A DNA stretch of 61,950 nucleotides, counting the filler. It is 3 parts of 3 records of this genome, joined end to end, with 100 filler letters (N's around TTAATTAATTAA, not from the genome) between each part and the next. Parts side by side here need not be neighbours in the genome. Positions count along the whole stretch, not along the records: positions 18,115 to 49,938 come from DRR723986_1339; 2 more parts are not named here. One strand, given 5' to 3'. The notes under the pieces are model-generated. The model did not search any database and was not told where the DNA came from. It was given only the letters and a program-made list of their open reading frames with translations. Position 1 is the first letter of the stretch. The number at the start of each line of letters is the position of its first letter. Position numbers and translations under genes: made by a program. Shown in pieces: positions 1 to 61,950 of this stretch.

Positions 1-1566
1 CTCTTTCAGCTTTTCGCACATGGCGCGGCCACGGCGTTCCGCCTGGCTGCGGTGCACGAGCACGGAAAGCGCATCCACCGGCTCTTCGTTGACCAGGATC
101 GACATCCTGACCAGATCGCCGGCCCGGTAGTCCGAAATCTGATAGTCGAACGATGCGTAGCCCTTGGAGATCGACTTCAGGCGATCGTAGAAGTCGAACA
201 CGACTTCGTTGAGCGGCAGGTCGTAGGTTACCATCGCGCGGGAGCCGACATAGGACAGGTCGATCTGAAGACCGCGCCGTTCCTGGCACAGTTTCAGGAT
301 ACCGCCCAAATATTCGTCCGGCGTCATGATGGTTGCGCGGATCCAGGGCTCGCGGATTTCGGAAATCTTCACCACATCCGGCATGTCGGCCGGGTTGTGA
401 AGTTCGACTTCCGCACCGTCCGTCAGGGACATCTGGTAGACCACCGACGGCGCGGTCGCGATCAGGTCGAGGTCGAATTCGCGGTAGAGCCGTTCCTGGA
501 TGATTTCCAGGTGCAGCAGACCGAGGAAGCCGCAGCGGAAGCCGAAGCCGAGAGCTGCGGATGTTTCCATTTCAAACGAGAACGAGGCATCGTTGAGGCG
601 CAGCTTGCCCATGGCAGCGCGCAGATCCTCGAAGTCGTTCGCGTCGACCGGGAAGAGACCGCAGAACACGACCGGCTGAGCCGGCTTGAAGCCCGGAAGG
701 GCTTCCGTGCAGGGTTTCTTTTCCAGGGTGATGGTATCACCGACACGGGTGTCGGCCACTTCCTTGATGGACCCGGTGATGACGCCGATCTCGCCGGCCT
801 TCAGCTCGTCCACTTGCAGGAATTTCGGGGTCATGACGCCGACGCGGTCGACATCATAGGCAGCGCCCGTACCCATCATCTTGATCTTCTGGCCCCTCTT
901 CAGGGAGCCGTCGATGACACGGACGAGCACCATCACGCCGAGATAGGTGTCGTACCAGCTGTCGACCAGCATCGCCTTCAGTGTCGCTTCCGGGTCACCT
1001 TCCGGAGGCGGCAGCTTGGAAACGATCGCTTCCAGCACGTCATCGACACCAAGACCGGTCTTGGCGGAGATCATGCAGGCTTCTGACGCATCGATGCCGA
1101 TCACGTCCTCGATCTGTTCCTTGATGCGGTCCGGTTCGGCCGCAGGCAGGTCGATCTTGTTGAGGACGGTGACGATCTCATGATCGTTGTCGATGGCCTG
1201 ATAGACGTTGGCGAGCGTCTGGGCTTCCACACCCTGAGAGGCGTCGACCACCAGCAGCGAGCCTTCACAGGCCGCCAGCGAGCGGGACACTTCATAGGCA
1301 AAGTCCACGTGGCCCGGCGTGTCGATCAGGTTCAGCGTATATTGTTCGCCGTCCTTGGCATTGTAGATCAGTCGCACTGTTTGCGCCTTGATCGTGATGC
1401 CGCGCTCGCGTTCGATGTCCATCGAATCGAGCACCTGCTCGGTCATTTCGCGGTCGGTCAGCGTGCCGGTCATCTGGATCAGGCGGTCGGCCAGCGTCGA
1501 CTTGCCGTGATCGATATGAGCCACGATGGAAAAGTTGCGGATGTTGGAAAGCTTCTTCGTCGTCAT
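1..1566 (-). CDS. lepA: Elongation factor 4 (LepA), 3' end runs off the window
   Basis: Read manually on the minus strand (absent from the ORF track): [30 protein letters not shown]...[18 protein letters not shown]...[25 protein letters not shown]...NKIDLP; the frame reads ...[11 protein letters not shown] at base 1. Confidence 0.97.
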
Positions 1567-1802
1567 GGCCGCCCCTTTACCATTGCAATTCGATTTCGCC
1601 TAGTAGATTGAAGCCTTCGGGCGTTGAATTCCGGTGCTTTTTTGCACCCTCGGGCGAATGCCGGGTTTCGCCGCTCCGGCAGGGATATGGCGCCTCCGGC
1701 AAATGACGTAGCCCGCAGGTGACATTTGTCGTGGCAAATCAACCTCAAAGTGTGATCTAGATTGCATCGGCACTGATGTGTCGAGCAGCCTGACAAGAGA
1801 GC

Positions 1803-2321
1803 ATGATGTTGATCCGTAATGCAGAACCGAAGGATGTCCCGTCGATCCTGGCGCTTTATAACCAGGCTGTGCGCGAGACGACGGCTGCCTGGACAAATCG
1901 TGAGGAAACGCTGGACGACAGGCTGACCTGGTACGAAGGCCGGGTGAAGCAGGGTCTGCCGGTTCTGGTGGCCGTGGACGATGCCGATACCGTTCTCGGG
2001 TTCGCCAGCTTCGGGCCGTTCCGGCCTCGCGAAGGGTACCGCCTGACGGCGGAACATTCCGTCTATGTCGACCCGGCGGCACAGCGGCGCGGCATTGGGA
2101 AGGCGCTTCTGGAGCGGTTGGTCGACATTGCCGCCGACATGAAATTACATGTGCTGGTCGGCGTCATCGACGGGGACAATGCTGCGTCCATCGCCCTTCA
2201 CGAGAAGCTTGGTTTTCATGTTGCCGGCCGTCTGCCGGAAGCCGGCACCAAATTCGGCCGCTGGCTGGATCTGGTCTTCGTTGCCAGGGTTCTGGGGCCG
2301 ATGCAGTCGCCGAAAGCCTAG
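1803..2321 (+). CDS. GNAT N-acetyltransferase (phosphinothricin acetyltransferase/YncA-MnaT-like)
   Basis: GFASFGPFRPREGYRLTAEHSVYV, QRRGIG, NAASIALHEKLGF, KFGRWLD motifs. Confidence 0.9.
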   Translation: MMLIRNAEPKDVPSILALYNQAVRETTAAWTNREETLDDRLTWYEGRVKQGLPVLVAVDDADTVLGFASFGPFRPREGYRLTAEHSVYVDPAAQRRGIGKALLERLVDIAADMKLHVLVGVIDGDNAASIALHEKLGFHVAGRLPEAGTKFGRWLDLVFVARVLGPMQSPKA

Positions 2322-2338
2322 GCGTCATCCAGCCGGTC

Positions 2339-3427
2339 TCAATTGGCCGTCAGCACCGACCGGCAGTCATTCGGCAGGGCTGCCAGAGCCATGGGCCGTT
2401 TCTTGACCACCTTCGGAGGCTCTCCGGGCTTGGGAGGATTTTTGGGAACCCAGGGTTCGTCGGACAGCCAATAGGCAAGGTCCGCGCCACAGCCATCGCC
2501 CGGGGGCGGCGGGTTCTGGTTCTTGCAGCCGGCACTGCCTGCAGGGCAGGAAAGGCGAACGTGGAAGTGATAGTGATGCCCCCACCACGGTCGTACCTTG
2601 CGCAACCAGGCGCGGTTGCCGCCCTTCTCGAAATCGCACAGAGCCTTCTTGATCGTCGGGCTGACGAAGATGCGTGCAACACGCTGGTCGGATGCGGCGC
2701 GCCGGATCAGCCGAGCATGGTCATCTGACCATTTCCTGGGGTCGACACGCCGGTCTGCACCCTTGACGTCCATCGGACCGATCAGCATCGAAATAGCGGA
2801 GATGTCTTCGCGTTCCTGAGCGGTCAGTCGCCGGTTCGGCATTTCCGTCAGCCAGATATCGGCGTCGAGGCCAATCTGATGGCTGGCATGGCCGGATGTC
2901 ATCGGCCCGCCGCGCGGCTGCGCGATATCGCCGACAAGCAAACCGTTCCAGCCGACCTTGGGGGCATCGCTGGCCAGATCCTTGAGATAGTCGATCAGGA
3001 CAGGGTGACCCCAATTGCGGTTGCGCGACAGACGCATTGCCTGCCAGGTCGGGCCATCCGTCGGCAGTTCAGCTCCGCCTGCAAGGCAACCCTTGGCGTA
3101 GGATCCGATCGAGCGGGCTTTCAGTTGAGCTGGTCCGGTGGCGGCGCCGAAATAGTCTCGTGCCGGCTGGTCCCCATAAAGCACCAGCTTGGGCTTGTTC
3201 GCGACATAGCCTTCCGGCACATCGCGTTTCTTTACCGGGACAGGCACACCGGCCACCAGTTCGACGGTCGGCGAATAGTCCTCGGAGACGGGATCGGCCG
3301 GTTTGGCTGTCGGTACCGGCGCGGCTGACGCAACGAGACAGGATACCTGGAACGCGGCTGCAAATGCCATGAAGCCGGACACCGAAGGTGCCCAGCGATT
3401 TCGCTTGCCTGTTTTCCCCGTTCTCAC
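2339..3427 (-). CDS. mepA: Penicillin-insensitive murein endopeptidase
   Basis: SIGSYAKGCLAG, RNRNWGHP, GDIAQPRGGPMTSGHASHQIGLDADIW, WWGHHYHFHVRLSCP; start uncertain. Confidence 0.93.
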   Translation of the reverse strand: MRTGKTGKRNRWAPSVSGFMAFAAAFQVSCLVASAAPVPTAKPADPVSEDYSPTVELVAGVPVPVKKRDVPEGYVANKPKLVLYGDQPARDYFGAATGPAQLKARSIGSYAKGCLAGGAELPTDGPTWQAMRLSRNRNWGHPVLIDYLKDLASDAPKVGWNGLLVGDIAQPRGGPMTSGHASHQIGLDADIWLTEMPNRRLTAQEREDISAISMLIGPMDVKGADRRVDPRKWSDDHARLIRRAASDQRVARIFVSPTIKKALCDFEKGGNRAWLRKVRPWWGHHYHFHVRLSCPAGSAGCKNQNPPPPGDGCGADLAYWLSDEPWVPKNPPKPGEPPKVVKKRPMALAALPNDCRSVLTAN

Positions 3428-3496
3428 GTCGAAACCTCGTGCGCCAGTCTGGGTGTTCCGCCGTCGTTGCTCCCGCCGCGACGATCACCTCACTCG

Positions 3497-4582
3497 TCAG
3501 GCAGCATGCACCAAATCGGGTGCTTCTGCATCCGATTCGCTATTATCCACATGCGCCGCGATCATGTCGGCGAACGCGTCGAGGAAAACCGTGTTGTCGC
3601 GGATCACCCTGTCTGCAGCACCGTTCAGCGTGATGATGTTGCCGGGACGGGCATTGTCGATGTCTTCGGCTTCCGGTGGAAGATCGGCGTCGAGCCTGTG
3701 ATAGGTCACGTTCGGCAGTTCTGCAAAGAGCTGCCGTGCCTGATCGGAGGTCGTCTGGCTTTGCGCGTCGGCAAGGATCGACATCAGCGGCGCGCCCTTG
3801 GAGGGCTGCAGCCAGCCGAGGGCACCCCAGCCAACGGCGTCCTTGTAAAGGAACGACCGTGCCGGTGCCCGGCCGGTGCCAAGCGACAGGATGACGATCT
3901 CGTCGTCGCCCCAGCCAAGATTGCGGGCTTCCAGATACGCTGCCACTGTCGGGTCTTTCATGAAGACCGTTCCATCGATCAGGGCTTCCTCGCGCCGGCG
4001 GCTGAGATTTTCAACGCGTGCCGGTTCGAAATACGAGGGGGTGGCGGTGGTCGCACGCACAGCTTGCCAGAAGTAATAGTCGTCCGGCCGGCCGCTGCTT
4101 GCTTCAAGGCCGTTTGTCAGGAATACGGGTTTGCGCTGTTCCAGATCGTAGGCGGTCAGGACAAGATGGGTCAAGCCACTGGCCATGGAGGTCCAGCCGA
4201 AGCGTTCCTTCAGCAGCTTTTCCAGCGGCCGCGGATCGTAGGTCTCGTCGAACAGGCCAAGCGAACTGGTGACGGTTCTGGCCAGTCGTGCCGAGATTGA
4301 TGATTTGAAGATTTCCCGCGCGTCACGTTCGAAGAAGCTGCGCAGCTCATCAATTGTCGCGGCAGGTGCGCCGGCGGTGCCGCCTGGGCGCGGGGCGGAT
4401 AGGCCTGCAGCAATCAGGCCGCCGGTAGAAGAACCGGCCATCAGATCAAAAACCTGGTGCAGCGGCTCGCTAACGCCGCGCTGGCTCAATCGGCTTTCAA
4501 GTGTCTCAAGCAGCCGAAGCGGAATGAGGCCACGAATGCCGCCGCCGTCAATGGAAAGAATAAAACGTTTTTTCTGGGTCAT
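3497..4582 (-). CDS. Patatin-like phospholipase
   Basis: ILSIDGGGIRG, GSSTGG nucleophile elbow, TATPSYF, DGT (variant of DGG), LSLGTG; start taken at MTQKKRF. Confidence 0.88.
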   Translation of the reverse strand: MTQKKRFILSIDGGGIRGLIPLRLLETLESRLSQRGVSEPLHQVFDLMAGSSTGGLIAAGLSAPRPGGTAGAPAATIDELRSFFERDAREIFKSSISARLARTVTSSLGLFDETYDPRPLEKLLKERFGWTSMASGLTHLVLTAYDLEQRKPVFLTNGLEASSGRPDDYYFWQAVRATTATPSYFEPARVENLSRRREEALIDGTVFMKDPTVAAYLEARNLGWGDDEIVILSLGTGRAPARSFLYKDAVGWGALGWLQPSKGAPLMSILADAQSQTTSDQARQLFAELPNVTYHRLDADLPPEAEDIDNARPGNIITLNGAADRVIRDNTVFLDAFADMIAAHVDNSESDAEAPDLVHAA

Positions 4583-4821
4583 GGGATTCCCCGGGATCGT
4601 CGCAATGGAAGGCGCTACATCTCTCCGAGAAGACGGGAGACGCTTTTTGCTTACCTTTAGAATGTTGTCATCAATTGCGACACTGCAATGGCAAAGCGAA
4701 AAACAGGTGGACGATTTTTCGAAATTGGCGAGCAAGAAGTTAAACCGACTTCGCTAATCTGCGAAGACCGACCGCAGTTTTCCTTTTCTTGCGACGGCCA
4801 GCAGCCTGCCCGGGTGCTGGA

Positions 4822-5643
4822 TCACGAAACATTCACCAGGAAACTGGAAATGGTTTCAACCAGCAGGTCCGGGCATTCCCTGTGAGGCGTGTGCCCTCTT
4901 CCTTCCAGGATGACCTTCTGTCCGCCGGTGCTATTGGCGATGTGTTCCGGGTGGCGGGTTGATCCGTATTCGTCCAGTGCGCCGTGGATCGCAAGGGTGC
5001 TGCAGCGGACACCGGCAAGCGCATCGTCAAGGGACCAATGGGCGAAGGCGGGCGAAAGCCATGATTCCGTCCAGGCATCCAGCACCCAGCGCGCCTTGTC
5101 GCCGTGATAGAGCGCAAGTCTGTCGAACGCGCCGGGATCGGCAAATGCGGTGCGTGCTTCGCGCACACCTTCCAGGGTGCGGTCCTCGATAAGCGCCTGA
5201 GCGGCAATCGTGACCAGGGCCGTGACCTTCTCGGGATGCTGTGCGGCCGTATGCACCGCCATGCCACCACCGACGCTGTGCCCACAGGCAACAAATCGTG
5301 TGAGGTCCAGCTGCTCGCACAGCGCAGGCACAACCGTACTGCCTTCATCCGCAATGAAGCTTGCGGGCAGGATGTCTTCGCGCACCGACGACTGGCCGAA
5401 GCCGGGCCTGTCATAGGCAATCACGACCCGTCCGCTGGCCACGGCAAGGCGCTCGGGAAAATCACGCCAGAGGGCGATACAGCCAAGAGAATCGTGAAAC
5501 AGGAGCACCGGCACCTTGCCGGGCAAACGATCTTCAGGTGTCCAGCAGCGAACGTGAACGGTGGAGTTGCCGACCGTGACGGCGCGCGTTTCGACATGGA
5601 CGGTGCCGGACAAGAGAGTGGTCAAAGAAGAAAACCTTTCCAT
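4822..5643 (-). CDS. Alpha/beta fold hydrolase
   Basis: LFHDSLG, AYDRPGFGQS, GHSVGG, IHGALDEYG, GHTPH; start uncertain. Confidence 0.85.
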   Translation of the reverse strand: MERFSSLTTLLSGTVHVETRAVTVGNSTVHVRCWTPEDRLPGKVPVLLFHDSLGCIALWRDFPERLAVASGRVVIAYDRPGFGQSSVREDILPASFIADEGSTVVPALCEQLDLTRFVACGHSVGGGMAVHTAAQHPEKVTALVTIAAQALIEDRTLEGVREARTAFADPGAFDRLALYHGDKARWVLDAWTESWLSPAFAHWSLDDALAGVRCSTLAIHGALDEYGSTRHPEHIANSTGGQKVILEGRGHTPHRECPDLLVETISSFLVNVS

Positions 5644-5844
5644 TCGCATTGAAGGGCTGTGCCGGAAAACGGCGGAACGGTCTGTCAGGATTCGCATGGG
5701 GGATGCGGTTTCCTGCCGAGGCTTATCGCAGGCCATGCACCTGCAACAAGCCTCTCTTTTCGAACTAATCTGTCTTGGCTCTTTATCCCGCGCGGTCTTT
5801 CGGACTAGGATCGTGCCGATTTTCCAACCTTCACAGGAAGTTCC

Positions 5845-6888
5845 ATGAATATCGATCTGCTTCGCCGCCTTTGCGAAACGCCGGGTGTACCGGGTCACGA
5901 ACACCGGGTCCGCGACCTGATTCAGGCGGAAATCAAGGGCTTGTTCGACGAGGTTACCGTCGACCCGATGGGTTCGCTGCTTTGCCGCCGCGACAGCCGC
6001 AAGGCTTCCAAGAAGGGAACCCCGAAGAAGGTCATGCTTCTGTGCCACATGGATGAGATCGGCTTCCTGGTCTCACATGTCACGGACAAGGGCTTCGTTC
6101 ACGTGCAGCCGGTTGGTGGCTTCGATGCCCGCAACCTGTTCTCCCGCCGCGTGCTGGTGTCTACCGATGAAGGCGACTTCAAGGGGGTGATGAACCCGGG
6201 CGGCAAGCCGATCCATATCTCTTCTCCGGAAGAGCGCAAGAAAGTGCCGGAGCCCAAGGAATTCGTCATCGACATGGGCCTTGGCGAAAAGACCAAGGAG
6301 ATCGTCAAGGTCGGCGACATGGTGACCATGGACGAGCCGCTGATCGAGATCGGCGACAAGGTCGTCTCCAAGGCGCTCGACAACCGCATCGCCTGCTGGC
6401 TCGGCATCGAGGCGATCAGAGGTCTGGGCAAGGCCAAGCATGATTGCGAAATTCATGTCGCCTTCACCTGCCAGGAAGAAGTCGGCCTGCGCGGCGCGCG
6501 CACCGCGTCCTTCGCCATTGCGCCGGACATCGGGCTTGGCATCGATACCACGCTTGCCTGCGACACGCCGGGCGTTCCCGAGCAGGACCGCACCACTGTG
6601 CAGGGCGAAGGCTTCGGTCTGCACGTAAAGGATTCCAGTTTCATCGCGGACCGCGATCTGGTGAAGGAAATCGAAGCCATTGCGGTTAAGGAAAAGATCC
6701 CGTTCCAGCGCACCATGCTGGCGGCTGGTGGCCAGGACGGCGCGGCTGCCCAGCAGGCGGCTGCCGGTGCCAAGGCAATCGGCATCGTTGTCGGCACCCG
6801 CTACATTCACACGGTCACTGAAATGATCGACAAGGGTGACCTTCAGGCGGCTCTGGACATCATCGTCGCCTACCTGAAAAAGGCGTAA
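5845..6888 (+). CDS. M42 family metallopeptidase (TET/Frv-like aminopeptidase)
   Basis: PGVPGHE, CHMDEIGF, SKALDNR, QEEVGLRGA, GIDTT, RYIHT. Confidence 0.92.
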   Translation: MNIDLLRRLCETPGVPGHEHRVRDLIQAEIKGLFDEVTVDPMGSLLCRRDSRKASKKGTPKKVMLLCHMDEIGFLVSHVTDKGFVHVQPVGGFDARNLFSRRVLVSTDEGDFKGVMNPGGKPIHISSPEERKKVPEPKEFVIDMGLGEKTKEIVKVGDMVTMDEPLIEIGDKVVSKALDNRIACWLGIEAIRGLGKAKHDCEIHVAFTCQEEVGLRGARTASFAIAPDIGLGIDTTLACDTPGVPEQDRTTVQGEGFGLHVKDSSFIADRDLVKEIEAIAVKEKIPFQRTMLAAGGQDGAAAQQAAAGAKAIGIVVGTRYIHTVTEMIDKGDLQAALDIIVAYLKKA

Positions 6889-6894
6889 GGCATG

Positions 6895-6923
6895 GAAAAG
6901 GGGAGCTTCGGCTCCCCTTTTTA
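6895..6923 (+). terminator. Rho-independent terminator
   Basis: AAAAGGGGAGC-TTCG-GCTCCCCTTTTT just after the M42 stop. Confidence 0.9.
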
Positions 6924-6956
6924 AGTCAGGTGTCAGATCTGGTTTTTTCCCACCTG

Positions 6957-6985
6957 CGTCATTGCCGGACTTGATCCGGCAGTCC
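6957..6985. repeat. Single arm of an alphaproteobacterial REP-like palindrome
   Basis: CGTCATTGCCGGA-CTTGA-TCCGGCAGTCC hairpin resembling the rhizobial GTCATTGCCGGGCTTGACCCGGCAATCC repeat; lies between convergent genes. Confidence 0.55.
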
Positions 6986-7032
6986 GGTCCAGCCCACGTC
7001 CCAACCGGAGTGTACGCGGAAGGGCTGCCTGC

Positions 7033-7647
7033 TCAGGCTACCAGGCCGAGGAGGTTCGAGACCTGGTCGCCGGTGCCTGCATAAAGCTCGCTGACGGCAG
7101 CGCTCTGGTAGCTGAAGGAGCCGTTGTCGAAGTTGCCTTCGATGGAAGAGGCGTTTGCGGAGCGGACGGACAGCCCGGTTTCGCTGTCGTAGGACACCCG
7201 CTCGAAGGATACGAACTGCGCGGAAACGGTTTCACCACCGATTTCGGCTTCAATAGTGGTCGTTGAAATCGTCGCGCTTTCATAGGCGACATTCGCCGAA
7301 GCGCCGCTTTCCTCTTCACCAAGAGCCACCTTCAGTTTGCCGGCGGTCTTCTGATAGTCCTCGACGGTCGCCAGCGCGCCGTCCTTTTCCTTGTCGTCGT
7401 CCTTGCCTTTGCCTTTTTCGACCGCATCCTGAAGGGCGGCGATCACGACCGCGTCTTCCTCGGCCTGTTTGCTGGCTGCTTCCAGAGCATTGACGGCGGG
7501 GGACTTGTCGTGGCCATTCCGCTGGCCGATCTCGTGGCCGTAGGCGTTGCCCTTGGGATCGTTCTTCTGGCCTTCAGCGCCGCCATTCGAAAAGGAAGCC
7601 GTAAAGAGGCTCGCGCTTTGCGTGGTGGTTTCGATGGAAATCTGCAT
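7033..7647 (-). CDS. Hypothetical acidic Ser/Thr/Ala-rich protein
   Basis: 204-aa ORF from MQISIETT with host-like codon usage; no family recognised. Confidence 0.7.
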   Translation of the reverse strand: MQISIETTTQSASLFTASFSNGGAEGQKNDPKGNAYGHEIGQRNGHDKSPAVNALEAASKQAEEDAVVIAALQDAVEKGKGKDDDKEKDGALATVEDYQKTAGKLKVALGEEESGASANVAYESATISTTTIEAEIGGETVSAQFVSFERVSYDSETGLSVRSANASSIEGNFDNGSFSYQSAAVSELYAGTGDQVSNLLGLVA

Positions 7648-7716
7648 GGCTTCGGATCCCGGCTTGTCCGGCCCTTTCTGGTCCGGCACAGTTGCAGAAA
7701 GCATCCTGCAAAACCG

Positions 7717-7732
7717 TTAACAGGCTATTAAC
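7717..7732. promoter_or_regulatory. CtrA box (TTAA-N7-TTAAC)
   Basis: TTAA CAGGCTA TTAAC about 70 nt upstream of the 7647 start, in a GC-rich alphaproteobacterial contig. Confidence 0.75.
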
Positions 7733-7748
7733 CAATGCAAGGCCGTCT

Positions 7749-8429
7749 TCAGACCGGCATTGCCGGGCCAAATGCCTTTTCCAGAAACCGCCCGCCCAGC
7801 ACCATGCCGCGCTCGTCAATCGAATGGCCGAGGCCGGCCAAAAGGTGCAGGCTTGAGGAAACCCCGGCATCGTCAAGCGCCTTTTGTGCTGCCTGGGCAT
7901 GATAGCGGGCAACGACATCGTCTTCCTCGCCATGGACGATCAGCACCGGGCTTTGCGTGTTGACCGGACCCAGCTGGCTGGCTCCCGGCAACAGTCCGGA
8001 ATAACCGATCAGGGCCGCTGGCGGAGACGGGCGGCGCAGGCCGCATTGAAAGGTCATCATGGCTCCCTGGCTGAAGCCGACCAATGCCAACGCGCTGCCG
8101 TCCAGCGAATGGCGGGCCAGTTCGTCGTCCAGAAACCTGTCGAGCACCGGATGGGCGGCCTGCGCGCCGAGGCGGTATTCATTGGGATCGCGCTCCTGGA
8201 GTGCAAACCATTGCCGCCCGCCAAGCGCTTCAAAGGGAAGGTGTTCAGGAGCGTTCGGCGCAACGAAAGCCGCATCGGGAAGCTGTCCCTGCCAGGCGCG
8301 CCCGAGGTCGATCAGGTCAAGGCCATCCGTGCCGTAGCCATGCAGGATCACAACCAGCTGACGGGCGGGTTTGCCGGAGGCCGGTGCAAGACGTGGACCG
8401 TCGAGAAGGGGAGGAAAGGTGCCTGTCAA
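7749..8429 (-). CDS. Phospholipase/carboxylesterase (Abhydrolase_2/YpfH-like)
   Basis: LHGYG, GFSQGAM, HGEEDDVV, GLGHSID; probable TTG start. Confidence 0.9.
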   Translation of the reverse strand: MTGTFPPLLDGPRLAPASGKPARQLVVILHGYGTDGLDLIDLGRAWQGQLPDAAFVAPNAPEHLPFEALGGRQWFALQERDPNEYRLGAQAAHPVLDRFLDDELARHSLDGSALALVGFSQGAMMTFQCGLRRPSPPAALIGYSGLLPGASQLGPVNTQSPVLIVHGEEDDVVARYHAQAAQKALDDAGVSSSLHLLAGLGHSIDERGMVLGGRFLEKAFGPAMPV

Positions 8430-8445
8430 TTTTGGGGAAACCTGA

Positions 8446-9726
8446 TTATTCGGCTGGTGTCTTCCGGTCTGCCGCATCGGAAGGTGACGGCAGTCTTTCC
8501 TGAAGACGCATGAAGGGAAGGGCGATCAGCATGGCGGCGAGGATCAGCACGCCTGCCAGGGCAAACGGCGCGCCGGGAAAGGAAATCGCCGCCTCAGGAC
8601 CTGAAAACGTGGCAAAGACCTGGGTCATCACCAGCGGGCTCACCACCATGGAAAGGCCGGCGGCACTGGCAATCAGGCCCTGCAATTCGCCCTGCGCATT
8701 GTCCGGGACACGGACCGACATTAGACCGGTGAAGGCAGGCGTCGCCATCGCACCAAGCGCCGCGAACGAGATCAGCAGATAGGCCATCCAGCCGGTATCG
8801 GCGACGGCGAGACCGGCAAAGGCCACGAGATTGGCGGCCAGTCCGATGAAGAGTGTCCGGCCGGGCCCGAGCTTTGGTTCCAGGACACGGATCAGGTATC
8901 CCTGAACGAAGGCAAATCCGACACCGACGGCCGCAAGTGACAGACCGATGTCTCCGGGGCTCCAGGCGAAGACCTCCTCCGCATAGTAGCTCCAGACGGA
9001 CGGGTAGACGTAATGGGCGATGTCGAACAGGAAGATGGCCAGAAGCAGCGTGCGCACCGCCGGATAGGCGGCGATCTGCTTGAAGGCCCCGAAAGGATTG
9101 GCCCGTTTCCAGTCAAAATCTCTTCTGTTTTCGTCCTTCAGCGTTTCCGGCAGCATGAAATAGCCGAAGAGGAAATTGACGAAGGAAAGGCCTGCGGCGG
9201 CATAAAAGGGCGCACGCGGTCCGTATTCGCCGAGATAACCGCCGATCATCGGCCCGAGTACGAAGCCGACACCAAATCCGGCTCCGACAAGGCCGAAGTT
9301 CTTCGCCCTGTCTTCCTTGGACGACACGTCGGCAATGAAGGCTGATGCGGCCGAGAAGGTTGCTCCGGCGACACCCGACAGGGTTCTGCCGATGAACAGC
9401 ACGGCCAGATGCCAGGAGAAGGCCATGATCAGGTAGTCGACAGCCATGGCGAACATGGACACCAGTAGCACCGGACGGCGGCCAAAGCGGTCGGACAGAT
9501 TGCCGAGCGTCGGACCGAAGGCGAACTGCATCAAGGCGTAGACGACGCTCAGTGCACCGCCCCAGCGGGCGGCTTCGCTCACAGGCAGCGAGGTGAGTTC
9601 GGTCAGGAGCGAGGGCATCACCGGCATCATCAGGCCGATGCCCATGGAATTGAGAACCAGCGTGACCAGGATGAACCCCAGCGCGCTGCGTTTGGAGATA
9701 CCGGACCGCAACTCTTTTCCCGCCAA
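8446..9726 (-). CDS. TCR/Tet family MFS efflux transporter
   Basis: About 12 hydrophobic segments, motif A GNLSDRFGRRPVLL, GRTLSGVAGA, motif C GFVLGPMIGG. Confidence 0.92.
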   Translation of the reverse strand: MAGKELRSGISKRSALGFILVTLVLNSMGIGLMMPVMPSLLTELTSLPVSEAARWGGALSVVYALMQFAFGPTLGNLSDRFGRRPVLLVSMFAMAVDYLIMAFSWHLAVLFIGRTLSGVAGATFSAASAFIADVSSKEDRAKNFGLVGAGFGVGFVLGPMIGGYLGEYGPRAPFYAAAGLSFVNFLFGYFMLPETLKDENRRDFDWKRANPFGAFKQIAAYPAVRTLLLAIFLFDIAHYVYPSVWSYYAEEVFAWSPGDIGLSLAAVGVGFAFVQGYLIRVLEPKLGPGRTLFIGLAANLVAFAGLAVADTGWMAYLLISFAALGAMATPAFTGLMSVRVPDNAQGELQGLIASAAGLSMVVSPLVMTQVFATFSGPEAAISFPGAPFALAGVLILAAMLIALPFMRLQERLPSPSDAADRKTPAE

Positions 9727-9759
9727 TCCCGTCAGCTGAAGGAGGGTGACCTTATCCGA

Positions 9760-11361
9760 TTACTCGGCGGCCACCAGCGCCGGCTGTTCCCAGTTGCCCT
9801 TTTCGATATCGGCAATCTGCTTGTCGATCTGGGCAACCACGAACCGGGAGAACGGCCCGAGGTGCACATAGAGCGCAAGCATCATCATGACCGGCTTGAT
9901 CGCCCTGAAATTGGTGAAGGCGGTCTTGATCAGGGTTTTCCAGAAGGGCCCGCGATAGGTGGTTTCCTTGAAGGTCATTGCCAGGATAAGACGGCCGAAC
10001 AGCTTGATATCGTGGAAGAACCCGGCGCCGAAGATCGAGCCGTTAGCGCCGCTCATGTCGAGCATGGAAGCCACCTTCTGAACGCGGCCGAAGTAGGCTT
10101 CCGGACCATAGACCCGGTCGATGACCTGCTTGAAGTCTTCCAGGATCTGCGCGCGCGGGCGCACTGTGGTGAAGTTGAGCCCGGCGGTGCACTGATCGCC
10201 ATGTTCCGTATCCGGATCATCGGTGGCGAAATCCGCATGCAGACGGCCTTCCTTGGCGAGCCGGCGCGTCAGCTGAGTGTTCGGCAGGGCATAGAGCAGA
10301 CCGGTCATCGCAACAGGGATCGCGGCTTCCTCGATCAGTGCCGAGATCTCGTCCGCCACCTTGTCGCTTTCCTCGTCGAAGCCGACAATGAAGCCGGCCA
10401 GCACGAAGATGCCGGCGTCGTAGATCTTGTGCACGCTCTTGGCGATGTCGCGGCGTGTGTTCTGCTTCTTGCGCGTCGCCACCAGGACTTCGGGGTCGGG
10501 GCTTTCGATGCCGATGAAGACCGAGAAATATCCGGCCTGCTGCATCATCTTCAACAAGGCTTCGTCGTCCGCCAGGTTGAGGGAAGCCTCGGTCGACATT
10601 TCGAACGGGTAGCTGCGTTCCTTCTGCCATTTCGCCAGTTCGGGCAGGAAGCCCTTCACGGCCTTCTTGTTGCCGATGAGGTTGTCATCGACGAAGTCGA
10701 CATGTCCCCGGTAGCCAAGTTCGTACAGCCGGTCGAGTTCGGCCAGCATCTGGTCGTTGGTCTTGGTGCGCGGCACGCGGCCATACAGCTCGATGATGTC
10801 GCAGAATTCGCAAGTAAAGGGGCAGCCGCGCGAATATTGCACGCCGATCTGGACATAATCGTCGAATCTCAGAAGGTCAAAGCGCGGTACGGGGCTGGAG
10901 GAAACGTCTGCCTTGAATTTCTCGGCCGAGAAACGGCCGTTGCGGACCCCTTCCTTCCAGGCGTCGACGAACGTGGTGAGGATGCCTTCGGCTTCCCCAA
11001 GGACCAGGAAGTCGGCCGCTTCATAAACTTCCGGAGAAGAGGTTGCGTCCGGACCGCCGACCACGACGGGAACATTCTTTTCCTGCGAACGGCGGATGAC
11101 GGCGAGGCAATCGGCCTGCTGGGGCAGCATGCCACCGGTCATCACCATGTCGGCCCAGGCGAGATCGTCGTTCGTCAGGGCGCCGGTGTTGCGGTCGATC
11201 AGCCGGACATTCCAGTTTTCCGGCAGCATTGCCGCAACTGTGATCAGGCCGAGAGGAGGAGCGGGATACTTGGCGCCGACCATTTCGCAGGTCGCACCAT
11301 AGTTCCAGAATGACCCGGCATTGAAGCGCGGATACACCAGCAGAACATTGCATTCCGACAT
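9760..11361 (-). CDS. B12-binding radical SAM protein (DUF4070-type)
   Basis: PPLGLITVAAMLP, VVGGP, RGCPFTCEFCD (CX3CX2C), FVDDN, FIGIES, GFIVGFD. Confidence 0.92.
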   Translation of the reverse strand: MSECNVLLVYPRFNAGSFWNYGATCEMVGAKYPAPPLGLITVAAMLPENWNVRLIDRNTGALTNDDLAWADMVMTGGMLPQQADCLAVIRRSQEKNVPVVVGGPDATSSPEVYEAADFLVLGEAEGILTTFVDAWKEGVRNGRFSAEKFKADVSSSPVPRFDLLRFDDYVQIGVQYSRGCPFTCEFCDIIELYGRVPRTKTNDQMLAELDRLYELGYRGHVDFVDDNLIGNKKAVKGFLPELAKWQKERSYPFEMSTEASLNLADDEALLKMMQQAGYFSVFIGIESPDPEVLVATRKKQNTRRDIAKSVHKIYDAGIFVLAGFIVGFDEESDKVADEISALIEEAAIPVAMTGLLYALPNTQLTRRLAKEGRLHADFATDDPDTEHGDQCTAGLNFTTVRPRAQILEDFKQVIDRVYGPEAYFGRVQKVASMLDMSGANGSIFGAGFFHDIKLFGRLILAMTFKETTYRGPFWKTLIKTAFTNFRAIKPVMMMLALYVHLGPFSRFVVAQIDKQIADIEKGNWEQPALVAAE

Positions 11362-11481
11362 TAACGGTCCCTCCAAACGGACACTTGTTCCTAACGGCGA
11401 CACCGTAACAACTTTACGCCCCGGCACAACCGCTTTGAATGTCCCTGCACGAATTCACGTGCTGTCCGAGCGGACAGACTG

Positions 11482-12795
11482 TCACGTCTGGCTGGCGCCT
11501 GGCTTGCGGATGTGAAAAACGAGCCCCTGCACATCCTTGCCGAGTTCCTTGCGCAGAATATCCCGTTTCTCCCGTGCATAGAGAAGGCCCGCGGCCTCTG
11601 CACAGCGCTTTAGATATTCGGGCCGGTGGGCGTAGCGCCCCGTAGCATCCACGCGGTAGTCCGGCCCGTCCGACGTATCGAGATGCTCGACGCTCGCGAC
11701 GAGCATGCCACCCGGGGCAAGGGCTCCTGCAAGCGCCCGCATGAAAGGCTCCAGATCGCCGAGATAACACAGCGTGTCGACACAGACTGCCAGATCGAAT
11801 TGGGCCGGCAGGTCGGAGGACAGAAATCCAACGAGCTCACCTTCGACCAGGAAGTCGTAGACCTTCAGCGCAGCGGCCTTGCGCAGCATGCCCGGTGACA
11901 GGTCGATGCCGGTGAGCCGGGCACAGTGGTCGCGGATCAGTGGTCCGCAAAGGCCGGTCCCGCAGCCGAGATCGACCACATGGGCAAACGGCAAGTCGCG
12001 CTCCCTGGCCAGCTCCGCGACTTCCTCGGCAACAAGCTTCGGCGCCTGGTAGCCGAGCCCGTTCAGGACGTCGTCAAAGCTTTCCGAAAAGCTGTCGAAA
12101 TGATCCCGGACATAGTCCGCAGGTGCAAGCGACAGGTCTTCTCCGCGGATCGCGGCAAACTGATAGCGGATGACCGGGTCGTCCGGGTAGGTTGCGACAA
12201 GCATCTCCATATGTCGTGTGGCGACTTCGGCCCGCCCAAGCGCGCACAATACGCGCGGATGCCAGCCCTTGTCGCTCCAGACGTCTGGCGGGAACTGCAG
12301 ACACCGTTCGAAGGCGTCTGCCGCTTCCTCTCTTTTGCCGGCAAGCATCAGCGATATGCCGAAGTTGTGCCAGCCGCTGTGATTGTTCGGGTCGAGGCGC
12401 ACGACTTCTCGCAGCATGGGCAGAAGCTCGTCGTTGTTGCTGGCTTCCTGCAGCATCATCGAGATGTTCTTCCAGGCTTCCTCGTGGCGGACTTCAATTT
12501 CTACTGCGCGCAAATAGGCCTTCAAGGCTTCGTCCTTGTCGCCTGAAAGCTTCAGGATGTTGCCGAGGTTGTTCCAGGCGGAGAAATTGCCCGGGTTCCT
12601 TTCCAGGGAGGCATGGATAAGCGCAACCGCATTGTCAGCCTTGCCGGCATCGAAATGGAGCAGCCCCAGGAAATGCAAGCCGTCCGCATGGTCGGGATCT
12701 TCCGATAGCACATCCTTGTAGGCGCTGAGGGCGGCTTCCAGATTGCCGCTGCGGTGGGCGGAGATGCCCTGTTGTAATCTCTCGTCAATTTGCAT
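11482..12795 (-). CDS. TPR-repeat protein fused to a class I SAM methyltransferase
   Basis: N-terminal TPRs (AWNNLGNIL), YVRDHFDSFSESFD, DLGCGTGLCG, GIDLSPGML, GRYAH. Confidence 0.9.
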   Translation of the reverse strand: MQIDERLQQGISAHRSGNLEAALSAYKDVLSEDPDHADGLHFLGLLHFDAGKADNAVALIHASLERNPGNFSAWNNLGNILKLSGDKDEALKAYLRAVEIEVRHEEAWKNISMMLQEASNNDELLPMLREVVRLDPNNHSGWHNFGISLMLAGKREEAADAFERCLQFPPDVWSDKGWHPRVLCALGRAEVATRHMEMLVATYPDDPVIRYQFAAIRGEDLSLAPADYVRDHFDSFSESFDDVLNGLGYQAPKLVAEEVAELARERDLPFAHVVDLGCGTGLCGPLIRDHCARLTGIDLSPGMLRKAAALKVYDFLVEGELVGFLSSDLPAQFDLAVCVDTLCYLGDLEPFMRALAGALAPGGMLVASVEHLDTSDGPDYRVDATGRYAHRPEYLKRCAEAAGLLYAREKRDILRKELGKDVQGLVFHIRKPGASQT

Positions 12796-12811
12796 CTGAA
12801 AAAAATCCAAT

Positions 12812-12836
12812 AAAAAAGGGCGGTCGAACCGCCCTT
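12812..12836 (-). terminator. Rho-independent terminator of the cold-shock gene
   Basis: Minus strand AAGGGCGG-TTCGA-CCGCCCTTTTTT. Confidence 0.8.
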
Positions 12837-12863
12837 GTACCCGGTAATGACCTGTAAGTGACC

Positions 12864-13064
12864 TTACAGGACTTTCAGGTCTTCAGCCACCATTTGACCG
12901 CGGCGCCACTCCAGGTCGAATGCCACAAGCTGGCCTTCCTTCAGAGTGTCAATACCGGACCGGCGCAGGGCCGAGATGTCGACAAGGATGTCCTCGCCGT
13001 CCTGCGGTTCGATCGTGCCGATACCTCGGCGCTGATCAAACCATTTCACGTTTCCATGTAGCAT
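12864..13064 (-). CDS. Cold-shock domain protein with degenerate RNP motifs
   Basis: MLHGNVKWFDQRRGIGTIEPQDGEDILVDISALRRSGIDTLKEGQLVAFD; 66 aa. Confidence 0.85.
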   Translation of the reverse strand: MLHGNVKWFDQRRGIGTIEPQDGEDILVDISALRRSGIDTLKEGQLVAFDLEWRRGQMVAEDLKVL

Positions 13065-13333
13065 GGAGTCTTCTTTCCAATTCTTGGCATCTTGGCATAC
13101 GACGGCTTCCATAGCTGCCTTTTTCAACGCCTTGATGACAGTGTTGATGATAATACTAAAGTACTTTTCAGACCCTGCTCGGAACTGGACATCGACGTGC
13201 GCAGTCTTTTCGCGACTGCCTCACTTCAAGAAGCCGTTCCATTTGGCGGAGGTCTGGTTGCCCGGTAAAAACTCCCGGGCTTTTCCATAGTGTCTATTAG
13301 TATGGTAATGAAATTGTTAATTTCAAGACCTGC

Positions 13334-13792
13334 TCACCGATCGAGCTTCCCAAGTATAACATATTTGAGGATATCGACGACTTGTTCGGAGGTCTCGGCG
13401 ACCGCAAGAGCAGCTGCGTCAACTTCCTTGAGCGGGTGGGTCAGCGACGGGTCGTGAACGACAATCAGAGACTTGCCGAGCGCGGCAGCATAGCCGGCAT
13501 CGAAGGCCGCGTTCCATTGCTTGTATTTATCGCCGAAGCGGACCACGACGATGTCGGCTTTTTCCAGCAGCGTCCGCGTGCGGATCGCGTTCACCTTCGC
13601 GCCCTTGTGGTCGTACCAGAACTTGTTGTCCTCACCACCAAGGATGGTCGCGCCGCAATCGTCGCTGGCATCGTGATCCGTTACGGGAGAGGAAAATTCC
13701 ACCGGCAGCTTGAGTGCGGATGTGCCTTCCATGATCCTGTCACGCCAGTCGGTATGGATTTCGCCGGATAAGTAGACGCGCCAGGTGGTCAT
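13334..13792 (-). CDS. YtoQ family protein (nucleoside 2-deoxyribosyltransferase-like)
   Basis: VYLSGEIHTDWR, SDDCG, VVRFGDKYKQWNAAFDAGYAAALGK, HPLKEVD. Confidence 0.88.
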   Translation of the reverse strand: MTTWRVYLSGEIHTDWRDRIMEGTSALKLPVEFSSPVTDHDASDDCGATILGGEDNKFWYDHKGAKVNAIRTRTLLEKADIVVVRFGDKYKQWNAAFDAGYAAALGKSLIVVHDPSLTHPLKEVDAAALAVAETSEQVVDILKYVILGKLDR

Positions 13793-14003
13793 AAGGTTCT
13801 CCCATGCAAGCTTTTGAATTATGTGGCGAAAATCCCCGCCTTGTTGTGATCCGAAACTGGGGGCTGAACCAGGCAACGTCAACCCCTGCGTTCATTTGCC
13901 CCTTGGTGGAAGGGGCCGGGAGACTCGACAAGCCTGCGCAAAAACTGAAGGGTAAACCGCCGCAAAACTGAGATTGCGGTCCGTAATTTTAAGGAGCTCA
14001 TTC

Positions 14004-14639
14004 ATGTCTGCACTTTTGCTCGGAGACGAGGCACCGGATTTCGAAGCCGACAGCACGGATGGTCCGATCCGTTTTCATGAGGCGATCGAAGGGTCCTGGG
14101 CGGTTCTGTTTTCCCACCCCAAGGATTTCACGCCGGTCTGCACCACCGAACTGGGAATGACCGCCAAGCTCAAGGACAAGTTCGCAGCCCGTGGCGTCAA
14201 GGTTTTCGGCGTTTCGGTCGATCCCATCGAGGATCACCATGCCTGGGTTGGTGACATCGCGGATACGCAAGGCGTTGCCCTGAACTTCCCGCTGATTGCC
14301 GATCCGGATCGTAAGGTGGCCACCGCATACGGCATGATCCATCCCAATGCCAACGATACGCTGACCGTGCGGTCGCTGTTCGTTATCGGCCCGGACAAGA
14401 AGATCAAGCTCAAGATCGAATACCCGGCATCCACGGGCAGAAACTTCGATGAAGTCATCCGCGTGATTGACAGTCTGCAGCTCACCTCCGCCCACAAGGT
14501 CGCCACCCCGGCCAACTGGGTGTCCGGTGAGGATGTCATCATCGTCCCGGCGGTGAGCGATGAAGAGGCGAAGGAGAAATTCCCTGAAGGCTGGAAGACC
14601 CTGAAGCCTTATCTGCGTGTCGTGCCGCAGCCCAAATAA
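14004..14639 (+). CDS. 1-Cys peroxiredoxin (Prx6 type)
   Basis: FSHPKDFTPVCTTE, YPASTGRNFDE, ATPANW, PYLR. Confidence 0.95.
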   Translation: MSALLLGDEAPDFEADSTDGPIRFHEAIEGSWAVLFSHPKDFTPVCTTELGMTAKLKDKFAARGVKVFGVSVDPIEDHHAWVGDIADTQGVALNFPLIADPDRKVATAYGMIHPNANDTLTVRSLFVIGPDKKIKLKIEYPASTGRNFDEVIRVIDSLQLTSAHKVATPANWVSGEDVIIVPAVSDEEAKEKFPEGWKTLKPYLRVVPQPK

Positions 14640-14730
14640 CGGCTGAACAGAACGGATGAAACGGCTGGCGGCGCATGAAAAAAGGCGCCGCCGTCTCTAG
14701 GTCTGGTCAGGGCAGGGACCTGCGACGGGA

Positions 14731-15588
14731 TCACACCGTCGCCAGCAAGGCCTTGAGGGCAACACGGTAGTCCGGATAGCGGAATGTAAACCCAAGCTCG
14801 TCCTTGAGGCGCTGGTTGGAAACCCGCTTGTTTTCGCCGTAGAAGGACCTGGCCATCGGTGTGAGATCCGCGGTTTCGAACGGGATCTCGGGCGGGGCTT
14901 CGACGCCGAGCAGCTCCGCGGCAAAGGCCACCACATCCTGCGGCGGGGCCGGTTCATCGTCCGTGACGTTGAAAACCCGCGTCGACGGCTTTGCCATGGC
15001 AGCCTTCAATGCGCCCGCAATATCGGCAACGTGAATGCGGTTGAAGACCTGACCCGGCTTCACTAGCCGCCGCGCCGTGCCCTTCCTGAAATTCTCGAAT
15101 GCATTCCGGCCCGGGCCATAAATGCCCGAAAGGCGGAAAATCTGCACCGGCAGGTCATTCTGTTCGGCAAATGCCAACCAGGCCACTTCCGCCGCAACAC
15201 GCTGGACGGAGCGTTTGGAAACGGGGTGGAGCGGAGTTTCCTCATCGACCCAGGCACCGTCGTGATTGCCGTAGACACCGACTGTGGAGAGGTATCCTAT
15301 CCAGCGCGGTTTCGCGCCGGCAATCTCATTGGCATATTGGTTCAGCACCGGGTCGCCGGCTTCATTCGGAGCAATCGAGACCAGTATATGCGTCGCTTGC
15401 TTCAGTGCTTCGGCAACGCCGTCGCCTTGAGAATTGCCGTCGAAGAGAAACGGTTCGACACCCAGTGTCCGGAGCGCCTCCATCTTGTCCGAAGAACGCG
15501 TTGTGCCGCCGATCCAGTCGAACTGGTCACGCACTTCTTCCACGAACGCCTTGGAGGAAAACCCGGTGCCAAAGATGAACAGACGCAT
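14731..15588 (-). CDS. Atypical SDR / NAD-dependent epimerase (YeeZ-like)
   Basis: IFGTGFS, YLSTVGVYG, RLSGIYGPGR, FNRIHVADIA. Confidence 0.88.
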   Translation of the reverse strand: MRLFIFGTGFSSKAFVEEVRDQFDWIGGTTRSSDKMEALRTLGVEPFLFDGNSQGDGVAEALKQATHILVSIAPNEAGDPVLNQYANEIAGAKPRWIGYLSTVGVYGNHDGAWVDEETPLHPVSKRSVQRVAAEVAWLAFAEQNDLPVQIFRLSGIYGPGRNAFENFRKGTARRLVKPGQVFNRIHVADIAGALKAAMAKPSTRVFNVTDDEPAPPQDVVAFAAELLGVEAPPEIPFETADLTPMARSFYGENKRVSNQRLKDELGFTFRYPDYRVALKALLATV

Positions 15589-15593
15589 AGGTT

Positions 15594-16421
15594 CTAAAGC
15601 TCCAGATGCTTGCGGCGGATTTCATAAAGCGCAACGCCCGTGGCAACGGCCAGGTTCAGGCTGTCGGCCTGTCCGACCTGCGGAATGCGGATCAAGGTAC
15701 GGCAGGCGGCTGCCATGTCGTCTTCCAGGCCCTTCTGCTCGTTGCCCATGACCAGCAGAACCGGCTCGGCATAGTCGGGCGTGCGATAGTCTACCGATCC
15801 CTTCAGGTGGGTGGCCGCGACGGTGCCGGGCCATTTTTCGGCCAGTGACTTGAATTCGTCCTTGCCGAGTTTGGCCAGCGGCACATGAAACAGCGATCCC
15901 ATGGTGGCGCGCACCGCTTCAACCGCGAAGGGATCCGTGCAATCACCGACCAGCATGACACCCGCACCACCGACCGCATCGACCGTACGGATGATCGTGC
16001 CGAGGTTGCCCGGATCGCGCACCCGGTCGAGTGCGACCCAGAGCGTGGTACCGGCGGGATCAATGTCGCGGGCTCCCAGAAGCTTCTGCTCGTAAACACC
16101 GACAACCATCTGCGGATTGTCCTTGCGCGTCATCGCGGACATGACGGCGGTCGATGCTTCCAGGATCAGGGCGCCGCGTGCCTTCGCGGCAGCAGCGGCC
16201 TTCTGCGCGACAGGATTGTCCCGCGCTTCAGGCCCGAGCGCGAGATAACGCACGCCCCAGCCGGCTTCCAGCGCATCGGTGGCCAGCTTCAGGCCTTCGG
16301 CCACGAACAGGCCCGACTGGCTGCGGTGCTTGCGCTGCGCGACGAGCCCCTTGATTTCCTTGACGATCGGGTTGGAATGGCTGGTGATCTGTTTCACCGC
16401 CCCCTGGCGTTTTTCGATCAT
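15594..16421 (-). CDS. TrmH/SpoU family RNA methyltransferase
   Basis: DPGNLGTIIRT, VRATMGS, GNEQKGL, DSLNLAVA. Confidence 0.93.
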   Translation of the reverse strand: MIEKRQGAVKQITSHSNPIVKEIKGLVAQRKHRSQSGLFVAEGLKLATDALEAGWGVRYLALGPEARDNPVAQKAAAAAKARGALILEASTAVMSAMTRKDNPQMVVGVYEQKLLGARDIDPAGTTLWVALDRVRDPGNLGTIIRTVDAVGGAGVMLVGDCTDPFAVEAVRATMGSLFHVPLAKLGKDEFKSLAEKWPGTVAATHLKGSVDYRTPDYAEPVLLVMGNEQKGLEDDMAAACRTLIRIPQVGQADSLNLAVATGVALYEIRRKHLEL

Positions 16422-17380
16422 CTGCTGCTCCAGCGTGAAAAGAGCGACGTGGACAGTGCGCGCTTGCCGTCCTCCTCGCGGATGACCAGTTCGCCGGATT
16501 CCAGCAGGCCGCCTTCGGTGTCCATGGTTTCTGCCATGAGTTCGTGAATGGACACGAAACTGGAGCGGATCGCATAGGCGGTCAGGATCATGAACAATGC
16601 GTCCTTGTCCAGAAGCTGCTTCAGATCCGCGAGCATGCCGGGCAGGCTGGTGTAGATGTCCCAGACCTCGCCCTTCGGGCCGCGGCCGTATTTCGGTGGG
16701 TCGAGAATGATGCCGTCATAGGTGTTGCCGCGCCGCACTTCGCGGGCAACAAATTTCGAAGCGTCCTCGCAGATCCATCGGATCGGCAGATCTTCGAGAC
16801 CTGACATCTCCTGGTTCTCGCGGGCATAACCGATCGCCTTCTTGGAGGCGTCCACATGGGTCACCTGCGCCCCTTCCGTCGCCGGCAGCAACGAGGCAAG
16901 GCCGGTGTAGCCGAAAAGGTTCAGGATCTTCAGCGGCTTTTCCGGTGCGCGCTCGCGTTCAGCGCGGATCTTGCCGTTGACCCAGTCCCAATGGGCGGCC
17001 TGTTCGGGGAAGACGCCGACGTGGCGGAACGACATGAAGCGACCGTTGTAGCGAACAGGCCCATATGACATCGGCCAGGTTTCCGGCACGCTTCCGGAAA
17101 ACTTCCAGCGGCCCGGGCCTTCTTCTTCCGTGTCGCCGGAAAAGACGGCATCGGCACGGTTCCAGACACTTTCCTTCTGCCGCCGGGCCCCCATGGCCTG
17201 CGGTTCCGGACGCACGATGGTGAACCGGCCATAACGCTCCAGCTTCTCGCCCTGGCCCATGTCCAGAAGCCGATAGTCCTTCCAGCCCTTGGTTTCCAGG
17301 ATCACCGGCCAGCTCTGGTGTGCAGGCTCGCCGGACGGGGCATAGGTGGAGGCACTGGTCTGATCCGCCACGGGTCTCAC
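16418..17380 (-). CDS. Class I SAM-dependent (rRNA) methyltransferase, RlmI/RlmK-like
   Basis: GVFPEQ, LNLFGYTG, HVDASKKA, ILDPPKYGRG; 4-nt overlap with the TrmH gene. Confidence 0.88.
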   Translation of the reverse strand: MRPVADQTSASTYAPSGEPAHQSWPVILETKGWKDYRLLDMGQGEKLERYGRFTIVRPEPQAMGARRQKESVWNRADAVFSGDTEEEGPGRWKFSGSVPETWPMSYGPVRYNGRFMSFRHVGVFPEQAAHWDWVNGKIRAERERAPEKPLKILNLFGYTGLASLLPATEGAQVTHVDASKKAIGYARENQEMSGLEDLPIRWICEDASKFVAREVRRGNTYDGIILDPPKYGRGPKGEVWDIYTSLPGMLADLKQLLDKDALFMILTAYAIRSSFVSIHELMAETMDTEGGLLESGELVIREEDGKRALSTSLFSRWSSR

Positions 17381-17575
17381 TCGTTTTCTGTCAGGTTTGA
17401 AGTTGTTCCGCCATAGAACATCCTGCCTTCTTTTGAAAGTAGATTAGACGTTCCTGTGTGGTCGAAAAGGTTTCCTGGCCGGCTTTTGAACCCGTCCGGT
17501 CCAAAGGTTTCGTGGACGGCTACAGCAGCACCGCAAAGGCAATTTCCCGCTGCCGTCGGCGATCCTGTCGAGCGC

Positions 17576-17616
17576 AAAAGAAAAGGGCGGGGAGCCGAAG
17601 CTCACCCGCCCTCTTT
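17576..17616 (-). terminator. Terminator-like hairpin after the MCP gene
   Basis: Plus strand AAAAGAAAAGGGCGGGGAGC-CGAA-GCTCACCCGCCCTCTTT; U-rich tail on the minus strand. Confidence 0.75.
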
Positions 17617-17632
17617 GGTCAGATGTGTGCGA

Positions 17633-18014
17633 TCAAGCCGCGGCAACCTCGGAGAGGAACTGCTCGACTTCACGCTTCAGTTCGTGGGTCTTCTGGGTCA
17701 GTTCTCCGGAAGCCGACAGCACCATGTCCGCAGACGAGGAGGTCTGGTCAACGGCCTGCGAAAGCTGCGACATGGAAGAGGACACGGCACCGGTTCCTTC
17801 CGCCGCGCGCTGCACGTTCTGCGAAATCTCCGCGGTGGCGGCGCCCTGCTGTTCGACGGCCGATGCGATGGCCGTGGTATAGGTGTTCACCTCGGTCATG
17901 GTCTCCGCGATCTCGCCAATGGCAACGACGGATTCCTTGGTCGCGTTCTGGATCTCGGTGATCTGGCTGGAGATCTCCTCCGTTGCCTTGGAGGTCTGGG
18001 TGGCCAGCTCCTTC
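17633..18014 (-). CDS. Methyl-accepting chemotaxis protein, C-terminal fragment
   Basis: KELATQTSKATEEISSQI...IASAVEQQGAATAEISQNV signalling-domain motifs; cut by the contig end. Confidence 0.9.
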
Positions 18015-18114
18015 NNNNNNNNNNNNNNNNNNNNNNNNNNNNNNNNNNNNNNNNNNNNTTAATTAATTAANNNNNNNNNNNNNNNNNNNNNNNNNNNNNN
18101 NNNNNNNNNNNNNN
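18015..18114. other. Artificial contig-joining spacer
   Basis: N44-TTAATTAATTAA-N44 (stops in all six frames); flanking genes are truncated. Confidence 0.98.
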
Positions 18115-20173
18115 CGTCCCCATGGGCTTTGGCGGCCCCCACGCCGCGTTCTTCGCGACCCGCGACGACTACAAGCGCTCCGCACCGGGCCGCATCATCG
18201 GGGTCAGTATCGACCGCCTCGGCAACCAGGCGCTGCGCATGGCAATGCAGACCCGGGAACAGCACATTCGCCGCGAGAAGGCGACCAGCAATATTTGCAC
18301 GGCGCAGGCGCTGCTGGCGATCATGGCCGCGTTCTATGCCATGTACCACGGCCCTGTCGGCCTGCGCCGGATTGCCGAGCGCACTCATCACCTGACCGGC
18401 CTGCTCGCCAGGGGCCTCTCGGCTGCCGGCATGGCGCCGGACAACGCCAGCTGGTTCGACACCCTGACCCTGACCGTTGGCGAACGCCAGGGCGAGATTG
18501 TCGAGCGTGCCCTGGCCCAAGGCATCAACCTGCGCCTGATCGGCAGCGACCGACTCGGTATCGCGCTCGACGAAACCACCAGCGCAGCCGATGTACAGCT
18601 ACTGCTTGGCGTCATCACCGGCAAGCCCGCTCCGGAGCTGACGGAGCCGGCTGACGGGCTGCCGCCGGCGCTACAGCGCGAGGTGGACTACCTGCAGCAC
18701 CCGCTGTTCAACGAGTATCACTCGGAGACCGAGCTGCTGCGTTATATGCGCCGCCTGGAGGACAAGGACATTGCCCTGAACCGGGCGATGATTCCGCTGG
18801 GCAGCTGCACCATGAAACTCAATGCGACAACCGAGATGCTGCCAGTCACCTGGCCCGAGTTCGGCGCCCTCCACCCCTTCGCCCCGGCGGAGCAGACCGT
18901 GGGCTATCGCCAGCTACTGGATGAGCTGGAGCATATGCTGCTGGAGTGCACCGGCTACGATGCCATTTCCATGCAGCCCAACGCCGGCTCCCAGGGTGAG
19001 TACGCCGGACTGCTGGCCATCAAGCGCTATCACGAGAGTCGTAGCGACGCGCAGCGCAATATCTGCCTGATCCCCTCCTCCGCCCACGGCACCAATCCTG
19101 CGAGTGCGGCCCTGGCCGGCATGAAAGTCGTCATCGTGGAGTGTGACTCGCGCGGCAACGTGGACATGGCGGACCTGAAAATGAAGGCCGAGCGCCACAC
19201 CAACGACCTGGCGGCCATCATGGTCACCTACCCGTCCACCCACGGCGTCTTTGAGGAGTCCATCGTCGAGCTCTGCGAGGTAGTCCACCAGCACGGCGGG
19301 CAAGTCTATGTCGACGGTGCAAACCTCAATGCGCTGGTGGGTATCGCCGCCCCCGGCAAGTTTGGCGCCGACGTGTCACACCTGAACCTGCACAAAACAT
19401 TCTGCATTCCCCACGGTGGCGGTGGCCCCGGCATGGGCCCCATCGGCGTGGGTGCACACCTGCAGCCCTTCCTGCCAACCAACCCGGTGGCGCCGGTACC
19501 AGGCCTTGCCCCGGACAACGACGTGGTGTCATCGACCCCGTACGGCAGTGCGTCCATCCTGCCGATCTCCTGGGCCTACATCGCCCTCATGGGCGGCGAG
19601 GGACTGACCGAGGCGTCCAAGGTTGCCATTCTCAGCGCCAACTACATCGCCCACCGGCTGCGGGACCACTACCCCATCCTGTATACCGGCACCACCGGCA
19701 ATGTTGCCCACGAGTGCATCATCGATATTCGCCCGATCAAGGAGGCCAGCGGTGTTTCCGAGGAAGACGTGGCCAAGCGGCTGATCGACTTCGGCTTCCA
19801 TGCGCCCACCATGTCCTTCCCGGTGGCGGGAACCCTGATGGTCGAACCCACCGAGTCCGAGTCCCTCGCGGAACTGGACCGGTTCTGCGATGCCCTGATC
19901 ACCATCCGCGACGAGATCCGCGCGGTCGAGGCGGGCCAACTGGACCCGGCGGACAACCCGCTGGCCAACGCCCCGCACACCCTGGCCGACGTTGTCGCCA
20001 GCGACTGGGCTCACCCCTATAGCCGCGAGCAGGCGGCCTACCCGGTTGATTCCCTGCGGACCAGCAAGTACTGGGCCCCGGTGAACCGGGTCGACAACGT
20101 GTATGGGGATCGCAACCTGTTCTGCGCCTGCCCGGCGATCGACAGCTGGCGTGAACTGGAGGAAGAAGCCTGA
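18115..20173 (+). CDS. gcvP: Glycine dehydrogenase (decarboxylating), P protein, 5'-truncated
   Basis: [71 protein letters not shown]. Confidence 0.98.
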
Positions 20174-20253
20174 TCCTGCAGAACTCCTGATTCTGCCTAT
20201 ACTCCTGACAGCATGCGGCATCCGCCGCAACCGCCGTCAAGGAGACTGAGATC

Positions 20254-21552
20254 ATGCCCAACAGAACACTGACCTACGCACTGACCCTGCTGGTGCTGCT
20301 CTGCGCCAGGCCAAGCCTGGCCAGCAGCGGCGCGACGATAGCGGCCATCTATATCGATGACCAACCCCAGCAGAGCGTCACCGGCGTAACGGTGTCGGTG
20401 GGCAAGGAACGTATGAGTGGCCCGCTGAACCTGCAGCAGCCCATACCCTCCGGAGCACGCATCCAGACACCCCCGCGGGTCACCCTGGACCTGCTCACCC
20501 AGAACCAGAACAGCCTGCGGGTGGCGCCGAATTCCGATGTCCGCATTGGGGTAAGCGCCCAGGGCGAGAACCACTCGGTCAGCAGCGGCAGCCTGTTCGC
20601 CTGGGTGAAGACAAAGCTGGACTTCTTCAACATCAGCGACAGTAACGGCCGCTTCCAGGGGGCCGCAAAATCAACCGCCTATGGCGCTACTGTCGGTCGC
20701 GGCGGCATCAGTTTCACTACCAGCGAAGGCGTCATCCGGGTCAACCAGCAGGTGCCGGTCAGCGTCGCCGGTACCGCGGTCAAGACCAATGGGCGCAGCC
20801 CGCTGACAGTGACCCGCTCTTCCAGCCTGGCGGCTGACCAGGGCTCGCAATCCTTCGACTTCGAGGCCTTCCAGTCACAACCGCAGGACTTTGCCAGCTT
20901 CGATGACGCCACCGACAGCCTGCAACAGTGGATTGCCCAGGCAGAGGCCGCCCACGACTGGGAGGCGGCAGTCGACCTGTATTCCACCCTGGGAGGGATG
21001 TATCTCGACGAGGGCGAGGCAGACGAGGCGGTGAGCTACCTCAACCGGGCCCTGGAGATCAATTACACCAATGGTTCCGGCCTGCTTGACCCGAGTTTCT
21101 CGGAAGATCACACCTTGCTGGGCTATGCCTTCCTGGAGCTGGAGTGGCCCATCCTGGCGCTGCTCAATTTCCGCCGGGCAGAAGAAATCCTGCTGGAAAT
21201 CGATCCCTATAACCCTTTGCTTGCCGATTCATGGATCGACCAGGCCGAAGCACTGCAGCAACTGGGCGACGAGCAGAGCTCGGTTGAACTCGCGCTCCAG
21301 GCAGCGGAACTGCTGGGTTACCAGTTAGACGAGGACATGGCACTGCTGGACGAGTGGATGGAGTCGGATGATCTGGAAATGCAGTACCTGGCCATCGACT
21401 ATGCCTGGGAAGTCAGCGATCGCCTGATGAGTATGGGCTGGGCGCTCCAGTTTGCCCAGCAGCCCGCGGAAGCGGATGAGTTATTCGCTACCGCCGGGGA
21501 ACTGGAGGATTTCATCAGCGACTGGGAAGCAGAAGTCGATGCCTATCGCTAA
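20254..21552 (+). CDS. Exported protein with a FecR-like beta domain and a very acidic TPR-like C-terminus
   Basis: Signal peptide; FecR-pattern segment GARIQT...SLRVAPNSDVRI...AAKSTAYGATV...TTSEGVIRV; TPR-like helices (LYSTLGGMYLDEGEADEAVSYLNRALEI). Confidence 0.7.
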   Translation: MPNRTLTYALTLLVLLCARPSLASSGATIAAIYIDDQPQQSVTGVTVSVGKERMSGPLNLQQPIPSGARIQTPPRVTLDLLTQNQNSLRVAPNSDVRIGVSAQGENHSVSSGSLFAWVKTKLDFFNISDSNGRFQGAAKSTAYGATVGRGGISFTTSEGVIRVNQQVPVSVAGTAVKTNGRSPLTVTRSSSLAADQGSQSFDFEAFQSQPQDFASFDDATDSLQQWIAQAEAAHDWEAAVDLYSTLGGMYLDEGEADEAVSYLNRALEINYTNGSGLLDPSFSEDHTLLGYAFLELEWPILALLNFRRAEEILLEIDPYNPLLADSWIDQAEALQQLGDEQSSVELALQAAELLGYQLDEDMALLDEWMESDDLEMQYLAIDYAWEVSDRLMSMGWALQFAQQPAEADELFATAGELEDFISDWEAEVDAYR

Positions 21553-23173
21553 ACGACTGGCGGCGTATACCGCCATCTTCCTGGCCCTGCTGCTGCTCGT
21601 CGGGAGCCTGCTGGGCGCCGCCTGGCGCCCGCTTGATTACATCGTGTTCAAGGCGCTGGCGATCGGTGACTCCCCGCAGCTTGAAGACGACATCCGGATC
21701 ATTGACCTGCCCTACTACAAGGCCGGCTCCGGCTCCTTCGACCTGCCTGACTTCCGCGCCCGCACCGTTGACCTGCTGCAGCAGATCGGCGAGCTGAGCG
21801 CCAACTATGAGCGGCCACGCGCGGTAATTCTTGACCTCTACTACGGGAGCGACCAACGCCTTGTGCCGGAGCTATTGGCCGCCATCGCGGGGCTGCAGGA
21901 GAAAAAAATCCGGGTCTACGGCGTGTTCGACACCATGGGCCTGGCGGGCACCTCCTTTGAACAGCGCCGGGCGGATCACGCCATGGCAATCTACGAGCGC
22001 CTCGACGGCGGTCTGCTGCATACCCGGTTCGACCAGAAGCTGGGAGCCATCACCTACCGTTCCCATCTCGAGATACACTACGACCAGGAAGATATGCAGG
22101 CCAGGGTTATGGCGCTGCCTCTGCGCGTTGCCATGGATCTGAACCAGATCGAGGAACCTGACCCAGTGCGGGAGTATGTGCTGCCCCACGGTGACCAGGC
22201 CGATGTAACGAGCAAGACACTCCAGTTCACTCACCCGCAGGGCAGTACCAGCGGCGGCCGTTTCCTGCAGCAGGGGACCGAGCTGGCCGCGCCTGACATC
22301 CACGACAAGTTGCTGATCGTCGCCAGCTTCGAGGGCGACCGCGTGGTCCAGGGTCGACCCGGCCCCGAGCACCTTGCCTGGGCGCTGGATGACCAGCGCA
22401 ACGGCAACCGCAATGCGCGGATACCGATGAACCAGCCCCTGATTATCGTCGGCGTGGTGCTGTTTGTGGCCGCGTGGACCGCGCTGGTTTATGCCGTGCT
22501 GTTCAAATACGCCAAGTCCCTGCAGACCCGGCCTGGCGCACTGGCGTTACTGGCCCTGCTCGCCGGACTTGCTGCCATCGGTGGACTATCGGCCCTGGTG
22601 CTGATGATTGGCCAGGTGCTGCCAGTCGGCCTGGCGCTGTTCGCGGCGGCGCTGGCCGCAGCGGTGGCCTGGCACTTCGCCAATCGGTTCCTGGTGACCG
22701 GCGTGGCGGAAGGTTCCGGCAAGTACGACGTGTTTATCAGTTATTCACGCAAAGACGGCGACTGGGTCTACAACAGCCTGTACAAACCGCTGAGCGAGCT
22801 GCGCAAAGCCGATGGCTCGGCTCTGTCGATCTTCTTCGATCGCAACGAGATCAGCCTGGGGGAGGCTTTTACCTCGAAATATATGTGGGCGATCGTCGAT
22901 AGCCAGCATTTCATACCGGTATTCTCGGAAAACTATTACGGCACGCGTAGCCACGGCCGCAATGAAATGGACCTGGCCTACAAGCGCCATGTCGAAAAGA
23001 GTATCCGAATACTTCCAGTGGCTTTCTCCGATGACAGCGTGCCGGAGATTTACAATGGATTGAATTACCTGAACGTGACCACCGAGACCGAATTTTTCGC
23101 CGCGCTGGCAGCCGAACTGACCGCGCCGGAAGCGTCAGCCAGGGACGATTCGGATTCCGCAGGTAGCGCCTGA
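21539..23173 (+). CDS. CHASE2-like sensor - 3TM - TIR domain membrane receptor
   Basis: N-terminal TM, PLDY..F, IRIIDL, PRAVILDLYY, KLLIVAS, PGPEHLAWAL (CHASE2 pattern); three TMs; then YDVFISYSRKDGDWV...IFFDRNEISLGE...AIVDSQHFIPVFSENY...RNEMDLA...ILPV (TIR); overlaps the upstream gene by 14 nt. Confidence 0.85.
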   Translation: MPIAKRLAAYTAIFLALLLLVGSLLGAAWRPLDYIVFKALAIGDSPQLEDDIRIIDLPYYKAGSGSFDLPDFRARTVDLLQQIGELSANYERPRAVILDLYYGSDQRLVPELLAAIAGLQEKKIRVYGVFDTMGLAGTSFEQRRADHAMAIYERLDGGLLHTRFDQKLGAITYRSHLEIHYDQEDMQARVMALPLRVAMDLNQIEEPDPVREYVLPHGDQADVTSKTLQFTHPQGSTSGGRFLQQGTELAAPDIHDKLLIVASFEGDRVVQGRPGPEHLAWALDDQRNGNRNARIPMNQPLIIVGVVLFVAAWTALVYAVLFKYAKSLQTRPGALALLALLAGLAAIGGLSALVLMIGQVLPVGLALFAAALAAAVAWHFANRFLVTGVAEGSGKYDVFISYSRKDGDWVYNSLYKPLSELRKADGSALSIFFDRNEISLGEAFTSKYMWAIVDSQHFIPVFSENYYGTRSHGRNEMDLAYKRHVEKSIRILPVAFSDDSVPEIYNGLNYLNVTTETEFFAALAAELTAPEASARDDSDSAGSA

Positions 23174-23207
23174 CCTCGCGGCCAGGCGTAGCGGCGTCCT
23201 GCCTGGC

Positions 23208-23369
23208 TCAGGTCTGGGTACCGGGCGGTCCCGGGCGCTGGGTGCCGGGGGGTCCCGGACGCTGAGTCCCGGGCGGTCCCGGGCGTTGGGTGCCGGGGGG
23301 TCCCGGACGCTGGGTCCCGGGCGGTCCCGGACGTTCTGTACCTTCCTTTTCCTTGTCCTGGTCAGACAT
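23208..23369 (-). CDS. 53-aa tandem-repeat peptide MSDQDKEKEGTE(RPGPPGTQ)5T
   Basis: AGGAG 6 nt before the ATG at 23369; repeat units differ only at third codon positions. Confidence 0.8.
   Translation of the reverse strand: MSDQDKEKEGTERPGPPGTQRPGPPGTQRPGPPGTQRPGPPGTQRPGPPGTQT
23214..23333 (-). repeat. Five tandem 24-nt units encoding RPGPPGTQ
   Basis: Consensus CGY CCG GGA CCS CCC GGB ACY CAR; units alternate between two sub-types (48-nt higher-order period). Confidence 0.95.
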
Positions 23370-23422
23370 GCACATCTCCTTGCGTTTACCTCTGCCTAAA
23401 CCTAGTCGCTGGATGGGGATTG

Positions 23423-25420
23423 TCAATCTGGCACCGTGGCCAGGATCGCATCAAAGCGCGCGGGATCCAGCGCCCGGAGCTTGACCAGGTCAGGATCCTC
23501 GAGCAGGAGCTCCGCCGAGAAGCCCAGCGACCTTGCCTGTGCCAGCGCCACATAGGCCGACTCCGGGTTGGCCAGGGCCCAGTGCACCAGGGCGGCAAAG
23601 TAGTGCGAAGTCGGCGGCGAACTGCCGGTAGCGAGCATGCGCTGGGTATAGGCCAGCGCCTCCGACTCGTGCCCCGAGTACGCGTGGTACAAGCCGAGCA
23701 GGCCCAGCGTTTCCCAGTCGTTGGGGTTACGTGACAGGCGTTGTTCGGCGAGGGAGATGGCTTGGGCATAGTTGGCCAGTTCCTGCTCCCTGTCACCCAG
23801 CGCACGATAGCTCTCGGCGATCCGCCCCCAGACCCGATGATCATCGGCAATGTTGCCGGCGGCGGCCTCATGCATCGCCGCGGCCCGGGCATAGTTGCCC
23901 TGGTAGTAATACAGCAGCCCGAGGTTGGTGTAGCTGATACCGAGGGAGCCGATGCTGTCGGCGCCTGCCTGCTCTATCACCTGCATCCACACCTGCTCCG
24001 CCTCGGCTTCCCGGCCGAGCATGTACAGGGCTGAGCCCTGGCCGATGAGTGCGCTGAGCAGGTCAGGTACCTTCACCAGGACCTCGTCATAGGCAAGCCG
24101 GGCTTTGTCATACTGCGCGGCAGCTATATAGAAATTCGCCAGCACAAGCCGGGTTTCCCAGTTGCTTTCGTCAAGGGCGACCGCACGCTGGAGATAGTCC
24201 TCGGCCTCCTCGTAGCGCCCGGTATCACCATAGGTCTTGCCGATTTCCTGCAAGGTCCGCGGGCGATCAGGGTAGTCGCGGTCGGCGGCGAACAGGTAAT
24301 CCAGTGACTTGGCGTATTCTCCCGCCTCGCGGTAGAGCACGCCCAGGGCGATCTGCACATCCCAGCCCGGTATGCCTGACTCGGACTTCGCCAGCGCCCG
24401 GAGGCAGGCCCGTTCCGCCAGGCTAAATGCCTCAGCTTCCCGGCTGTGGCTGTACTGCGCCAGTTGCGCGTCGCAGATGCCGGCAAAGGCGTCGGCGTAG
24501 TCCGGGTCGATCTCAACCGCTTCGGTAAAAAATGCGACCGCCTCATCAAGAATCGCGTCATTCCACGGCAGGCGCAGCTGGGCGCGGCCCTTCAGGTAGG
24601 CGTTGTAGGCGTCAAAGTTGGTGGTCGATGGACCAAGGGGCAGCGCACCCTCCTCCATGATCATCGGACGAATCGCACGCACGACTGCTCCGGCGATCTG
24701 GTCCTGCAGCGCGAATATGTCCTCCAGGGTGCCGTCATAGGTCTCCGACCAGAGGTGGTAGCCGTTGCTGGTATCGATCAACTGGGCGGTGACCCGCACG
24801 GCATCGCCGGTTTTGCGGACACTGCCCTCCAGCAGGGTCGCTACGCCCAGCGAGCGCCCGATAGCCATCACATCCTCGGTGGTGTCGCGAAAATGAAACG
24901 ACGAGGTTCTGGCGGCGACACGCAGGCCTTCAACCTGGGCCAGCACATTGAGCAGTTCTTCGGAAATACCATCACTGAAATAGGCATTGTCCGGGTCGCT
25001 GCTCATATTGGCGAAGGGCAGCACCGCAATCGACTGCGCCTGCGGATCGTCGACCGCCCAGGGAATCGTGCCGCGCTGCAGGTATAAACGTTCGTAATAG
25101 AGGTAACCAACCATCAGTACCAGGGTGCAGATCAGCACGAACTGCAAGGCATGGGCAGTGGATATCCTCGGCGGCGCGGCTTGTGCTTCCGGTGAGGGAA
25201 TAAGCCCCTCAGACGAGAGGTCAAAAACCCAGGACAGGAGCATGGCCACCGGGAAACCGCCAGCCATAATGTAGAGCATCAGGCGCATGGACCATTCAGG
25301 CAGCCCCATGATAGGCAGCATGATGTCGGCGACCTGAAGCACGGCCCAGGCCGCCGCCGCATAGGCGAAGGCAACCCTGAATACCTTACGGCGCTTCAGT
25401 TCGGCGATAAACGCCTGCAT
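23423..25420 (-). CDS. Membrane-anchored TolB-like(N)/TPR protein
   Basis: ELKRRKVFRVAFAY plus 3 TMs, SIAVLPFANMSSDPDNAYFSDGISEELLN, LEGSVRK, HLWSETYD, then multiple TPRs. Confidence 0.88.
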   Translation of the reverse strand: MQAFIAELKRRKVFRVAFAYAAAAWAVLQVADIMLPIMGLPEWSMRLMLYIMAGGFPVAMLLSWVFDLSSEGLIPSPEAQAAPPRISTAHALQFVLICTLVLMVGYLYYERLYLQRGTIPWAVDDPQAQSIAVLPFANMSSDPDNAYFSDGISEELLNVLAQVEGLRVAARTSSFHFRDTTEDVMAIGRSLGVATLLEGSVRKTGDAVRVTAQLIDTSNGYHLWSETYDGTLEDIFALQDQIAGAVVRAIRPMIMEEGALPLGPSTTNFDAYNAYLKGRAQLRLPWNDAILDEAVAFFTEAVEIDPDYADAFAGICDAQLAQYSHSREAEAFSLAERACLRALAKSESGIPGWDVQIALGVLYREAGEYAKSLDYLFAADRDYPDRPRTLQEIGKTYGDTGRYEEAEDYLQRAVALDESNWETRLVLANFYIAAAQYDKARLAYDEVLVKVPDLLSALIGQGSALYMLGREAEAEQVWMQVIEQAGADSIGSLGISYTNLGLLYYYQGNYARAAAMHEAAAGNIADDHRVWGRIAESYRALGDREQELANYAQAISLAEQRLSRNPNDWETLGLLGLYHAYSGHESEALAYTQRMLATGSSPPTSHYFAALVHWALANPESAYVALAQARSLGFSAELLLEDPDLVKLRALDPARFDAILATVPD

Positions 25421-25520
25421 AGAGATTGGCTCTTGTGCTGAATCCGGCCTGACTATAGCACCTCCCCGATGCAGCCTGAACTGAAATGCGCCTGCGGCAG
25501 GCTTGTTCCATGCGTTGCAA

Positions 25521-25548
25521 TTGCTATTCGGAACGGCTGCTCTATGAT
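25521..25548 (+). promoter_or_regulatory. Putative sigma70 promoter of the caspase operon
   Basis: TTGCTA-N16-TATGAT about 40 nt upstream of ATG 25589. Confidence 0.4.
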
Positions 25549-25588
25549 TAGGGAACACTATTAGCTGAACGGCATTGATACCCGCCCG

Positions 25589-26548
25589 ATGAATAAGCGA
25601 GCACTACTGGTCGGCATCCAGGACTACGATTACGCACCGCAGCTTTTCTGCTGCGCCGAAGACGCCCGGGCAATGGCCGATGTCCTCGGACGCCACGCTG
25701 ACGGCGCGCTCAATTACGAATGCCTGGCCCTGACCAGTGATCAGGGACGAATCACCGAGGCCGAACTGCGCGGCAAGGTACGCGAGCTGTTTGCCGACGT
25801 GGCCGGCGGCGAGGTGATCTTCTACTTTTCGGGGCACGGGGTCATAACCGATACCGGCGGCTACCTGGTAACCCAGGACGGCCAGGTAAATGACCAGGGT
25901 TACCCGATGTCCGAACTGCTGCAGATCGCAAACCGCAGCGGCGTTGGCTCGGTCCTGCTGATTCTCGACTGCTGCCATAGCGGCAGTATCGGTGGTAGCG
26001 GTGCAGACCCTTACCAGAACCAGGTGCTGCTCAGCGAGGGCGTCACCATCCTGGCCGCCTCATCACCGCAACAGGAATCCCGCGAGGGTCTGGAGCACAG
26101 CCTGTTCACTGAACTGGTGCTGGACGCGCTCAATGGTGGCGCCGCTGATATCCGGGGCAATGTGTCCGCGGCCTCTTTGTACGGCTATGTAGAGCAGTCT
26201 CTGGGGGCCTGGCAGCAGCGCCCCATGTACAAGTCCAACGCGCGCAGGCTGAACCCGATCAGACACTGCGAACCGGCGGTACCTGACCAGTTGCTGCGCC
26301 AGCTGCCGACACTGTTCACCTCGCCGCAACTGGCCATTGCGCTCGACCCGGGCTTTGAACACACCGATCCCAGTGCCGAGGCGGAAAAGGTCGCAATGTT
26401 CGACCAGTTCAAGGCCCTGCGCAACGCACGCCTGCTGGAGACGGCCGGCGGCGAAGACCTGTACTACGCTGCCATGCGCGGCGGCTCAGTCAAACTCACA
26501 CCGCTGGGACGATTTTACTGGCAGCTGGTAAAGAACCGGCGGATATAG
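25589..26548 (+). CDS. Caspase-like cysteine protease (peptidase C14) with a C-terminal accessory domain
   Basis: RALLVGI, FYFSGHG (His), ILDCCHSG (Cys), TILAAS, SLFT..LDALNGGAAD; C-tail LDPGFE...YYAAMRGGSVKLTPLGRFYWQLVKNRRI. Confidence 0.93.
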   Translation: MNKRALLVGIQDYDYAPQLFCCAEDARAMADVLGRHADGALNYECLALTSDQGRITEAELRGKVRELFADVAGGEVIFYFSGHGVITDTGGYLVTQDGQVNDQGYPMSELLQIANRSGVGSVLLILDCCHSGSIGGSGADPYQNQVLLSEGVTILAASSPQQESREGLEHSLFTELVLDALNGGAADIRGNVSAASLYGYVEQSLGAWQQRPMYKSNARRLNPIRHCEPAVPDQLLRQLPTLFTSPQLAIALDPGFEHTDPSAEAEKVAMFDQFKALRNARLLETAGGEDLYYAAMRGGSVKLTPLGRFYWQLVKNRRI

Positions 26549-26557
26549 GAGCGTTAC

Positions 26558-27076
26558 ATGTCGGACTCCGATACTTCCAGGGCCGTGCGGCCAGACGAAT
26601 ACGGGGACAGTTACCGGGCGGACTTCCTTACCATGTACCATGAGTACGTGGCGTCTGCCGACCGGATTTCAGAGCGCAGGACCGCCGCCAATACTTTCTT
26701 TGTCAGCGCCAACGCGGCGCTTCTCGGCCTCAACGGCTACTTCCTGCAGAAAGACGGGGAGCCTTCCCTGCTGATCAACGATGCCCTGTGGGTACCCGCA
26801 GTAGCGGCCATCCTCATGTGCTGGATCTGGCGCGGCCTGATTTCATCCTACAAAAGCCTTAACGGCGCCAAGTTCGGGGTCATCCTGGCCATGGAGCGCC
26901 AGCTTCCCGCGGCACCGTATACGGACGAGTGGGCAAACCTGCAGGACAGCCAGCGCAGCAGCAAACACATTCCGCTCAGTGATTCGGAGAAGTACGTGCC
27001 CATGGTCTTCATGATCGTCAACGTGGGTATCTTCACCCTGAGCTTTACCAATTTCATTCTTGGCAAGGTCAGCTAG
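26558..27076 (+). CDS. RipA-like small oligomeric membrane protein (2 core TMs plus a hydrophobic C-tail)
   Basis: Y..YV.SADRISERR..AN.FFVS.N, W...I.SY..LN.AKF.VI..ME.QLP..PY..EW pattern, recalled from Francisella RipA-like proteins; GGAG RBS. Confidence 0.7.
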   Translation: MSDSDTSRAVRPDEYGDSYRADFLTMYHEYVASADRISERRTAANTFFVSANAALLGLNGYFLQKDGEPSLLINDALWVPAVAAILMCWIWRGLISSYKSLNGAKFGVILAMERQLPAAPYTDEWANLQDSQRSSKHIPLSDSEKYVPMVFMIVNVGIFTLSFTNFILGKVS

Positions 27077-27085
27077 GAGATCAGT

Positions 27086-27931
27086 ATGCCCAGGGGCTTA
27101 TCCCTACATATCGGAGTCAACGTCTGCGACCCGGATCACTACGGCGGCTGGTCCGGCCCGCTGGAATGTTGCGAAGCGGATGCGGACGCCATTCACGGCC
27201 TGGCCGTGGAAGCCGGATTCGAACCGACGGTGCTGAAGACGGCACAGGCCACGCGTACTGCCGTGGCCGATGCCATCAGCTCGGCGGCTGCCACCTGTGA
27301 GGCCGGCGACTTCTTGCTGGTGAGCTACGCGGGGCACGGTGGCCAGATTGCCGACGTCGATGGCGATGAGAGCGACCAGATCGACGAGACCTGGTGCCTG
27401 TACGACGGCCAGTTACTCGACGACGAACTGAACGTCCTATGGGCAAAATTCCATGCGGGCGTGCGTATCCTGGTGCTGTCAGACAGTTGTCATAGCGGCT
27501 CGGTAACCAAGAGCGTCGCCAGCCGGCGCGGGGCGATGGGCGCTCGCAACGCCCTGTTCTCCGGGACAGCGCCACAGGCGGCGGGAAAGGCCCGCTTCAT
27601 GCCCCGACAGGCCGCGGCAGCGACCCAGCGCAAGAACCGTGATTTTTACGCCGGGCTGCAGACCTCCCTCCCCAACCCGCGACCGGCGATCAAGGCCAGC
27701 GTCAGGCTGCTCTCGGGCTGCCAGGATAACCAGCTCTCCACCGAACTGGACGGCAACGGGGTCTTTACCCGCAATGTGCTGCGGGTATGGGACAAGGGTA
27801 ACTTCCAGGGCGACTATCGGGAATTTCACCGCGCTGTTATCACCAATATGCACGAAAGCCAGCAACCCAATCACCTGGTGATTGGCGGTGAAAATTCCGA
27901 GTTCGACGCTCAGCGACCGTTTTCCATCTGA
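27086..27931 (+). CDS. Metacaspase-like peptidase C14
   Basis: SYAGHGGQ, DGDESDQIDETWCLYD..LLDDEL, LSDSCHSGS, LLSGCQDNQLS, GVFT, QQPN. Confidence 0.93.
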   Translation: MPRGLSLHIGVNVCDPDHYGGWSGPLECCEADADAIHGLAVEAGFEPTVLKTAQATRTAVADAISSAAATCEAGDFLLVSYAGHGGQIADVDGDESDQIDETWCLYDGQLLDDELNVLWAKFHAGVRILVLSDSCHSGSVTKSVASRRGAMGARNALFSGTAPQAAGKARFMPRQAAAATQRKNRDFYAGLQTSLPNPRPAIKASVRLLSGCQDNQLSTELDGNGVFTRNVLRVWDKGNFQGDYREFHRAVITNMHESQQPNHLVIGGENSEFDAQRPFSI

Positions 27932-27965
27932 GGTATTTCCACAACCCTGCCCTGTTCAGGCAGGC

Positions 27966-27991
27966 ATAAAAAAAGGCGCCGTAATGGCGCC
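27966..27991 (-). terminator. Terminator hairpin between convergent operons
   Basis: ATAAAAAAAGGCGCC-GTAAT-GGCGCC; U-tract on the minus strand, ending the SnoaL transcript. Confidence 0.75.
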
Positions 27992-28011
27992 CTGGAGATG
28001 AGAAACCGCTA

Positions 28012-28410
28012 TCAGGTCAGCGGGTTTTCACCACTCATGTAGATGTAAACTTCCTGGAACTTGTCACCGCGGATCCGCCAGAAGTTGGTGTTGTACAACA
28101 GCGTGGTATTGCCGTCGGCGTCAACCAGTTCTGCCGTGAAGCAGGCAGTGATACGTCCATTGGTTTCATCCACCGTGCAGGTGAAATCCCGATGGATGAT
28201 CGTGTCCCAGGCGCCCATGAAATCGATAAACATGCGCTTGATGTTGTCCTTGCCATCGTGCACGGCAAAGGCAGTTTGCACGGTGATCATGGCATTGTCG
28301 TGGAAACAGTCGAGGACCGCCTCCAGGTTTTTCTTGTCGACGTTGCCGAAGTACTTGTTCAACGCGAGATCAACCAGCTCATCGCGCGACAGGGAAGATT
28401 GGTATTGCAT
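28012..28410 (-). CDS. SnoaL/NTF2-like protein
   Basis: YFGNVD...VLDCFHDNA...HDGKDNIKRMF...NFWRIRGDKFQEVYIYMSGEN. Confidence 0.85.
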   Translation of the reverse strand: MQYQSSLSRDELVDLALNKYFGNVDKKNLEAVLDCFHDNAMITVQTAFAVHDGKDNIKRMFIDFMGAWDTIIHRDFTCTVDETNGRITACFTAELVDADGNTTLLYNTNFWRIRGDKFQEVYIYMSGENPLT

Positions 28411-28445
28411 AGTGCTGTCCTCTTGAAGTCGGTATCGGCGCCTGA

Positions 28446-28841
28446 TTACTTGAGCAGGTTCTCGCCACTCATGTAGACGAAAACGCGATCGAACTTGCCA
28501 TCCTTCAGATAGAAGCGATTGCAGTTTTCATAGCGCAAATGATCCGCCTCGCCCTTGGGCGTGACCTCAACCGAGAACTGCGAGCAGATAGCCTCGGAGT
28601 CCGTGTCAGCGGTGTGCACGAAATTGCCGTGCCAGATCCGGTCGTGAGCTGCGAACAGACCCTCAAACATGGTACGAATGCCTTGCTCGCGGCCTTCGTG
28701 CACGGTCATCGAGGTCACCTCGGTCAACACCGCATCCTCGTGAAAGCAGTCCAGCACCTGCTCCATGTCATAGTTGTCGACGCCGTGGAAGTAGCGCTTG
28801 GTGACGATGTCGACGTAGTACTCGTAGGGGATATCAGCCAT
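28446..28841 (-). CDS. SnoaL/NTF2-like protein (paralogue of the neighbour)
   Basis: YFHGVD...VLDCFHEDA...HEGREQGIRTMF...NRFYLKDGKFDRVFVYMSGEN. Confidence 0.85.
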   Translation of the reverse strand: MADIPYEYYVDIVTKRYFHGVDNYDMEQVLDCFHEDAVLTEVTSMTVHEGREQGIRTMFEGLFAAHDRIWHGNFVHTADTDSEAICSQFSVEVTPKGEADHLRYENCNRFYLKDGKFDRVFVYMSGENLLK

Positions 28842-28878
28842 TTATTATCGCCTCGTAATTATCGATTATGGTTAGTTC

Positions 28879-29622
28879 TTACTGCCCGCGTGAGAGAACG
28901 CCCTCGTCATTGGGCATCTCAGGCGCGGGAAACGCCGTCTTGCTGTGAGTCAGCCCCAGCTCCAGGAATACCTCGCAGAGCTTGTAGGACACCTGGCCCG
29001 GATTGATCACCGGCACCGGCAATACATCCTTCAGGTAGCCGTGGGACTGGTGCATGGTCGTGGAGCCCAGCACAATCACATCGGCACCGTCCTCCTCGAT
29101 GGCCCTCAGGCTCTCTTCCTCGAGCTTCTTGAAGATCACCTCTTCCTTGCCTTCCAGGAGTTCAGCAAGGTCGGGCCGGGTCTTCACCGAACGCAGCGAA
29201 GCGCAGCGGCTTTCGAGTTTGTACTCCGTGAGGATCTTCCGATAGAGGTGGAACCACTCATCCCACATGGTGATGATGGAAAACTTGTGACCCAGCATGC
29301 AGGCCATATGGATGGCCGCCTGACCGGGCCCGATCACCGGAATGGACAACCGCGACCGGAGGGCGTACATCCCCGAGTCACTGACGGTATCGATACAGAT
29401 CGCGTCGTATCCTTCCTGCTCGGCCTTCAGGCCGGCCTCAAATACGCTCATATCCATCAGCATGGTGTCATAGTAGCTGTCACCGAGGGCTGCGCCCCAG
29501 TTCACCGCGACAAAGTCGACGTCGAAGCCGGGCGCTACCATGTCGCCCGCCAGCTGCGATGCCCGGTTGGCAACACCGGCCTCATCCATGGGGATGGGAA
29601 CAATAATCTTGACCCTTTTCAT
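28879..29622 (-). CDS. Asp/Glu/hydantoin racemase family protein lacking both catalytic Cys
   Basis: AEQEGYDAICIDTVSDSG, IPVIGPG, HKFSIIT, DGADVIVLGSTTM, PVPVINP. Confidence 0.85.
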   Translation of the reverse strand: MKRVKIIVPIPMDEAGVANRASQLAGDMVAPGFDVDFVAVNWGAALGDSYYDTMLMDMSVFEAGLKAEQEGYDAICIDTVSDSGMYALRSRLSIPVIGPGQAAIHMACMLGHKFSIITMWDEWFHLYRKILTEYKLESRCASLRSVKTRPDLAELLEGKEEVIFKKLEEESLRAIEEDGADVIVLGSTTMHQSHGYLKDVLPVPVINPGQVSYKLCEVFLELGLTHSKTAFPAPEMPNDEGVLSRGQ

Positions 29623-29657
29623 AGAAACGCTCCTTAAAAAATGGGCTTTCACCAGAG

Positions 29658-29681
29658 CCCCGGCGCCAGAAGGCGCCGGGG
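29658..29681. other. GC-rich intercistronic hairpin
   Basis: CCCCGGCGCC-AGAA-GGCGCCGGGG between the TonB receptor stop and the racemase start. Confidence 0.65.
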
Positions 29682-29701
29682 GAATTTCCGACAAAAGCGG
29701 A

Positions 29702-32239
29702 TCAGAAGCGGTAGGTCAGATCCAACCCGTAGGTGCGACCAATGGAGTCATGGGCAAACGAGCCGCCAAACTCCGGCGCCGGTATCACTTCCTCGAGATA
29801 TTCCTCGTCAGTGATATTGCGGCCCCAGGCCGTCACATCCCAGTTCTCACCTTCCAGCGACACCCGCAGGTTCATGGTGTCGAAGCCATCACGCTTGGAG
29901 CGGCTGAAGTTGGCCGGGCCGAAGCCGAAACCAGGCACACCGTAGATGGCCGACAGGTCGGTAAACGAGTTCACGATACCGGCGTTGTCCTGGACCGTGT
30001 GGAACCAGGTCTCGCCGGTATACACCCAATCCAGGCGACCGATCAGGCTCATGGAGCCGGTGATCGGGAAGTTCACCTGGGCGCCCATATTGGCAGTGGA
30101 TTCCGGCGCGTAGGGCAGCTCGTTGCCCTCGGTATAGGGCCGGTTGCTGTTCTTGTCGATTTCACCGTCGGTGTAGCCGTAACCACCGTAGATGCTCAAC
30201 CAGTCAGTAGCCAGCCAGACACCGTCAAGCTCGAAACCCTTGACCGTCACCTCGTCGATATTATTCACCACGCGCAGCAGGCCGAAGCTGCCGGCGTAGA
30301 AGCTGAAGAACTGATTGTCCTCAACCTCAGTGTAGAACATCGCCGCATTCAGCTGCAGGGTGTTATCCAGCCACTGTGACTTGAAACCCACTTCGAAGGT
30401 CGTGGAGATCTCCTCGTCATACTCGTCACTGATATTCTGTGGCGCGGTGGCGAAGGTGCCGTAGTTCTGCTCGATAATGTCTTCACTGCCGATGCTGTTG
30501 AAACCACCGCTGCGGAAGCCGACACCGTAAGAGGCGTAGGTCGACAGGTTATCGGTAGCGCTCCAGCGCCAGGTCAGCTTGGGCTGCAGTTCAGAGTAGA
30601 CCTCGTCACGATCAGGGATCGTATCGGTGCCGGAACCATCAAATGCCGGGTTGATCGGTGCCTGGAATCCGAAAGCGCCGAAGATCTGCGCCGAGGGAAC
30701 ATTCGGTACGTTATTGGTAACGTCACGCTCTTCCCGGTCGTAGCGCAGGGCCAGCGAGATCTCCTGGGTATCGGTGAGATCGTAGGCCACCATGCCGTAT
30801 GCCGAGTACACCGTCGTATCGAAGGTGTCATCGAACAGCAGGTCGGTCGGGTTCGGCCCTTCCGGTGGCACGTAGGGACGGGCCTGGAAACCCAGCCCCA
30901 GGTCAGCGCCATAGGCCACCACCACGTCACGCTCGATGTCCAGGTAGTAAATGCCACCCATCCAGCTCAGCGCATCATCCTGGTTGGAGGTAAACCGCAG
31001 TTCGAAAGAGGTCGAGCTCTGGCTGCGCTCCTGGTACTGGTAGCCGTCACAGGTGGTCGGCGAGTACGGTGGCAACAGGCCATTCAGGCCGCCGAATGCC
31101 TCGACATAGACGCCGGGGGGGTTGCCATCCTGAATCGCGTAGAACGGGCTGACCAGCAGTGACGTGTCGAAGCTGTTATAGCTTTCGATACAGGCGCCCT
31201 GCGACTCCGGAGCGCCGAAGGAGTAGCCGCCGAAAGCCGCGCTGGTGCCGTCTGACAACAGGAATTCTTCCAGGTCATCGTAGGCAAAAATACCGGTGAT
31301 CACCGCCCCGGAGTCCAGTTCGTAATCCGCCTTCACAGACAGGAACAGGCTTTCCTGCTCATTCTCGGGCGGTACGTTGAACACGTACTTGAAGTCGGCG
31401 TCGTTAACGTCCTTGTACAGGTCGGGATTGCCCACGAAGTCGGCGGCCACATCCAGACCGAATACCGCATTGAAGTTGATGGTGCCACTCTCTACTTCGG
31501 AGTACGCCACCTGGCTGTCAACGGTGAGTTTGTCACTGGCTTTCCACAACAGCCGGCCGCGCAGTGAGGTGTCCTCGAAGTTCTGGATTACGTCGTCCTC
31601 GCCGGTGAAATCGTTCTTGTCAGCACCATCGCTCTCGCGGTAACTGAAGGCGATACGACCCGCCAGGTCATCGGTGATCGGACCCGAAATCACGCCAGTC
31701 GCACGACGCAGCTCATTGTTGCCAGCGCCAATGGTTATCTTGCCTTCCAGCTCCTCGGCCGGTGGCTTGGTGTTGACAATGATCGCGCCCGCTACCGCGT
31801 TACGGCCGTACAACGCGCCCTGCGGACCCTTCAGAACTTCGATCTGCTGTACGTCGAACAGCTCTTCGTTGAAGCCATTGGGGTTGGTGATAAGCACGCC
31901 ATCAACCACGTAAGCAAAGGTGGATTCGGCATCGCGGGTCGAGACAATCCCGCGAATAGTGACCTGGGTGTCGCCGGCATTAACCGTATTGAGCATGCTC
32001 ACGTTCGAAGTAAGTGCGATGAAGTCCTCCGGACGCTCAATGCCCGCATCCTTAATCGCGCTTTCAGTGAACGCGGTCACCGCGATCGGCACATCCTGCA
32101 GGCTTTCGTCCCGTTTCCGGGCAACGACCACGACCTCCTCTAATGTTGCACGCTCCTGCGCCATAACGGACACAGCCGGAAACGTTGAAGCGATCGCTGC
32201 CGCCAGTCCCACTACCAATGGTTTCTTCTTAAGGTTCAT
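29702..32239 (-). CDS. TonB-dependent outer-membrane receptor
   Basis: Signal peptide, TonB box LEEVVVVARKR, plug IEVLKGPQGALYGRNAVAGAI, C-terminal YRF. Confidence 0.95.
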   Translation of the reverse strand: MNLKKKPLVVGLAAAIASTFPAVSVMAQERATLEEVVVVARKRDESLQDVPIAVTAFTESAIKDAGIERPEDFIALTSNVSMLNTVNAGDTQVTIRGIVSTRDAESTFAYVVDGVLITNPNGFNEELFDVQQIEVLKGPQGALYGRNAVAGAIIVNTKPPAEELEGKITIGAGNNELRRATGVISGPITDDLAGRIAFSYRESDGADKNDFTGEDDVIQNFEDTSLRGRLLWKASDKLTVDSQVAYSEVESGTINFNAVFGLDVAADFVGNPDLYKDVNDADFKYVFNVPPENEQESLFLSVKADYELDSGAVITGIFAYDDLEEFLLSDGTSAAFGGYSFGAPESQGACIESYNSFDTSLLVSPFYAIQDGNPPGVYVEAFGGLNGLLPPYSPTTCDGYQYQERSQSSTSFELRFTSNQDDALSWMGGIYYLDIERDVVVAYGADLGLGFQARPYVPPEGPNPTDLLFDDTFDTTVYSAYGMVAYDLTDTQEISLALRYDREERDVTNNVPNVPSAQIFGAFGFQAPINPAFDGSGTDTIPDRDEVYSELQPKLTWRWSATDNLSTYASYGVGFRSGGFNSIGSEDIIEQNYGTFATAPQNISDEYDEEISTTFEVGFKSQWLDNTLQLNAAMFYTEVEDNQFFSFYAGSFGLLRVVNNIDEVTVKGFELDGVWLATDWLSIYGGYGYTDGEIDKNSNRPYTEGNELPYAPESTANMGAQVNFPITGSMSLIGRLDWVYTGETWFHTVQDNAGIVNSFTDLSAIYGVPGFGFGPANFSRSKRDGFDTMNLRVSLEGENWDVTAWGRNITDEEYLEEVIPAPEFGGSFAHDSIGRTYGLDLTYRF

Positions 32240-32259
32240 GGCATTCCTCCTGCCTTTTA

Positions 32260-33879
32260 TCACCTGGATTGATTACTACCTGAAAACTTTGTACGTAACT
32301 TATTGTCCGACTGGCTCATTACCCGCAATCGGCGCCACAAGGTGGTGGTACTGATACCGAGATGGTCCGCCACCTGTGTCTTGTCACCTGAAAACCGATC
32401 CATGGCCCGCCGAATCGCTTCTTCTTCCTGATCACGTAGCGATCCACCACTGGCGTCCGCTAGCGTAACAGGTTCCAGAAGCTCTGGCAGGATGCGCTGC
32501 ACATGTTGGCGGTCAAGGGTGCCGTCGAGGTGTGACAGGCAGTTGACCACCAATCGCTCGACGAAATTTTGTAGCTCGCGCACGTTGCCCGGCCAGGGGT
32601 AGCGATGAAAATCCTCCGCCACTACTGCGTAAAGCTGACTGAGATCACTGCCGACCCGGTACTGCTGTCCATAGCGCTGCAGGTAGTGCATCGCGATCGC
32701 CTCGATATCCTCGGTACGCTCACGCAGTGGGGGCAGCTTCAGGGAAAACACGTTGAGCCGATAGTAGAGGTCGTCGCGAAAGGCGCCGCTAGTGACGGCG
32801 CTGCGCAGATCGCGATTCGTCGCGGCGATCAGTTTAAAGTCCAAAGGAATCTCGCGGTTGCCGCCTACCGGGCGGATGCGTTTTTCCTGCAGCACGCGAA
32901 GCAGCTTGACCTGCTGGGTCGGAGGTAATTCCCCGACTTCGTCAAGATACAGCACGCCCCCATTGGCCTGTTCGACAAGCCCCATGCGACCGCCCCGCCG
33001 GGAACTGGTGAACGCGCCTTCCACATAACCGAAGAACTCACTTTCGAACAGTTCATTGGGGATACTGCCGCAGTTGACCGCAACCAGCGGCCCGTCCCGG
33101 TACTCGCTGTGGCGGTGAATCTCCCGGGTGATGTGTTCTTTGCCGGTGCCGCTTTCGCCCTCGACCAGCACCGCGCCCGGACTCAGGGCGTAGGTCTGGG
33201 CCAGGGCCGCCACCTGCTCCATCTGTGGAGAGCGAATGACGAATTGCTCATGAACCTTGCCCTGGGATAGCAGCGGAGAGCGGCCAAGCTGGTTGCGGCC
33301 CACCGCTACTGCCTCTCGCAGCATCTGGCGTACAGACTCCTTGCTGTACAGCAGGATCGTCGGCACCCCCTGTTGCTCCGCCATGTGGCAGGTATAGGAC
33401 GGCCCCACAACCACCTCCGGATGTTCTTCAGCCATCGCCAGCTGCAGGCGTTCGTTGGCCTCGCCGGAGGTGCTGTAGTTATGGTGTACGAGATCGACGT
33501 CAAGCAGGCCCGGCAGGCTCTGGAACAGGCGTCCCGGCGGTGTGTTCTCTGGCTGGTAGGTAAACAGGTGTACTCTTGGCGCAATGCGACGGGCTTTGGC
33601 CAGCGCCTCGATCACGTCGGTATCGGTTACCGGCTGGCCAATAACCGGCACAGAGAGCGTGTTGGCAAGGTAGGCGGCATTCGATCCGGCGCTGGCAACC
33701 ACATCCGGCTGGTGACGAGCGACGAGGCTGTGGTACTCGGTGTTGCGGCTGGCAACTGATTCGACAATCGTTATCTCCGCCTCATCGGCAAACTCGGGCA
33801 TGATCGCATTGATCAGCTCGCTGAACTTGCGATAGCCGACAATCAGGATACGGATCTTCTGGTTGGCGACGTTATTCAA
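32260..33879 (-). CDS. PrpR-like sigma54-dependent enhancer-binding protein
   Basis: PrpR_N-like N-terminus, GESGTGKE, ESEFFGY, GAFTSS (variant), YLDEVGE, FRDDLYYRL, WPGNVRELQN, Fis-type HTH LGISTTTLWRRL. Confidence 0.92.
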   Translation of the reverse strand: MNNVANQKIRILIVGYRKFSELINAIMPEFADEAEITIVESVASRNTEYHSLVARHQPDVVASAGSNAAYLANTLSVPVIGQPVTDTDVIEALAKARRIAPRVHLFTYQPENTPPGRLFQSLPGLLDVDLVHHNYSTSGEANERLQLAMAEEHPEVVVGPSYTCHMAEQQGVPTILLYSKESVRQMLREAVAVGRNQLGRSPLLSQGKVHEQFVIRSPQMEQVAALAQTYALSPGAVLVEGESGTGKEHITREIHRHSEYRDGPLVAVNCGSIPNELFESEFFGYVEGAFTSSRRGGRMGLVEQANGGVLYLDEVGELPPTQQVKLLRVLQEKRIRPVGGNREIPLDFKLIAATNRDLRSAVTSGAFRDDLYYRLNVFSLKLPPLRERTEDIEAIAMHYLQRYGQQYRVGSDLSQLYAVVAEDFHRYPWPGNVRELQNFVERLVVNCLSHLDGTLDRQHVQRILPELLEPVTLADASGGSLRDQEEEAIRRAMDRFSGDKTQVADHLGISTTTLWRRLRVMSQSDNKLRTKFSGSNQSR

Positions 33880-34490
33880 GGGGCGCTTCCCCCGGCGCCT
33901 GCATCGATGTCCGCAATGACGGCATCACAATCCCTGACATCGGCGTACTTGGCGTCCAGGTCGTGCAGGTTGGCGCGATGCGCGTCCATATTGCGGTCGC
34001 CCACAGCATCGGCCACCACGACCACCGGGAAATCATTCTGCAGGCCATCGACCGCCGTCGCGCGCACACAGCCGCTGGTAGTGAGGCCGGTGACTACAAG
34101 GGAGTCTACCCCGGCGTCACGGAGGCGCTGCAGCAGGTCGGTGCCGAAGAAGGCACTCGCGTACTGCTTCTCTATCAGCGTCTCTCCCTCCTGTGGCTGC
34201 AGGCGCGAATCCACCTCGACCCATTCGGAATCAGGCTGCAGCACATCGAGAACCGGCAAGCGAGCGCGAAACACCGGCGCCTGGTCCGCTGAACGATAGA
34301 TCACGGTGGTGAAGAATACCGGCAAACCCCGACGCCGGAAGGCATCCAGCAGGCGTCGGTTGGCGGCAACCACCGCATCGCTTTCACTGCCCAGAGGACA
34401 GCGGGGATCGGTGAAGCCATTGATCATGTCCACCAATACCAGCGCCGGCCGCTGGCCGAGAGACTGTGCCTGGTGGGCGAGATCAGGCAT
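33876..34490 (-). CDS. Isochorismatase-family amidase (NicF/N-carbamoylsarcosine amidase-like)
   Basis: LVDM (Asp), EKQYASAFFGT (Lys), GLTTSGCVRATAVD (Cys). Confidence 0.9.
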   Translation of the reverse strand: MPDLAHQAQSLGQRPALVLVDMINGFTDPRCPLGSESDAVVAANRRLLDAFRRRGLPVFFTTVIYRSADQAPVFRARLPVLDVLQPDSEWVEVDSRLQPQEGETLIEKQYASAFFGTDLLQRLRDAGVDSLVVTGLTTSGCVRATAVDGLQNDFPVVVVADAVGDRNMDAHRANLHDLDAKYADVRDCDAVIADIDAGAGGSAP

Positions 34491-36364
34491 CAGGCCGCGC
34501 TGCTACCGAGGAAGCTGGGCGACTCCGGCGGTGGCAGATGCGTTTCCTCCAGGCACCGTGACTTGAGCTCGTCAATCGTGCCACCGCGGTTGAACAGCTC
34601 GATGTCACCGCGCGACGCGCGCAACTGGCTCCGCAGGGCATCCGTTTCACCGGTATCCACCGAGCCGTCATCGGCAAGCACCACACCGTAGCGGCGCGCA
34701 CCGTCACGACTAACCAGGCGACGTTGCACATCCTGGCGCACCAGTTCGGGATCGCGCTCGTAGGGATCACCCCAGCCGCCACCGCCCCAGGTATTGAAAT
34801 ACAGGAGATCGCCTTCCTTGACCTTCACGCCCTCTATCTTGGCCGGCAGCCACTGTTCACTGCCATCGGTGCGCACCAGGCGCTTGGTGGAGCGCAATCC
34901 GGTTTCACCACCCAGGACACCCCAGGGGCAGGTCAGCCAACGTTCATCGTGGATACCGATCTCGCCGTCAGCCAGGAAGCGGTAGGCGACACTCAGGCCG
35001 TTGCCGCCCCGGTGCAGGCCGGCACCGCCGGAATCAGTGATGGTTTCGTAACGCTCTATCCGCAGCGGGAAATAGGACTCGATGAATTCATTGGGCACAT
35101 TGGTGAAGCCCGGCCACAGCGAATGGCCGTCAGGACCATCGCCTACCGGACGTCCCGGTATCCCGCCAAAGCCAATCTGGAACAGCTGGAACCATTCGCC
35201 GTTCTTGTCGTAGCCTGAGTAGAACAGGTGCGGCGAATCGGAGAAGCCGGCGGCATTGAGCATCTGTTCCGGAGCGCCCATGCCCAGCAGCGCGCCGAGC
35301 AGGTCGAAGATACGACCCAGGGCGTGCGTTCGTCCCGACAGCGCCGCGGGAAAATTCGGCTTGAGCAAGGTGCCCTGAGGAATGCGCACATCTACCAGGT
35401 CGTAGAACCCGTCATTGAACACGATCTGCGGGTCCACCACGTTAATCGTGAAGGAGCCGAAGAACATCTTGAACATGTCCTCGTTCAGGTAGAAATTCAC
35501 CGAGCTCTGGGCCTGCGGATCGGTGCCATCAAAATCAAAGATCGCGGTGGATCCTTCGCGCCACATACGGCACTTGATCTTGTAGGGACCCATACCCATA
35601 CCGTCGTCACACAGGTAATCCTCGAACTCCCGGGGCTCCTCGGGAATAAACATCTCGATGATGTGCTTCATCGCCTTGTAGTTACGCTCGAGCATAATTT
35701 CCATGGTCGACATGAGCACGTCGTCGCCAAAACGCTCGGCAAGCTCGACACAGCGTTTTGCCGCCGTGTTACAGGCCGCCACCAGTGCGTTGAGGTCAAA
35801 GCGGTTCCACTGGGGTGTGCGCACATTGTGCAGGATCAGCTCCAGCAGATCGGTCTGCAGCACCCCCTTCTTGTACAGCTTGGTCGGCGGGATACGGATC
35901 CCTTCCTGGTAAATGGTTGTCGCCTCGATCGGGATCGAGCCGGGCACCATGCCCCCGTTGTCCGACATATGGCCGAACATGGCAGACCAGGCGATGTGCC
36001 GGCCGCCCTTGAACACCGGCACCAGCACTACCCAGTCAGGCAGGTGGGAGACCGCGGCATTGCACATATAAGGATCGTTAGTGAGGATGATGTCGCCTTC
36101 CTCGATTTCCGCGTCATAGGCTTCGAGGAACGGACCGATGAAGGAACCGAACTGACCTACCACCATCTTGCCTTCGCGGTTGGCGATCATCGGGAAACAG
36201 TCCCCCTGCTCGCGGATACCTGGCGACATCGCGGTGCGGAACAGCACCGCATCCATTTCCTCGCGCGCATTGCGCAGGGCATTTTCGATGATGTCGACGG
36301 TCACGCCGTCCACCTCCACCTTGTTAAGCGGCGCCTCGTTGGTCTGGATAATCGTTGCAGTCAT
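34490..36364 (-). CDS. Hydantoinase B/oxoprolinase subunit
   Basis: RTAMSPGIREQGD, NDPY, HLPD, GHMSDNGG, QEG, DSGGAGLHRGGNG, GGGGWGDP. Confidence 0.93.
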   Translation of the reverse strand: MTATIIQTNEAPLNKVEVDGVTVDIIENALRNAREEMDAVLFRTAMSPGIREQGDCFPMIANREGKMVVGQFGSFIGPFLEAYDAEIEEGDIILTNDPYMCNAAVSHLPDWVVLVPVFKGGRHIAWSAMFGHMSDNGGMVPGSIPIEATTIYQEGIRIPPTKLYKKGVLQTDLLELILHNVRTPQWNRFDLNALVAACNTAAKRCVELAERFGDDVLMSTMEIMLERNYKAMKHIIEMFIPEEPREFEDYLCDDGMGMGPYKIKCRMWREGSTAIFDFDGTDPQAQSSVNFYLNEDMFKMFFGSFTINVVDPQIVFNDGFYDLVDVRIPQGTLLKPNFPAALSGRTHALGRIFDLLGALLGMGAPEQMLNAAGFSDSPHLFYSGYDKNGEWFQLFQIGFGGIPGRPVGDGPDGHSLWPGFTNVPNEFIESYFPLRIERYETITDSGGAGLHRGGNGLSVAYRFLADGEIGIHDERWLTCPWGVLGGETGLRSTKRLVRTDGSEQWLPAKIEGVKVKEGDLLYFNTWGGGGWGDPYERDPELVRQDVQRRLVSRDGARRYGVVLADDGSVDTGETDALRSQLRASRGDIELFNRGGTIDELKSRCLEETHLPPPESPSFLGSSAA

Positions 36365-36377
36365 TGTCCTGTTCTCC

Positions 36378-38438
36378 TCACGCCACCGGGTTAATCAACA
36401 GGTTACCGACCGCATCGACGCGGGCATCGTAACCGGGCAGAACCACCGTGGTGGAATCCATCTCGCTGACGATCGCCGGACCCGGAACCACCAGTCCTTC
36501 GTGTAACAGACCGCGATCGTAGATTGCGATCTCATGCCACTGCCCGTCGTAGTAAAAGCGGCTGTCGTGGATCCGGCACTCGTCGAGGGTCGTCCCCGCC
36601 TTGCCGACCCGCAGTTCGGCGATGGCTTTTGCCCGCGCCTTGGCGACCGCGCGAATCATCAGGATCTCGTGGCCGTCACCCAGCTTGAAGGTAAACAACT
36701 GCTCGTGTTCGGCATCGAACTGCTCGGTGAGCAGGCCTATGCCGCGTTCGGCGAGGTCCGCCTCGGTGAAATCAACCGTGATCTGGAATGCCTGCCCTGC
36801 ATAGCGCAGGTCTGCCTGGTAGCTCACTTCGTGATCTTCAACCGGGATACCGTCTGCCAGCAGGGATTCGCCCGCGCGCAGCTGCAGTCCCTTGAGGTCG
36901 GCCCGCAGTTGCTCATCCGACAGGTCGGAGGCCATGGTCAGGTAAGTCCGCGCCGCCTCGTCCTGTACCTGGGTAGTGGCATCGCCGTAGGCGCAGAGCA
37001 CCCCGGGACCCGGCGGCACGATGACCGGCCAGGCGTTGGTCAGAATACCCAGCGCGTTGGCATGCAGTGGCCCGGCCCCGCCGAAGCCCACCAGGGCAAA
37101 GTCACGCGGATCGTAACCCTGCTCCACCGAGACCAGCCGCAGCGCACCGAACATCGATTCATTGACGATTTTGATAATGCCTTCCGCGGCTTCCATCAGC
37201 TCGATGCCCATGGCATCCGCGACCTGCTGCACCGCTTTCACCGAGGCATCGCGGTTAATCTCCATCTTGCCGCCCAGTTGGACATCAGACGGCAGATAGC
37301 CAAGGACTACATTGGCGTCACAAACGGTGGGTTGCTCGCCGCCTTTCATGTAGCAGGCCGGACCCGGCACCGCACCGGCAGATTCCGGACCCACCCGCAG
37401 CGCCCGGGTCAGTTCCGGTACAAACGCAATGGAACCGCCACCAGCACCGACCGTGCGCACATCGACTGACGGTGCGCGCACCCGGACGTCTCCGACGAAG
37501 GTCTCGCGGCGCACCCGGGCCCGGGAATCCTGGATCAGGGCGACATCGGTAGAGGTGCCGCCCATGTCGAAGGTAAGAATATCGCCAAAGCCTGCCCGGC
37601 TGCAGAAGTAGATCGCACCGGCAACGCCCCCTGCCGGACCGGACATCAGCAGGTTGACGGGGGATTCGCCGGAAGCGCGGGCCGAGGCCAGGCCGCCATC
37701 GGAGCGCAGGATCGAGAGCTGGGTATCCTTGCCAAGGCGATCTTCGAGAGCCGTCTGCAGGTTACTGACATAGCGCGCCACTTCCGGGCGCACGTAGGAG
37801 TTCACAACCGTGGTCTCGGTGCGCTCGTACTCCTGCATCTCGGGCACCACCTCGCTGGAGATAGAGATCGGCGTGTCACCAAAGATCTCGGCGGCGATCT
37901 CTCGCGCCCGGCGCTCGTGCTCGCCATTGAGATACGCGTTGATGAAACAGATGGTGAGTGCCTGGATCCCGCCCCTGGCGTACAGCGTTTTCAAGTCAGT
38001 GCGCAGCTGTGCCTCGTCGAGGCTGCTCACCACCGAGCCGTCGGCGGCAATCCGCTCCCGTGCACCGATGGTCAATTCCAGCGGCGCCAGCAATGGCTTT
38101 TTCACATAGCTGACCCAGCCACCAAGTCCACCGGGACAATAGGAGCGGGCGACCTGCAGGGTGTCCTCGTAACCGGCGGTGGTCACCAGGCCCACGGTGG
38201 CGCCTTTGCCGGTTAGTACAGCGTTGGTAGCCACAGTCGTCCCGTGCATCACCAGCTTGATCTGGGTGGGATCGATGCCCGACTCTTCACAGATACGGGC
38301 GACACCGTTCAATACGCCGATGGAGGAGTCCTCCGGCGTGGAGGGTACCTTGGCGGTGTGGGTCTCGCCGGTCTCCTCGTTCATCAGCAGAAAGTCGGTA
38401 AAGGTTCCGCCGACATCGACACCCAATCGGTATGCCAT
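36378..38438 (-). CDS. Hydantoinase A/oxoprolinase ATP-binding subunit
   Basis: GVDVGGTFTD, HGTTVATNA, SGPAGGV, DMGGTSTD, GAGGGSIA, FGGAGPLH. Confidence 0.95.
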   Translation of the reverse strand: MAYRLGVDVGGTFTDFLLMNEETGETHTAKVPSTPEDSSIGVLNGVARICEESGIDPTQIKLVMHGTTVATNAVLTGKGATVGLVTTAGYEDTLQVARSYCPGGLGGWVSYVKKPLLAPLELTIGARERIAADGSVVSSLDEAQLRTDLKTLYARGGIQALTICFINAYLNGEHERRAREIAAEIFGDTPISISSEVVPEMQEYERTETTVVNSYVRPEVARYVSNLQTALEDRLGKDTQLSILRSDGGLASARASGESPVNLLMSGPAGGVAGAIYFCSRAGFGDILTFDMGGTSTDVALIQDSRARVRRETFVGDVRVRAPSVDVRTVGAGGGSIAFVPELTRALRVGPESAGAVPGPACYMKGGEQPTVCDANVVLGYLPSDVQLGGKMEINRDASVKAVQQVADAMGIELMEAAEGIIKIVNESMFGALRLVSVEQGYDPRDFALVGFGGAGPLHANALGILTNAWPVIVPPGPGVLCAYGDATTQVQDEAARTYLTMASDLSDEQLRADLKGLQLRAGESLLADGIPVEDHEVSYQADLRYAGQAFQITVDFTEADLAERGIGLLTEQFDAEHEQLFTFKLGDGHEILMIRAVAKARAKAIAELRVGKAGTTLDECRIHDSRFYYDGQWHEIAIYDRGLLHEGLVVPGPAIVSEMDSTTVVLPGYDARVDAVGNLLINPVA

Positions 38439-38473
38439 CCCTGTTGTCTCCTTGTTGTTATCTCATCCGCCGT

Positions 38474-39373
38474 TCAGGCGGCGTTATTGCTCAGCCAGTA
38501 ATGGGCCCTGCCACCCTGGGTGTAACCAGTCAATTCGCTCGCCAGCTGCACTGCCGACAGCAAAGCCGGCATGGCAATACCGGTGGTGAAACCCATCTGC
38601 TCGCACAGCATGACCACGTCCTCGGTCGCCACATTGCCCTTGGCACCGGGAGCGAAAGGACAGCCGCCAAGGCCGCCTATGGCGCTATCAAATTTGCGCA
38701 CGCCACTTTCAATGGCGGCGAACACATTGGCCAGACCGAGCGCTCTGGTGTCGTGGAAATGGCAGGCCAGGCGCTCCGCACCGTGTTCGGCGACGAGCAC
38801 ATCCAGCAGGCGGCGCACTGCGGCAGGATTAGCCGCACCGATGGTATCGGCAATCACTACCTCGTCGGCACCCCACGCCGCCAGCTGGCGGGCCTGCTCA
38901 ATGATGGTCGCATCGGCCACCGCCCCCTCGAAGGGGCACTCAAAGGCCACCGACAGGTAAGCCTGCACCCGCGCACCCTCGGCTTTGCCGCGCGCAATAA
39001 TAGCCTCGGCCACGGCGAAGGTCTGCTCCAGGCCCATGCCGATATTCTTCTGGTTCATGGTTTCGGTCGCACAGGCTACCAGGGCCACGGTGCCGGCTCC
39101 GGCTTCCCGCGCCAGCTCGTAGCCTTTCATATTCGGCACCAGCACGCTCAGTTCGACATCGTCAGGCACGTGCAGCCGGGACAGCAGTTCGCCCGTTCCC
39201 GCCATCTGGGGTACCGCGCGGGGCGATACGAAGCTGCCCGCCTCGAGGTGTTTCAGGCCGGCCGCAAGCAGGGCTTCGATCAAGCGCTGCCGCTGGTCAA
39301 GATCAAGATGCCGATCCTGGCTCTGCAAACCGTCACGAGGACCGACCTCGTTGATGATGATGTGCTGTGGCAT
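38474..39373 (-). CDS. HMG-CoA lyase family (hydroxyacyl-CoA lyase)
   Basis: EVGPRDGLQ, SFVSPRAVPQM, ADTIG, CHFHDT, GGLGGCPFAPGAKGNVATED. Confidence 0.93.
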   Translation of the reverse strand: MPQHIIINEVGPRDGLQSQDRHLDLDQRQRLIEALLAAGLKHLEAGSFVSPRAVPQMAGTGELLSRLHVPDDVELSVLVPNMKGYELAREAGAGTVALVACATETMNQKNIGMGLEQTFAVAEAIIARGKAEGARVQAYLSVAFECPFEGAVADATIIEQARQLAAWGADEVVIADTIGAANPAAVRRLLDVLVAEHGAERLACHFHDTRALGLANVFAAIESGVRKFDSAIGGLGGCPFAPGAKGNVATEDVVMLCEQMGFTTGIAMPALLSAVQLASELTGYTQGGRAHYWLSNNAA

Positions 39374-40572
39374 CAGCCGATCACTCCTCTATCGCGCATA
39401 TCCCGGATTTCCTCCGCGCTGCAACCAAGCAGGCCGGCAAAGACCTGCTCGGTATGCTGGCCGAGCAGAGGCGCGGGGGTAAAAGACTCTTCCCCGGTAC
39501 GCGACAACTTGATCGGATTGCCGGGACCGCGGGTCGATGCACCGCCGGGGTGTTGCAGTTCGATCACCATATTGCGGTGCTGAACCTGAGGGTCCGCCAG
39601 CGCCTGACTGAAGCGATTAACCGGTGCACAGGGGATTCGCTTCTCCTCCAGCTGCGCCAGCCAATAGGCACAGGTGTTTTCTGCCAGCTGCTGGTTAAGC
39701 CGGTCATTGATCATATCCCGTGCCGCCCAGCGGCCGGGCTGGCCGTCGAGCGCGGGGTCGTCGAACTCGGCGCAGGGAACAACCTGCTTCAGGTTCTGCC
39801 AGAAATTGTCGGTGATCACCGCAATAACAATAAAGCCGTCGGCACAGCGATACGTGTTATACGGCACATGCACAAAGTGCGAATTGCCGATCGGGTAAGG
39901 ATCCTCCCCTGACAGGAAGTGCATGGTGGCCATGTAGTTGAGCAGGGACACCTGGCAATCCAGCATGGAGATATCCACATGTTGCCCGCGGCCACTGCGC
40001 TCGCGCTCGTACAGCGCTGCCAGCACACCCATCACGCCGAACATGCCGCCACCCAGGTCGCCGATCGGGATGCCCGCGCGGACCGGGTGGTCGGGATCGG
40101 TACCGGTGATCGACATGCCACCGCCAGTGGCCTGGGCCACCTGGTCGAAGGCGGGGCGGTTGCTGCCCGGGCCGTCGGAGCCAAAGCCGGTAACCGTGCA
40201 GGTGATGACGCGCGGGTTGACCTGGCTGAGGGATTCGAAATCGATCTTCAGCCGCTCGGGCACCCCGGCGCCGAAATTACTGATCACAATGTCGGATTTC
40301 TCGACCAGCCGATAGAACTGGGCGAGCCCCTCATCGCTCTTGAGGTCGATGGCAACGCTCTGCTTGTTGCGGTTCAGGGTAAGGAAGTAGGCCCCCATGC
40401 CCTCCAGGGAGTTGGCAGGGTCCGTGGCCAGCAGTTTCCGCGTGCCCTCGCCTTGCAGCGGCTCGACCTTGATGGTTTCGGCGCCGAGATCCGCCAGGAT
40501 CATCGCCCCATAAGGACCCGACAGCATATGGGTCAGGTCGAGAATTCGCAGGCCGGCGAGCGGTTTGGCCAT
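39373..40572 (-). CDS. CaiB/BaiF family III CoA-transferase
   Basis: LAGLRILDL, SGPY, LADLGAETIKVEP, NRNKQS, GDLGGG. Confidence 0.95.
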   Translation of the reverse strand: MAKPLAGLRILDLTHMLSGPYGAMILADLGAETIKVEPLQGEGTRKLLATDPANSLEGMGAYFLTLNRNKQSVAIDLKSDEGLAQFYRLVEKSDIVISNFGAGVPERLKIDFESLSQVNPRVITCTVTGFGSDGPGSNRPAFDQVAQATGGGMSITGTDPDHPVRAGIPIGDLGGGMFGVMGVLAALYERERSGRGQHVDISMLDCQVSLLNYMATMHFLSGEDPYPIGNSHFVHVPYNTYRCADGFIVIAVITDNFWQNLKQVVPCAEFDDPALDGQPGRWAARDMINDRLNQQLAENTCAYWLAQLEEKRIPCAPVNRFSQALADPQVQHRNMVIELQHPGGASTRGPGNPIKLSRTGEESFTPAPLLGQHTEQVFAGLLGCSAEEIRDMRDRGVIG

Positions 40573-40626
40573 TATCAAAGAGCTCCTGGGCATCAATGCC
40601 AGCAGATAACTGTCGTTCCAACTCAT

Positions 40627-40643
40627 CGCAGGAACCATGCCAA
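40627..40643 (-). promoter_or_regulatory. Sigma54 (-24/-12) promoter of the catabolic operon
   Basis: Minus strand TTGGCATGGTTCCTGCG (GG-N10-GC), 55 nt upstream of the CoA-transferase ATG; the operon encodes a sigma54 activator. Confidence 0.75.
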
Positions 40644-40774
40644 GTCGCGAGACTTCCCCCAAACCTCACTCATGCCACGAGAAAAGTCTTATAAATCATG
40701 AGTCTATGAGGGCATCGGCTCTACGATCGAGGCGCTGCTGCTTCGTGAGTATACGCCCGGGGCCGGGCTTTTGG

Positions 40775-40806
40775 TTCAAGCTGAATTAAAATATTTCAAT
40801 CTGAAA
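40775..40806. promoter_or_regulatory. Candidate enhancer (UAS): two TTCA-N3-TGAA palindromes
   Basis: TTCAagcTGAA (40775-40785) and TTTCAatcTGAAA (40794-40806), centres 20 bp apart, about 140-160 bp upstream of the -24 element. Confidence 0.55.
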
Positions 40807-41218
40807 GATTATTTTCAGCCGGCTCTTCGGTTAATTGCAATTTGGCGCCGGAAAACGCGGCGGGATCGAGATCCAGTACCTGCCAGCCCTCCAGTCCGGT
40901 ACGCGGGGCGTCCTGCGCTACCGCACCACCGCCGGCAATCACGGCATCCCGGGCCGAGACCAGCGAGTCCACGCCCAGGGACAGCAGGAACAAACCCTCC
41001 CCATGAGCCGCCAGGTGGCGCCCGGGCTCGCTGTCGGGGCGGGTGGGCTGCACCAGGACGATCCAGCTTTCACCCACTCGAAAGCGCGCGGTGCGCACCC
41101 CCCTTTCCGGCAGTTCCCCCCACAGGAAATCCTGGATCCCGAGCGCCTCAGCATAGCGGGCTACCGCTGCGTCCAGGTCGCGAACCAGCAGGTTGATGTG
41201 GTGCACCTTGTTCAGCAC
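40796..41218 (-). CDS. VOC family protein (methylmalonyl-CoA epimerase/glyoxalase-like)
   Basis: VHHINLLVRDLDAA, RGVRTARF, HGEGLF. Confidence 0.82.
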   Translation of the reverse strand: MLNKVHHINLLVRDLDAAVARYAEALGIQDFLWGELPERGVRTARFRVGESWIVLVQPTRPDSEPGRHLAAHGEGLFLLSLGVDSLVSARDAVIAGGGAVAQDAPRTGLEGWQVLDLDPAAFSGAKLQLTEEPAENNLSD

Positions 41219-41243
41219 GGGATTGCTCCGCGGCCTGCAGACT

Positions 41244-42965
41244 TCACTTTGTTGCCTGGCGATCGAACACCACTTTGCCGTTAACCATGGTCAACTGCAC
41301 CTGGGTCTCGTGGATGGTGTACGGATCCACCGCCAGGATATTGCGATCCAGTACTACCAGGTCCGCCTGCTTGCCCACCTCAATGGACCCCAGCTGGTCT
41401 TCACGCTCCAGCTGATAGGCCGCGTCGATGGTATAGCCCCGGATCGCCTCGGCGACCGTAATCCGCTCGGAGACCAGCGGCTGCACCGCGAAGTCGGGAT
41501 CCCCGGCGGGCTGGCGCGTGACCCCCATTTCGATATTGAACAGGGGGTTAAGCCCATCGATGCCAATCCAGCTGGCCGGGTAATCGCTACCCAGGGTCAG
41601 GCGAGCGCCGGCCGCGGCGATACTGCGCAGCGGGTACAACTGGTGAAAGCGCTCTTCACCCAGGGCTTCCTGCGCCACCACATCAAACTCCAGCCAGGTC
41701 GGGGTCGACTGGGCAATCACGTCCAGCTCGCCAAAACGCGGAACATCGGTCGGGTTGACGACCTGGATATGGCACAGGGTAATCCGGGAGCGGCTGTCCG
41801 GCACAAGCTCGCGCAAGGCCTGCGCCATGTCCAGCCCCATACGCACCGCACCGTCACCCAGTGCGTGGATATGCAGGTTCATGTTTTCACGTCCCGCGGC
41901 TACCACCACCTCCAGGGTTGCAGCGCGCGGCACCAGCGGGGCAGCCACGTGACCCTCGGGTTCCCGATAGGGCGTAATAGTGACCGCCGTACTCGCCTCG
42001 AAGGTACCATCGAGGGAAATCTTCAGGGTATTAAGTTCATAGAACTCGCTGTTATACCCGGCGTGCAGCTCGTTCACCGTGGCGATGGCATCGGGCAACT
42101 GCGCCGGCGTATTCACGTAATAGGAACCCACGATCCGCAGCGGCAACTCCCCCGCTTCGGCCCGGTCATGCAACAGGTCCATACCCAGCTCACCGGTATC
42201 GATCGTGCCCGCATCAAAGGCCGCGGTGATACCCATGGAGGACATCAGCGGCAGAAAAGAGTCTGCAGCCTCCTCCATGCGCTCCCGGGAGACCACCTTC
42301 AGCGCATCGACCACTGGGCCGAAGGCGGCACCTTCCACCAGCCAGCCCGTAGGCGTGCCATCGCGATAGCGTTGGTAGTAATGCGCGCCGGGCACCGGGT
42401 CCGGGGTATTCCGGTCCAGCCCCGCGATTTTCATGGCGGCGCTGTTCGCCCAGGCGGTATGGCCACCCTCATCAGTGATGATCGCCGGCCGGTCCGGAAC
42501 CACACTGTCCAACTGTGCCGCGGTTGGACCGGTGGGGCCGAAGGCCTTGGCCAGGAAGCCCCAGCCGATCAGCGGGTTCTGGTCCGGGTTCTCCGCGGCG
42601 TAGCGGGCAATCTCCGCCAGCACTTCGTCGGCGCTCATCGCCGGGCTGAGCTGGACCGAGAACACATAAGGCAGGGTATCGGGGATATGGATGTGGGTGT
42701 CGATAAACCCCGGCAGGAGCAAACCACCCGCGAGGTCGACAAGCCGGGTGTCCGGTCCCGCCAGGCCGGCAGCGCCGGCGGCATCGCCGACATACACTAT
42801 CTCATCGCCGGCGACAGCCACCGTGTCGGCCCAGGGCCGTTCAGCATCGAGGGTATAGGCTTTGCCTCCCTGGAAAATAACGTCGGCATACTCCGCAGCC
42901 TGCGAGGCAGCGGTCCAGCCGCACAACAGTGTCAGTAACAGGCCTGTGCGTAACAGCGAGATCAT
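41244..42965 (-). CDS. Exported amidohydrolase_3 (YtcJ-like) metal-dependent hydrolase
   Basis: Signal peptide, PGFIDTHIH, GHTAWANS, KISLDG, HIHALGD, GSDYP, GSIEVGKQADLVVLD. Confidence 0.9.
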   Translation of the reverse strand: MISLLRTGLLLTLLCGWTAASQAAEYADVIFQGGKAYTLDAERPWADTVAVAGDEIVYVGDAAGAAGLAGPDTRLVDLAGGLLLPGFIDTHIHIPDTLPYVFSVQLSPAMSADEVLAEIARYAAENPDQNPLIGWGFLAKAFGPTGPTAAQLDSVVPDRPAIITDEGGHTAWANSAAMKIAGLDRNTPDPVPGAHYYQRYRDGTPTGWLVEGAAFGPVVDALKVVSRERMEEAADSFLPLMSSMGITAAFDAGTIDTGELGMDLLHDRAEAGELPLRIVGSYYVNTPAQLPDAIATVNELHAGYNSEFYELNTLKISLDGTFEASTAVTITPYREPEGHVAAPLVPRAATLEVVVAAGRENMNLHIHALGDGAVRMGLDMAQALRELVPDSRSRITLCHIQVVNPTDVPRFGELDVIAQSTPTWLEFDVVAQEALGEERFHQLYPLRSIAAAGARLTLGSDYPASWIGIDGLNPLFNIEMGVTRQPAGDPDFAVQPLVSERITVAEAIRGYTIDAAYQLEREDQLGSIEVGKQADLVVLDRNILAVDPYTIHETQVQLTMVNGKVVFDRQATK

Positions 42966-43143
42966 CAAGGCAACCCTCGAGCGGGCGATTGAAACCGTGA
43001 AAATATTACAGCCTAACTGAGGCAATGTTGAGACAATTCGTCTTAAAGGAAGGACGCCGCTGTTTGCTACCCGCAACACGGTGATGAGGGCCAAAAGCCC
43101 CCCCGGCGGTAGGACGCCCACGATAGAAAAGGAAGACTATACC

Positions 43144-44337
43144 ATGTCGATCCCCGTTCGCCGGCTGCTCGCGCCGGTGCTGGTCGTAGTGGGTGGCGCA
43201 GGCATTTTTGCCCTGCTCCATGCCACCAAGCCCGAGCCTGAAAAGGCCACCGAACAACCCCGTCCCACCAGTGTCTACACCGCGCCTGTGCAACGTTCTG
43301 ACGCCCTGCTGGAAGTGCATACCCAGGGCGAGGTCCGGGCCCGCACCGAGTTGGATATTGTCACCCAGGTGGGCGGCCGGATTGTCGAAGTCTCCCCCGA
43401 GTTTGTCGAAGGTGGCCGGATCACTCCCGGCGAAGCGCTGCTGGTCATCGAGGATGCGGACTACAAGCTGGCCCTGCGTCAGGCTGAAGCGCGGGTTGCG
43501 GAAGCCGAAGTGGCGGTGCAGCAGGCTCTGGCGGATGCGGATGTGGCGCGCAAGCAGCTGCGCAACGATCCCAACCCCTCGGACCTGGCGCTGAAAAAGC
43601 CCCAGGTCGCGCAGGCGCGAGCCGCCCGGGAAGCGGCCCTGGCCAACCTGGAACAATCGCAGCTGAACCTGGAACGGACCCGGATATCGCTGCCCTTCGC
43701 CGGGCGCGTGGTAAGCACCCGGGTCGACCTCGGCCAGTTCATCGCCCCGGGTTCCGTGCTGGGTAAGGTCTTCGGTACCGAGATCGTGGAAGTTCGCCTG
43801 CCATTAAGTGATACCCAGCTGGCGGCCCTGGGCCTGCCAATCGGCTACACCGCGCCGGCGCAGCAGGGCCTGCCGGTAACACTCGAGGCCAATGTTGCCG
43901 GCCAGACCCAGAGCTGGCAGGGGCAACTGGTTCGGCTGGATGCCGCCATCGACCCGGATACCCGGATGTTGTTCGCCACCGCTGAGGTCACCAGCCCCTA
44001 TACCGGTAACGCATCGGCCCAGGGCATGCCGCTGGCCGTAGGCCTGTTTGTAGATGCCACCATCCAGGGCCGCCGTGTCGCGGATGCCGCCAGCATTCCC
44101 AGCAGCGCCCTGCGCGCCGGGAACGTGGTGTTCCTGATCAACGACGAGGGCCGCCTGGAAATTCGCGATGTCTCCGTTGCCCACGTGGCCGGCGGAACCG
44201 CGGTAATAACCGCCGGGCTCAACCCGGGGGAGCAGGTGATCACCTCCGCTATTCGCAATCCCATCCAGGGCATGGCCCTGGCCCGGATCGGCGCCGACGC
44301 AGTCGCCGCCAGTGACGGCGAGGCCGTCGAGGAGTAA
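43144..44337 (+). CDS. RND periplasmic adaptor (membrane fusion protein)
   Basis: N-terminal TM, QVGGRI, coiled hairpin, ISLPFAGRV, IDPDTR, GLNPGEQV. Confidence 0.92.
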   Translation: MSIPVRRLLAPVLVVVGGAGIFALLHATKPEPEKATEQPRPTSVYTAPVQRSDALLEVHTQGEVRARTELDIVTQVGGRIVEVSPEFVEGGRITPGEALLVIEDADYKLALRQAEARVAEAEVAVQQALADADVARKQLRNDPNPSDLALKKPQVAQARAAREAALANLEQSQLNLERTRISLPFAGRVVSTRVDLGQFIAPGSVLGKVFGTEIVEVRLPLSDTQLAALGLPIGYTAPAQQGLPVTLEANVAGQTQSWQGQLVRLDAAIDPDTRMLFATAEVTSPYTGNASAQGMPLAVGLFVDATIQGRRVADAASIPSSALRAGNVVFLINDEGRLEIRDVSVAHVAGGTAVITAGLNPGEQVITSAIRNPIQGMALARIGADAVAASDGEAVEE

Positions 44338-44341
44338 GACC

Positions 44342-47300
44342 ATGGAACGTCTGGTTGCCTGGTGGGTTCGCAATCCGGTCGCCGCCAACCTGCTGATGAT
44401 CGGCATTCTGCTGGCCGGCTTCCTCGGTTTCGAAGCCATGGAGCGGGAAGCCTTTCCGCAGGTGAAGCCAAACCAGGTCGAAATCGAGATCGTCTGGCCC
44501 GGCGCCGCACCGCAGGAAGTTGAAGAACAGATCATTATCCGCATCGAGGAAGCGCTGAAAAACCTCGACCGCATCTTCCACGTGTACTCCACCGCGATGG
44601 AGAATTACGGGCGGATCGAGGTGACAACCTATCCCGATGTGGACATCAACGCATTCCTCAACGATGTGAAGAATGCCGTGGACTCAGTGACCTCCCTGCC
44701 CCGGGATATCGAGAATCCGCAGATCAGGCGCACCGAGTACCGCAACGAAATGATGCGGGTCGCCGTGCACGGCGATGTCAGCGAGCGGGAACTGACCCGT
44801 CTGGCGCAGGACCTGCGCAATGAGGTGGCGGCACTTCCCTACGTGTCCACCATTGAGCTTTTCGGGGTGCGTCGGGAAGAGGTCACCATCGAACTGTCGG
44901 AGGCGGCGATGCGCCGCTACAACCTCGGCTTTGCCGAGGTGGCCAATGCCATTCGCGCCAACTCGCTGAACCTGTCCTCGGGCCAGGTGCGCACCGAGAC
45001 CGGCGACATCCAGTTGCGCGCGCGCAACCTTGCGGACAACCAACTGGACTTCGAACGCATTGTGGTGCGCCAGACCACCGAGGGTGCCGCTATCCGGGTG
45101 GGCGATGTGGCGACAGTGATCGATGGCTTTGAGGATAACGAGATCCTGGCAACGATGAACGGCCAGCCGGCCGTCCTGCTGCAGATCCAGAGCACCGACA
45201 ACATGCAGGTGGTCAAGGCCAGCGAGGCCGTGAAAGCCTGGATGGCCGAGGCCAGGCCGCGCATGCCGGCGGGTGTAGAACTGACGCTCTGGTTCGATAC
45301 CGCGGACATCTACTCCAATCGCATGGACCTGATCGGCGCATCGGCCTCACTCGGCCTGCTGCTGGTGTTCTGCGTATTGATCCTGTCGCTGCGACCCAAG
45401 GTCGCACTCTGGGTAACCGCGGGGATAGGCGTGGCCTTCCTGGGCACGTTTTCCATGCTGCCGGTCAACGACGTTTCCCTGAACATCATCTCCACCTTCG
45501 CCTTCCTGCTCGTACTGGGCATCGTGGTCGATGACGCCATTGTGGTCGGCGAAAGCATCCACCACCATGCGCATGAAAAACTCAGCGCTGAGCAAGCGGC
45601 GATCAAGGGCACCATGGCGGTAAGCCGCCCGGTGATCTTCGCCGTGTTGACCACCATCATCGCCTTCGCACCCTGGCTGTTCGTCACCGGGGAAGCAGCC
45701 CAGGTCACCCGCCAGCTGTCGATTGTCATTACCGTGGCGCTGGTGATATCCCTGGTCGAAGCCTTTTTCATCCTGCCCTCGCACCTGCGTCATCTCGAAC
45801 CGCGCAAGAATCTCAAGGGCCTGGCCCTGCGCCAGCAGCGCATCGAGCACAGCATCATCGACTTCGCCCATAACCGCTACCGCCCCCTGCTCCAGTGGGC
45901 ACTGCAGCGGCGCGTGTTGACCACCAGCCTGTTTGTGGCTGCCTTTATGATCGCCATGGGCCTGTTCTCCAGTGGCTGGGTACGGTTCTACTTCCAGCCG
46001 CAGGTCGAGAGCGAGCAGATCTACATCAACGTCGAAATGCCCACCGGCACGCCCTATGCCCGCGCCCTCGAGGTATTGAATCACCTGCAGGAAGCCGAGC
46101 TTGCCCTGATCGAAGAGGTCGAGAACATGGCCGAGGAGTCCGGCGAGGGCAGCGGCAAGCTCATTGAGGGCTGGTACACCCGGTCCAGGCGCGACAGCGT
46201 CATCGCCATCGTGCAGCTGGCGCCACCGGAAGTTCGCGCCATGTCCGCACGCGAGGCGGCAGACCGCTTCCGCCAGCTGGTGGGGGACATTCCTGACGCC
46301 GATGCGATCGAGGTCAACTACACCCTGAATGATCGCGGCTCCGACGTCTCCTACCTGCTGCGCCATCGCGATGATGAAATGCTGCGGGCGGCAAGCAAGG
46401 AGCTACAGGTTCAGCTGGCCTCTTACGATGGCACGTTCTATGTCCGCGACAGCCAGCGCGGCGGCCTGGACGAAATCCTGCTGAACCTGAAGCCGGGCAC
46501 CGAGAAACTGGGGCTGACCCTGGGCGAGATATCCAACCAGGTGCGCCAGGCCTATTTTGGCGAGGAAGTGCAGCGCTTGCCGCGGGAAAATGGCGACGTG
46601 AAGGTAATGGTGAAGTACCCCATGGAACTGCGCAGCAGCCTGGCCAGCCTAGACAACTTCCGGGTGCGCACCCGGGACGGCAGGGAAGTGCCGCTGATGT
46701 CCGTGGTAGACGTCGAAATCGGCAGCGGCGTCCAGCGTATCCAGCGTCGTGACGGCGAGCGTGTGGTCTACGTTAACGCCGACATGGAGCAGGACAGTGT
46801 CAGTGACATCACCAAGGACATCAATGACAACTTCCTGGCCAAGCTGGCCGGGAAATACCCCGGGCTGACCGTACTCAAGGGAGGATCGCAGGAGGAAGAA
46901 GAACAGTTCTTCAGTGAAATCATTGCGCTGTACGCGGTGGCCTTGTTCATGATGTATGCGCTGATCGCGGTGGCCTTCCATTCCTACTGGTTACCCCTGC
47001 TGATCATGACCGCAATTCCCTTTGGCTTCATGGGGGCGGTGTTCGGCCACCTGATCTTCGACCTGCCCATGGCCCTGTTTTCGTACTTTGGTATCGGCGC
47101 GGCCGCCGGGGTGGTGGTGAATGACAACCTGGTGCTGGTGGATTACATGCGGCGCCTGCGTCAGGAGGGCATGGATATACTGGATGCGGTGCTGGAGGCC
47201 GGGGTCAATCGTTTCCGCCCGATCCTGCTGACCACCGTCACTACCTTCGTTGGCCTGATCCCCATCATGGCGGAACGCTCCACCGACGCGGAGTTCCTCA

Positions 47301-47479
47301 AACCAGCGGTGCTGTCCCTGGCCTTTGGCGTGCTGTTCGCCCTGTTCGTCAGCCTGCTGATGGTACCCGCCCTGTACGTGATCGGTGACGATTGCGCACG
47401 CGGGGCAGCGCGACTGCGCTCCCTGCTGTTCCCCAGGCGCTACCCGGCGGACCAGCTGGAGGTCGATCGCGGGCCCTAG
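44342..47479 (+). CDS. RND efflux permease (AcrB/AcrD/AcrF superfamily)
   Basis: NPVAANLLM, GIVVDDAIVVGE, RFRPILLTT; about 1045 aa. Confidence 0.95.
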   Translation: MERLVAWWVRNPVAANLLMIGILLAGFLGFEAMEREAFPQVKPNQVEIEIVWPGAAPQEVEEQIIIRIEEALKNLDRIFHVYSTAMENYGRIEVTTYPDVDINAFLNDVKNAVDSVTSLPRDIENPQIRRTEYRNEMMRVAVHGDVSERELTRLAQDLRNEVAALPYVSTIELFGVRREEVTIELSEAAMRRYNLGFAEVANAIRANSLNLSSGQVRTETGDIQLRARNLADNQLDFERIVVRQTTEGAAIRVGDVATVIDGFEDNEILATMNGQPAVLLQIQSTDNMQVVKASEAVKAWMAEARPRMPAGVELTLWFDTADIYSNRMDLIGASASLGLLLVFCVLILSLRPKVALWVTAGIGVAFLGTFSMLPVNDVSLNIISTFAFLLVLGIVVDDAIVVGESIHHHAHEKLSAEQAAIKGTMAVSRPVIFAVLTTIIAFAPWLFVTGEAAQVTRQLSIVITVALVISLVEAFFILPSHLRHLEPRKNLKGLALRQQRIEHSIIDFAHNRYRPLLQWALQRRVLTTSLFVAAFMIAMGLFSSGWVRFYFQPQVESEQIYINVEMPTGTPYARALEVLNHLQEAELALIEEVENMAEESGEGSGKLIEGWYTRSRRDSVIAIVQLAPPEVRAMSAREAADRFRQLVGDIPDADAIEVNYTLNDRGSDVSYLLRHRDDEMLRAASKELQVQLASYDGTFYVRDSQRGGLDEILLNLKPGTEKLGLTLGEISNQVRQAYFGEEVQRLPRENGDVKVMVKYPMELRSSLASLDNFRVRTRDGREVPLMSVVDVEIGSGVQRIQRRDGERVVYVNADMEQDSVSDITKDINDNFLAKLAGKYPGLTVLKGGSQEEEEQFFSEIIALYAVALFMMYALIAVAFHSYWLPLLIMTAIPFGFMGAVFGHLIFDLPMALFSYFGIGAAAGVVVNDNLVLVDYMRRLRQEGMDILDAVLEAGVNRFRPILLTTVTTFVGLIPIMAERSTDAEFLKPAVLSLAFGVLFALFVSLLMVPALYVIGDDCARGAARLRSLLFPRRYPADQLEVDRGP

Positions 47480-47498
47480 CAAGGCCTTACCGACAGGC

Positions 47499-47532
47499 AT
47501 AAAAAAAAGCCCGCTGTAGCGGGCTTTTTTAT
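47499..47532. terminator. Bidirectional rho-independent terminator
   Basis: ATAAAAAAAAGCCCGCT-GT-AGCGGGCTTTTTTAT between the convergent RND and sulfatase genes. Confidence 0.92.
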
Positions 47533-47544
47533 TTCGGCTGAGAC

Positions 47545-49071
47545 TTATTCCTTGAGGTAGCGGTCCGTCAGCTTGTCGATAGACCAGGAATCGGGCTTCT
47601 GGCTCGGCGGGTAGTCCGCGAAGGTCTGCAGGAACTGGGCGGTAACGCTCAGTCCCAGGTAACCCTGGGGAGCCTTGTCGATCACCCAGTCCCAATAGGT
47701 ATTGGAGTTCTGGTCAGCCCGCTCAAAGGGGTCCCGGCGCAGGTTGAAAATCTTGAACATGCGCAGGGTCACAAAGGGCTCCGCCCACAGGGCCATCGTC
47801 TTCGCCCGGTTCTCGGCATAGACCAGCTTCCAGTCGCCTACCCGCACTCCAACCGGCATCCCCTCATCGTTGAGGTAATGAAACTCGCGGCGCGGTCCCT
47901 GCTGCTGCTCTCCGGTGAGATAGGGCAGGAAGTTATAGCCATCAAGATGCAGCTTCGAATTCTTGCTGCCAACCCGCGTACCCTTCAACAGGCGCTGCTT
48001 GAGCTCAGCATCACCCGCAGCCGCGGCAAAGGTCGGCATCCAGTCGAGGTGCGACATGATGGTATTGCTGACCTGGCCCGGGGCAATCTTGCCGGGCCAG
48101 CGCACCATGGCCGGTACGCGATAGGCGCCCTCCCAGTTGGAGTTCTTCTCGCTGCGGAACGGCGTGATGCCTGCATCGGGCCAGGTGTTGAAGTGCACGC
48201 CATTGTCGGTTGAGTAGAAAACAATCGTGTTGTCGGCGATACCCAGCTCATCTAGCTGGTTCAGCAGGCCGCCCACCAGTTCGTCGTGCGCGACCATCAC
48301 GTCGTTGTAAAAACCCTGGCCGGACTTGCCGAGGTGCTTCTCTGCCGGGTGTGTCCGAAAATGCATGCCGGTGGTGTTTACCCAGACAAAGAAGGGCTTG
48401 TCATCCTTCACCGAACGGTCGATGAATTTGCTGGCTGCGGCGGAAAACTCCTCGTCGGCGGTTTCCATCCGCTTGCGGGTCAGGGCGCCGGTGTCCTCGA
48501 TCCGACCATCCGCGTAGGAATGAATCACGCCGCGGGGACCAAACATCTCCCGGAAACGCGGATCCTGCGGGTAGTCCGGATCTTCCGGCTCTTCTTCGGC
48601 GTTGAGGTGGTAGAGGTTGCCGAAAAACTCGTCGAAACCATGGTTGGTCGGCAGGTGTTCATCCCGGTCACCGAAGTGGTTCTTGCCGAACTGGCCGGTG
48701 GCGTAGCCCTGGCTCTTCAACACTTCGGCAATGGTGAGATCGCGCTCGTTGATGCCCAGTTCCGCGCCGGGCAAGCCCACCTTGGTCAGGCCGGTACGCA
48801 GGCCAGACTGGCCGGTGATAAAGGTCGAGCGCCCGGCGGTACAGCTCTGGTCACCGTAGTAATCGGTGAAGCGCATGCCTTCCTGGGCGATACGATCGAT
48901 ATTGGGCGTCCGATAGCCCATGATCCCATCACTGTAAGCGCTGATATTGGTAATGCCGATATCGTCACCCCAGATCACAAGGATATTGGGCTTCTCTGCA
49001 CTGATGGCCGGTAGCGCCAGTGCGAGTAGCAGGGCTGCGACCGACGCCTGCAGTTTTCTTGGTATGGACAT
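47545..49071 (-). CDS. Arylsulfatase (Cys-type formylglycine sulfatase), exported
   Basis: Signal peptide, PNILVIWGDD, SCTAGRSTFITG (CxAxR), GKNHFG, HGFDEFFG, STDNG. Confidence 0.95.
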   Translation of the reverse strand: MSIPRKLQASVAALLLALALPAISAEKPNILVIWGDDIGITNISAYSDGIMGYRTPNIDRIAQEGMRFTDYYGDQSCTAGRSTFITGQSGLRTGLTKVGLPGAELGINERDLTIAEVLKSQGYATGQFGKNHFGDRDEHLPTNHGFDEFFGNLYHLNAEEEPEDPDYPQDPRFREMFGPRGVIHSYADGRIEDTGALTRKRMETADEEFSAAASKFIDRSVKDDKPFFVWVNTTGMHFRTHPAEKHLGKSGQGFYNDVMVAHDELVGGLLNQLDELGIADNTIVFYSTDNGVHFNTWPDAGITPFRSEKNSNWEGAYRVPAMVRWPGKIAPGQVSNTIMSHLDWMPTFAAAAGDAELKQRLLKGTRVGSKNSKLHLDGYNFLPYLTGEQQQGPRREFHYLNDEGMPVGVRVGDWKLVYAENRAKTMALWAEPFVTLRMFKIFNLRRDPFERADQNSNTYWDWVIDKAPQGYLGLSVTAQFLQTFADYPPSQKPDSWSIDKLTDRYLKE

Positions 49072-49224
49072 GGTTCTGCCTCTCCTGTCGTTTTTCGCGG
49101 AAGCGGCAGTATGCTGTATACGGGGTGATTTTCAAGTCGCCGCCGGGTGAGTGAAAAATTTACACTCCCTGAGGCCCGCAACGGCTTGCAATGCAACACT
49201 TTTTCTCTATGATGCGCCCTCCCG

Positions 49225-49241
49225 CTGGCACGGGTTTTGCT
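49225..49241 (+). promoter_or_regulatory. Consensus sigma54 promoter
   Basis: CTGGCACGGGTTTTGCT matches TGGCACG-N4-TTGCW. Confidence 0.85.
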
Positions 49242-49366
49242 GACAAATTACTGAACACGGCAAAAACGGCTGCAAGCGGGTCATTCGACCGCCAGAAGCA
49301 CAGTATCAGGGCACGCCGCGCACCAAGTAGAGGCGCCGGCGAGCGAGTTTGCGAGGAGAGCAGGCA

Positions 49367-49651
49367 ATGCCAAACAGTCAGTTAAGCAATGGAAGCCGGG
49401 TCCGCAGGGCCGTCAACGACCTCGTTCTGGCGGAAATGTTTCTCGTCCAGGCGACGATCGAAAGCGCCACCGCCATCGGAGACGGCCTCAGCGCGCTTGG
49501 ACGCCAGCTGACCGCCGACACCGATGAGGGGACACCGAGCGCCGGGGAGCAAAGCCTGAGCGCCGTGCTGTCACGCACCGCCGACGAAGCGATCGAGCCT
49601 TATACCAGCCGGTTGCGCATCCTGCGCGAACTGATGGACAGCGAGCGCTAA
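49367..49651 (+). CDS. Hypothetical 94-aa helical protein
   Basis: GAGGAG RBS upstream of ATG 49367; lies downstream of the sigma54 promoter. Confidence 0.7.
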   Translation: MPNSQLSNGSRVRRAVNDLVLAEMFLVQATIESATAIGDGLSALGRQLTADTDEGTPSAGEQSLSAVLSRTADEAIEPYTSRLRILRELMDSER

Positions 49652-49742
49652 TCCCGGCCCGGAACAGGCCTACGGGGTCGGGGCACGACTGCCCTGCCCC
49701 ACCAAACAACGTCTCAGGGCCTGCCAGTGCAGGCGCCGTCCT

Positions 49743-49938
<196 letters not shown>

Positions 49939-50038
49939 NNNNNNNNNNNNNNNNNNNNNNNNNNNNNNNNNNNNNNNNNNNNTTAATTAATTAANNNNNN
50001 NNNNNNNNNNNNNNNNNNNNNNNNNNNNNNNNNNNNNN
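49939..50038. other. Artificial contig-joining spacer
   Basis: N44-TTAATTAATTAA-N44. Confidence 0.98.
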
Positions 50039-50093
50039 TCGCTTGAAGCTAAGAAGGGGAAGTTTACACATCGTTAGGTAAGTAACAAGCCGA

Positions 50094-50500
50094 CTAAAGT
50101 AGTGATATCTTGACTGTTTTGTTTTCAACGTCAACTGAAATCCAATCTGCTTTTTCTTCACCAGGCAAGCAGTCAATTAGGCTGTCACCAATCGAATAGC
50201 TGGCGAGTGCTCTTTTACCCAGTATTATTGTCATGTTATAAAGGTCCTGACCATTTTTCCCATGTAGGCATTCGCTTCAATTTCTCCGGTATCAATTACA
50301 TGCTGTTTACTCAGGAGCCGTCGATTAAGTTTGGGATCTAGATATGTTGCCGAAAAAACTCCATCACACCAAAACCCTTGTAATTCTAACTCCTTCGAAT
50401 TCTTAAGTGTTCGACAGAGATGGAACTCAAGGCGTCCACAAAACTCATCATTGAAAGATTCGATAATCCGTTCCATTTTTGCAGCGTTATCAATTTTCAT
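50094..50500 (-). pseudogene. Frameshifted hypothetical gene (pseudogene or homopolymer error)
   Basis: MKIDN...GFWCDGV...AYMGK continues, after adding one A to the A5 run near 50255, as NGQDLYNMTIILGKRALASYSIGDSLIDCLPGEEKADWISVDVENKTVKISLL*. Confidence 0.7.
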
Positions 50501-50993
50501 TCGCAAAGATTCAGAATCTCTGTCTTATTTCTAAAGTTACTATTTTCTACAGCCCTCTAATGGGGGTTATGTAAAGTAGGGACTAGATCGATTCCCCATA
50601 TCAAACGAAAGTTTTGCAGCCAAACCCGTGGGAGCAACAAAACAATTTGTCACCTATGACTGTTGCTCTACATGCTCACTTTCACTGGGATCGGGCAAAT
50701 TAATCAGTCGTGAAGAAAGAATAACCAATGTGTAAAGTACCTATACGACCATAGTGGCATCTGCCTAGCACCTACAGATCGTGACCAGAGTAGAACTGAT
50801 AAGCGCTGATTGTTGTGAAATTTGGAGAGAACGGAATCGCGGTCACTTAATATCGTGGTCATCAAAAACTTGCTATTTTTCTAGCAACAGCTTACGATAG
50901 ATAGCCGAGGTTTTTCAAATCCGCATCCGCGTGCCCACGGTTTCTATGCTCTCGGGTTACGTTTAATGCAAAGCACTTTTGATCTGTTGTTTG

Positions 50994-52445
50994 TTACCGT
51001 TCAAGGATGTAGAAGAACAGTCCAAGTAATAGCACCAATAGTATTATCACTATGACTGACACGATGTACGACACAATTAGGGCGGCCACAATTCTACCCC
51101 ACGATCTTCTGGCCAAAAACCGCTTTAGGTTTATCATGAAAAACGGTGCAAACAAAAAAGTGACCACCAGTGGAATCGCGCCTGAAACTGCATTCGCAAT
51201 TATGAATTGAATTTCCGGTTCTGCCGAAAAGGTTGGCAGCGCAGCCAAGGCCGTAATAAGAGCTTGTAGCCCTGCCCCAATGCTACCCATCGAAAAAAGG
51301 AATAGTGATATTTGTTTAAATGATTTTCCAGGAGGATTGGCTTTAAGTATTAGGGACGCAGGCATCAGCATCACTGAAGTCAGGAGGCCGCTAATAGCAT
51401 AAAATAGCTCTCCTACAATCGGTGCTGAGAGAAAGCTAAAGAAATCGGCAAAAGGGGCCGGCTCGCGAAGTATAGTTATAGATTGCTCATTAAGCTTGTT
51501 AAACACATAGATTGAAATAGCGCCTGAAACCAGGTACAAGGCTGCCGCCTTTTTCAAGGATTCGTCAAGAATGCTTACTCTATGGAAAGACGTGGGGCTT
51601 TTTATAAATGTAATTAGAAGACCAGCAAAGCCAAAAACGCCGCCAAATAAGTACGAGGCAACACTCCCAGCTTCATTAGGAGGCATTTTTGCCAGTTCAA
51701 GACTATCCCGTGGATTCTCATTTCTTGCTTTCCTGATTTGCTCTGTTTCCCGCTCAAAACTATCGATTGCCGTATCAGTCAGCTTTTCGGACAATAGTGC
51801 TCTTATCTTCGGATGAATGCTTGCGAGCACGGTAGGGATTTTCTTAGCTTCTATTGAATTGGTCTTTTGAGTTTCTTCAAGTAAAGTGTTAATGAAAGCT
51901 TCCAATTCTTTTTCTGGGTCAACGGAGTATGTTTCATCTGTTACCAAATGGCAAAAGTCACTAAAGTTTTTTGACATGAGCAATTCGGTTTTTAACCTGA
52001 CAGCTTCTTTCAGACTTTCAACATGTACTGACTCGTTTGCAAAAGCAATTGCCAATATTAATGTGCCGAGATTGTTATACGCTGTGAAATTCTCAGATGA
52101 AACTTCCTTTTTCAATGTAACTCTATGCCACATTTTCGCCGCTTTTTCTAGATCCTCAGATTGAAGGTAATTCAAGGCTGTTTCGTCTAGGCGGTTATGG
52201 CTGGCAAACCAGAATAGCGCATTGGATAGTTTTTTTCGATTGATCTCAATGCTTGTCAATGCTTTTTCAACGGCTCCATTGGATCTATCTGGCTTTCCTG
52301 TGAAATCCAAATCAGTATCGAATTCAATATTTGTCCCAAGCATTTGAAGTGAATTGATTATATCTTTTTGCCTAGCAATTGTCTGTTGATTGGCTCCAGC
52401 AAAAATTCCAATGACATGATATGGGTTATGTCTGATTAAATTCAC
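50994..52445 (-). CDS. Hypothetical protein: soluble helical N-domain plus multi-TM C-domain
   Basis: 483-aa ORF; NPYHVIGI and TPR-like AYNNLGTL; about 6 hydrophobic segments in the C-terminal half. Confidence 0.75.
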   Translation of the reverse strand: MNLIRHNPYHVIGIFAGANQQTIARQKDIINSLQMLGTNIEFDTDLDFTGKPDRSNGAVEKALTSIEINRKKLSNALFWFASHNRLDETALNYLQSEDLEKAAKMWHRVTLKKEVSSENFTAYNNLGTLILAIAFANESVHVESLKEAVRLKTELLMSKNFSDFCHLVTDETYSVDPEKELEAFINTLLEETQKTNSIEAKKIPTVLASIHPKIRALLSEKLTDTAIDSFERETEQIRKARNENPRDSLELAKMPPNEAGSVASYLFGGVFGFAGLLITFIKSPTSFHRVSILDESLKKAAALYLVSGAISIYVFNKLNEQSITILREPAPFADFFSFLSAPIVGELFYAISGLLTSVMLMPASLILKANPPGKSFKQISLFLFSMGSIGAGLQALITALAALPTFSAEPEIQFIIANAVSGAIPLVVTFLFAPFFMINLKRFLARRSWGRIVAALIVSYIVSVIVIILLVLLLGLFFYILER

Positions 52446-53086
52446 GATATCATTTCGCTCGATTGATAATCAAGAGCGTTGGCAATATTGCACTCTTTTG
52501 TTTTTTACCTTGATGCGTACTTGTTCGGGTTGTTCAAAGAGACGCTACTGTTCAGCTTAGGTCACGGCTTAGTATTGCCAATTTCGAAACTAGGCAAACA
52601 CACGAAAGCGCAATGAAGGGTTCTGATGCAAACATAAAGCGTAACTTTCGGTTCCTAAAATCAATGAGATCAGATCTGGCATGAATATTTCGTGATTCAA
52701 TTATTGTTGTAGAATATTAGACAGTCTACCAAGATAGCATATTTGGAAATATTTGTAAGTAATGTTGGATGTTAGCAGTAATTTTATCTGCATTTCCTTG
52801 CAAACAAAAAGCCCTCTAATAAAGCTTATGTAAACCTACCCTACCCCCCAACCTCAAACCACCATCCCTGCGCTTGCAGTCTTCCAATATCAAATGACCC
52901 AAACTCTCAGAACATAACCATGCTCCTCGCTCGGACCGCACAGCCAAACAGCTGACAGATCCTCTTGTGCAAGATATCGCATACATCCGGAAAAATCGCC
53001 AGACAATCAGTACAACAGCGATATATAAAGAATTGTTCAATGCTGAATTCCCGCGAATACATTCTCTTATCGATCCCCAGGAAAAC

Positions 53087-53120
53087 AAAAAAAGCACTTC
53101 CCGCCTGCGCAGGAAGTGCT
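53087..53120 (-). terminator. Rho-independent terminator of the lipoprotein gene
   Basis: Minus strand AGCACTTCC-TGCGCAGGCG-GGAAGTGCT followed by a T-run. Confidence 0.75.
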
Positions 53121-53200
53121 CAAATTTTACTAAAACCTGCCGGCCGCCAGATTGACCTTGCAAGCTCAAATTCATCCAGATAAGCTGCCCCAGGCGCCTG

Positions 53201-53914
53201 TTAACGACTGAGCGCCTTCAGGGCGTCCCGCAGTGCTTTCTCAATGTCATTCTCACTCTTGGGGTCACGCGGATCGATAATCGAGTTGCCAGTCTTTAAC
53301 AGCAGCGATGGATCGATTTGCAGGATAACTTCATTGCTGCTTATTTCATCCACCACGATTTCCGGGCTGAACTCAAGTTTGACGTTTGAAGTGCCGTCGC
53401 CATAGAAAATGAATTCTTCCGCCACGCCGCCCTCGTAGATGCGGCCCTCAATTATCGCCGAATATCGGTCGGATGTCGCAAAATCACCAAACACCTCGTC
53501 ACCGGCGTACTGGCTCCGTTCGCTGGAACTGAATCGGTGAAACTCGAATTTTATCTTGTCATACCTGCCTTCAGGAATCGAAGCCGCCACCAGACGCACC
53601 GACTGCGCGCCGGAGTCCAACGTCAGTACCGTCGGAGCCGTCTTAATATCGCGGTCGCCGTCGCTATCATCCTCGCCGCTGGTATTGAGCTTCATCCGCG
53701 AAATCAATAATCGCAGGCGGTCAATCCGCAAGGAGTCAATATGCGAAGTCAGAACCGAGCTTTGTGAGCCTTTGACCGCTGCCTGGCTGACAACCGTTGC
53801 CGGCATTTCAGCAAGTACTTCCAGGTTAGTTGCCTGAGGTCCGGAAGGGTCGTCATCCGAGCAGGCTGCCATGAACAGGAGGCTACAGATGCCAACAATC
53901 AGAAGTTTATGCAT
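53201..53914 (-). CDS. Lipoprotein, possibly DUF4382-like
   Basis: Lipobox MAA-C followed by SDDDP; IPEGRYDKIKF pattern. Confidence 0.7.
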   Translation of the reverse strand: MHKLLIVGICSLLFMAACSDDDPSGPQATNLEVLAEMPATVVSQAAVKGSQSSVLTSHIDSLRIDRLRLLISRMKLNTSGEDDSDGDRDIKTAPTVLTLDSGAQSVRLVAASIPEGRYDKIKFEFHRFSSSERSQYAGDEVFGDFATSDRYSAIIEGRIYEGGVAEEFIFYGDGTSNVKLEFSPEIVVDEISSNEVILQIDPSLLLKTGNSIIDPRDPKSENDIEKALRDALKALSR

Positions 53915-54486
53915 GTTACTCCTCCAAAAATTTTGTTATTCGAGCACGATATGAGTGTATGTACAAACCGGCAACGCAAAAGTTGGTCGCCTATTGCCAC
54001 GGCTGTCCCGCAGACTGAGTGTCCGTTATCGACCAATAGTTCTTGCTTCACTCGTGATTTCAGCCCAGCGCTCTTCAGTAAGCTTCGCCAAGTTTAGCGC
54101 AACACTCCCCCGCAGAATGTCTCCCGGCCTGCATTCCAAAACAACAGGCAGATTGCAGCGCCCTTGCTGATTCGGGCTTGCCTTTTGAGCTTCTTGTTAA
54201 CAATCGAACCAAAGGTGAACATCGGCTGAATCCAGCTGAAAGAATAGCAGTAAGACTGAAGAATATGAGACATATAGTGGCAACAAAATCCTCGAGAGAT
54301 ATCTCTTTCCGCAATTCGAGGATCCTGGAACCACTCCGGTGCGCTTACATTCACTGAACAGGCGTGAGGACGTCCATTGAATCGGCATGCGGGATGCCGT
54401 AGTTGTATAGGTCCAGGCACTGAGAGGCTTAGGCCAGACTACTACGGCCGTCCAACGCGCATGCTGCCCAAGATTGCTTAAAACAG

Positions 54487-55344
54487 TTATCTCTCACAAA
54501 TTTCCTTCAACTTCTGCAGCGCGTTTGGCCATCCATCATTAAACATGGCTGTCCACTCAGATGCTGATGTGATGTTGACTTTGAGTGTGGTGACGCCCTT
54601 TTCTTCGGAAAATGTGTAGCGCTCGTGAATGCCGATCCATCCTTTGGCCATTTCGCTGTCACGGTCTTCTGCTCCACCTTTTAGCAGCATGGCAATGTGT
54701 TTGGCATGGCTGTAGTCGTAGGGTTTATGTGCGATCAAGGTTACCAAAGTTCCTTCCCCACTTGGCGATACGAACTTTAACATTTCGCCCTCAGCCCACG
54801 TGCCTTCATACGTTGAGCCTTCCCACCCGGCATTTGACCATTCTTCGTAGGTCGTCAGGTGGAACATGGTTTCCCATACTTTCTGTTTTTCCGCATTAAT
54901 GTTAACCGTGAATTCGAGCAGGACAGAATTCTCGGCGTAACGCTTAAAGCTGTCCAATATGGCTTGCCACCCTGCCTTTTGTAATTCAACAGGATTTTCA
55001 CTTTCGGCTACAAAGGTCTCGGTAACTGTTGTTGCCTCTCCCTGCTGCACGAATGTGACCTTAACTGTCCGGCCATCACTCATGGTGTAGGTGATAAGTT
55101 GATTGGTTTTTACTTCATCATACAGTCCTTCAAAGTCGAAAGCAAGGCTACCATCCCTGGCCTCCATTCTTGAGACAAACTTGCCGCCTGGGCGCAGGTC
55201 ATTTTCTGCTCTGGATGTATGCCAATCAGGTGATGCGGTGTTCCAGTTGGTGATGTCCACCGGATTAGTCCACAATTGCCATACTTTTTCCAGCGGCGCA
55301 TTAATGTGCACCTGTACCGTAATATTTGTTTTTGAAATTGCCAT
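54487..55344 (-). CDS. Tandem SRPBCC (AHSA1-like) domain protein
   Basis: Two repeats of INAxxxKVW...GW..IL/AL; DLRPGGKF.SRMEARDGS. Confidence 0.88.
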   Translation of the reverse strand: MAISKTNITVQVHINAPLEKVWQLWTNPVDITNWNTASPDWHTSRAENDLRPGGKFVSRMEARDGSLAFDFEGLYDEVKTNQLITYTMSDGRTVKVTFVQQGEATTVTETFVAESENPVELQKAGWQAILDSFKRYAENSVLLEFTVNINAEKQKVWETMFHLTTYEEWSNAGWEGSTYEGTWAEGEMLKFVSPSGEGTLVTLIAHKPYDYSHAKHIAMLLKGGAEDRDSEMAKGWIGIHERYTFSEEKGVTTLKVNITSASEWTAMFNDGWPNALQKLKEICER

Positions 55345-55503
55345 ACTGCTACTGTTTTTGTTAGTTGTCAGAATGTGTTTGTCTTGTTAAGACAAAAATA
55401 GAAAAATAGGTGTTCTCCAAGGGACTCATGCTGTACAAGAATGACAGCATGCGGGTGTTTTGCGACAAACGCCATTTTTACCCTCTTAGTCTCAATCCAG
55501 ACA

Positions 55504-56496
55504 ATGAAAACTGTAAGCATCCTTGTACCTGAATCCTCGGTAATGCAGGCCATTGCCGATCCGCAATATTTGTTTTCTGCAGCTAATCAGTTCCTGACAG
55601 CGGCGGGCAAACAGCCCCTGTTCAACGTGGAGCTGGTAGGCGCAAAAAAAGAAGTGAAACTCAATCAAGGGCGATTTTCGATCCATACAGATCGACTGCT
55701 CAAGGATGTACAAGAGACTGATTTGGTGTTAATTCCGGCATTATTTGGCGATATGCAAAAGGCGATTGCTTTGAACAAAACCTTTTTACCCTGGATCAGT
55801 CAACAGTATGAAAAAGGGGCAGAAGTTGCCTCGCTTTGTGTCGGTGCATTTTTGCTGGCGTCCACAGGATTATTGGATGGTAAAAAATGCTCAACACATT
55901 GGGGATTTCAGAATGAGTTCCGTCAAATGTTTCCGGAGGTGGAGGTGATGGACGGCAGTGTGATTACCGAAGAACACCGGATCTATTCCAGTGGCGGGGC
56001 AAATTCATACTGGAGCCTGCTCTTGCATTTATTGGAGAAGTATACTGACCGAGCAACGGCCATCCTGGCATCCAAATACTTTGCCGTGGATATTGACAGG
56101 GACAGCCAGGCGGCCTTTTCCATGTTTCAGGGGCAAAAAAACCATATGGATGAGGCCGTCAAAACCGCGCAGCAGTTTATTGAAAGAAATATAGCCGAGC
56201 GGGTATTGGTTGATGATCTGGCCGGCATGGTCGCTGTAGGCAGACGAAGTTTTGAGCGCCGGTTCAAACAAGCTACCAACAACACGGTACAAGAATACAT
56301 CCACCGGGTCAAGACTGAAGCCGCTAAACGTCAGTTTGAGAACAATCGCAAAACTGTCAATGAAGTCATGCTTGAAGTCGGCTACACAGACGGCAAGGCA
56401 TTTCGCAACATGTTCAAAAAAATCACTGGTCTTACGCCAATTGAGTACCGGAATAAGTACAATACGCGTGAGCTTCAAAGGCCTGTGAAGGATTAA
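55504..56496 (+). CDS. GlxA-type AraC regulator (DJ-1/PfpI plus HTH)
   Basis: ASLCVGAFLLASTGLLDGKKCSTHW, SSGG, RSFERRFK, VGYTD.KAFR..FKKITGLTP; divergent from the SRPBCC gene. Confidence 0.92.
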   Translation: MKTVSILVPESSVMQAIADPQYLFSAANQFLTAAGKQPLFNVELVGAKKEVKLNQGRFSIHTDRLLKDVQETDLVLIPALFGDMQKAIALNKTFLPWISQQYEKGAEVASLCVGAFLLASTGLLDGKKCSTHWGFQNEFRQMFPEVEVMDGSVITEEHRIYSSGGANSYWSLLLHLLEKYTDRATAILASKYFAVDIDRDSQAAFSMFQGQKNHMDEAVKTAQQFIERNIAERVLVDDLAGMVAVGRRSFERRFKQATNNTVQEYIHRVKTEAAKRQFENNRKTVNEVMLEVGYTDGKAFRNMFKKITGLTPIEYRNKYNTRELQRPVKD

Positions 56497-56898
56497 ACTC
56501 AAAAAACTATCGAATGATCCGCAGCGGTAGTTAAAACAGCAACTGCCAAGTCATAAAAGTAGCAGAAGCTCCGTGCGATTGTGCACCCCAGGGAAAGTTT
56601 TGCCATGTAGCGCTAAGCTGATAACTGTGATGCGTGGCAGCTAAAAGTTTAATGCAGCGCCATTCGCCTGGTGCCACGCTTCACTTCCCAGCCCCTCAAC
56701 CCCAAACTCCAAGTCTCCAACCTGAAGCCATCCGACCCAAAAGTCAAATGACAGACTCACATTCCCAAGACTCCAGTCTAAATGACTAACAAAAAGAAAC
56801 AGCAAGCCGCAAGTCTTCGACGGCGAAGCGCTCAGGCAAGCCAAAACCGAAAAGTGTGAATGTTGTATCTATTGTGATCGTGTAATTCGTGCAGGCAT

Positions 56899-57810
56899 CT
56901 ACTGCTCTAAATCTGCCAGAATCGGTTTGAGCATGGTTTCGGTGTAATACTCAACTCCCGGTGTGTTAAGGTGATGCAGATCGAAATAATACTCCGGCTG
57001 CGGTACCGCATTTGTGTGATCGTAATATTCAATTCCGTACTGCTGTTTCATCGTTTCCAGGAAAGCCATAAGCTCCCCGGTGCCGGCAAGATCTCCCAAT
57101 AACATCGGCGGAACAATGATAACCACATTGGCCTCATTATTAGTCGAGAGTTCGATGAAGTCACGCAGGATACCGGTGTAGGTCTCAAATGCGTCCTTGT
57201 TTAATCCCTCCAGATACAGGACATCCAGGTTTTTGTCGACGTTGCCAAGATCAATGCCTTTCAGGCTTTTGTCCTGACTCTTGCGTTTGCTGGCTTTCTT
57301 AAAAATCCATTCGGGGTAGAACTTCTTGCGGAAGTAATTGAGGATGACGGTTTTGTCGACGTCATTGTCAATTAATCGCTGCAGGAAATCGAGCGTCAGC
57401 GGTTCTTTGGTGGGGAAAAAGTTCTTGTGGTTCCACTTTTCGGATTGAACCGACCAGGGGTCCAGGAAATACAGGACCGACTTGGTCTTGTTGTTGTTAT
57501 CGTAGAAAATCGAGAGGAACATCTTGGCAGGGACCACTCCCCCGCCGCTGCCGACCGAAAGGTTAAGCAGACGCCGGTCCAAAATCTTCTCAACGCGCTG
57601 ATGGTTGCGTGTGCGCGAAAAAACGCGGCCATGTGAAGTGCCGAACATCAGCAGGTCAACTTCACTGTCTTCCGGCATAATGTAGAGGTTCGACTCCGTT
57701 TCCCAATTCTTATAACTGTAACGCGGAATATCCAGCAGCTTCAATGCTGCCAAGGGTGTTCCGACACATATAAGGGCAAACAGCAGTATTTTTACGATCA
57801 GCTTAACCAT
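56899..57810 (-). CDS. Membrane-anchored SGNH-like protein (partner of the MBOAT)
   Basis: N-terminal TM, FGTSH (Ser block), C-terminal FDLHHLN (DxxH); 3 nt downstream of the MBOAT gene. Confidence 0.72.
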   Translation of the reverse strand: MVKLIVKILLFALICVGTPLAALKLLDIPRYSYKNWETESNLYIMPEDSEVDLLMFGTSHGRVFSRTRNHQRVEKILDRRLLNLSVGSGGGVVPAKMFLSIFYDNNNKTKSVLYFLDPWSVQSEKWNHKNFFPTKEPLTLDFLQRLIDNDVDKTVILNYFRKKFYPEWIFKKASKRKSQDKSLKGIDLGNVDKNLDVLYLEGLNKDAFETYTGILRDFIELSTNNEANVVIIVPPMLLGDLAGTGELMAFLETMKQQYGIEYYDHTNAVPQPEYYFDLHHLNTPGVEYYTETMLKPILADLEQ

Positions 57811-57813
57811 AGC

Positions 57814-59259
57814 TCAAAATACGAAGTAAATGAATTCCTGCTTGCCGAATTCGCCAAAAATCAAAATGCTCCAGAGCAACATTGCATAGACCGCCCAGCG
57901 AATTGGCAGCGGTTTCTGTGAGAGGAAATGTCGCATCTGATGTTTGCGCTGCATCAGGTGCATGCACTCCATAAACAGGATCGCCAGTACCCCAACTGCA
58001 AATTGCTTGTGGCCGATTCCGAGTGCCGCAATGTCGAGCGAGAAACTGAAGTCCGTAAACATGCTCTGCAGGATCACAATGGCGTCACCAACGTTATTGG
58101 CGCGGAAAAAGACCCAGGCTATCACCACCAGATGGAAGGTGATAAAGACCTGAATGAACTTCTGCAATTTGGGCACTTTGTGCAGCTTCAAGGCATGGCG
58201 GATACTGTGTCGTTGTTTCTGCGTTACAATCGCTGCTATCAGATAAATGCCGTGCAACGCACCCCAGACGACAAATGTCCAGTTGGCGCCGTGCCACAAA
58301 CCACTGACCAGGAAAACAATAAAGAGGTTGTAATACCAGCGCCACTTGACGACGCGGTTGCCGCCCAGCGGAATGTAAAGGTAGTCGCGGAACCAGCTTG
58401 ATAGTGAAATATGCCATCGCTTCCAGAATTCTGAGATCGACGCCGAGAAATAGGGCCGGTTGAAGTTGTCCATCAGGCGGTAGCCCATCACCTGCGCGGC
58501 ACCAATTGCAATGTCGGAATAGCCCGAAAAATCGCAGTAAATCTGGAAGGCAAAGAAGTAGGTGGCGATTATCACCGGCAGCCCGGTGAAGTCCCCAGGG
58601 TCGTTATAGACCGTGTTAACGACCACCGCAAGTTTATCGGCGATTACCAGCTTCTTGAAGAATCCCCAGAGCATCAGCTTGAGGCCGTCGGTGACGCGCT
58701 GATAGTCGAAATCATATTGTTTGTGGAACTGCGGCATCAGGCGCTCGGAACGCTCGATAGGCCCGGCGACCAGCTGCGGAAAAAACGAGACGTAAACGGC
58801 AAATATGCCGGCGTGTTTTTCGGGTTTGATGCGCCCGTTGTAGACGTCTATCGAATAACTGAGTGTCTGGAAGGTATAGAATGAAATCCCGACCGGCAGC
58901 AGCACATCAAAATAGGCGAGGTCCGTAAAAATATTGAAGTTGTTGAGGACCGCGCGCGTGGAGTCACTAAAAAAGTTAAAATACTTGAAGAAGAACAGGA
59001 TGCCCAGATTGCTCATCAGACTGAGCATCAAGTACTTTTTGCGCTGCTTTTTTTCAGCGCACTTCCCCATCTGCAGGCCGGCCCAGTAATCAATCGCCGT
59101 GGAAGCGATGATCAGGAGCACATACTCGGCCTTCCAGCACATGTAAAAATAGTAGCTGGCGGCCAGGAGCAGCGTCCAGCGAAAACGATACGGCAGCCAG
59201 AAGTACAGGACTATGACCGTCGGGAAAAAAATGAGGAATTCAAGCGAGTTGAATAACAT
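57814..59259 (-). CDS. MBOAT O-acyltransferase (AlgI/DltB/PatA family)
   Basis: MLFNS, LPVGISFYTFQ, FFPQLVAGPIER, QIYCDFSGYSDIAIG, FWKRWHISLS, SGLWHGA, FIYFVF. Confidence 0.95.
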   Translation of the reverse strand: MLFNSLEFLIFFPTVIVLYFWLPYRFRWTLLLAASYYFYMCWKAEYVLLIIASTAIDYWAGLQMGKCAEKKQRKKYLMLSLMSNLGILFFFKYFNFFSDSTRAVLNNFNIFTDLAYFDVLLPVGISFYTFQTLSYSIDVYNGRIKPEKHAGIFAVYVSFFPQLVAGPIERSERLMPQFHKQYDFDYQRVTDGLKLMLWGFFKKLVIADKLAVVVNTVYNDPGDFTGLPVIIATYFFAFQIYCDFSGYSDIAIGAAQVMGYRLMDNFNRPYFSASISEFWKRWHISLSSWFRDYLYIPLGGNRVVKWRWYYNLFIVFLVSGLWHGANWTFVVWGALHGIYLIAAIVTQKQRHSIRHALKLHKVPKLQKFIQVFITFHLVVIAWVFFRANNVGDAIVILQSMFTDFSFSLDIAALGIGHKQFAVGVLAILFMECMHLMQRKHQMRHFLSQKPLPIRWAVYAMLLWSILIFGEFGKQEFIYFVF

Positions 59260-59679
59260 GCTGTGCGGGTTGATGAATGGAATGTTTCTGGACGGCTGGA
59301 GAGTCGCCGCCAAAAAAACGCTTGGCCCGGGCTTCGGGAGCCCTAAGTCAAAACCGAAAGGAATTTGCTGCTGCAGCCCAAAATTGCGTCAATTGTGGCA
59401 AATATAAAAGAAAGCTTTTGAGCACCACACTTTGCCGTTACTTCTCTGTAAACATTCAGTCCGGCGGAGCGACTGCATTCGAGTCAATTCACTGCCGCGC
59501 TTGCTAAAGATGTGTGCTTGTTCGCTTGCCGCACAGGACTTCCCCACCAACTGCTACACAAGCGCCAAATTCGTTTCCAGCATAAATTATTCTATCTTCC
59601 GCCAGAGAGTCTGCCTTATCTGTTTTTGCCTTTTGAAGCTTTAGAATACGTCATTCCCCATACATTCTCAGGAATTCTG

Positions 59680-60315
59680 ATGAGCTCAGCTAACAAACCG
59701 ACAATTACGCCGCTTCCCGACGGCCCTTACAAGGTCGAAAACCTGGAGAACTTCAATAATCGCAAGGGTGCAATTGAAGCCAAGCCAACTATGATGCTCT
59801 GCCGCTGCGGCGGTTCCGGCAACAAACCATACTGTGATGGCACACATCGCAAGAATGGATTTTCTTCCGCCAAACTCGACGGCCGCGTCGAGGACCAACG
59901 CGATAATTACGTCGGCAAAAAAATTACGATTCACGATAACCGCGGAATCTGCGCGCATGCCGGACGTTGTACCGACGGCCTGCCTGCCGTTTTCCATCTG
60001 AACGAAGAGCCCTGGATTTTTGCGGACTCCGCTTCGGCCGAAGAAGTTATCGCTACAATTAATCAGTGTCCTTCCGGCGCTCTCAGCTACACCGTCGAAG
60101 ACGTGGAACATCGTGATCGCCCCGGCGATCCCTCCGTTTTTGTGGCGCCCAACGGTCCCTACGTCGTCAGCGGTGGTCCCGACCTGAACGATACGCCGCG
60201 CGGCGAAGGTGCTTCAACGGAGCACTTCACGATGTGCCGTTGCGGTGGCTCCAAAAACAAGCCCTTTTGTGACGGTACTCATTGGCATAACAATTTCAGC
60301 GACGACAAGAACTAA
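59680..60315 (+). CDS. CDGSH iron-sulfur protein with a central divergent ferredoxin domain
   Basis: LCRCGGSGNKPYCDGTH and MCRCGGSKNKPFCDGTH flanking CAHAGRC...CPSGAL. Confidence 0.9.
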   Translation: MSSANKPTITPLPDGPYKVENLENFNNRKGAIEAKPTMMLCRCGGSGNKPYCDGTHRKNGFSSAKLDGRVEDQRDNYVGKKITIHDNRGICAHAGRCTDGLPAVFHLNEEPWIFADSASAEEVIATINQCPSGALSYTVEDVEHRDRPGDPSVFVAPNGPYVVSGGPDLNDTPRGEGASTEHFTMCRCGGSKNKPFCDGTHWHNNFSDDKN

Positions 60316-60412
60316 GTCCGCTGTGCGGCTTTCCAAAAGTTATTCTTTGCGCGGGATCAGTTAAAACGCTAACTGGTTCCGCGTATTTTTTTTATTCTCG
60401 CCTCCTCTGCAC

Positions 60413-60964
60413 ATGCCGGATTACAACTCGCAGCTCGTCGCTTACCTGGACAGCTGCCCCGAACTCAAGGAAACGCTGGCCGCCTGTACTGCCTCTGGTG
60501 TTAACAATTATTACATCGGTGCCGGCGCCATCACCCAACTGATTTGGAATAACCTGTCGGGCCGCCCGAACCTGCACAAGGTCAAAGACATCGACATTGT
60601 TTACTTCGCCGATGTTGATCTGGAGCCTGCACAAATTGACGCGCTACGCCGCTGCGTCTCACACGATCTTCCGCTCGATATTGTTAACCAGGCCCGCGTG
60701 CACGAATGGTATCATCACAAATTCGGCAATCGCATCGAGGCATTTACGAAAGTTGAGGATGGAATCGATACCTGGCTTTCGGCCGTAGCAATTGGCGTTC
60801 GCAAAATTACTGACTACGAAATCTATGCGCCCTTTGGTCTGCAGGATGCATTCACTAAAACACTCAGGCCCAACAAACGCACGATGAGCAAACAAAATTA
60901 CCTGGACATCACCTCAAGTTTTAAGCGCCGCTGGAACGATCTGAGCATTCTTCCCTGGGACTGA
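60413..60964 (+). CDS. DUF925 / nucleotidyltransferase family protein
   Basis: IGAGAI.Q.IWN, KDIDIVYF, VNQARVH.WY, APFGL.D, RW. Confidence 0.85.
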   Translation: MPDYNSQLVAYLDSCPELKETLAACTASGVNNYYIGAGAITQLIWNNLSGRPNLHKVKDIDIVYFADVDLEPAQIDALRRCVSHDLPLDIVNQARVHEWYHHKFGNRIEAFTKVEDGIDTWLSAVAIGVRKITDYEIYAPFGLQDAFTKTLRPNKRTMSKQNYLDITSSFKRRWNDLSILPWD

Positions 60965-61128
60965 TTATGGCCCCGTCTGTGTTCCTGCTCCTTTTTGGCC
61001 GCGAATATAAAAGTATAAATGTATATACTTGAGGGCTTCGCCATCTGCGCATGCGCTTGCCGGCTTGCTTTTTGAGTTTTCTTGTTAGTCGGCGAGTGTT
61101 GAGCTGGAATTAATTGTACTTTTGAATT

Positions 61129-61608
61129 ATGACATCTACGACGCGTTATTTCCAGAATACGGTCACGCTTGCGGCGCAGCGGCGTGGTTTTCATGTTATC
61201 ACGGCTGAAGTTGAAGCCGGGCTGCCGCAGATAGCTGAAATCGAAGTTGGCCTGCTGCATGTTTTTATTCAGCATACGAGCGCTTCCCTGACGATTAATG
61301 AGAATGCGGACCCGACAGTGCGCATGGACTTTGAGGACCACTTCACGCGCATGCTTCCCGAGGATCCATCGCTCTACCGGCATACGTTTGAAGGTCCGGA
61401 CGACATGACTTCACACATCAAGGCTTCCCTGCTCGGCAATTCGGTGACTGTGCCGATCAGTGGCGGGCGTTTGGCCTTGGGCACCTGGCAGGGCATTTAT
61501 CTGTGTGAGCATCGCGAGCAGCTACGGCGGCGGCGCATTGTCATTACGGCACATGGCCAAGTGCTTGGCAAGGCATACGGCCCGGAACATGGCCCGGAAC
61601 ATGGCTAG
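61129..61608 (+). CDS. yjbQ: YjbQ/UPF0047 family (secondary thiamine-phosphate synthase)
   Basis: HTSASLTINENADPTV, HTFEGPDDMTSHIK, LGTWQGIYLCEHR. Confidence 0.9.
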   Translation: MTSTTRYFQNTVTLAAQRRGFHVITAEVEAGLPQIAEIEVGLLHVFIQHTSASLTINENADPTVRMDFEDHFTRMLPEDPSLYRHTFEGPDDMTSHIKASLLGNSVTVPISGGRLALGTWQGIYLCEHREQLRRRRIVITAHGQVLGKAYGPEHGPEHG

Positions 61609-61950
61609 GTGGCGGGATAAACTTCTGCAGAGTTCAGATGCTGCAGGCAGGGTCTTGCGGGTAATGCGTATAGTTCAGCAACCTGCACTCAGAGCTGGGT
61701 TCTTCTTCTGTAGATGATTCAACTAGCGTTAAGATCTTTCGCCTGAAATTAGAGTAATGAGCTGATTTGTTATGCGGTATGTAGTGGTTCGACTCGCCAC
61801 GAGCCCTTTTGTTGAGGGATGTCAGCCTGTTCTAATATGCAAGGTAAAAGAGTTCTCCGTTCTGTGGTAGTGTGCCCAGCGGGAAGAATTTCCGGATAAA
61901 AGGTACTCGAGACTCCGGCCTCAAATTTTTGCAACAGGGTCGAGCCCTAA

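Follow-up and report, generated by a model that had tools for sequence, protein, structure and literature searches.

A bacterial operon of two caspase-family proteases and an 8xMP membrane protein, possibly derived from TIR-signalling defence modules

Type IV Thoeris is the one case in which a bacterial caspase is known to be switched on by TIR signalling. In the account of Rousset et al. (bioRxiv 10.1101/2024.10.24.620036), the system consists of a short TIR protein, ThsB, and a caspase-like effector, which bears the name ThsE in the pertinent part of a 2025 survey by Yirmiya et al. (bioRxiv 10.64898/2025.12.03.692087). The caspase is described in the former preprint as being switched on by a TIR-made nucleotide and as cleaving many proteins after arginine, with small residues around the site of the cut, and the detection rule given there looks for TIR_2 or ThsB with at most one gene between. 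In the 2025 survey, ThsF of type V Thoeris (DUF2270, PF10028) is a membrane protein with three helices, for which a ring with basic pockets was modelled; the survey counts 29 putative effector types, among which 8xMP may figure. A further group of protease-effector modules, as reported by Evans et al. (bioRxiv 10.1101/2025.11.14.688446), joins EACC1, Pepco, MBL or alpha/beta-hydrolase proteins with trypsin- or caspase-like proteases. RipA of Francisella is described in PMC4322802 as a homo-oligomeric protein of the cytoplasmic membrane with two essential cytoplasmic domains.

The type IV Thoeris caspase has a sister group of considerable size, brought to light by the operon analysed here and comprising 42 of the 64 close homologues sampled. 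In the two members of the sister group seen as DNA, the TIR gene has been dropped and a second caspase and a membrane protein have been gained. The membrane protein belongs to the poorly understood 8xMP ("RipA") family, which is tied by our analysis to TIR-type immune operons, and this provides a testable lead on its function. Should the three proteins act upon each other, the operon would be a compact model for bacterial caspase cascades and membrane killing.

The operon and its three proteins

ORF calling in the window (the whole stretch of DNA that was analysed, 61,950 nucleotides, filler included) gives three consecutive genes on the plus strand, at 25589-26548 (319 aa), 26558-27076 (172 aa) and 27086-27931 (281 aa), encoding caspase 1, the 8xMP protein and caspase 2. 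The spacers, by direct reading, are 9 nt each, TAG-GAGCGTTAC-ATG at the first junction (26546..26557, plus strand) and TAG-GAGATCAGT-ATG at the second (27074..27085, plus strand). At both, a GGAG shares the last G of the upstream TAG stop and is followed by 6 nt to the ATG, a normal Shine-Dalgarno spacing. These coordinates and junctions agree exactly with the initial annotation, which had described a three-gene unit with two 9-nt junctions and a GGAG overlapping each upstream stop. A consensus scan placed one promoter-like site, TTGCTA-16-TATGAT, 5' of the caspase 1 gene (25521..25548, plus strand), and 0.8 sites were expected from shuffled sequences, so that the site is weak evidence alone. 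Downstream, a G+C-rich hairpin at 27973..27993 separates the operon from a convergent SnoaL-like gene and is a clear terminator only for the latter, because its T-run is on the minus strand. The layout supports the view of a co-transcribed-looking unit that combines two different caspase-family proteases with a small membrane protein of oligomer type. Elsewhere the window consists of ordinary chromosome: G+C is even, the flanks hold ordinary metabolic genes, and mobile-element genes were not seen. A prediction of a complex of the three proteins, in which alignments were unused, scored 0.00 against a mark of 0.34 and was set aside as evidence neither for nor against an interaction.

Caspase 1 (25589..26548, plus strand) has a C14 domain at residues 3-217 and, C-terminal to it, a conserved domain of about 100 aa. 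The Pfam profile Peptidase_C14 (PF00656) matches it with 53.3 bits against a cut-off of 21.4, and its catalytic motifs SGHG (H83) and DCCHSG (C129) are intact, both catalytic residues being invariant in a 64-sequence alignment of its relatives. It aligns end to end, at 36-52% identity and 98-100% coverage, with TIR-adjacent caspases, represented by a comparison set of six proteins to which the experimentally tested Pseudomonas and E. coli 328 proteins do not belong. C129 is the invariant cysteine in this alignment as well, and W208, Q210, R211, P212, R225, D253 and E257 of the C-terminal domain are invariant across the TIR-linked caspases and those of the triads. Judged by family from its sequence, caspase 1 belongs with the type IV Thoeris effectors, C-terminal domain included; Pfam, the alignment, plasmid neighbourhoods and the tree all bear on its designation as ThsE-like.

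Caspase 2 (27086..27931, plus strand) is a metacaspase-like protease of the GSU0716 type, as indicated by Pfam (66.2 bits for PF00656, cut-off 21.4), by its match to PDB 3BIJ and by its invariant columns. Its motifs AGHG (H84) and DSCHSG (C135) are intact, and H84 and C135 are invariant in a 64-sequence alignment of its relatives. The two proteases had been described as unlike each other, the second carrying the acidic motif of metacaspases, and both statements are borne out: BLASTP aligns the pair at 32% identity over just 77 residues around the His/Cys region (E 0.002), and within the acidic stretch DVDGDESDQIDETW (residues 90-103 of caspase 2) D90, E95, D97, D100, E101, T102 and W103 are invariant in the 64 sequences. 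The catalytic core of caspase 2 aligns with metacaspases of yeast, plants and trypanosomes (E 1e-9 to 1e-12), and the full-length protein with GSU0716 of Geobacter sulfurreducens (PDB 3BIJ; E 7.8e-82, residues 1-281 against 1-277), which was deposited as an uncharacterised protein and therefore gives no functional lead. Neither Pfam nor PDB matching found a sensor or extra domain in caspase 2. Its plasmid homologues occur in other contexts and fusions, and their neighbourhoods were discarded as a functional clue, being varied and uninformative in the three loci viewed.

The middle gene (26558..27076, plus strand) encodes a 172-aa membrane protein, as had been annotated, and matches the Pfam family 8xMP (PF24838; E 6.3e-32, 110.7 bits, cut-off 30), as do all 65 of its aligned relatives. 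Look-alike clusters in the ESM Atlas, 90-93% of whose members match PF24838, are automatically named "RipA family octameric membrane protein"; the octameric state of the window protein is putative, taken from this family name, and the model made here is of a monomer. That AlphaFold2 model, built on the 65-row alignment, reached pLDDT 90 and pTM 0.80 (a single-sequence fold, at pLDDT 50, was of no use). Together with hydropathy and charge counts it predicts an N-terminus inside, membrane helices at about 44-64, 78-98 and 147-168, and cytoplasmic parts at 1-43 and 99-146, so the two-helix topology of the initial annotation gives way to three helices. Three basic residues in the predicted cytoplasmic parts, R40, R41 and K105, are invariant across the family, which numbers 4393 cluster representatives at E<=0.001. 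Searches by sequence, profile and fold produced no usable related structure in the PDB; the best Foldseek match of the model had E 0.24, with none at E<=0.001, and no likeness to the octameric Csx28 pore appeared in the PDB searches. PADLOC models matched neither the window protein nor eight further 8xMP proteins, NCBIfam models neither the window protein nor seven further ones, and a look for fusions in 20 longer 8xMP representatives brought no informative domain to light. Among the papers searched, no treatment of the family in defence was found.

Relatives and neighbourhoods of the operon genes

Relatives of caspase 1 occur next to TIR genes. A TIR gene of 123-138 aa directly precedes the caspase 1 homologue in all five plasmid loci examined, from Paenarthrobacter, Agrobacterium, Rhizobium, E. 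coli and Thiolapillus, and in the genomic locus L043 the gene after a homologue (41% identity) encodes a match to PADLOC ThsB (E 1.8e-82). The TIR-caspase pairs of Agrobacterium and Rhizobium are each followed by a gene of about 150 aa, which does not encode an 8xMP protein. In the tree, 42 of the 64 close homologues sampled form one clade (SH-aLRT 97) with both triads inside, and none of the six TIR-adjacent caspases falls within it.

The 8xMP family is likewise linked to TIR genes. Our neighbour survey covered 80 genomic loci, with 75 upstream and 76 downstream genes. A TIR or DUF4062 gene lies immediately beside 8xMP in 29/80 loci, and if FGE-sulfatase and caspase genes are included the count is 36/80. 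Carriers of TIR or DUF4062 make up 23/75 of the upstream and 10/76 of the downstream genes, and 20 of the 75 upstream genes encode small ThsB_TIR proteins on the same strand; in the plasmid loci examined, a TIR gene is directly upstream of 8xMP in three of three. The TIR proteins next to 8xMP and those next to caspases are closely akin (L087 against L043, E 5e-48; a second such pair is the TIR-B of L083 and L085, E 4e-23), and both L043 and the Paenarthrobacter plasmid have a TIR-caspase pair next to a TIR-8xMP pair. One TIR cluster with differing neighbours is treated as a mark of alternative effectors in the 2025 survey, in the part cited here (bioRxiv 10.64898/2025.12.03.692087). The caspase two genes from 8xMP in L043 is part of its own TIR-caspase pair, and caspases flank 8xMP in a single genomic locus of the 80, L001. 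The linkage of homologues to proteases or defence genes, on which the initial annotation had staked its proposal, holds for defence genes (TIR or DUF4062, 29/80) and hardly for proteases (1/80). Defence-type surroundings for relatives of both caspase 1 and 8xMP are supported by the TIR-rich genomic and plasmid loci; the relatives are often plasmid-borne beside restriction, PIN, HEPN and transposase genes.

Two triads, that of the window and that of L001, were inspected at the DNA level. Between them, caspase 1, 8xMP and caspase 2 are 66, 51 and 59% identical, and the L001 junctions differ from the 9 nt of the window, with gaps of about 42 and 65 nt by ORF calls with start codons as called. The only flanking gene common to the two loci encodes a divergent membrane protein of up to 711 aa with Pfam TPR families (23423..25558, minus strand), which is 49% identical over 700 aa to L001 390-2486 (tblastn), in the same divergent position. 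The TPR gene may be a member of the system, or it may be shared merely through the kinship of the two genomes.

A TIR gene is missing from the operon, caspase 1 being the first gene after the divergent TPR gene. Beyond the latter, 2.4 kb upstream of the operon, is a gene (21452..23173, plus strand) for a membrane protein of 573 aa with a C-terminal TIR_2 domain at residues 427-552 (Pfam, E 3.2e-14), matching PADLOC PDC-S66 (E 7e-8). A Pfam scan found no other TIR among the 56 window ORFs, and phmmer with 12 TIR queries found no ThsB-type TIR in the window at E<0.1, a search that also missed the window's own TIR_2 domain. With this gene present, the window might formally be picked up by the type IV detection rule. 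At L001 a SIR2_2-TIR_2 gene, neighbour to an nSTAND1 gene, lies at a distance of 3.7 kb; the SIR2_2-TIR_2 product is unrelated to the window TIR protein, of which no conserved counterpart adjoins L001. The TIR genes near the two triads may represent mere clustering of defence genes.

The caspase-linked 8xMP proteins form one clade of eight rows (SH-aLRT 98), enclosed by a 21-row clade that also holds eight 8xMP proteins adjacent to small TIRs. All eight caspase-linked proteins carry H22D, E32A and Y137H, replacements at sites that scarcely vary in other 8xMP proteins (of the 57 rows outside the clade, 55 retain E32 and 53 retain Y137), and the wider set H22D, E32A, M33S, Y137H and T141S is found in 7-8 of the eight. 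R40, R41 and K105 are kept. The sequence changes H22D, E32A and Y137H hint that the caspase-linked 8xMP no longer reads the input of its TIR-linked relatives.

Possible modes of action

The explanation that we favour, tentatively and with somewhat less than even confidence, is that the operon is a TIR-less derivative of a Thoeris-type abortive-infection module based on TIR signalling. Caspase 1 would be the sensor-effector, inactive until its C-terminal domain binds a small signal derived from ADP-ribose, whereupon it would cleave proteins after arginine. The 8xMP protein would be an inner-membrane homo-oligomer, from a family whose normal partners are small ThsB-like TIRs, and here would most likely be a membrane-damaging co-effector, with caspase 2 as a second, domain-less protease brought along by caspase 1 and acting as a parallel or downstream executioner. 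The signal maker would be outside the operon, acting in trans; within the window, the membrane TIR_2 protein alone qualifies as a candidate. The family evidence puts small-molecule gating first, given the kinship of caspase 1 to the type IV Thoeris effectors. Against this, a system whose signal maker is unlinked would be easily disrupted by gene transfer, there is no ThsB-type TIR in the operon or the window, and the window TIR_2 protein is not conserved beside L001. The ordinary chromosomal surroundings, with even G+C and no mobile-element genes seen, also count against a defence module of this kind, and the three replacements in the 8xMP clade hint at an altered input.

Two other explanations, both put forward in the initial annotation, gain some indirect support from the clade-specific cytoplasmic changes in 8xMP and from how widely the two caspases co-occur, and we regard each as unlikely. 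According to the first, 8xMP would be a protease-gated effector, in which one or both caspases cut a cytoplasmic part and convert an inert ring into a leaky one, cleavage having replaced control by a TIR-made nucleotide. The tight coupling of the three genes is consistent with this, and there is precedent in the caspase-like proteases that release small pore-formers such as EACC1, Pepco and gasdermin, as recounted by Evans et al. (bioRxiv 10.1101/2025.11.14.688446). Besides the clade-specific changes, the caspase-linked proteins have basic residues at position 20 (8/8, compared with 19/57 outside the clade) and position 92 (7/8, compared with 1/57), and R20-A21 would, speculatively, suit cleavage after arginine with small flanking residues. 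However, the caspase-linked copies have the same length as the TIR-linked ones and no extra inhibitory segment, they keep the family-wide basic residues R40, R41 and K105, flanking caspases occur in just one of the 80 genomic loci besides the window, and 8xMP is absent from the ten protease-associated effector families as given in the cited part of bioRxiv 10.1101/2025.11.14.688446.

According to the second, which we think about equally improbable, a signal-sensing caspase 1 would activate caspase 2 by cleavage or hetero-oligomerisation, and 8xMP would anchor or concentrate both. The lists of the 120 best homologues of caspase 1 and caspase 2 have 14 identical longest-contig sizes in common, more than were seen with 8xMP, and all 11 of the caspase 1 homologues with such matching sizes that are in the tree belong to the 42-row clade. 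Co-location of the homologues is deduced here solely from identical longest-contig sizes, an indirect measure that is silent on gene order. Caspase 2 is without a sensor or extra domain, and a bacterial protease cascade, in which SAVED-CHAT processes PCaspase, is cited in bioRxiv 10.1101/2024.10.24.620036. The arrangement of two paralogous enzymes around 8xMP recurs, with 8xMP between two different TIR proteins in four loci (L004, L013, L021 and L034). Set against these points, the type IV caspase is already a promiscuous executioner in the system as published in that preprint, so a second tier is not needed.

Less likely again, in our estimation, is a combination of these two, a self-contained death module independent of TIRs. 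A ThsE-like initiator caspase that senses a signal or stress and a bare executioner metacaspase would act on a membrane ring of a new all-helical family, itself switched from nucleotide to caspase control. If it were true, prokaryotes would have a caspase cascade in two tiers that culminates in a novel type of membrane pore, and the operon would be a natural intermediate between signalling-gated and protease-gated effectors.

We give little credence to 8xMP as a membrane sensor, a ring that would detect membrane or envelope disturbance and, with no diffusible signal, assemble and thereby activate its flanking enzymes, TIRs in the majority of relatives and caspases in the window. It is true that 8xMP is the constant element beside changing partners (small TIRs, TIR_2, DUF4062 and FGE-sulfatase proteins, caspases), that these are mostly bare enzyme domains, and that Francisella RipA co-precipitates the soluble enzyme LpxA, according to PMC4322802. 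Nevertheless, phage sensing and signal production are known abilities of the small ThsB TIRs themselves, and the presumed signal-binding C-terminal domain is retained in caspase 1. A non-defence role, in which the operon would be a housekeeping envelope or proteolysis module of the lineage kept by descent with the divergent TPR gene, would suit that gene's presence at both triads, the ordinary metabolic flanks with their even G+C and no mobile-element genes seen, and the non-defence role of RipA in Francisella, but it is quite improbable given that TIR and other defence-type genes dominate the neighbourhoods of the caspase 1 and 8xMP families and that L001 adjoins nSTAND1 and SIR2-TIR genes.

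Comparison with known systems

A bacterial gasdermin-protease system was considered and rejected, the middle protein being all-helical, with three membrane helices and a match to PF24838 only. Francisella RipA has the same family label as the window 8xMP, a link that rests on the Atlas cluster names, and its two cytoplasmic domains resemble the predicted topology of the window protein. In the accounts of PMC4322802 and PMC12444477, RipA is tied to LpxA, lipid A synthesis and growth in host cells rather than to proteases or TIRs.

The window shares with the protease-effector modules the placing of a caspase-like protease beside a small, non-enzymatic and potentially membrane-damaging protein. 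However, its partner is an all-helical integral membrane protein, in contrast to the soluble, beta-rich EACC1 or the Pepco barrel, and its caspases have no fused sensor domain. The NCBIfam model NF047832 ("caspase, EACC1-associated type") gives caspase 1 and caspase 2 103.3 and 31.4 bits, below its cut-off of 140, and there is no EACC1-like neighbour, which separates the operon from the EACC1-caspase module. ThsF of type V Thoeris is, like the 8xMP family, a small three-helix membrane protein beside a ThsB-type TIR and a predicted homo-oligomer, and basic cytoplasmic residues are invariant in 8xMP too (R40, R41 and K105). The two are nevertheless separate Pfam families, PF10028 matching none of the 65 8xMP rows at E up to 5, and ThsF has a TIR partner, whereas the partners of the window 8xMP are caspases.

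In comparison with type IV Thoeris, the operon does not have the short TIR gene that marks membership. Caspase 1 is homologous over its full length to the caspases that follow a short TIR gene, stands in a subclade apart from the TIR-adjacent caspases sampled, and is accompanied by two additional genes, those for 8xMP and for the second caspase.

Organization of the triad operon and its surroundings

Three ORFs encoding caspase 1 (25589-26548, 319 aa), the membrane protein 8xMP (26558-27076, 172 aa) and caspase 2 (27086-27931, 281 aa) are arranged head to tail on the plus strand. Both junctions are 9 nt with the sequence TAGGAG, the first G of GGAG being shared with the stop codon and its end lying 6 nt 5' of the next ATG. 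A divergent TPR gene lies immediately upstream of the caspase 1 start, and the operon has a weak promoter-like site ahead of its first gene and a G+C-rich hairpin after its last. The initial annotation had described an operon with two 9-nt GGAG/TAG junctions, in which a membrane protein separates two C14 proteases of different types. This is borne out by the ORF coordinates and junction sequence, by Pfam matches to Peptidase_C14 for both caspases and to PF24838 for the middle protein, and by an identity between the caspases of just 32%, over only 77 residues in the region of the catalytic His and Cys. Caspase 2 matches Geobacter GSU0716 along its entire length (PDB 3BIJ; E 7.8e-82), its core is alignable with yeast, plant and trypanosome metacaspases, and the acidic stretch that had been recognized as a metacaspase motif (residues 90-103) has mostly invariant positions across 64 homologues.

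The middle protein matches the Pfam 'octameric membrane protein family (8xMP)' with E 6.3e-32, and its earlier 'RipA' label is in line with the names assigned automatically to ESM Atlas clusters in which PF24838 is carried by 90-93% of members. A library clustered at 50% contains 4393 representatives of this large family at E<=0.001, and no related solved structure was found by sequence, profile or fold. AlphaFold2 with a 65-row alignment gave a confident monomer (pLDDT 90, pTM 0.80) with long helices at 19-64, 78-113 and 147-171; the predicted topology, N-in and three-pass with two cytoplasmic parts, matches hydropathy and charge counts.

The triad is also present in a Pseudomonadales MAG (L001), with identities to the window proteins of 66% (caspase 1), 51% (8xMP) and 59% (caspase 2). 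A counterpart of the window TPR gene is again divergent upstream (49% identity); the other flanks are unlike those of the window. Downstream of the L001 triad, on the opposite strand (5530-10101), are a PG_binding_1 protein, an nSTAND1 NTPase (828 aa) and a SIR2_2-TIR_2 protein that extends past the locus end. The top-120 homologue lists of the two caspases have 14 identical 'longest contig' sizes in common; the 8xMP list (14 matches) has sizes 9904 and 2279723 in common with both caspases, 4147 with caspase 1 and 3195 with caspase 2. These matching sizes, which do not cover gene order, are indirect evidence that the three homologues are co-located.

The window operon contains no TIR gene. Twelve TIR queries found no match in the window, but did not pick up its TIR_2 domain either. 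The sole TIR found by Pfam among 56 window ORFs is C-terminal in a 573-aa membrane protein (21452-23173) with several hydrophobic segments and a weak PADLOC PDC-S66 match. Its gene overlaps by about 100 nt that of a secreted-looking 432-aa TPR protein, and the two (20254-23173) probably form a separate two-gene unit. A 72-aa ORF (23208-23426, minus strand) with no Pfam match separates the TIR gene from the convergent TPR gene; in it, a 24/48-nt tandem repeat (23214-23335; 5 copies of the 24-nt unit or 2.5 of the 48-nt unit, 84-93% matches) encodes PGTQRPG-type repeats. Farther upstream, the match of the glycine dehydrogenase ORF (18122-20173) to the Pfam GDC-P profile starts only at profile position 263, and Pfam finds nothing in the preceding ORF (17456-18070); in this region (17456-20173) gcvP apparently lacks its N-terminal third or has it out of frame.

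TIR genes beside relatives of caspase 1 and 8xMP

Caspase 1 consists of a C14 domain (residues 3-217) and about 100 more residues. It has 1686 full-length relatives at E<=0.001, the best 120 of which all show at least 50% identity. A homologue is encoded in 63 records of the plasmid collection, and in all five examined (Paenarthrobacter, Agrobacterium pTi, Rhizobium, E. coli and Thiolapillus) a TIR gene of 123-138 aa lies directly 5' of the caspase gene. In a Rhodoferax MAG (L043), a caspase 1 homologue (41% identity) is followed by a 266-aa protein matching a PADLOC ThsB model (E 1.8e-82). Caspase 1 and the TIR-adjacent caspases co-align to the last residue, with C129 and a set of C-terminal residues invariant. 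Next after the TIR-caspase pair on the Agrobacterium and Rhizobium plasmids comes a gene for a soluble protein of about 150 aa (4505-4954 and 4469-4948 of the respective loci) that is not an 8xMP; in Rhizobium a second TIR gene comes after it.

A scan of species-representative genomes gave at least 441 8xMP relatives, of which the best 80 loci were analyzed. Neighboring ORFs were called by a simple longest-first rule and the flanking gene on each side was scanned against Pfam (75 upstream and 76 downstream genes, some loci stopping at the match itself). Upstream were small same-strand ThsB_TIR proteins (20/75), TIR_2 or DUF4062 (a further 3/75), FGE-sulfatase domains (3/75) and one caspase, that of L001; downstream were TIR_2 (7/76), FGE-sulfatase (6/76), DUF4062 (3/76) and again the L001 caspase (1/76). 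DUF4062 is described in a 2026 preprint as a TIR-like NADase. The initial annotation had expected homologues to be linked to proteases or defense genes. The defense half of that expectation holds, with TIR or DUF4062 adjoining 8xMP in 29 of these 80 loci, and the protease half hardly does, because a caspase is present only in L001 and L043 (phmmer). Counting FGE-sulfatase and caspase neighbors as well brings the total to 36 of 80, the remaining 44 having varied or unannotated neighbors. All three plasmid 8xMP loci examined have a TIR gene directly upstream and restriction, PIN, HEPN or transposase genes alongside.

Four loci (L004, L013, L021 and L034) have 8xMP flanked by different TIR-type genes, with ThsB_TIR on the upstream side and TIR_2 or DUF4062 on the downstream side, which parallels the two-caspase sandwich. 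In five Nocardia loci (L044, L046, L050, L056 and L073), the next gene after 8xMP, in the same orientation, encodes a conserved 476-477-aa protein with no Pfam match and, in L044, no PADLOC match either.

The 8xMP-side TIRs are close kin of the caspase-side TIRs: that of Thiolapillus, beside a caspase, matches the 8xMP-side TIRs of L043 and L021 with E 5e-48 and 1e-47, and the Paenarthrobacter 8xMP-side TIR matches the Rhizobium caspase-side TIR with E 4e-23. The two kinds of pair adjoin each other in L043 and on the Paenarthrobacter plasmid. In L043 (5534-8301) the ThsB_TIR-8xMP pair is convergent with the ThsE-like caspase and its ThsB, two Thoeris-type pairs tail to tail; on the Paenarthrobacter plasmid pYJN5-2 (5039-8999) they share one strand, with near ends about 1.7 kb apart, flanked by integrase genes and an IS21 element.

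Readings of the triad

The most economical reading, which we hold tentatively, is that the triad is a Thoeris-derived suicide module without its former linked TIR. Caspase 1 would be the switch, its putative signal-binding domain still present, and caspase 2 would serve as co-effector together with an 8xMP ring. The signal would be made in trans, the TIR_2 membrane protein nearby being the only local candidate for its maker.

Both trees are unrooted, the midpoint being used for drawing only. A quick maximum-likelihood tree built from 70 relatives of caspase 1 groups the two triads with all 11 of the contig-sharing homologues in a single 42-row clade (SH-aLRT 97), which includes none of the six TIR-adjacent caspases. 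The wide pairing of caspase 1 with caspase 2 leaves real room for the two-tier caspase cascade proposed initially, to which we give a fairly low probability. In the 8xMP tree (65 rows, 15 of the 80 loci being left out, mostly for a long N-terminal extension in the ORF call), the window and L001 proteins group with six close metagenomic homologues (SH-aLRT 98) in a clade nested in a 21-row clade (SH-aLRT 96) with eight small-TIR-adjacent 8xMPs. All eight caspase-linked members carry replacements at near-invariant positions (H22D, E32A and Y137H), whereas outside the clade E32 is found in 55/57 and Y137 in 53/57. Position 92 is basic in 7/8 members versus 1/57 others, and the clade retains R40, R41 and K105, basic residues found across the family. 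The altered cytoplasmic residues leave real room for the other initial proposal, that 8xMP is cleaved by a caspase, to which we give a similarly low probability. Cleavage, cascade and the Thoeris-derived module are compatible with one another. A role for 8xMP as a contact-based sensor and a non-defense role for the triad are less likely, and the interplay between the three proteins is putative at every step.

Comparison with known systems

Type IV Thoeris, protease-effector modules and membrane Thoeris effectors have all been published. Our literature search found no description of a TIR-less caspase-8xMP-metacaspase operon, no octameric membrane effector together with Thoeris and no mention of PF24838 or the family name; the supplements of the 2025 Thoeris survey, which may list 8xMP, were outside the search.

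In type IV Thoeris, as described in a preprint, N7-cADPR made by a short TIR protein switches on a caspase-like protease that cuts many proteins after Arg (bioRxiv 10.1101/2024.10.24.620036). Its TIR-then-caspase layout is that of the plasmid relatives of caspase 1, and the likeness rests on these TIR-adjacent relatives, not on the tested Pseudomonas protein; type IV has its TIR gene beside the caspase, in contrast to the window operon. A 2025 survey argued for alternative Thoeris effectors from one TIR cluster with different neighbors, and reported that the type V effector is a three-helix membrane protein, as 8xMP is predicted to be, and that its model forms a ring in which there are basic pockets (bioRxiv 10.64898/2025.12.03.692087). 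Membership of 8xMP in the type V effector family (DUF2270) is ruled out, with 0/65 rows matching. Francisella RipA is reported to be a homo-oligomeric cytoplasmic-membrane protein that co-precipitates LpxA and has two essential cytoplasmic domains (PMC4322802), as in the predicted topology of the window 8xMP.
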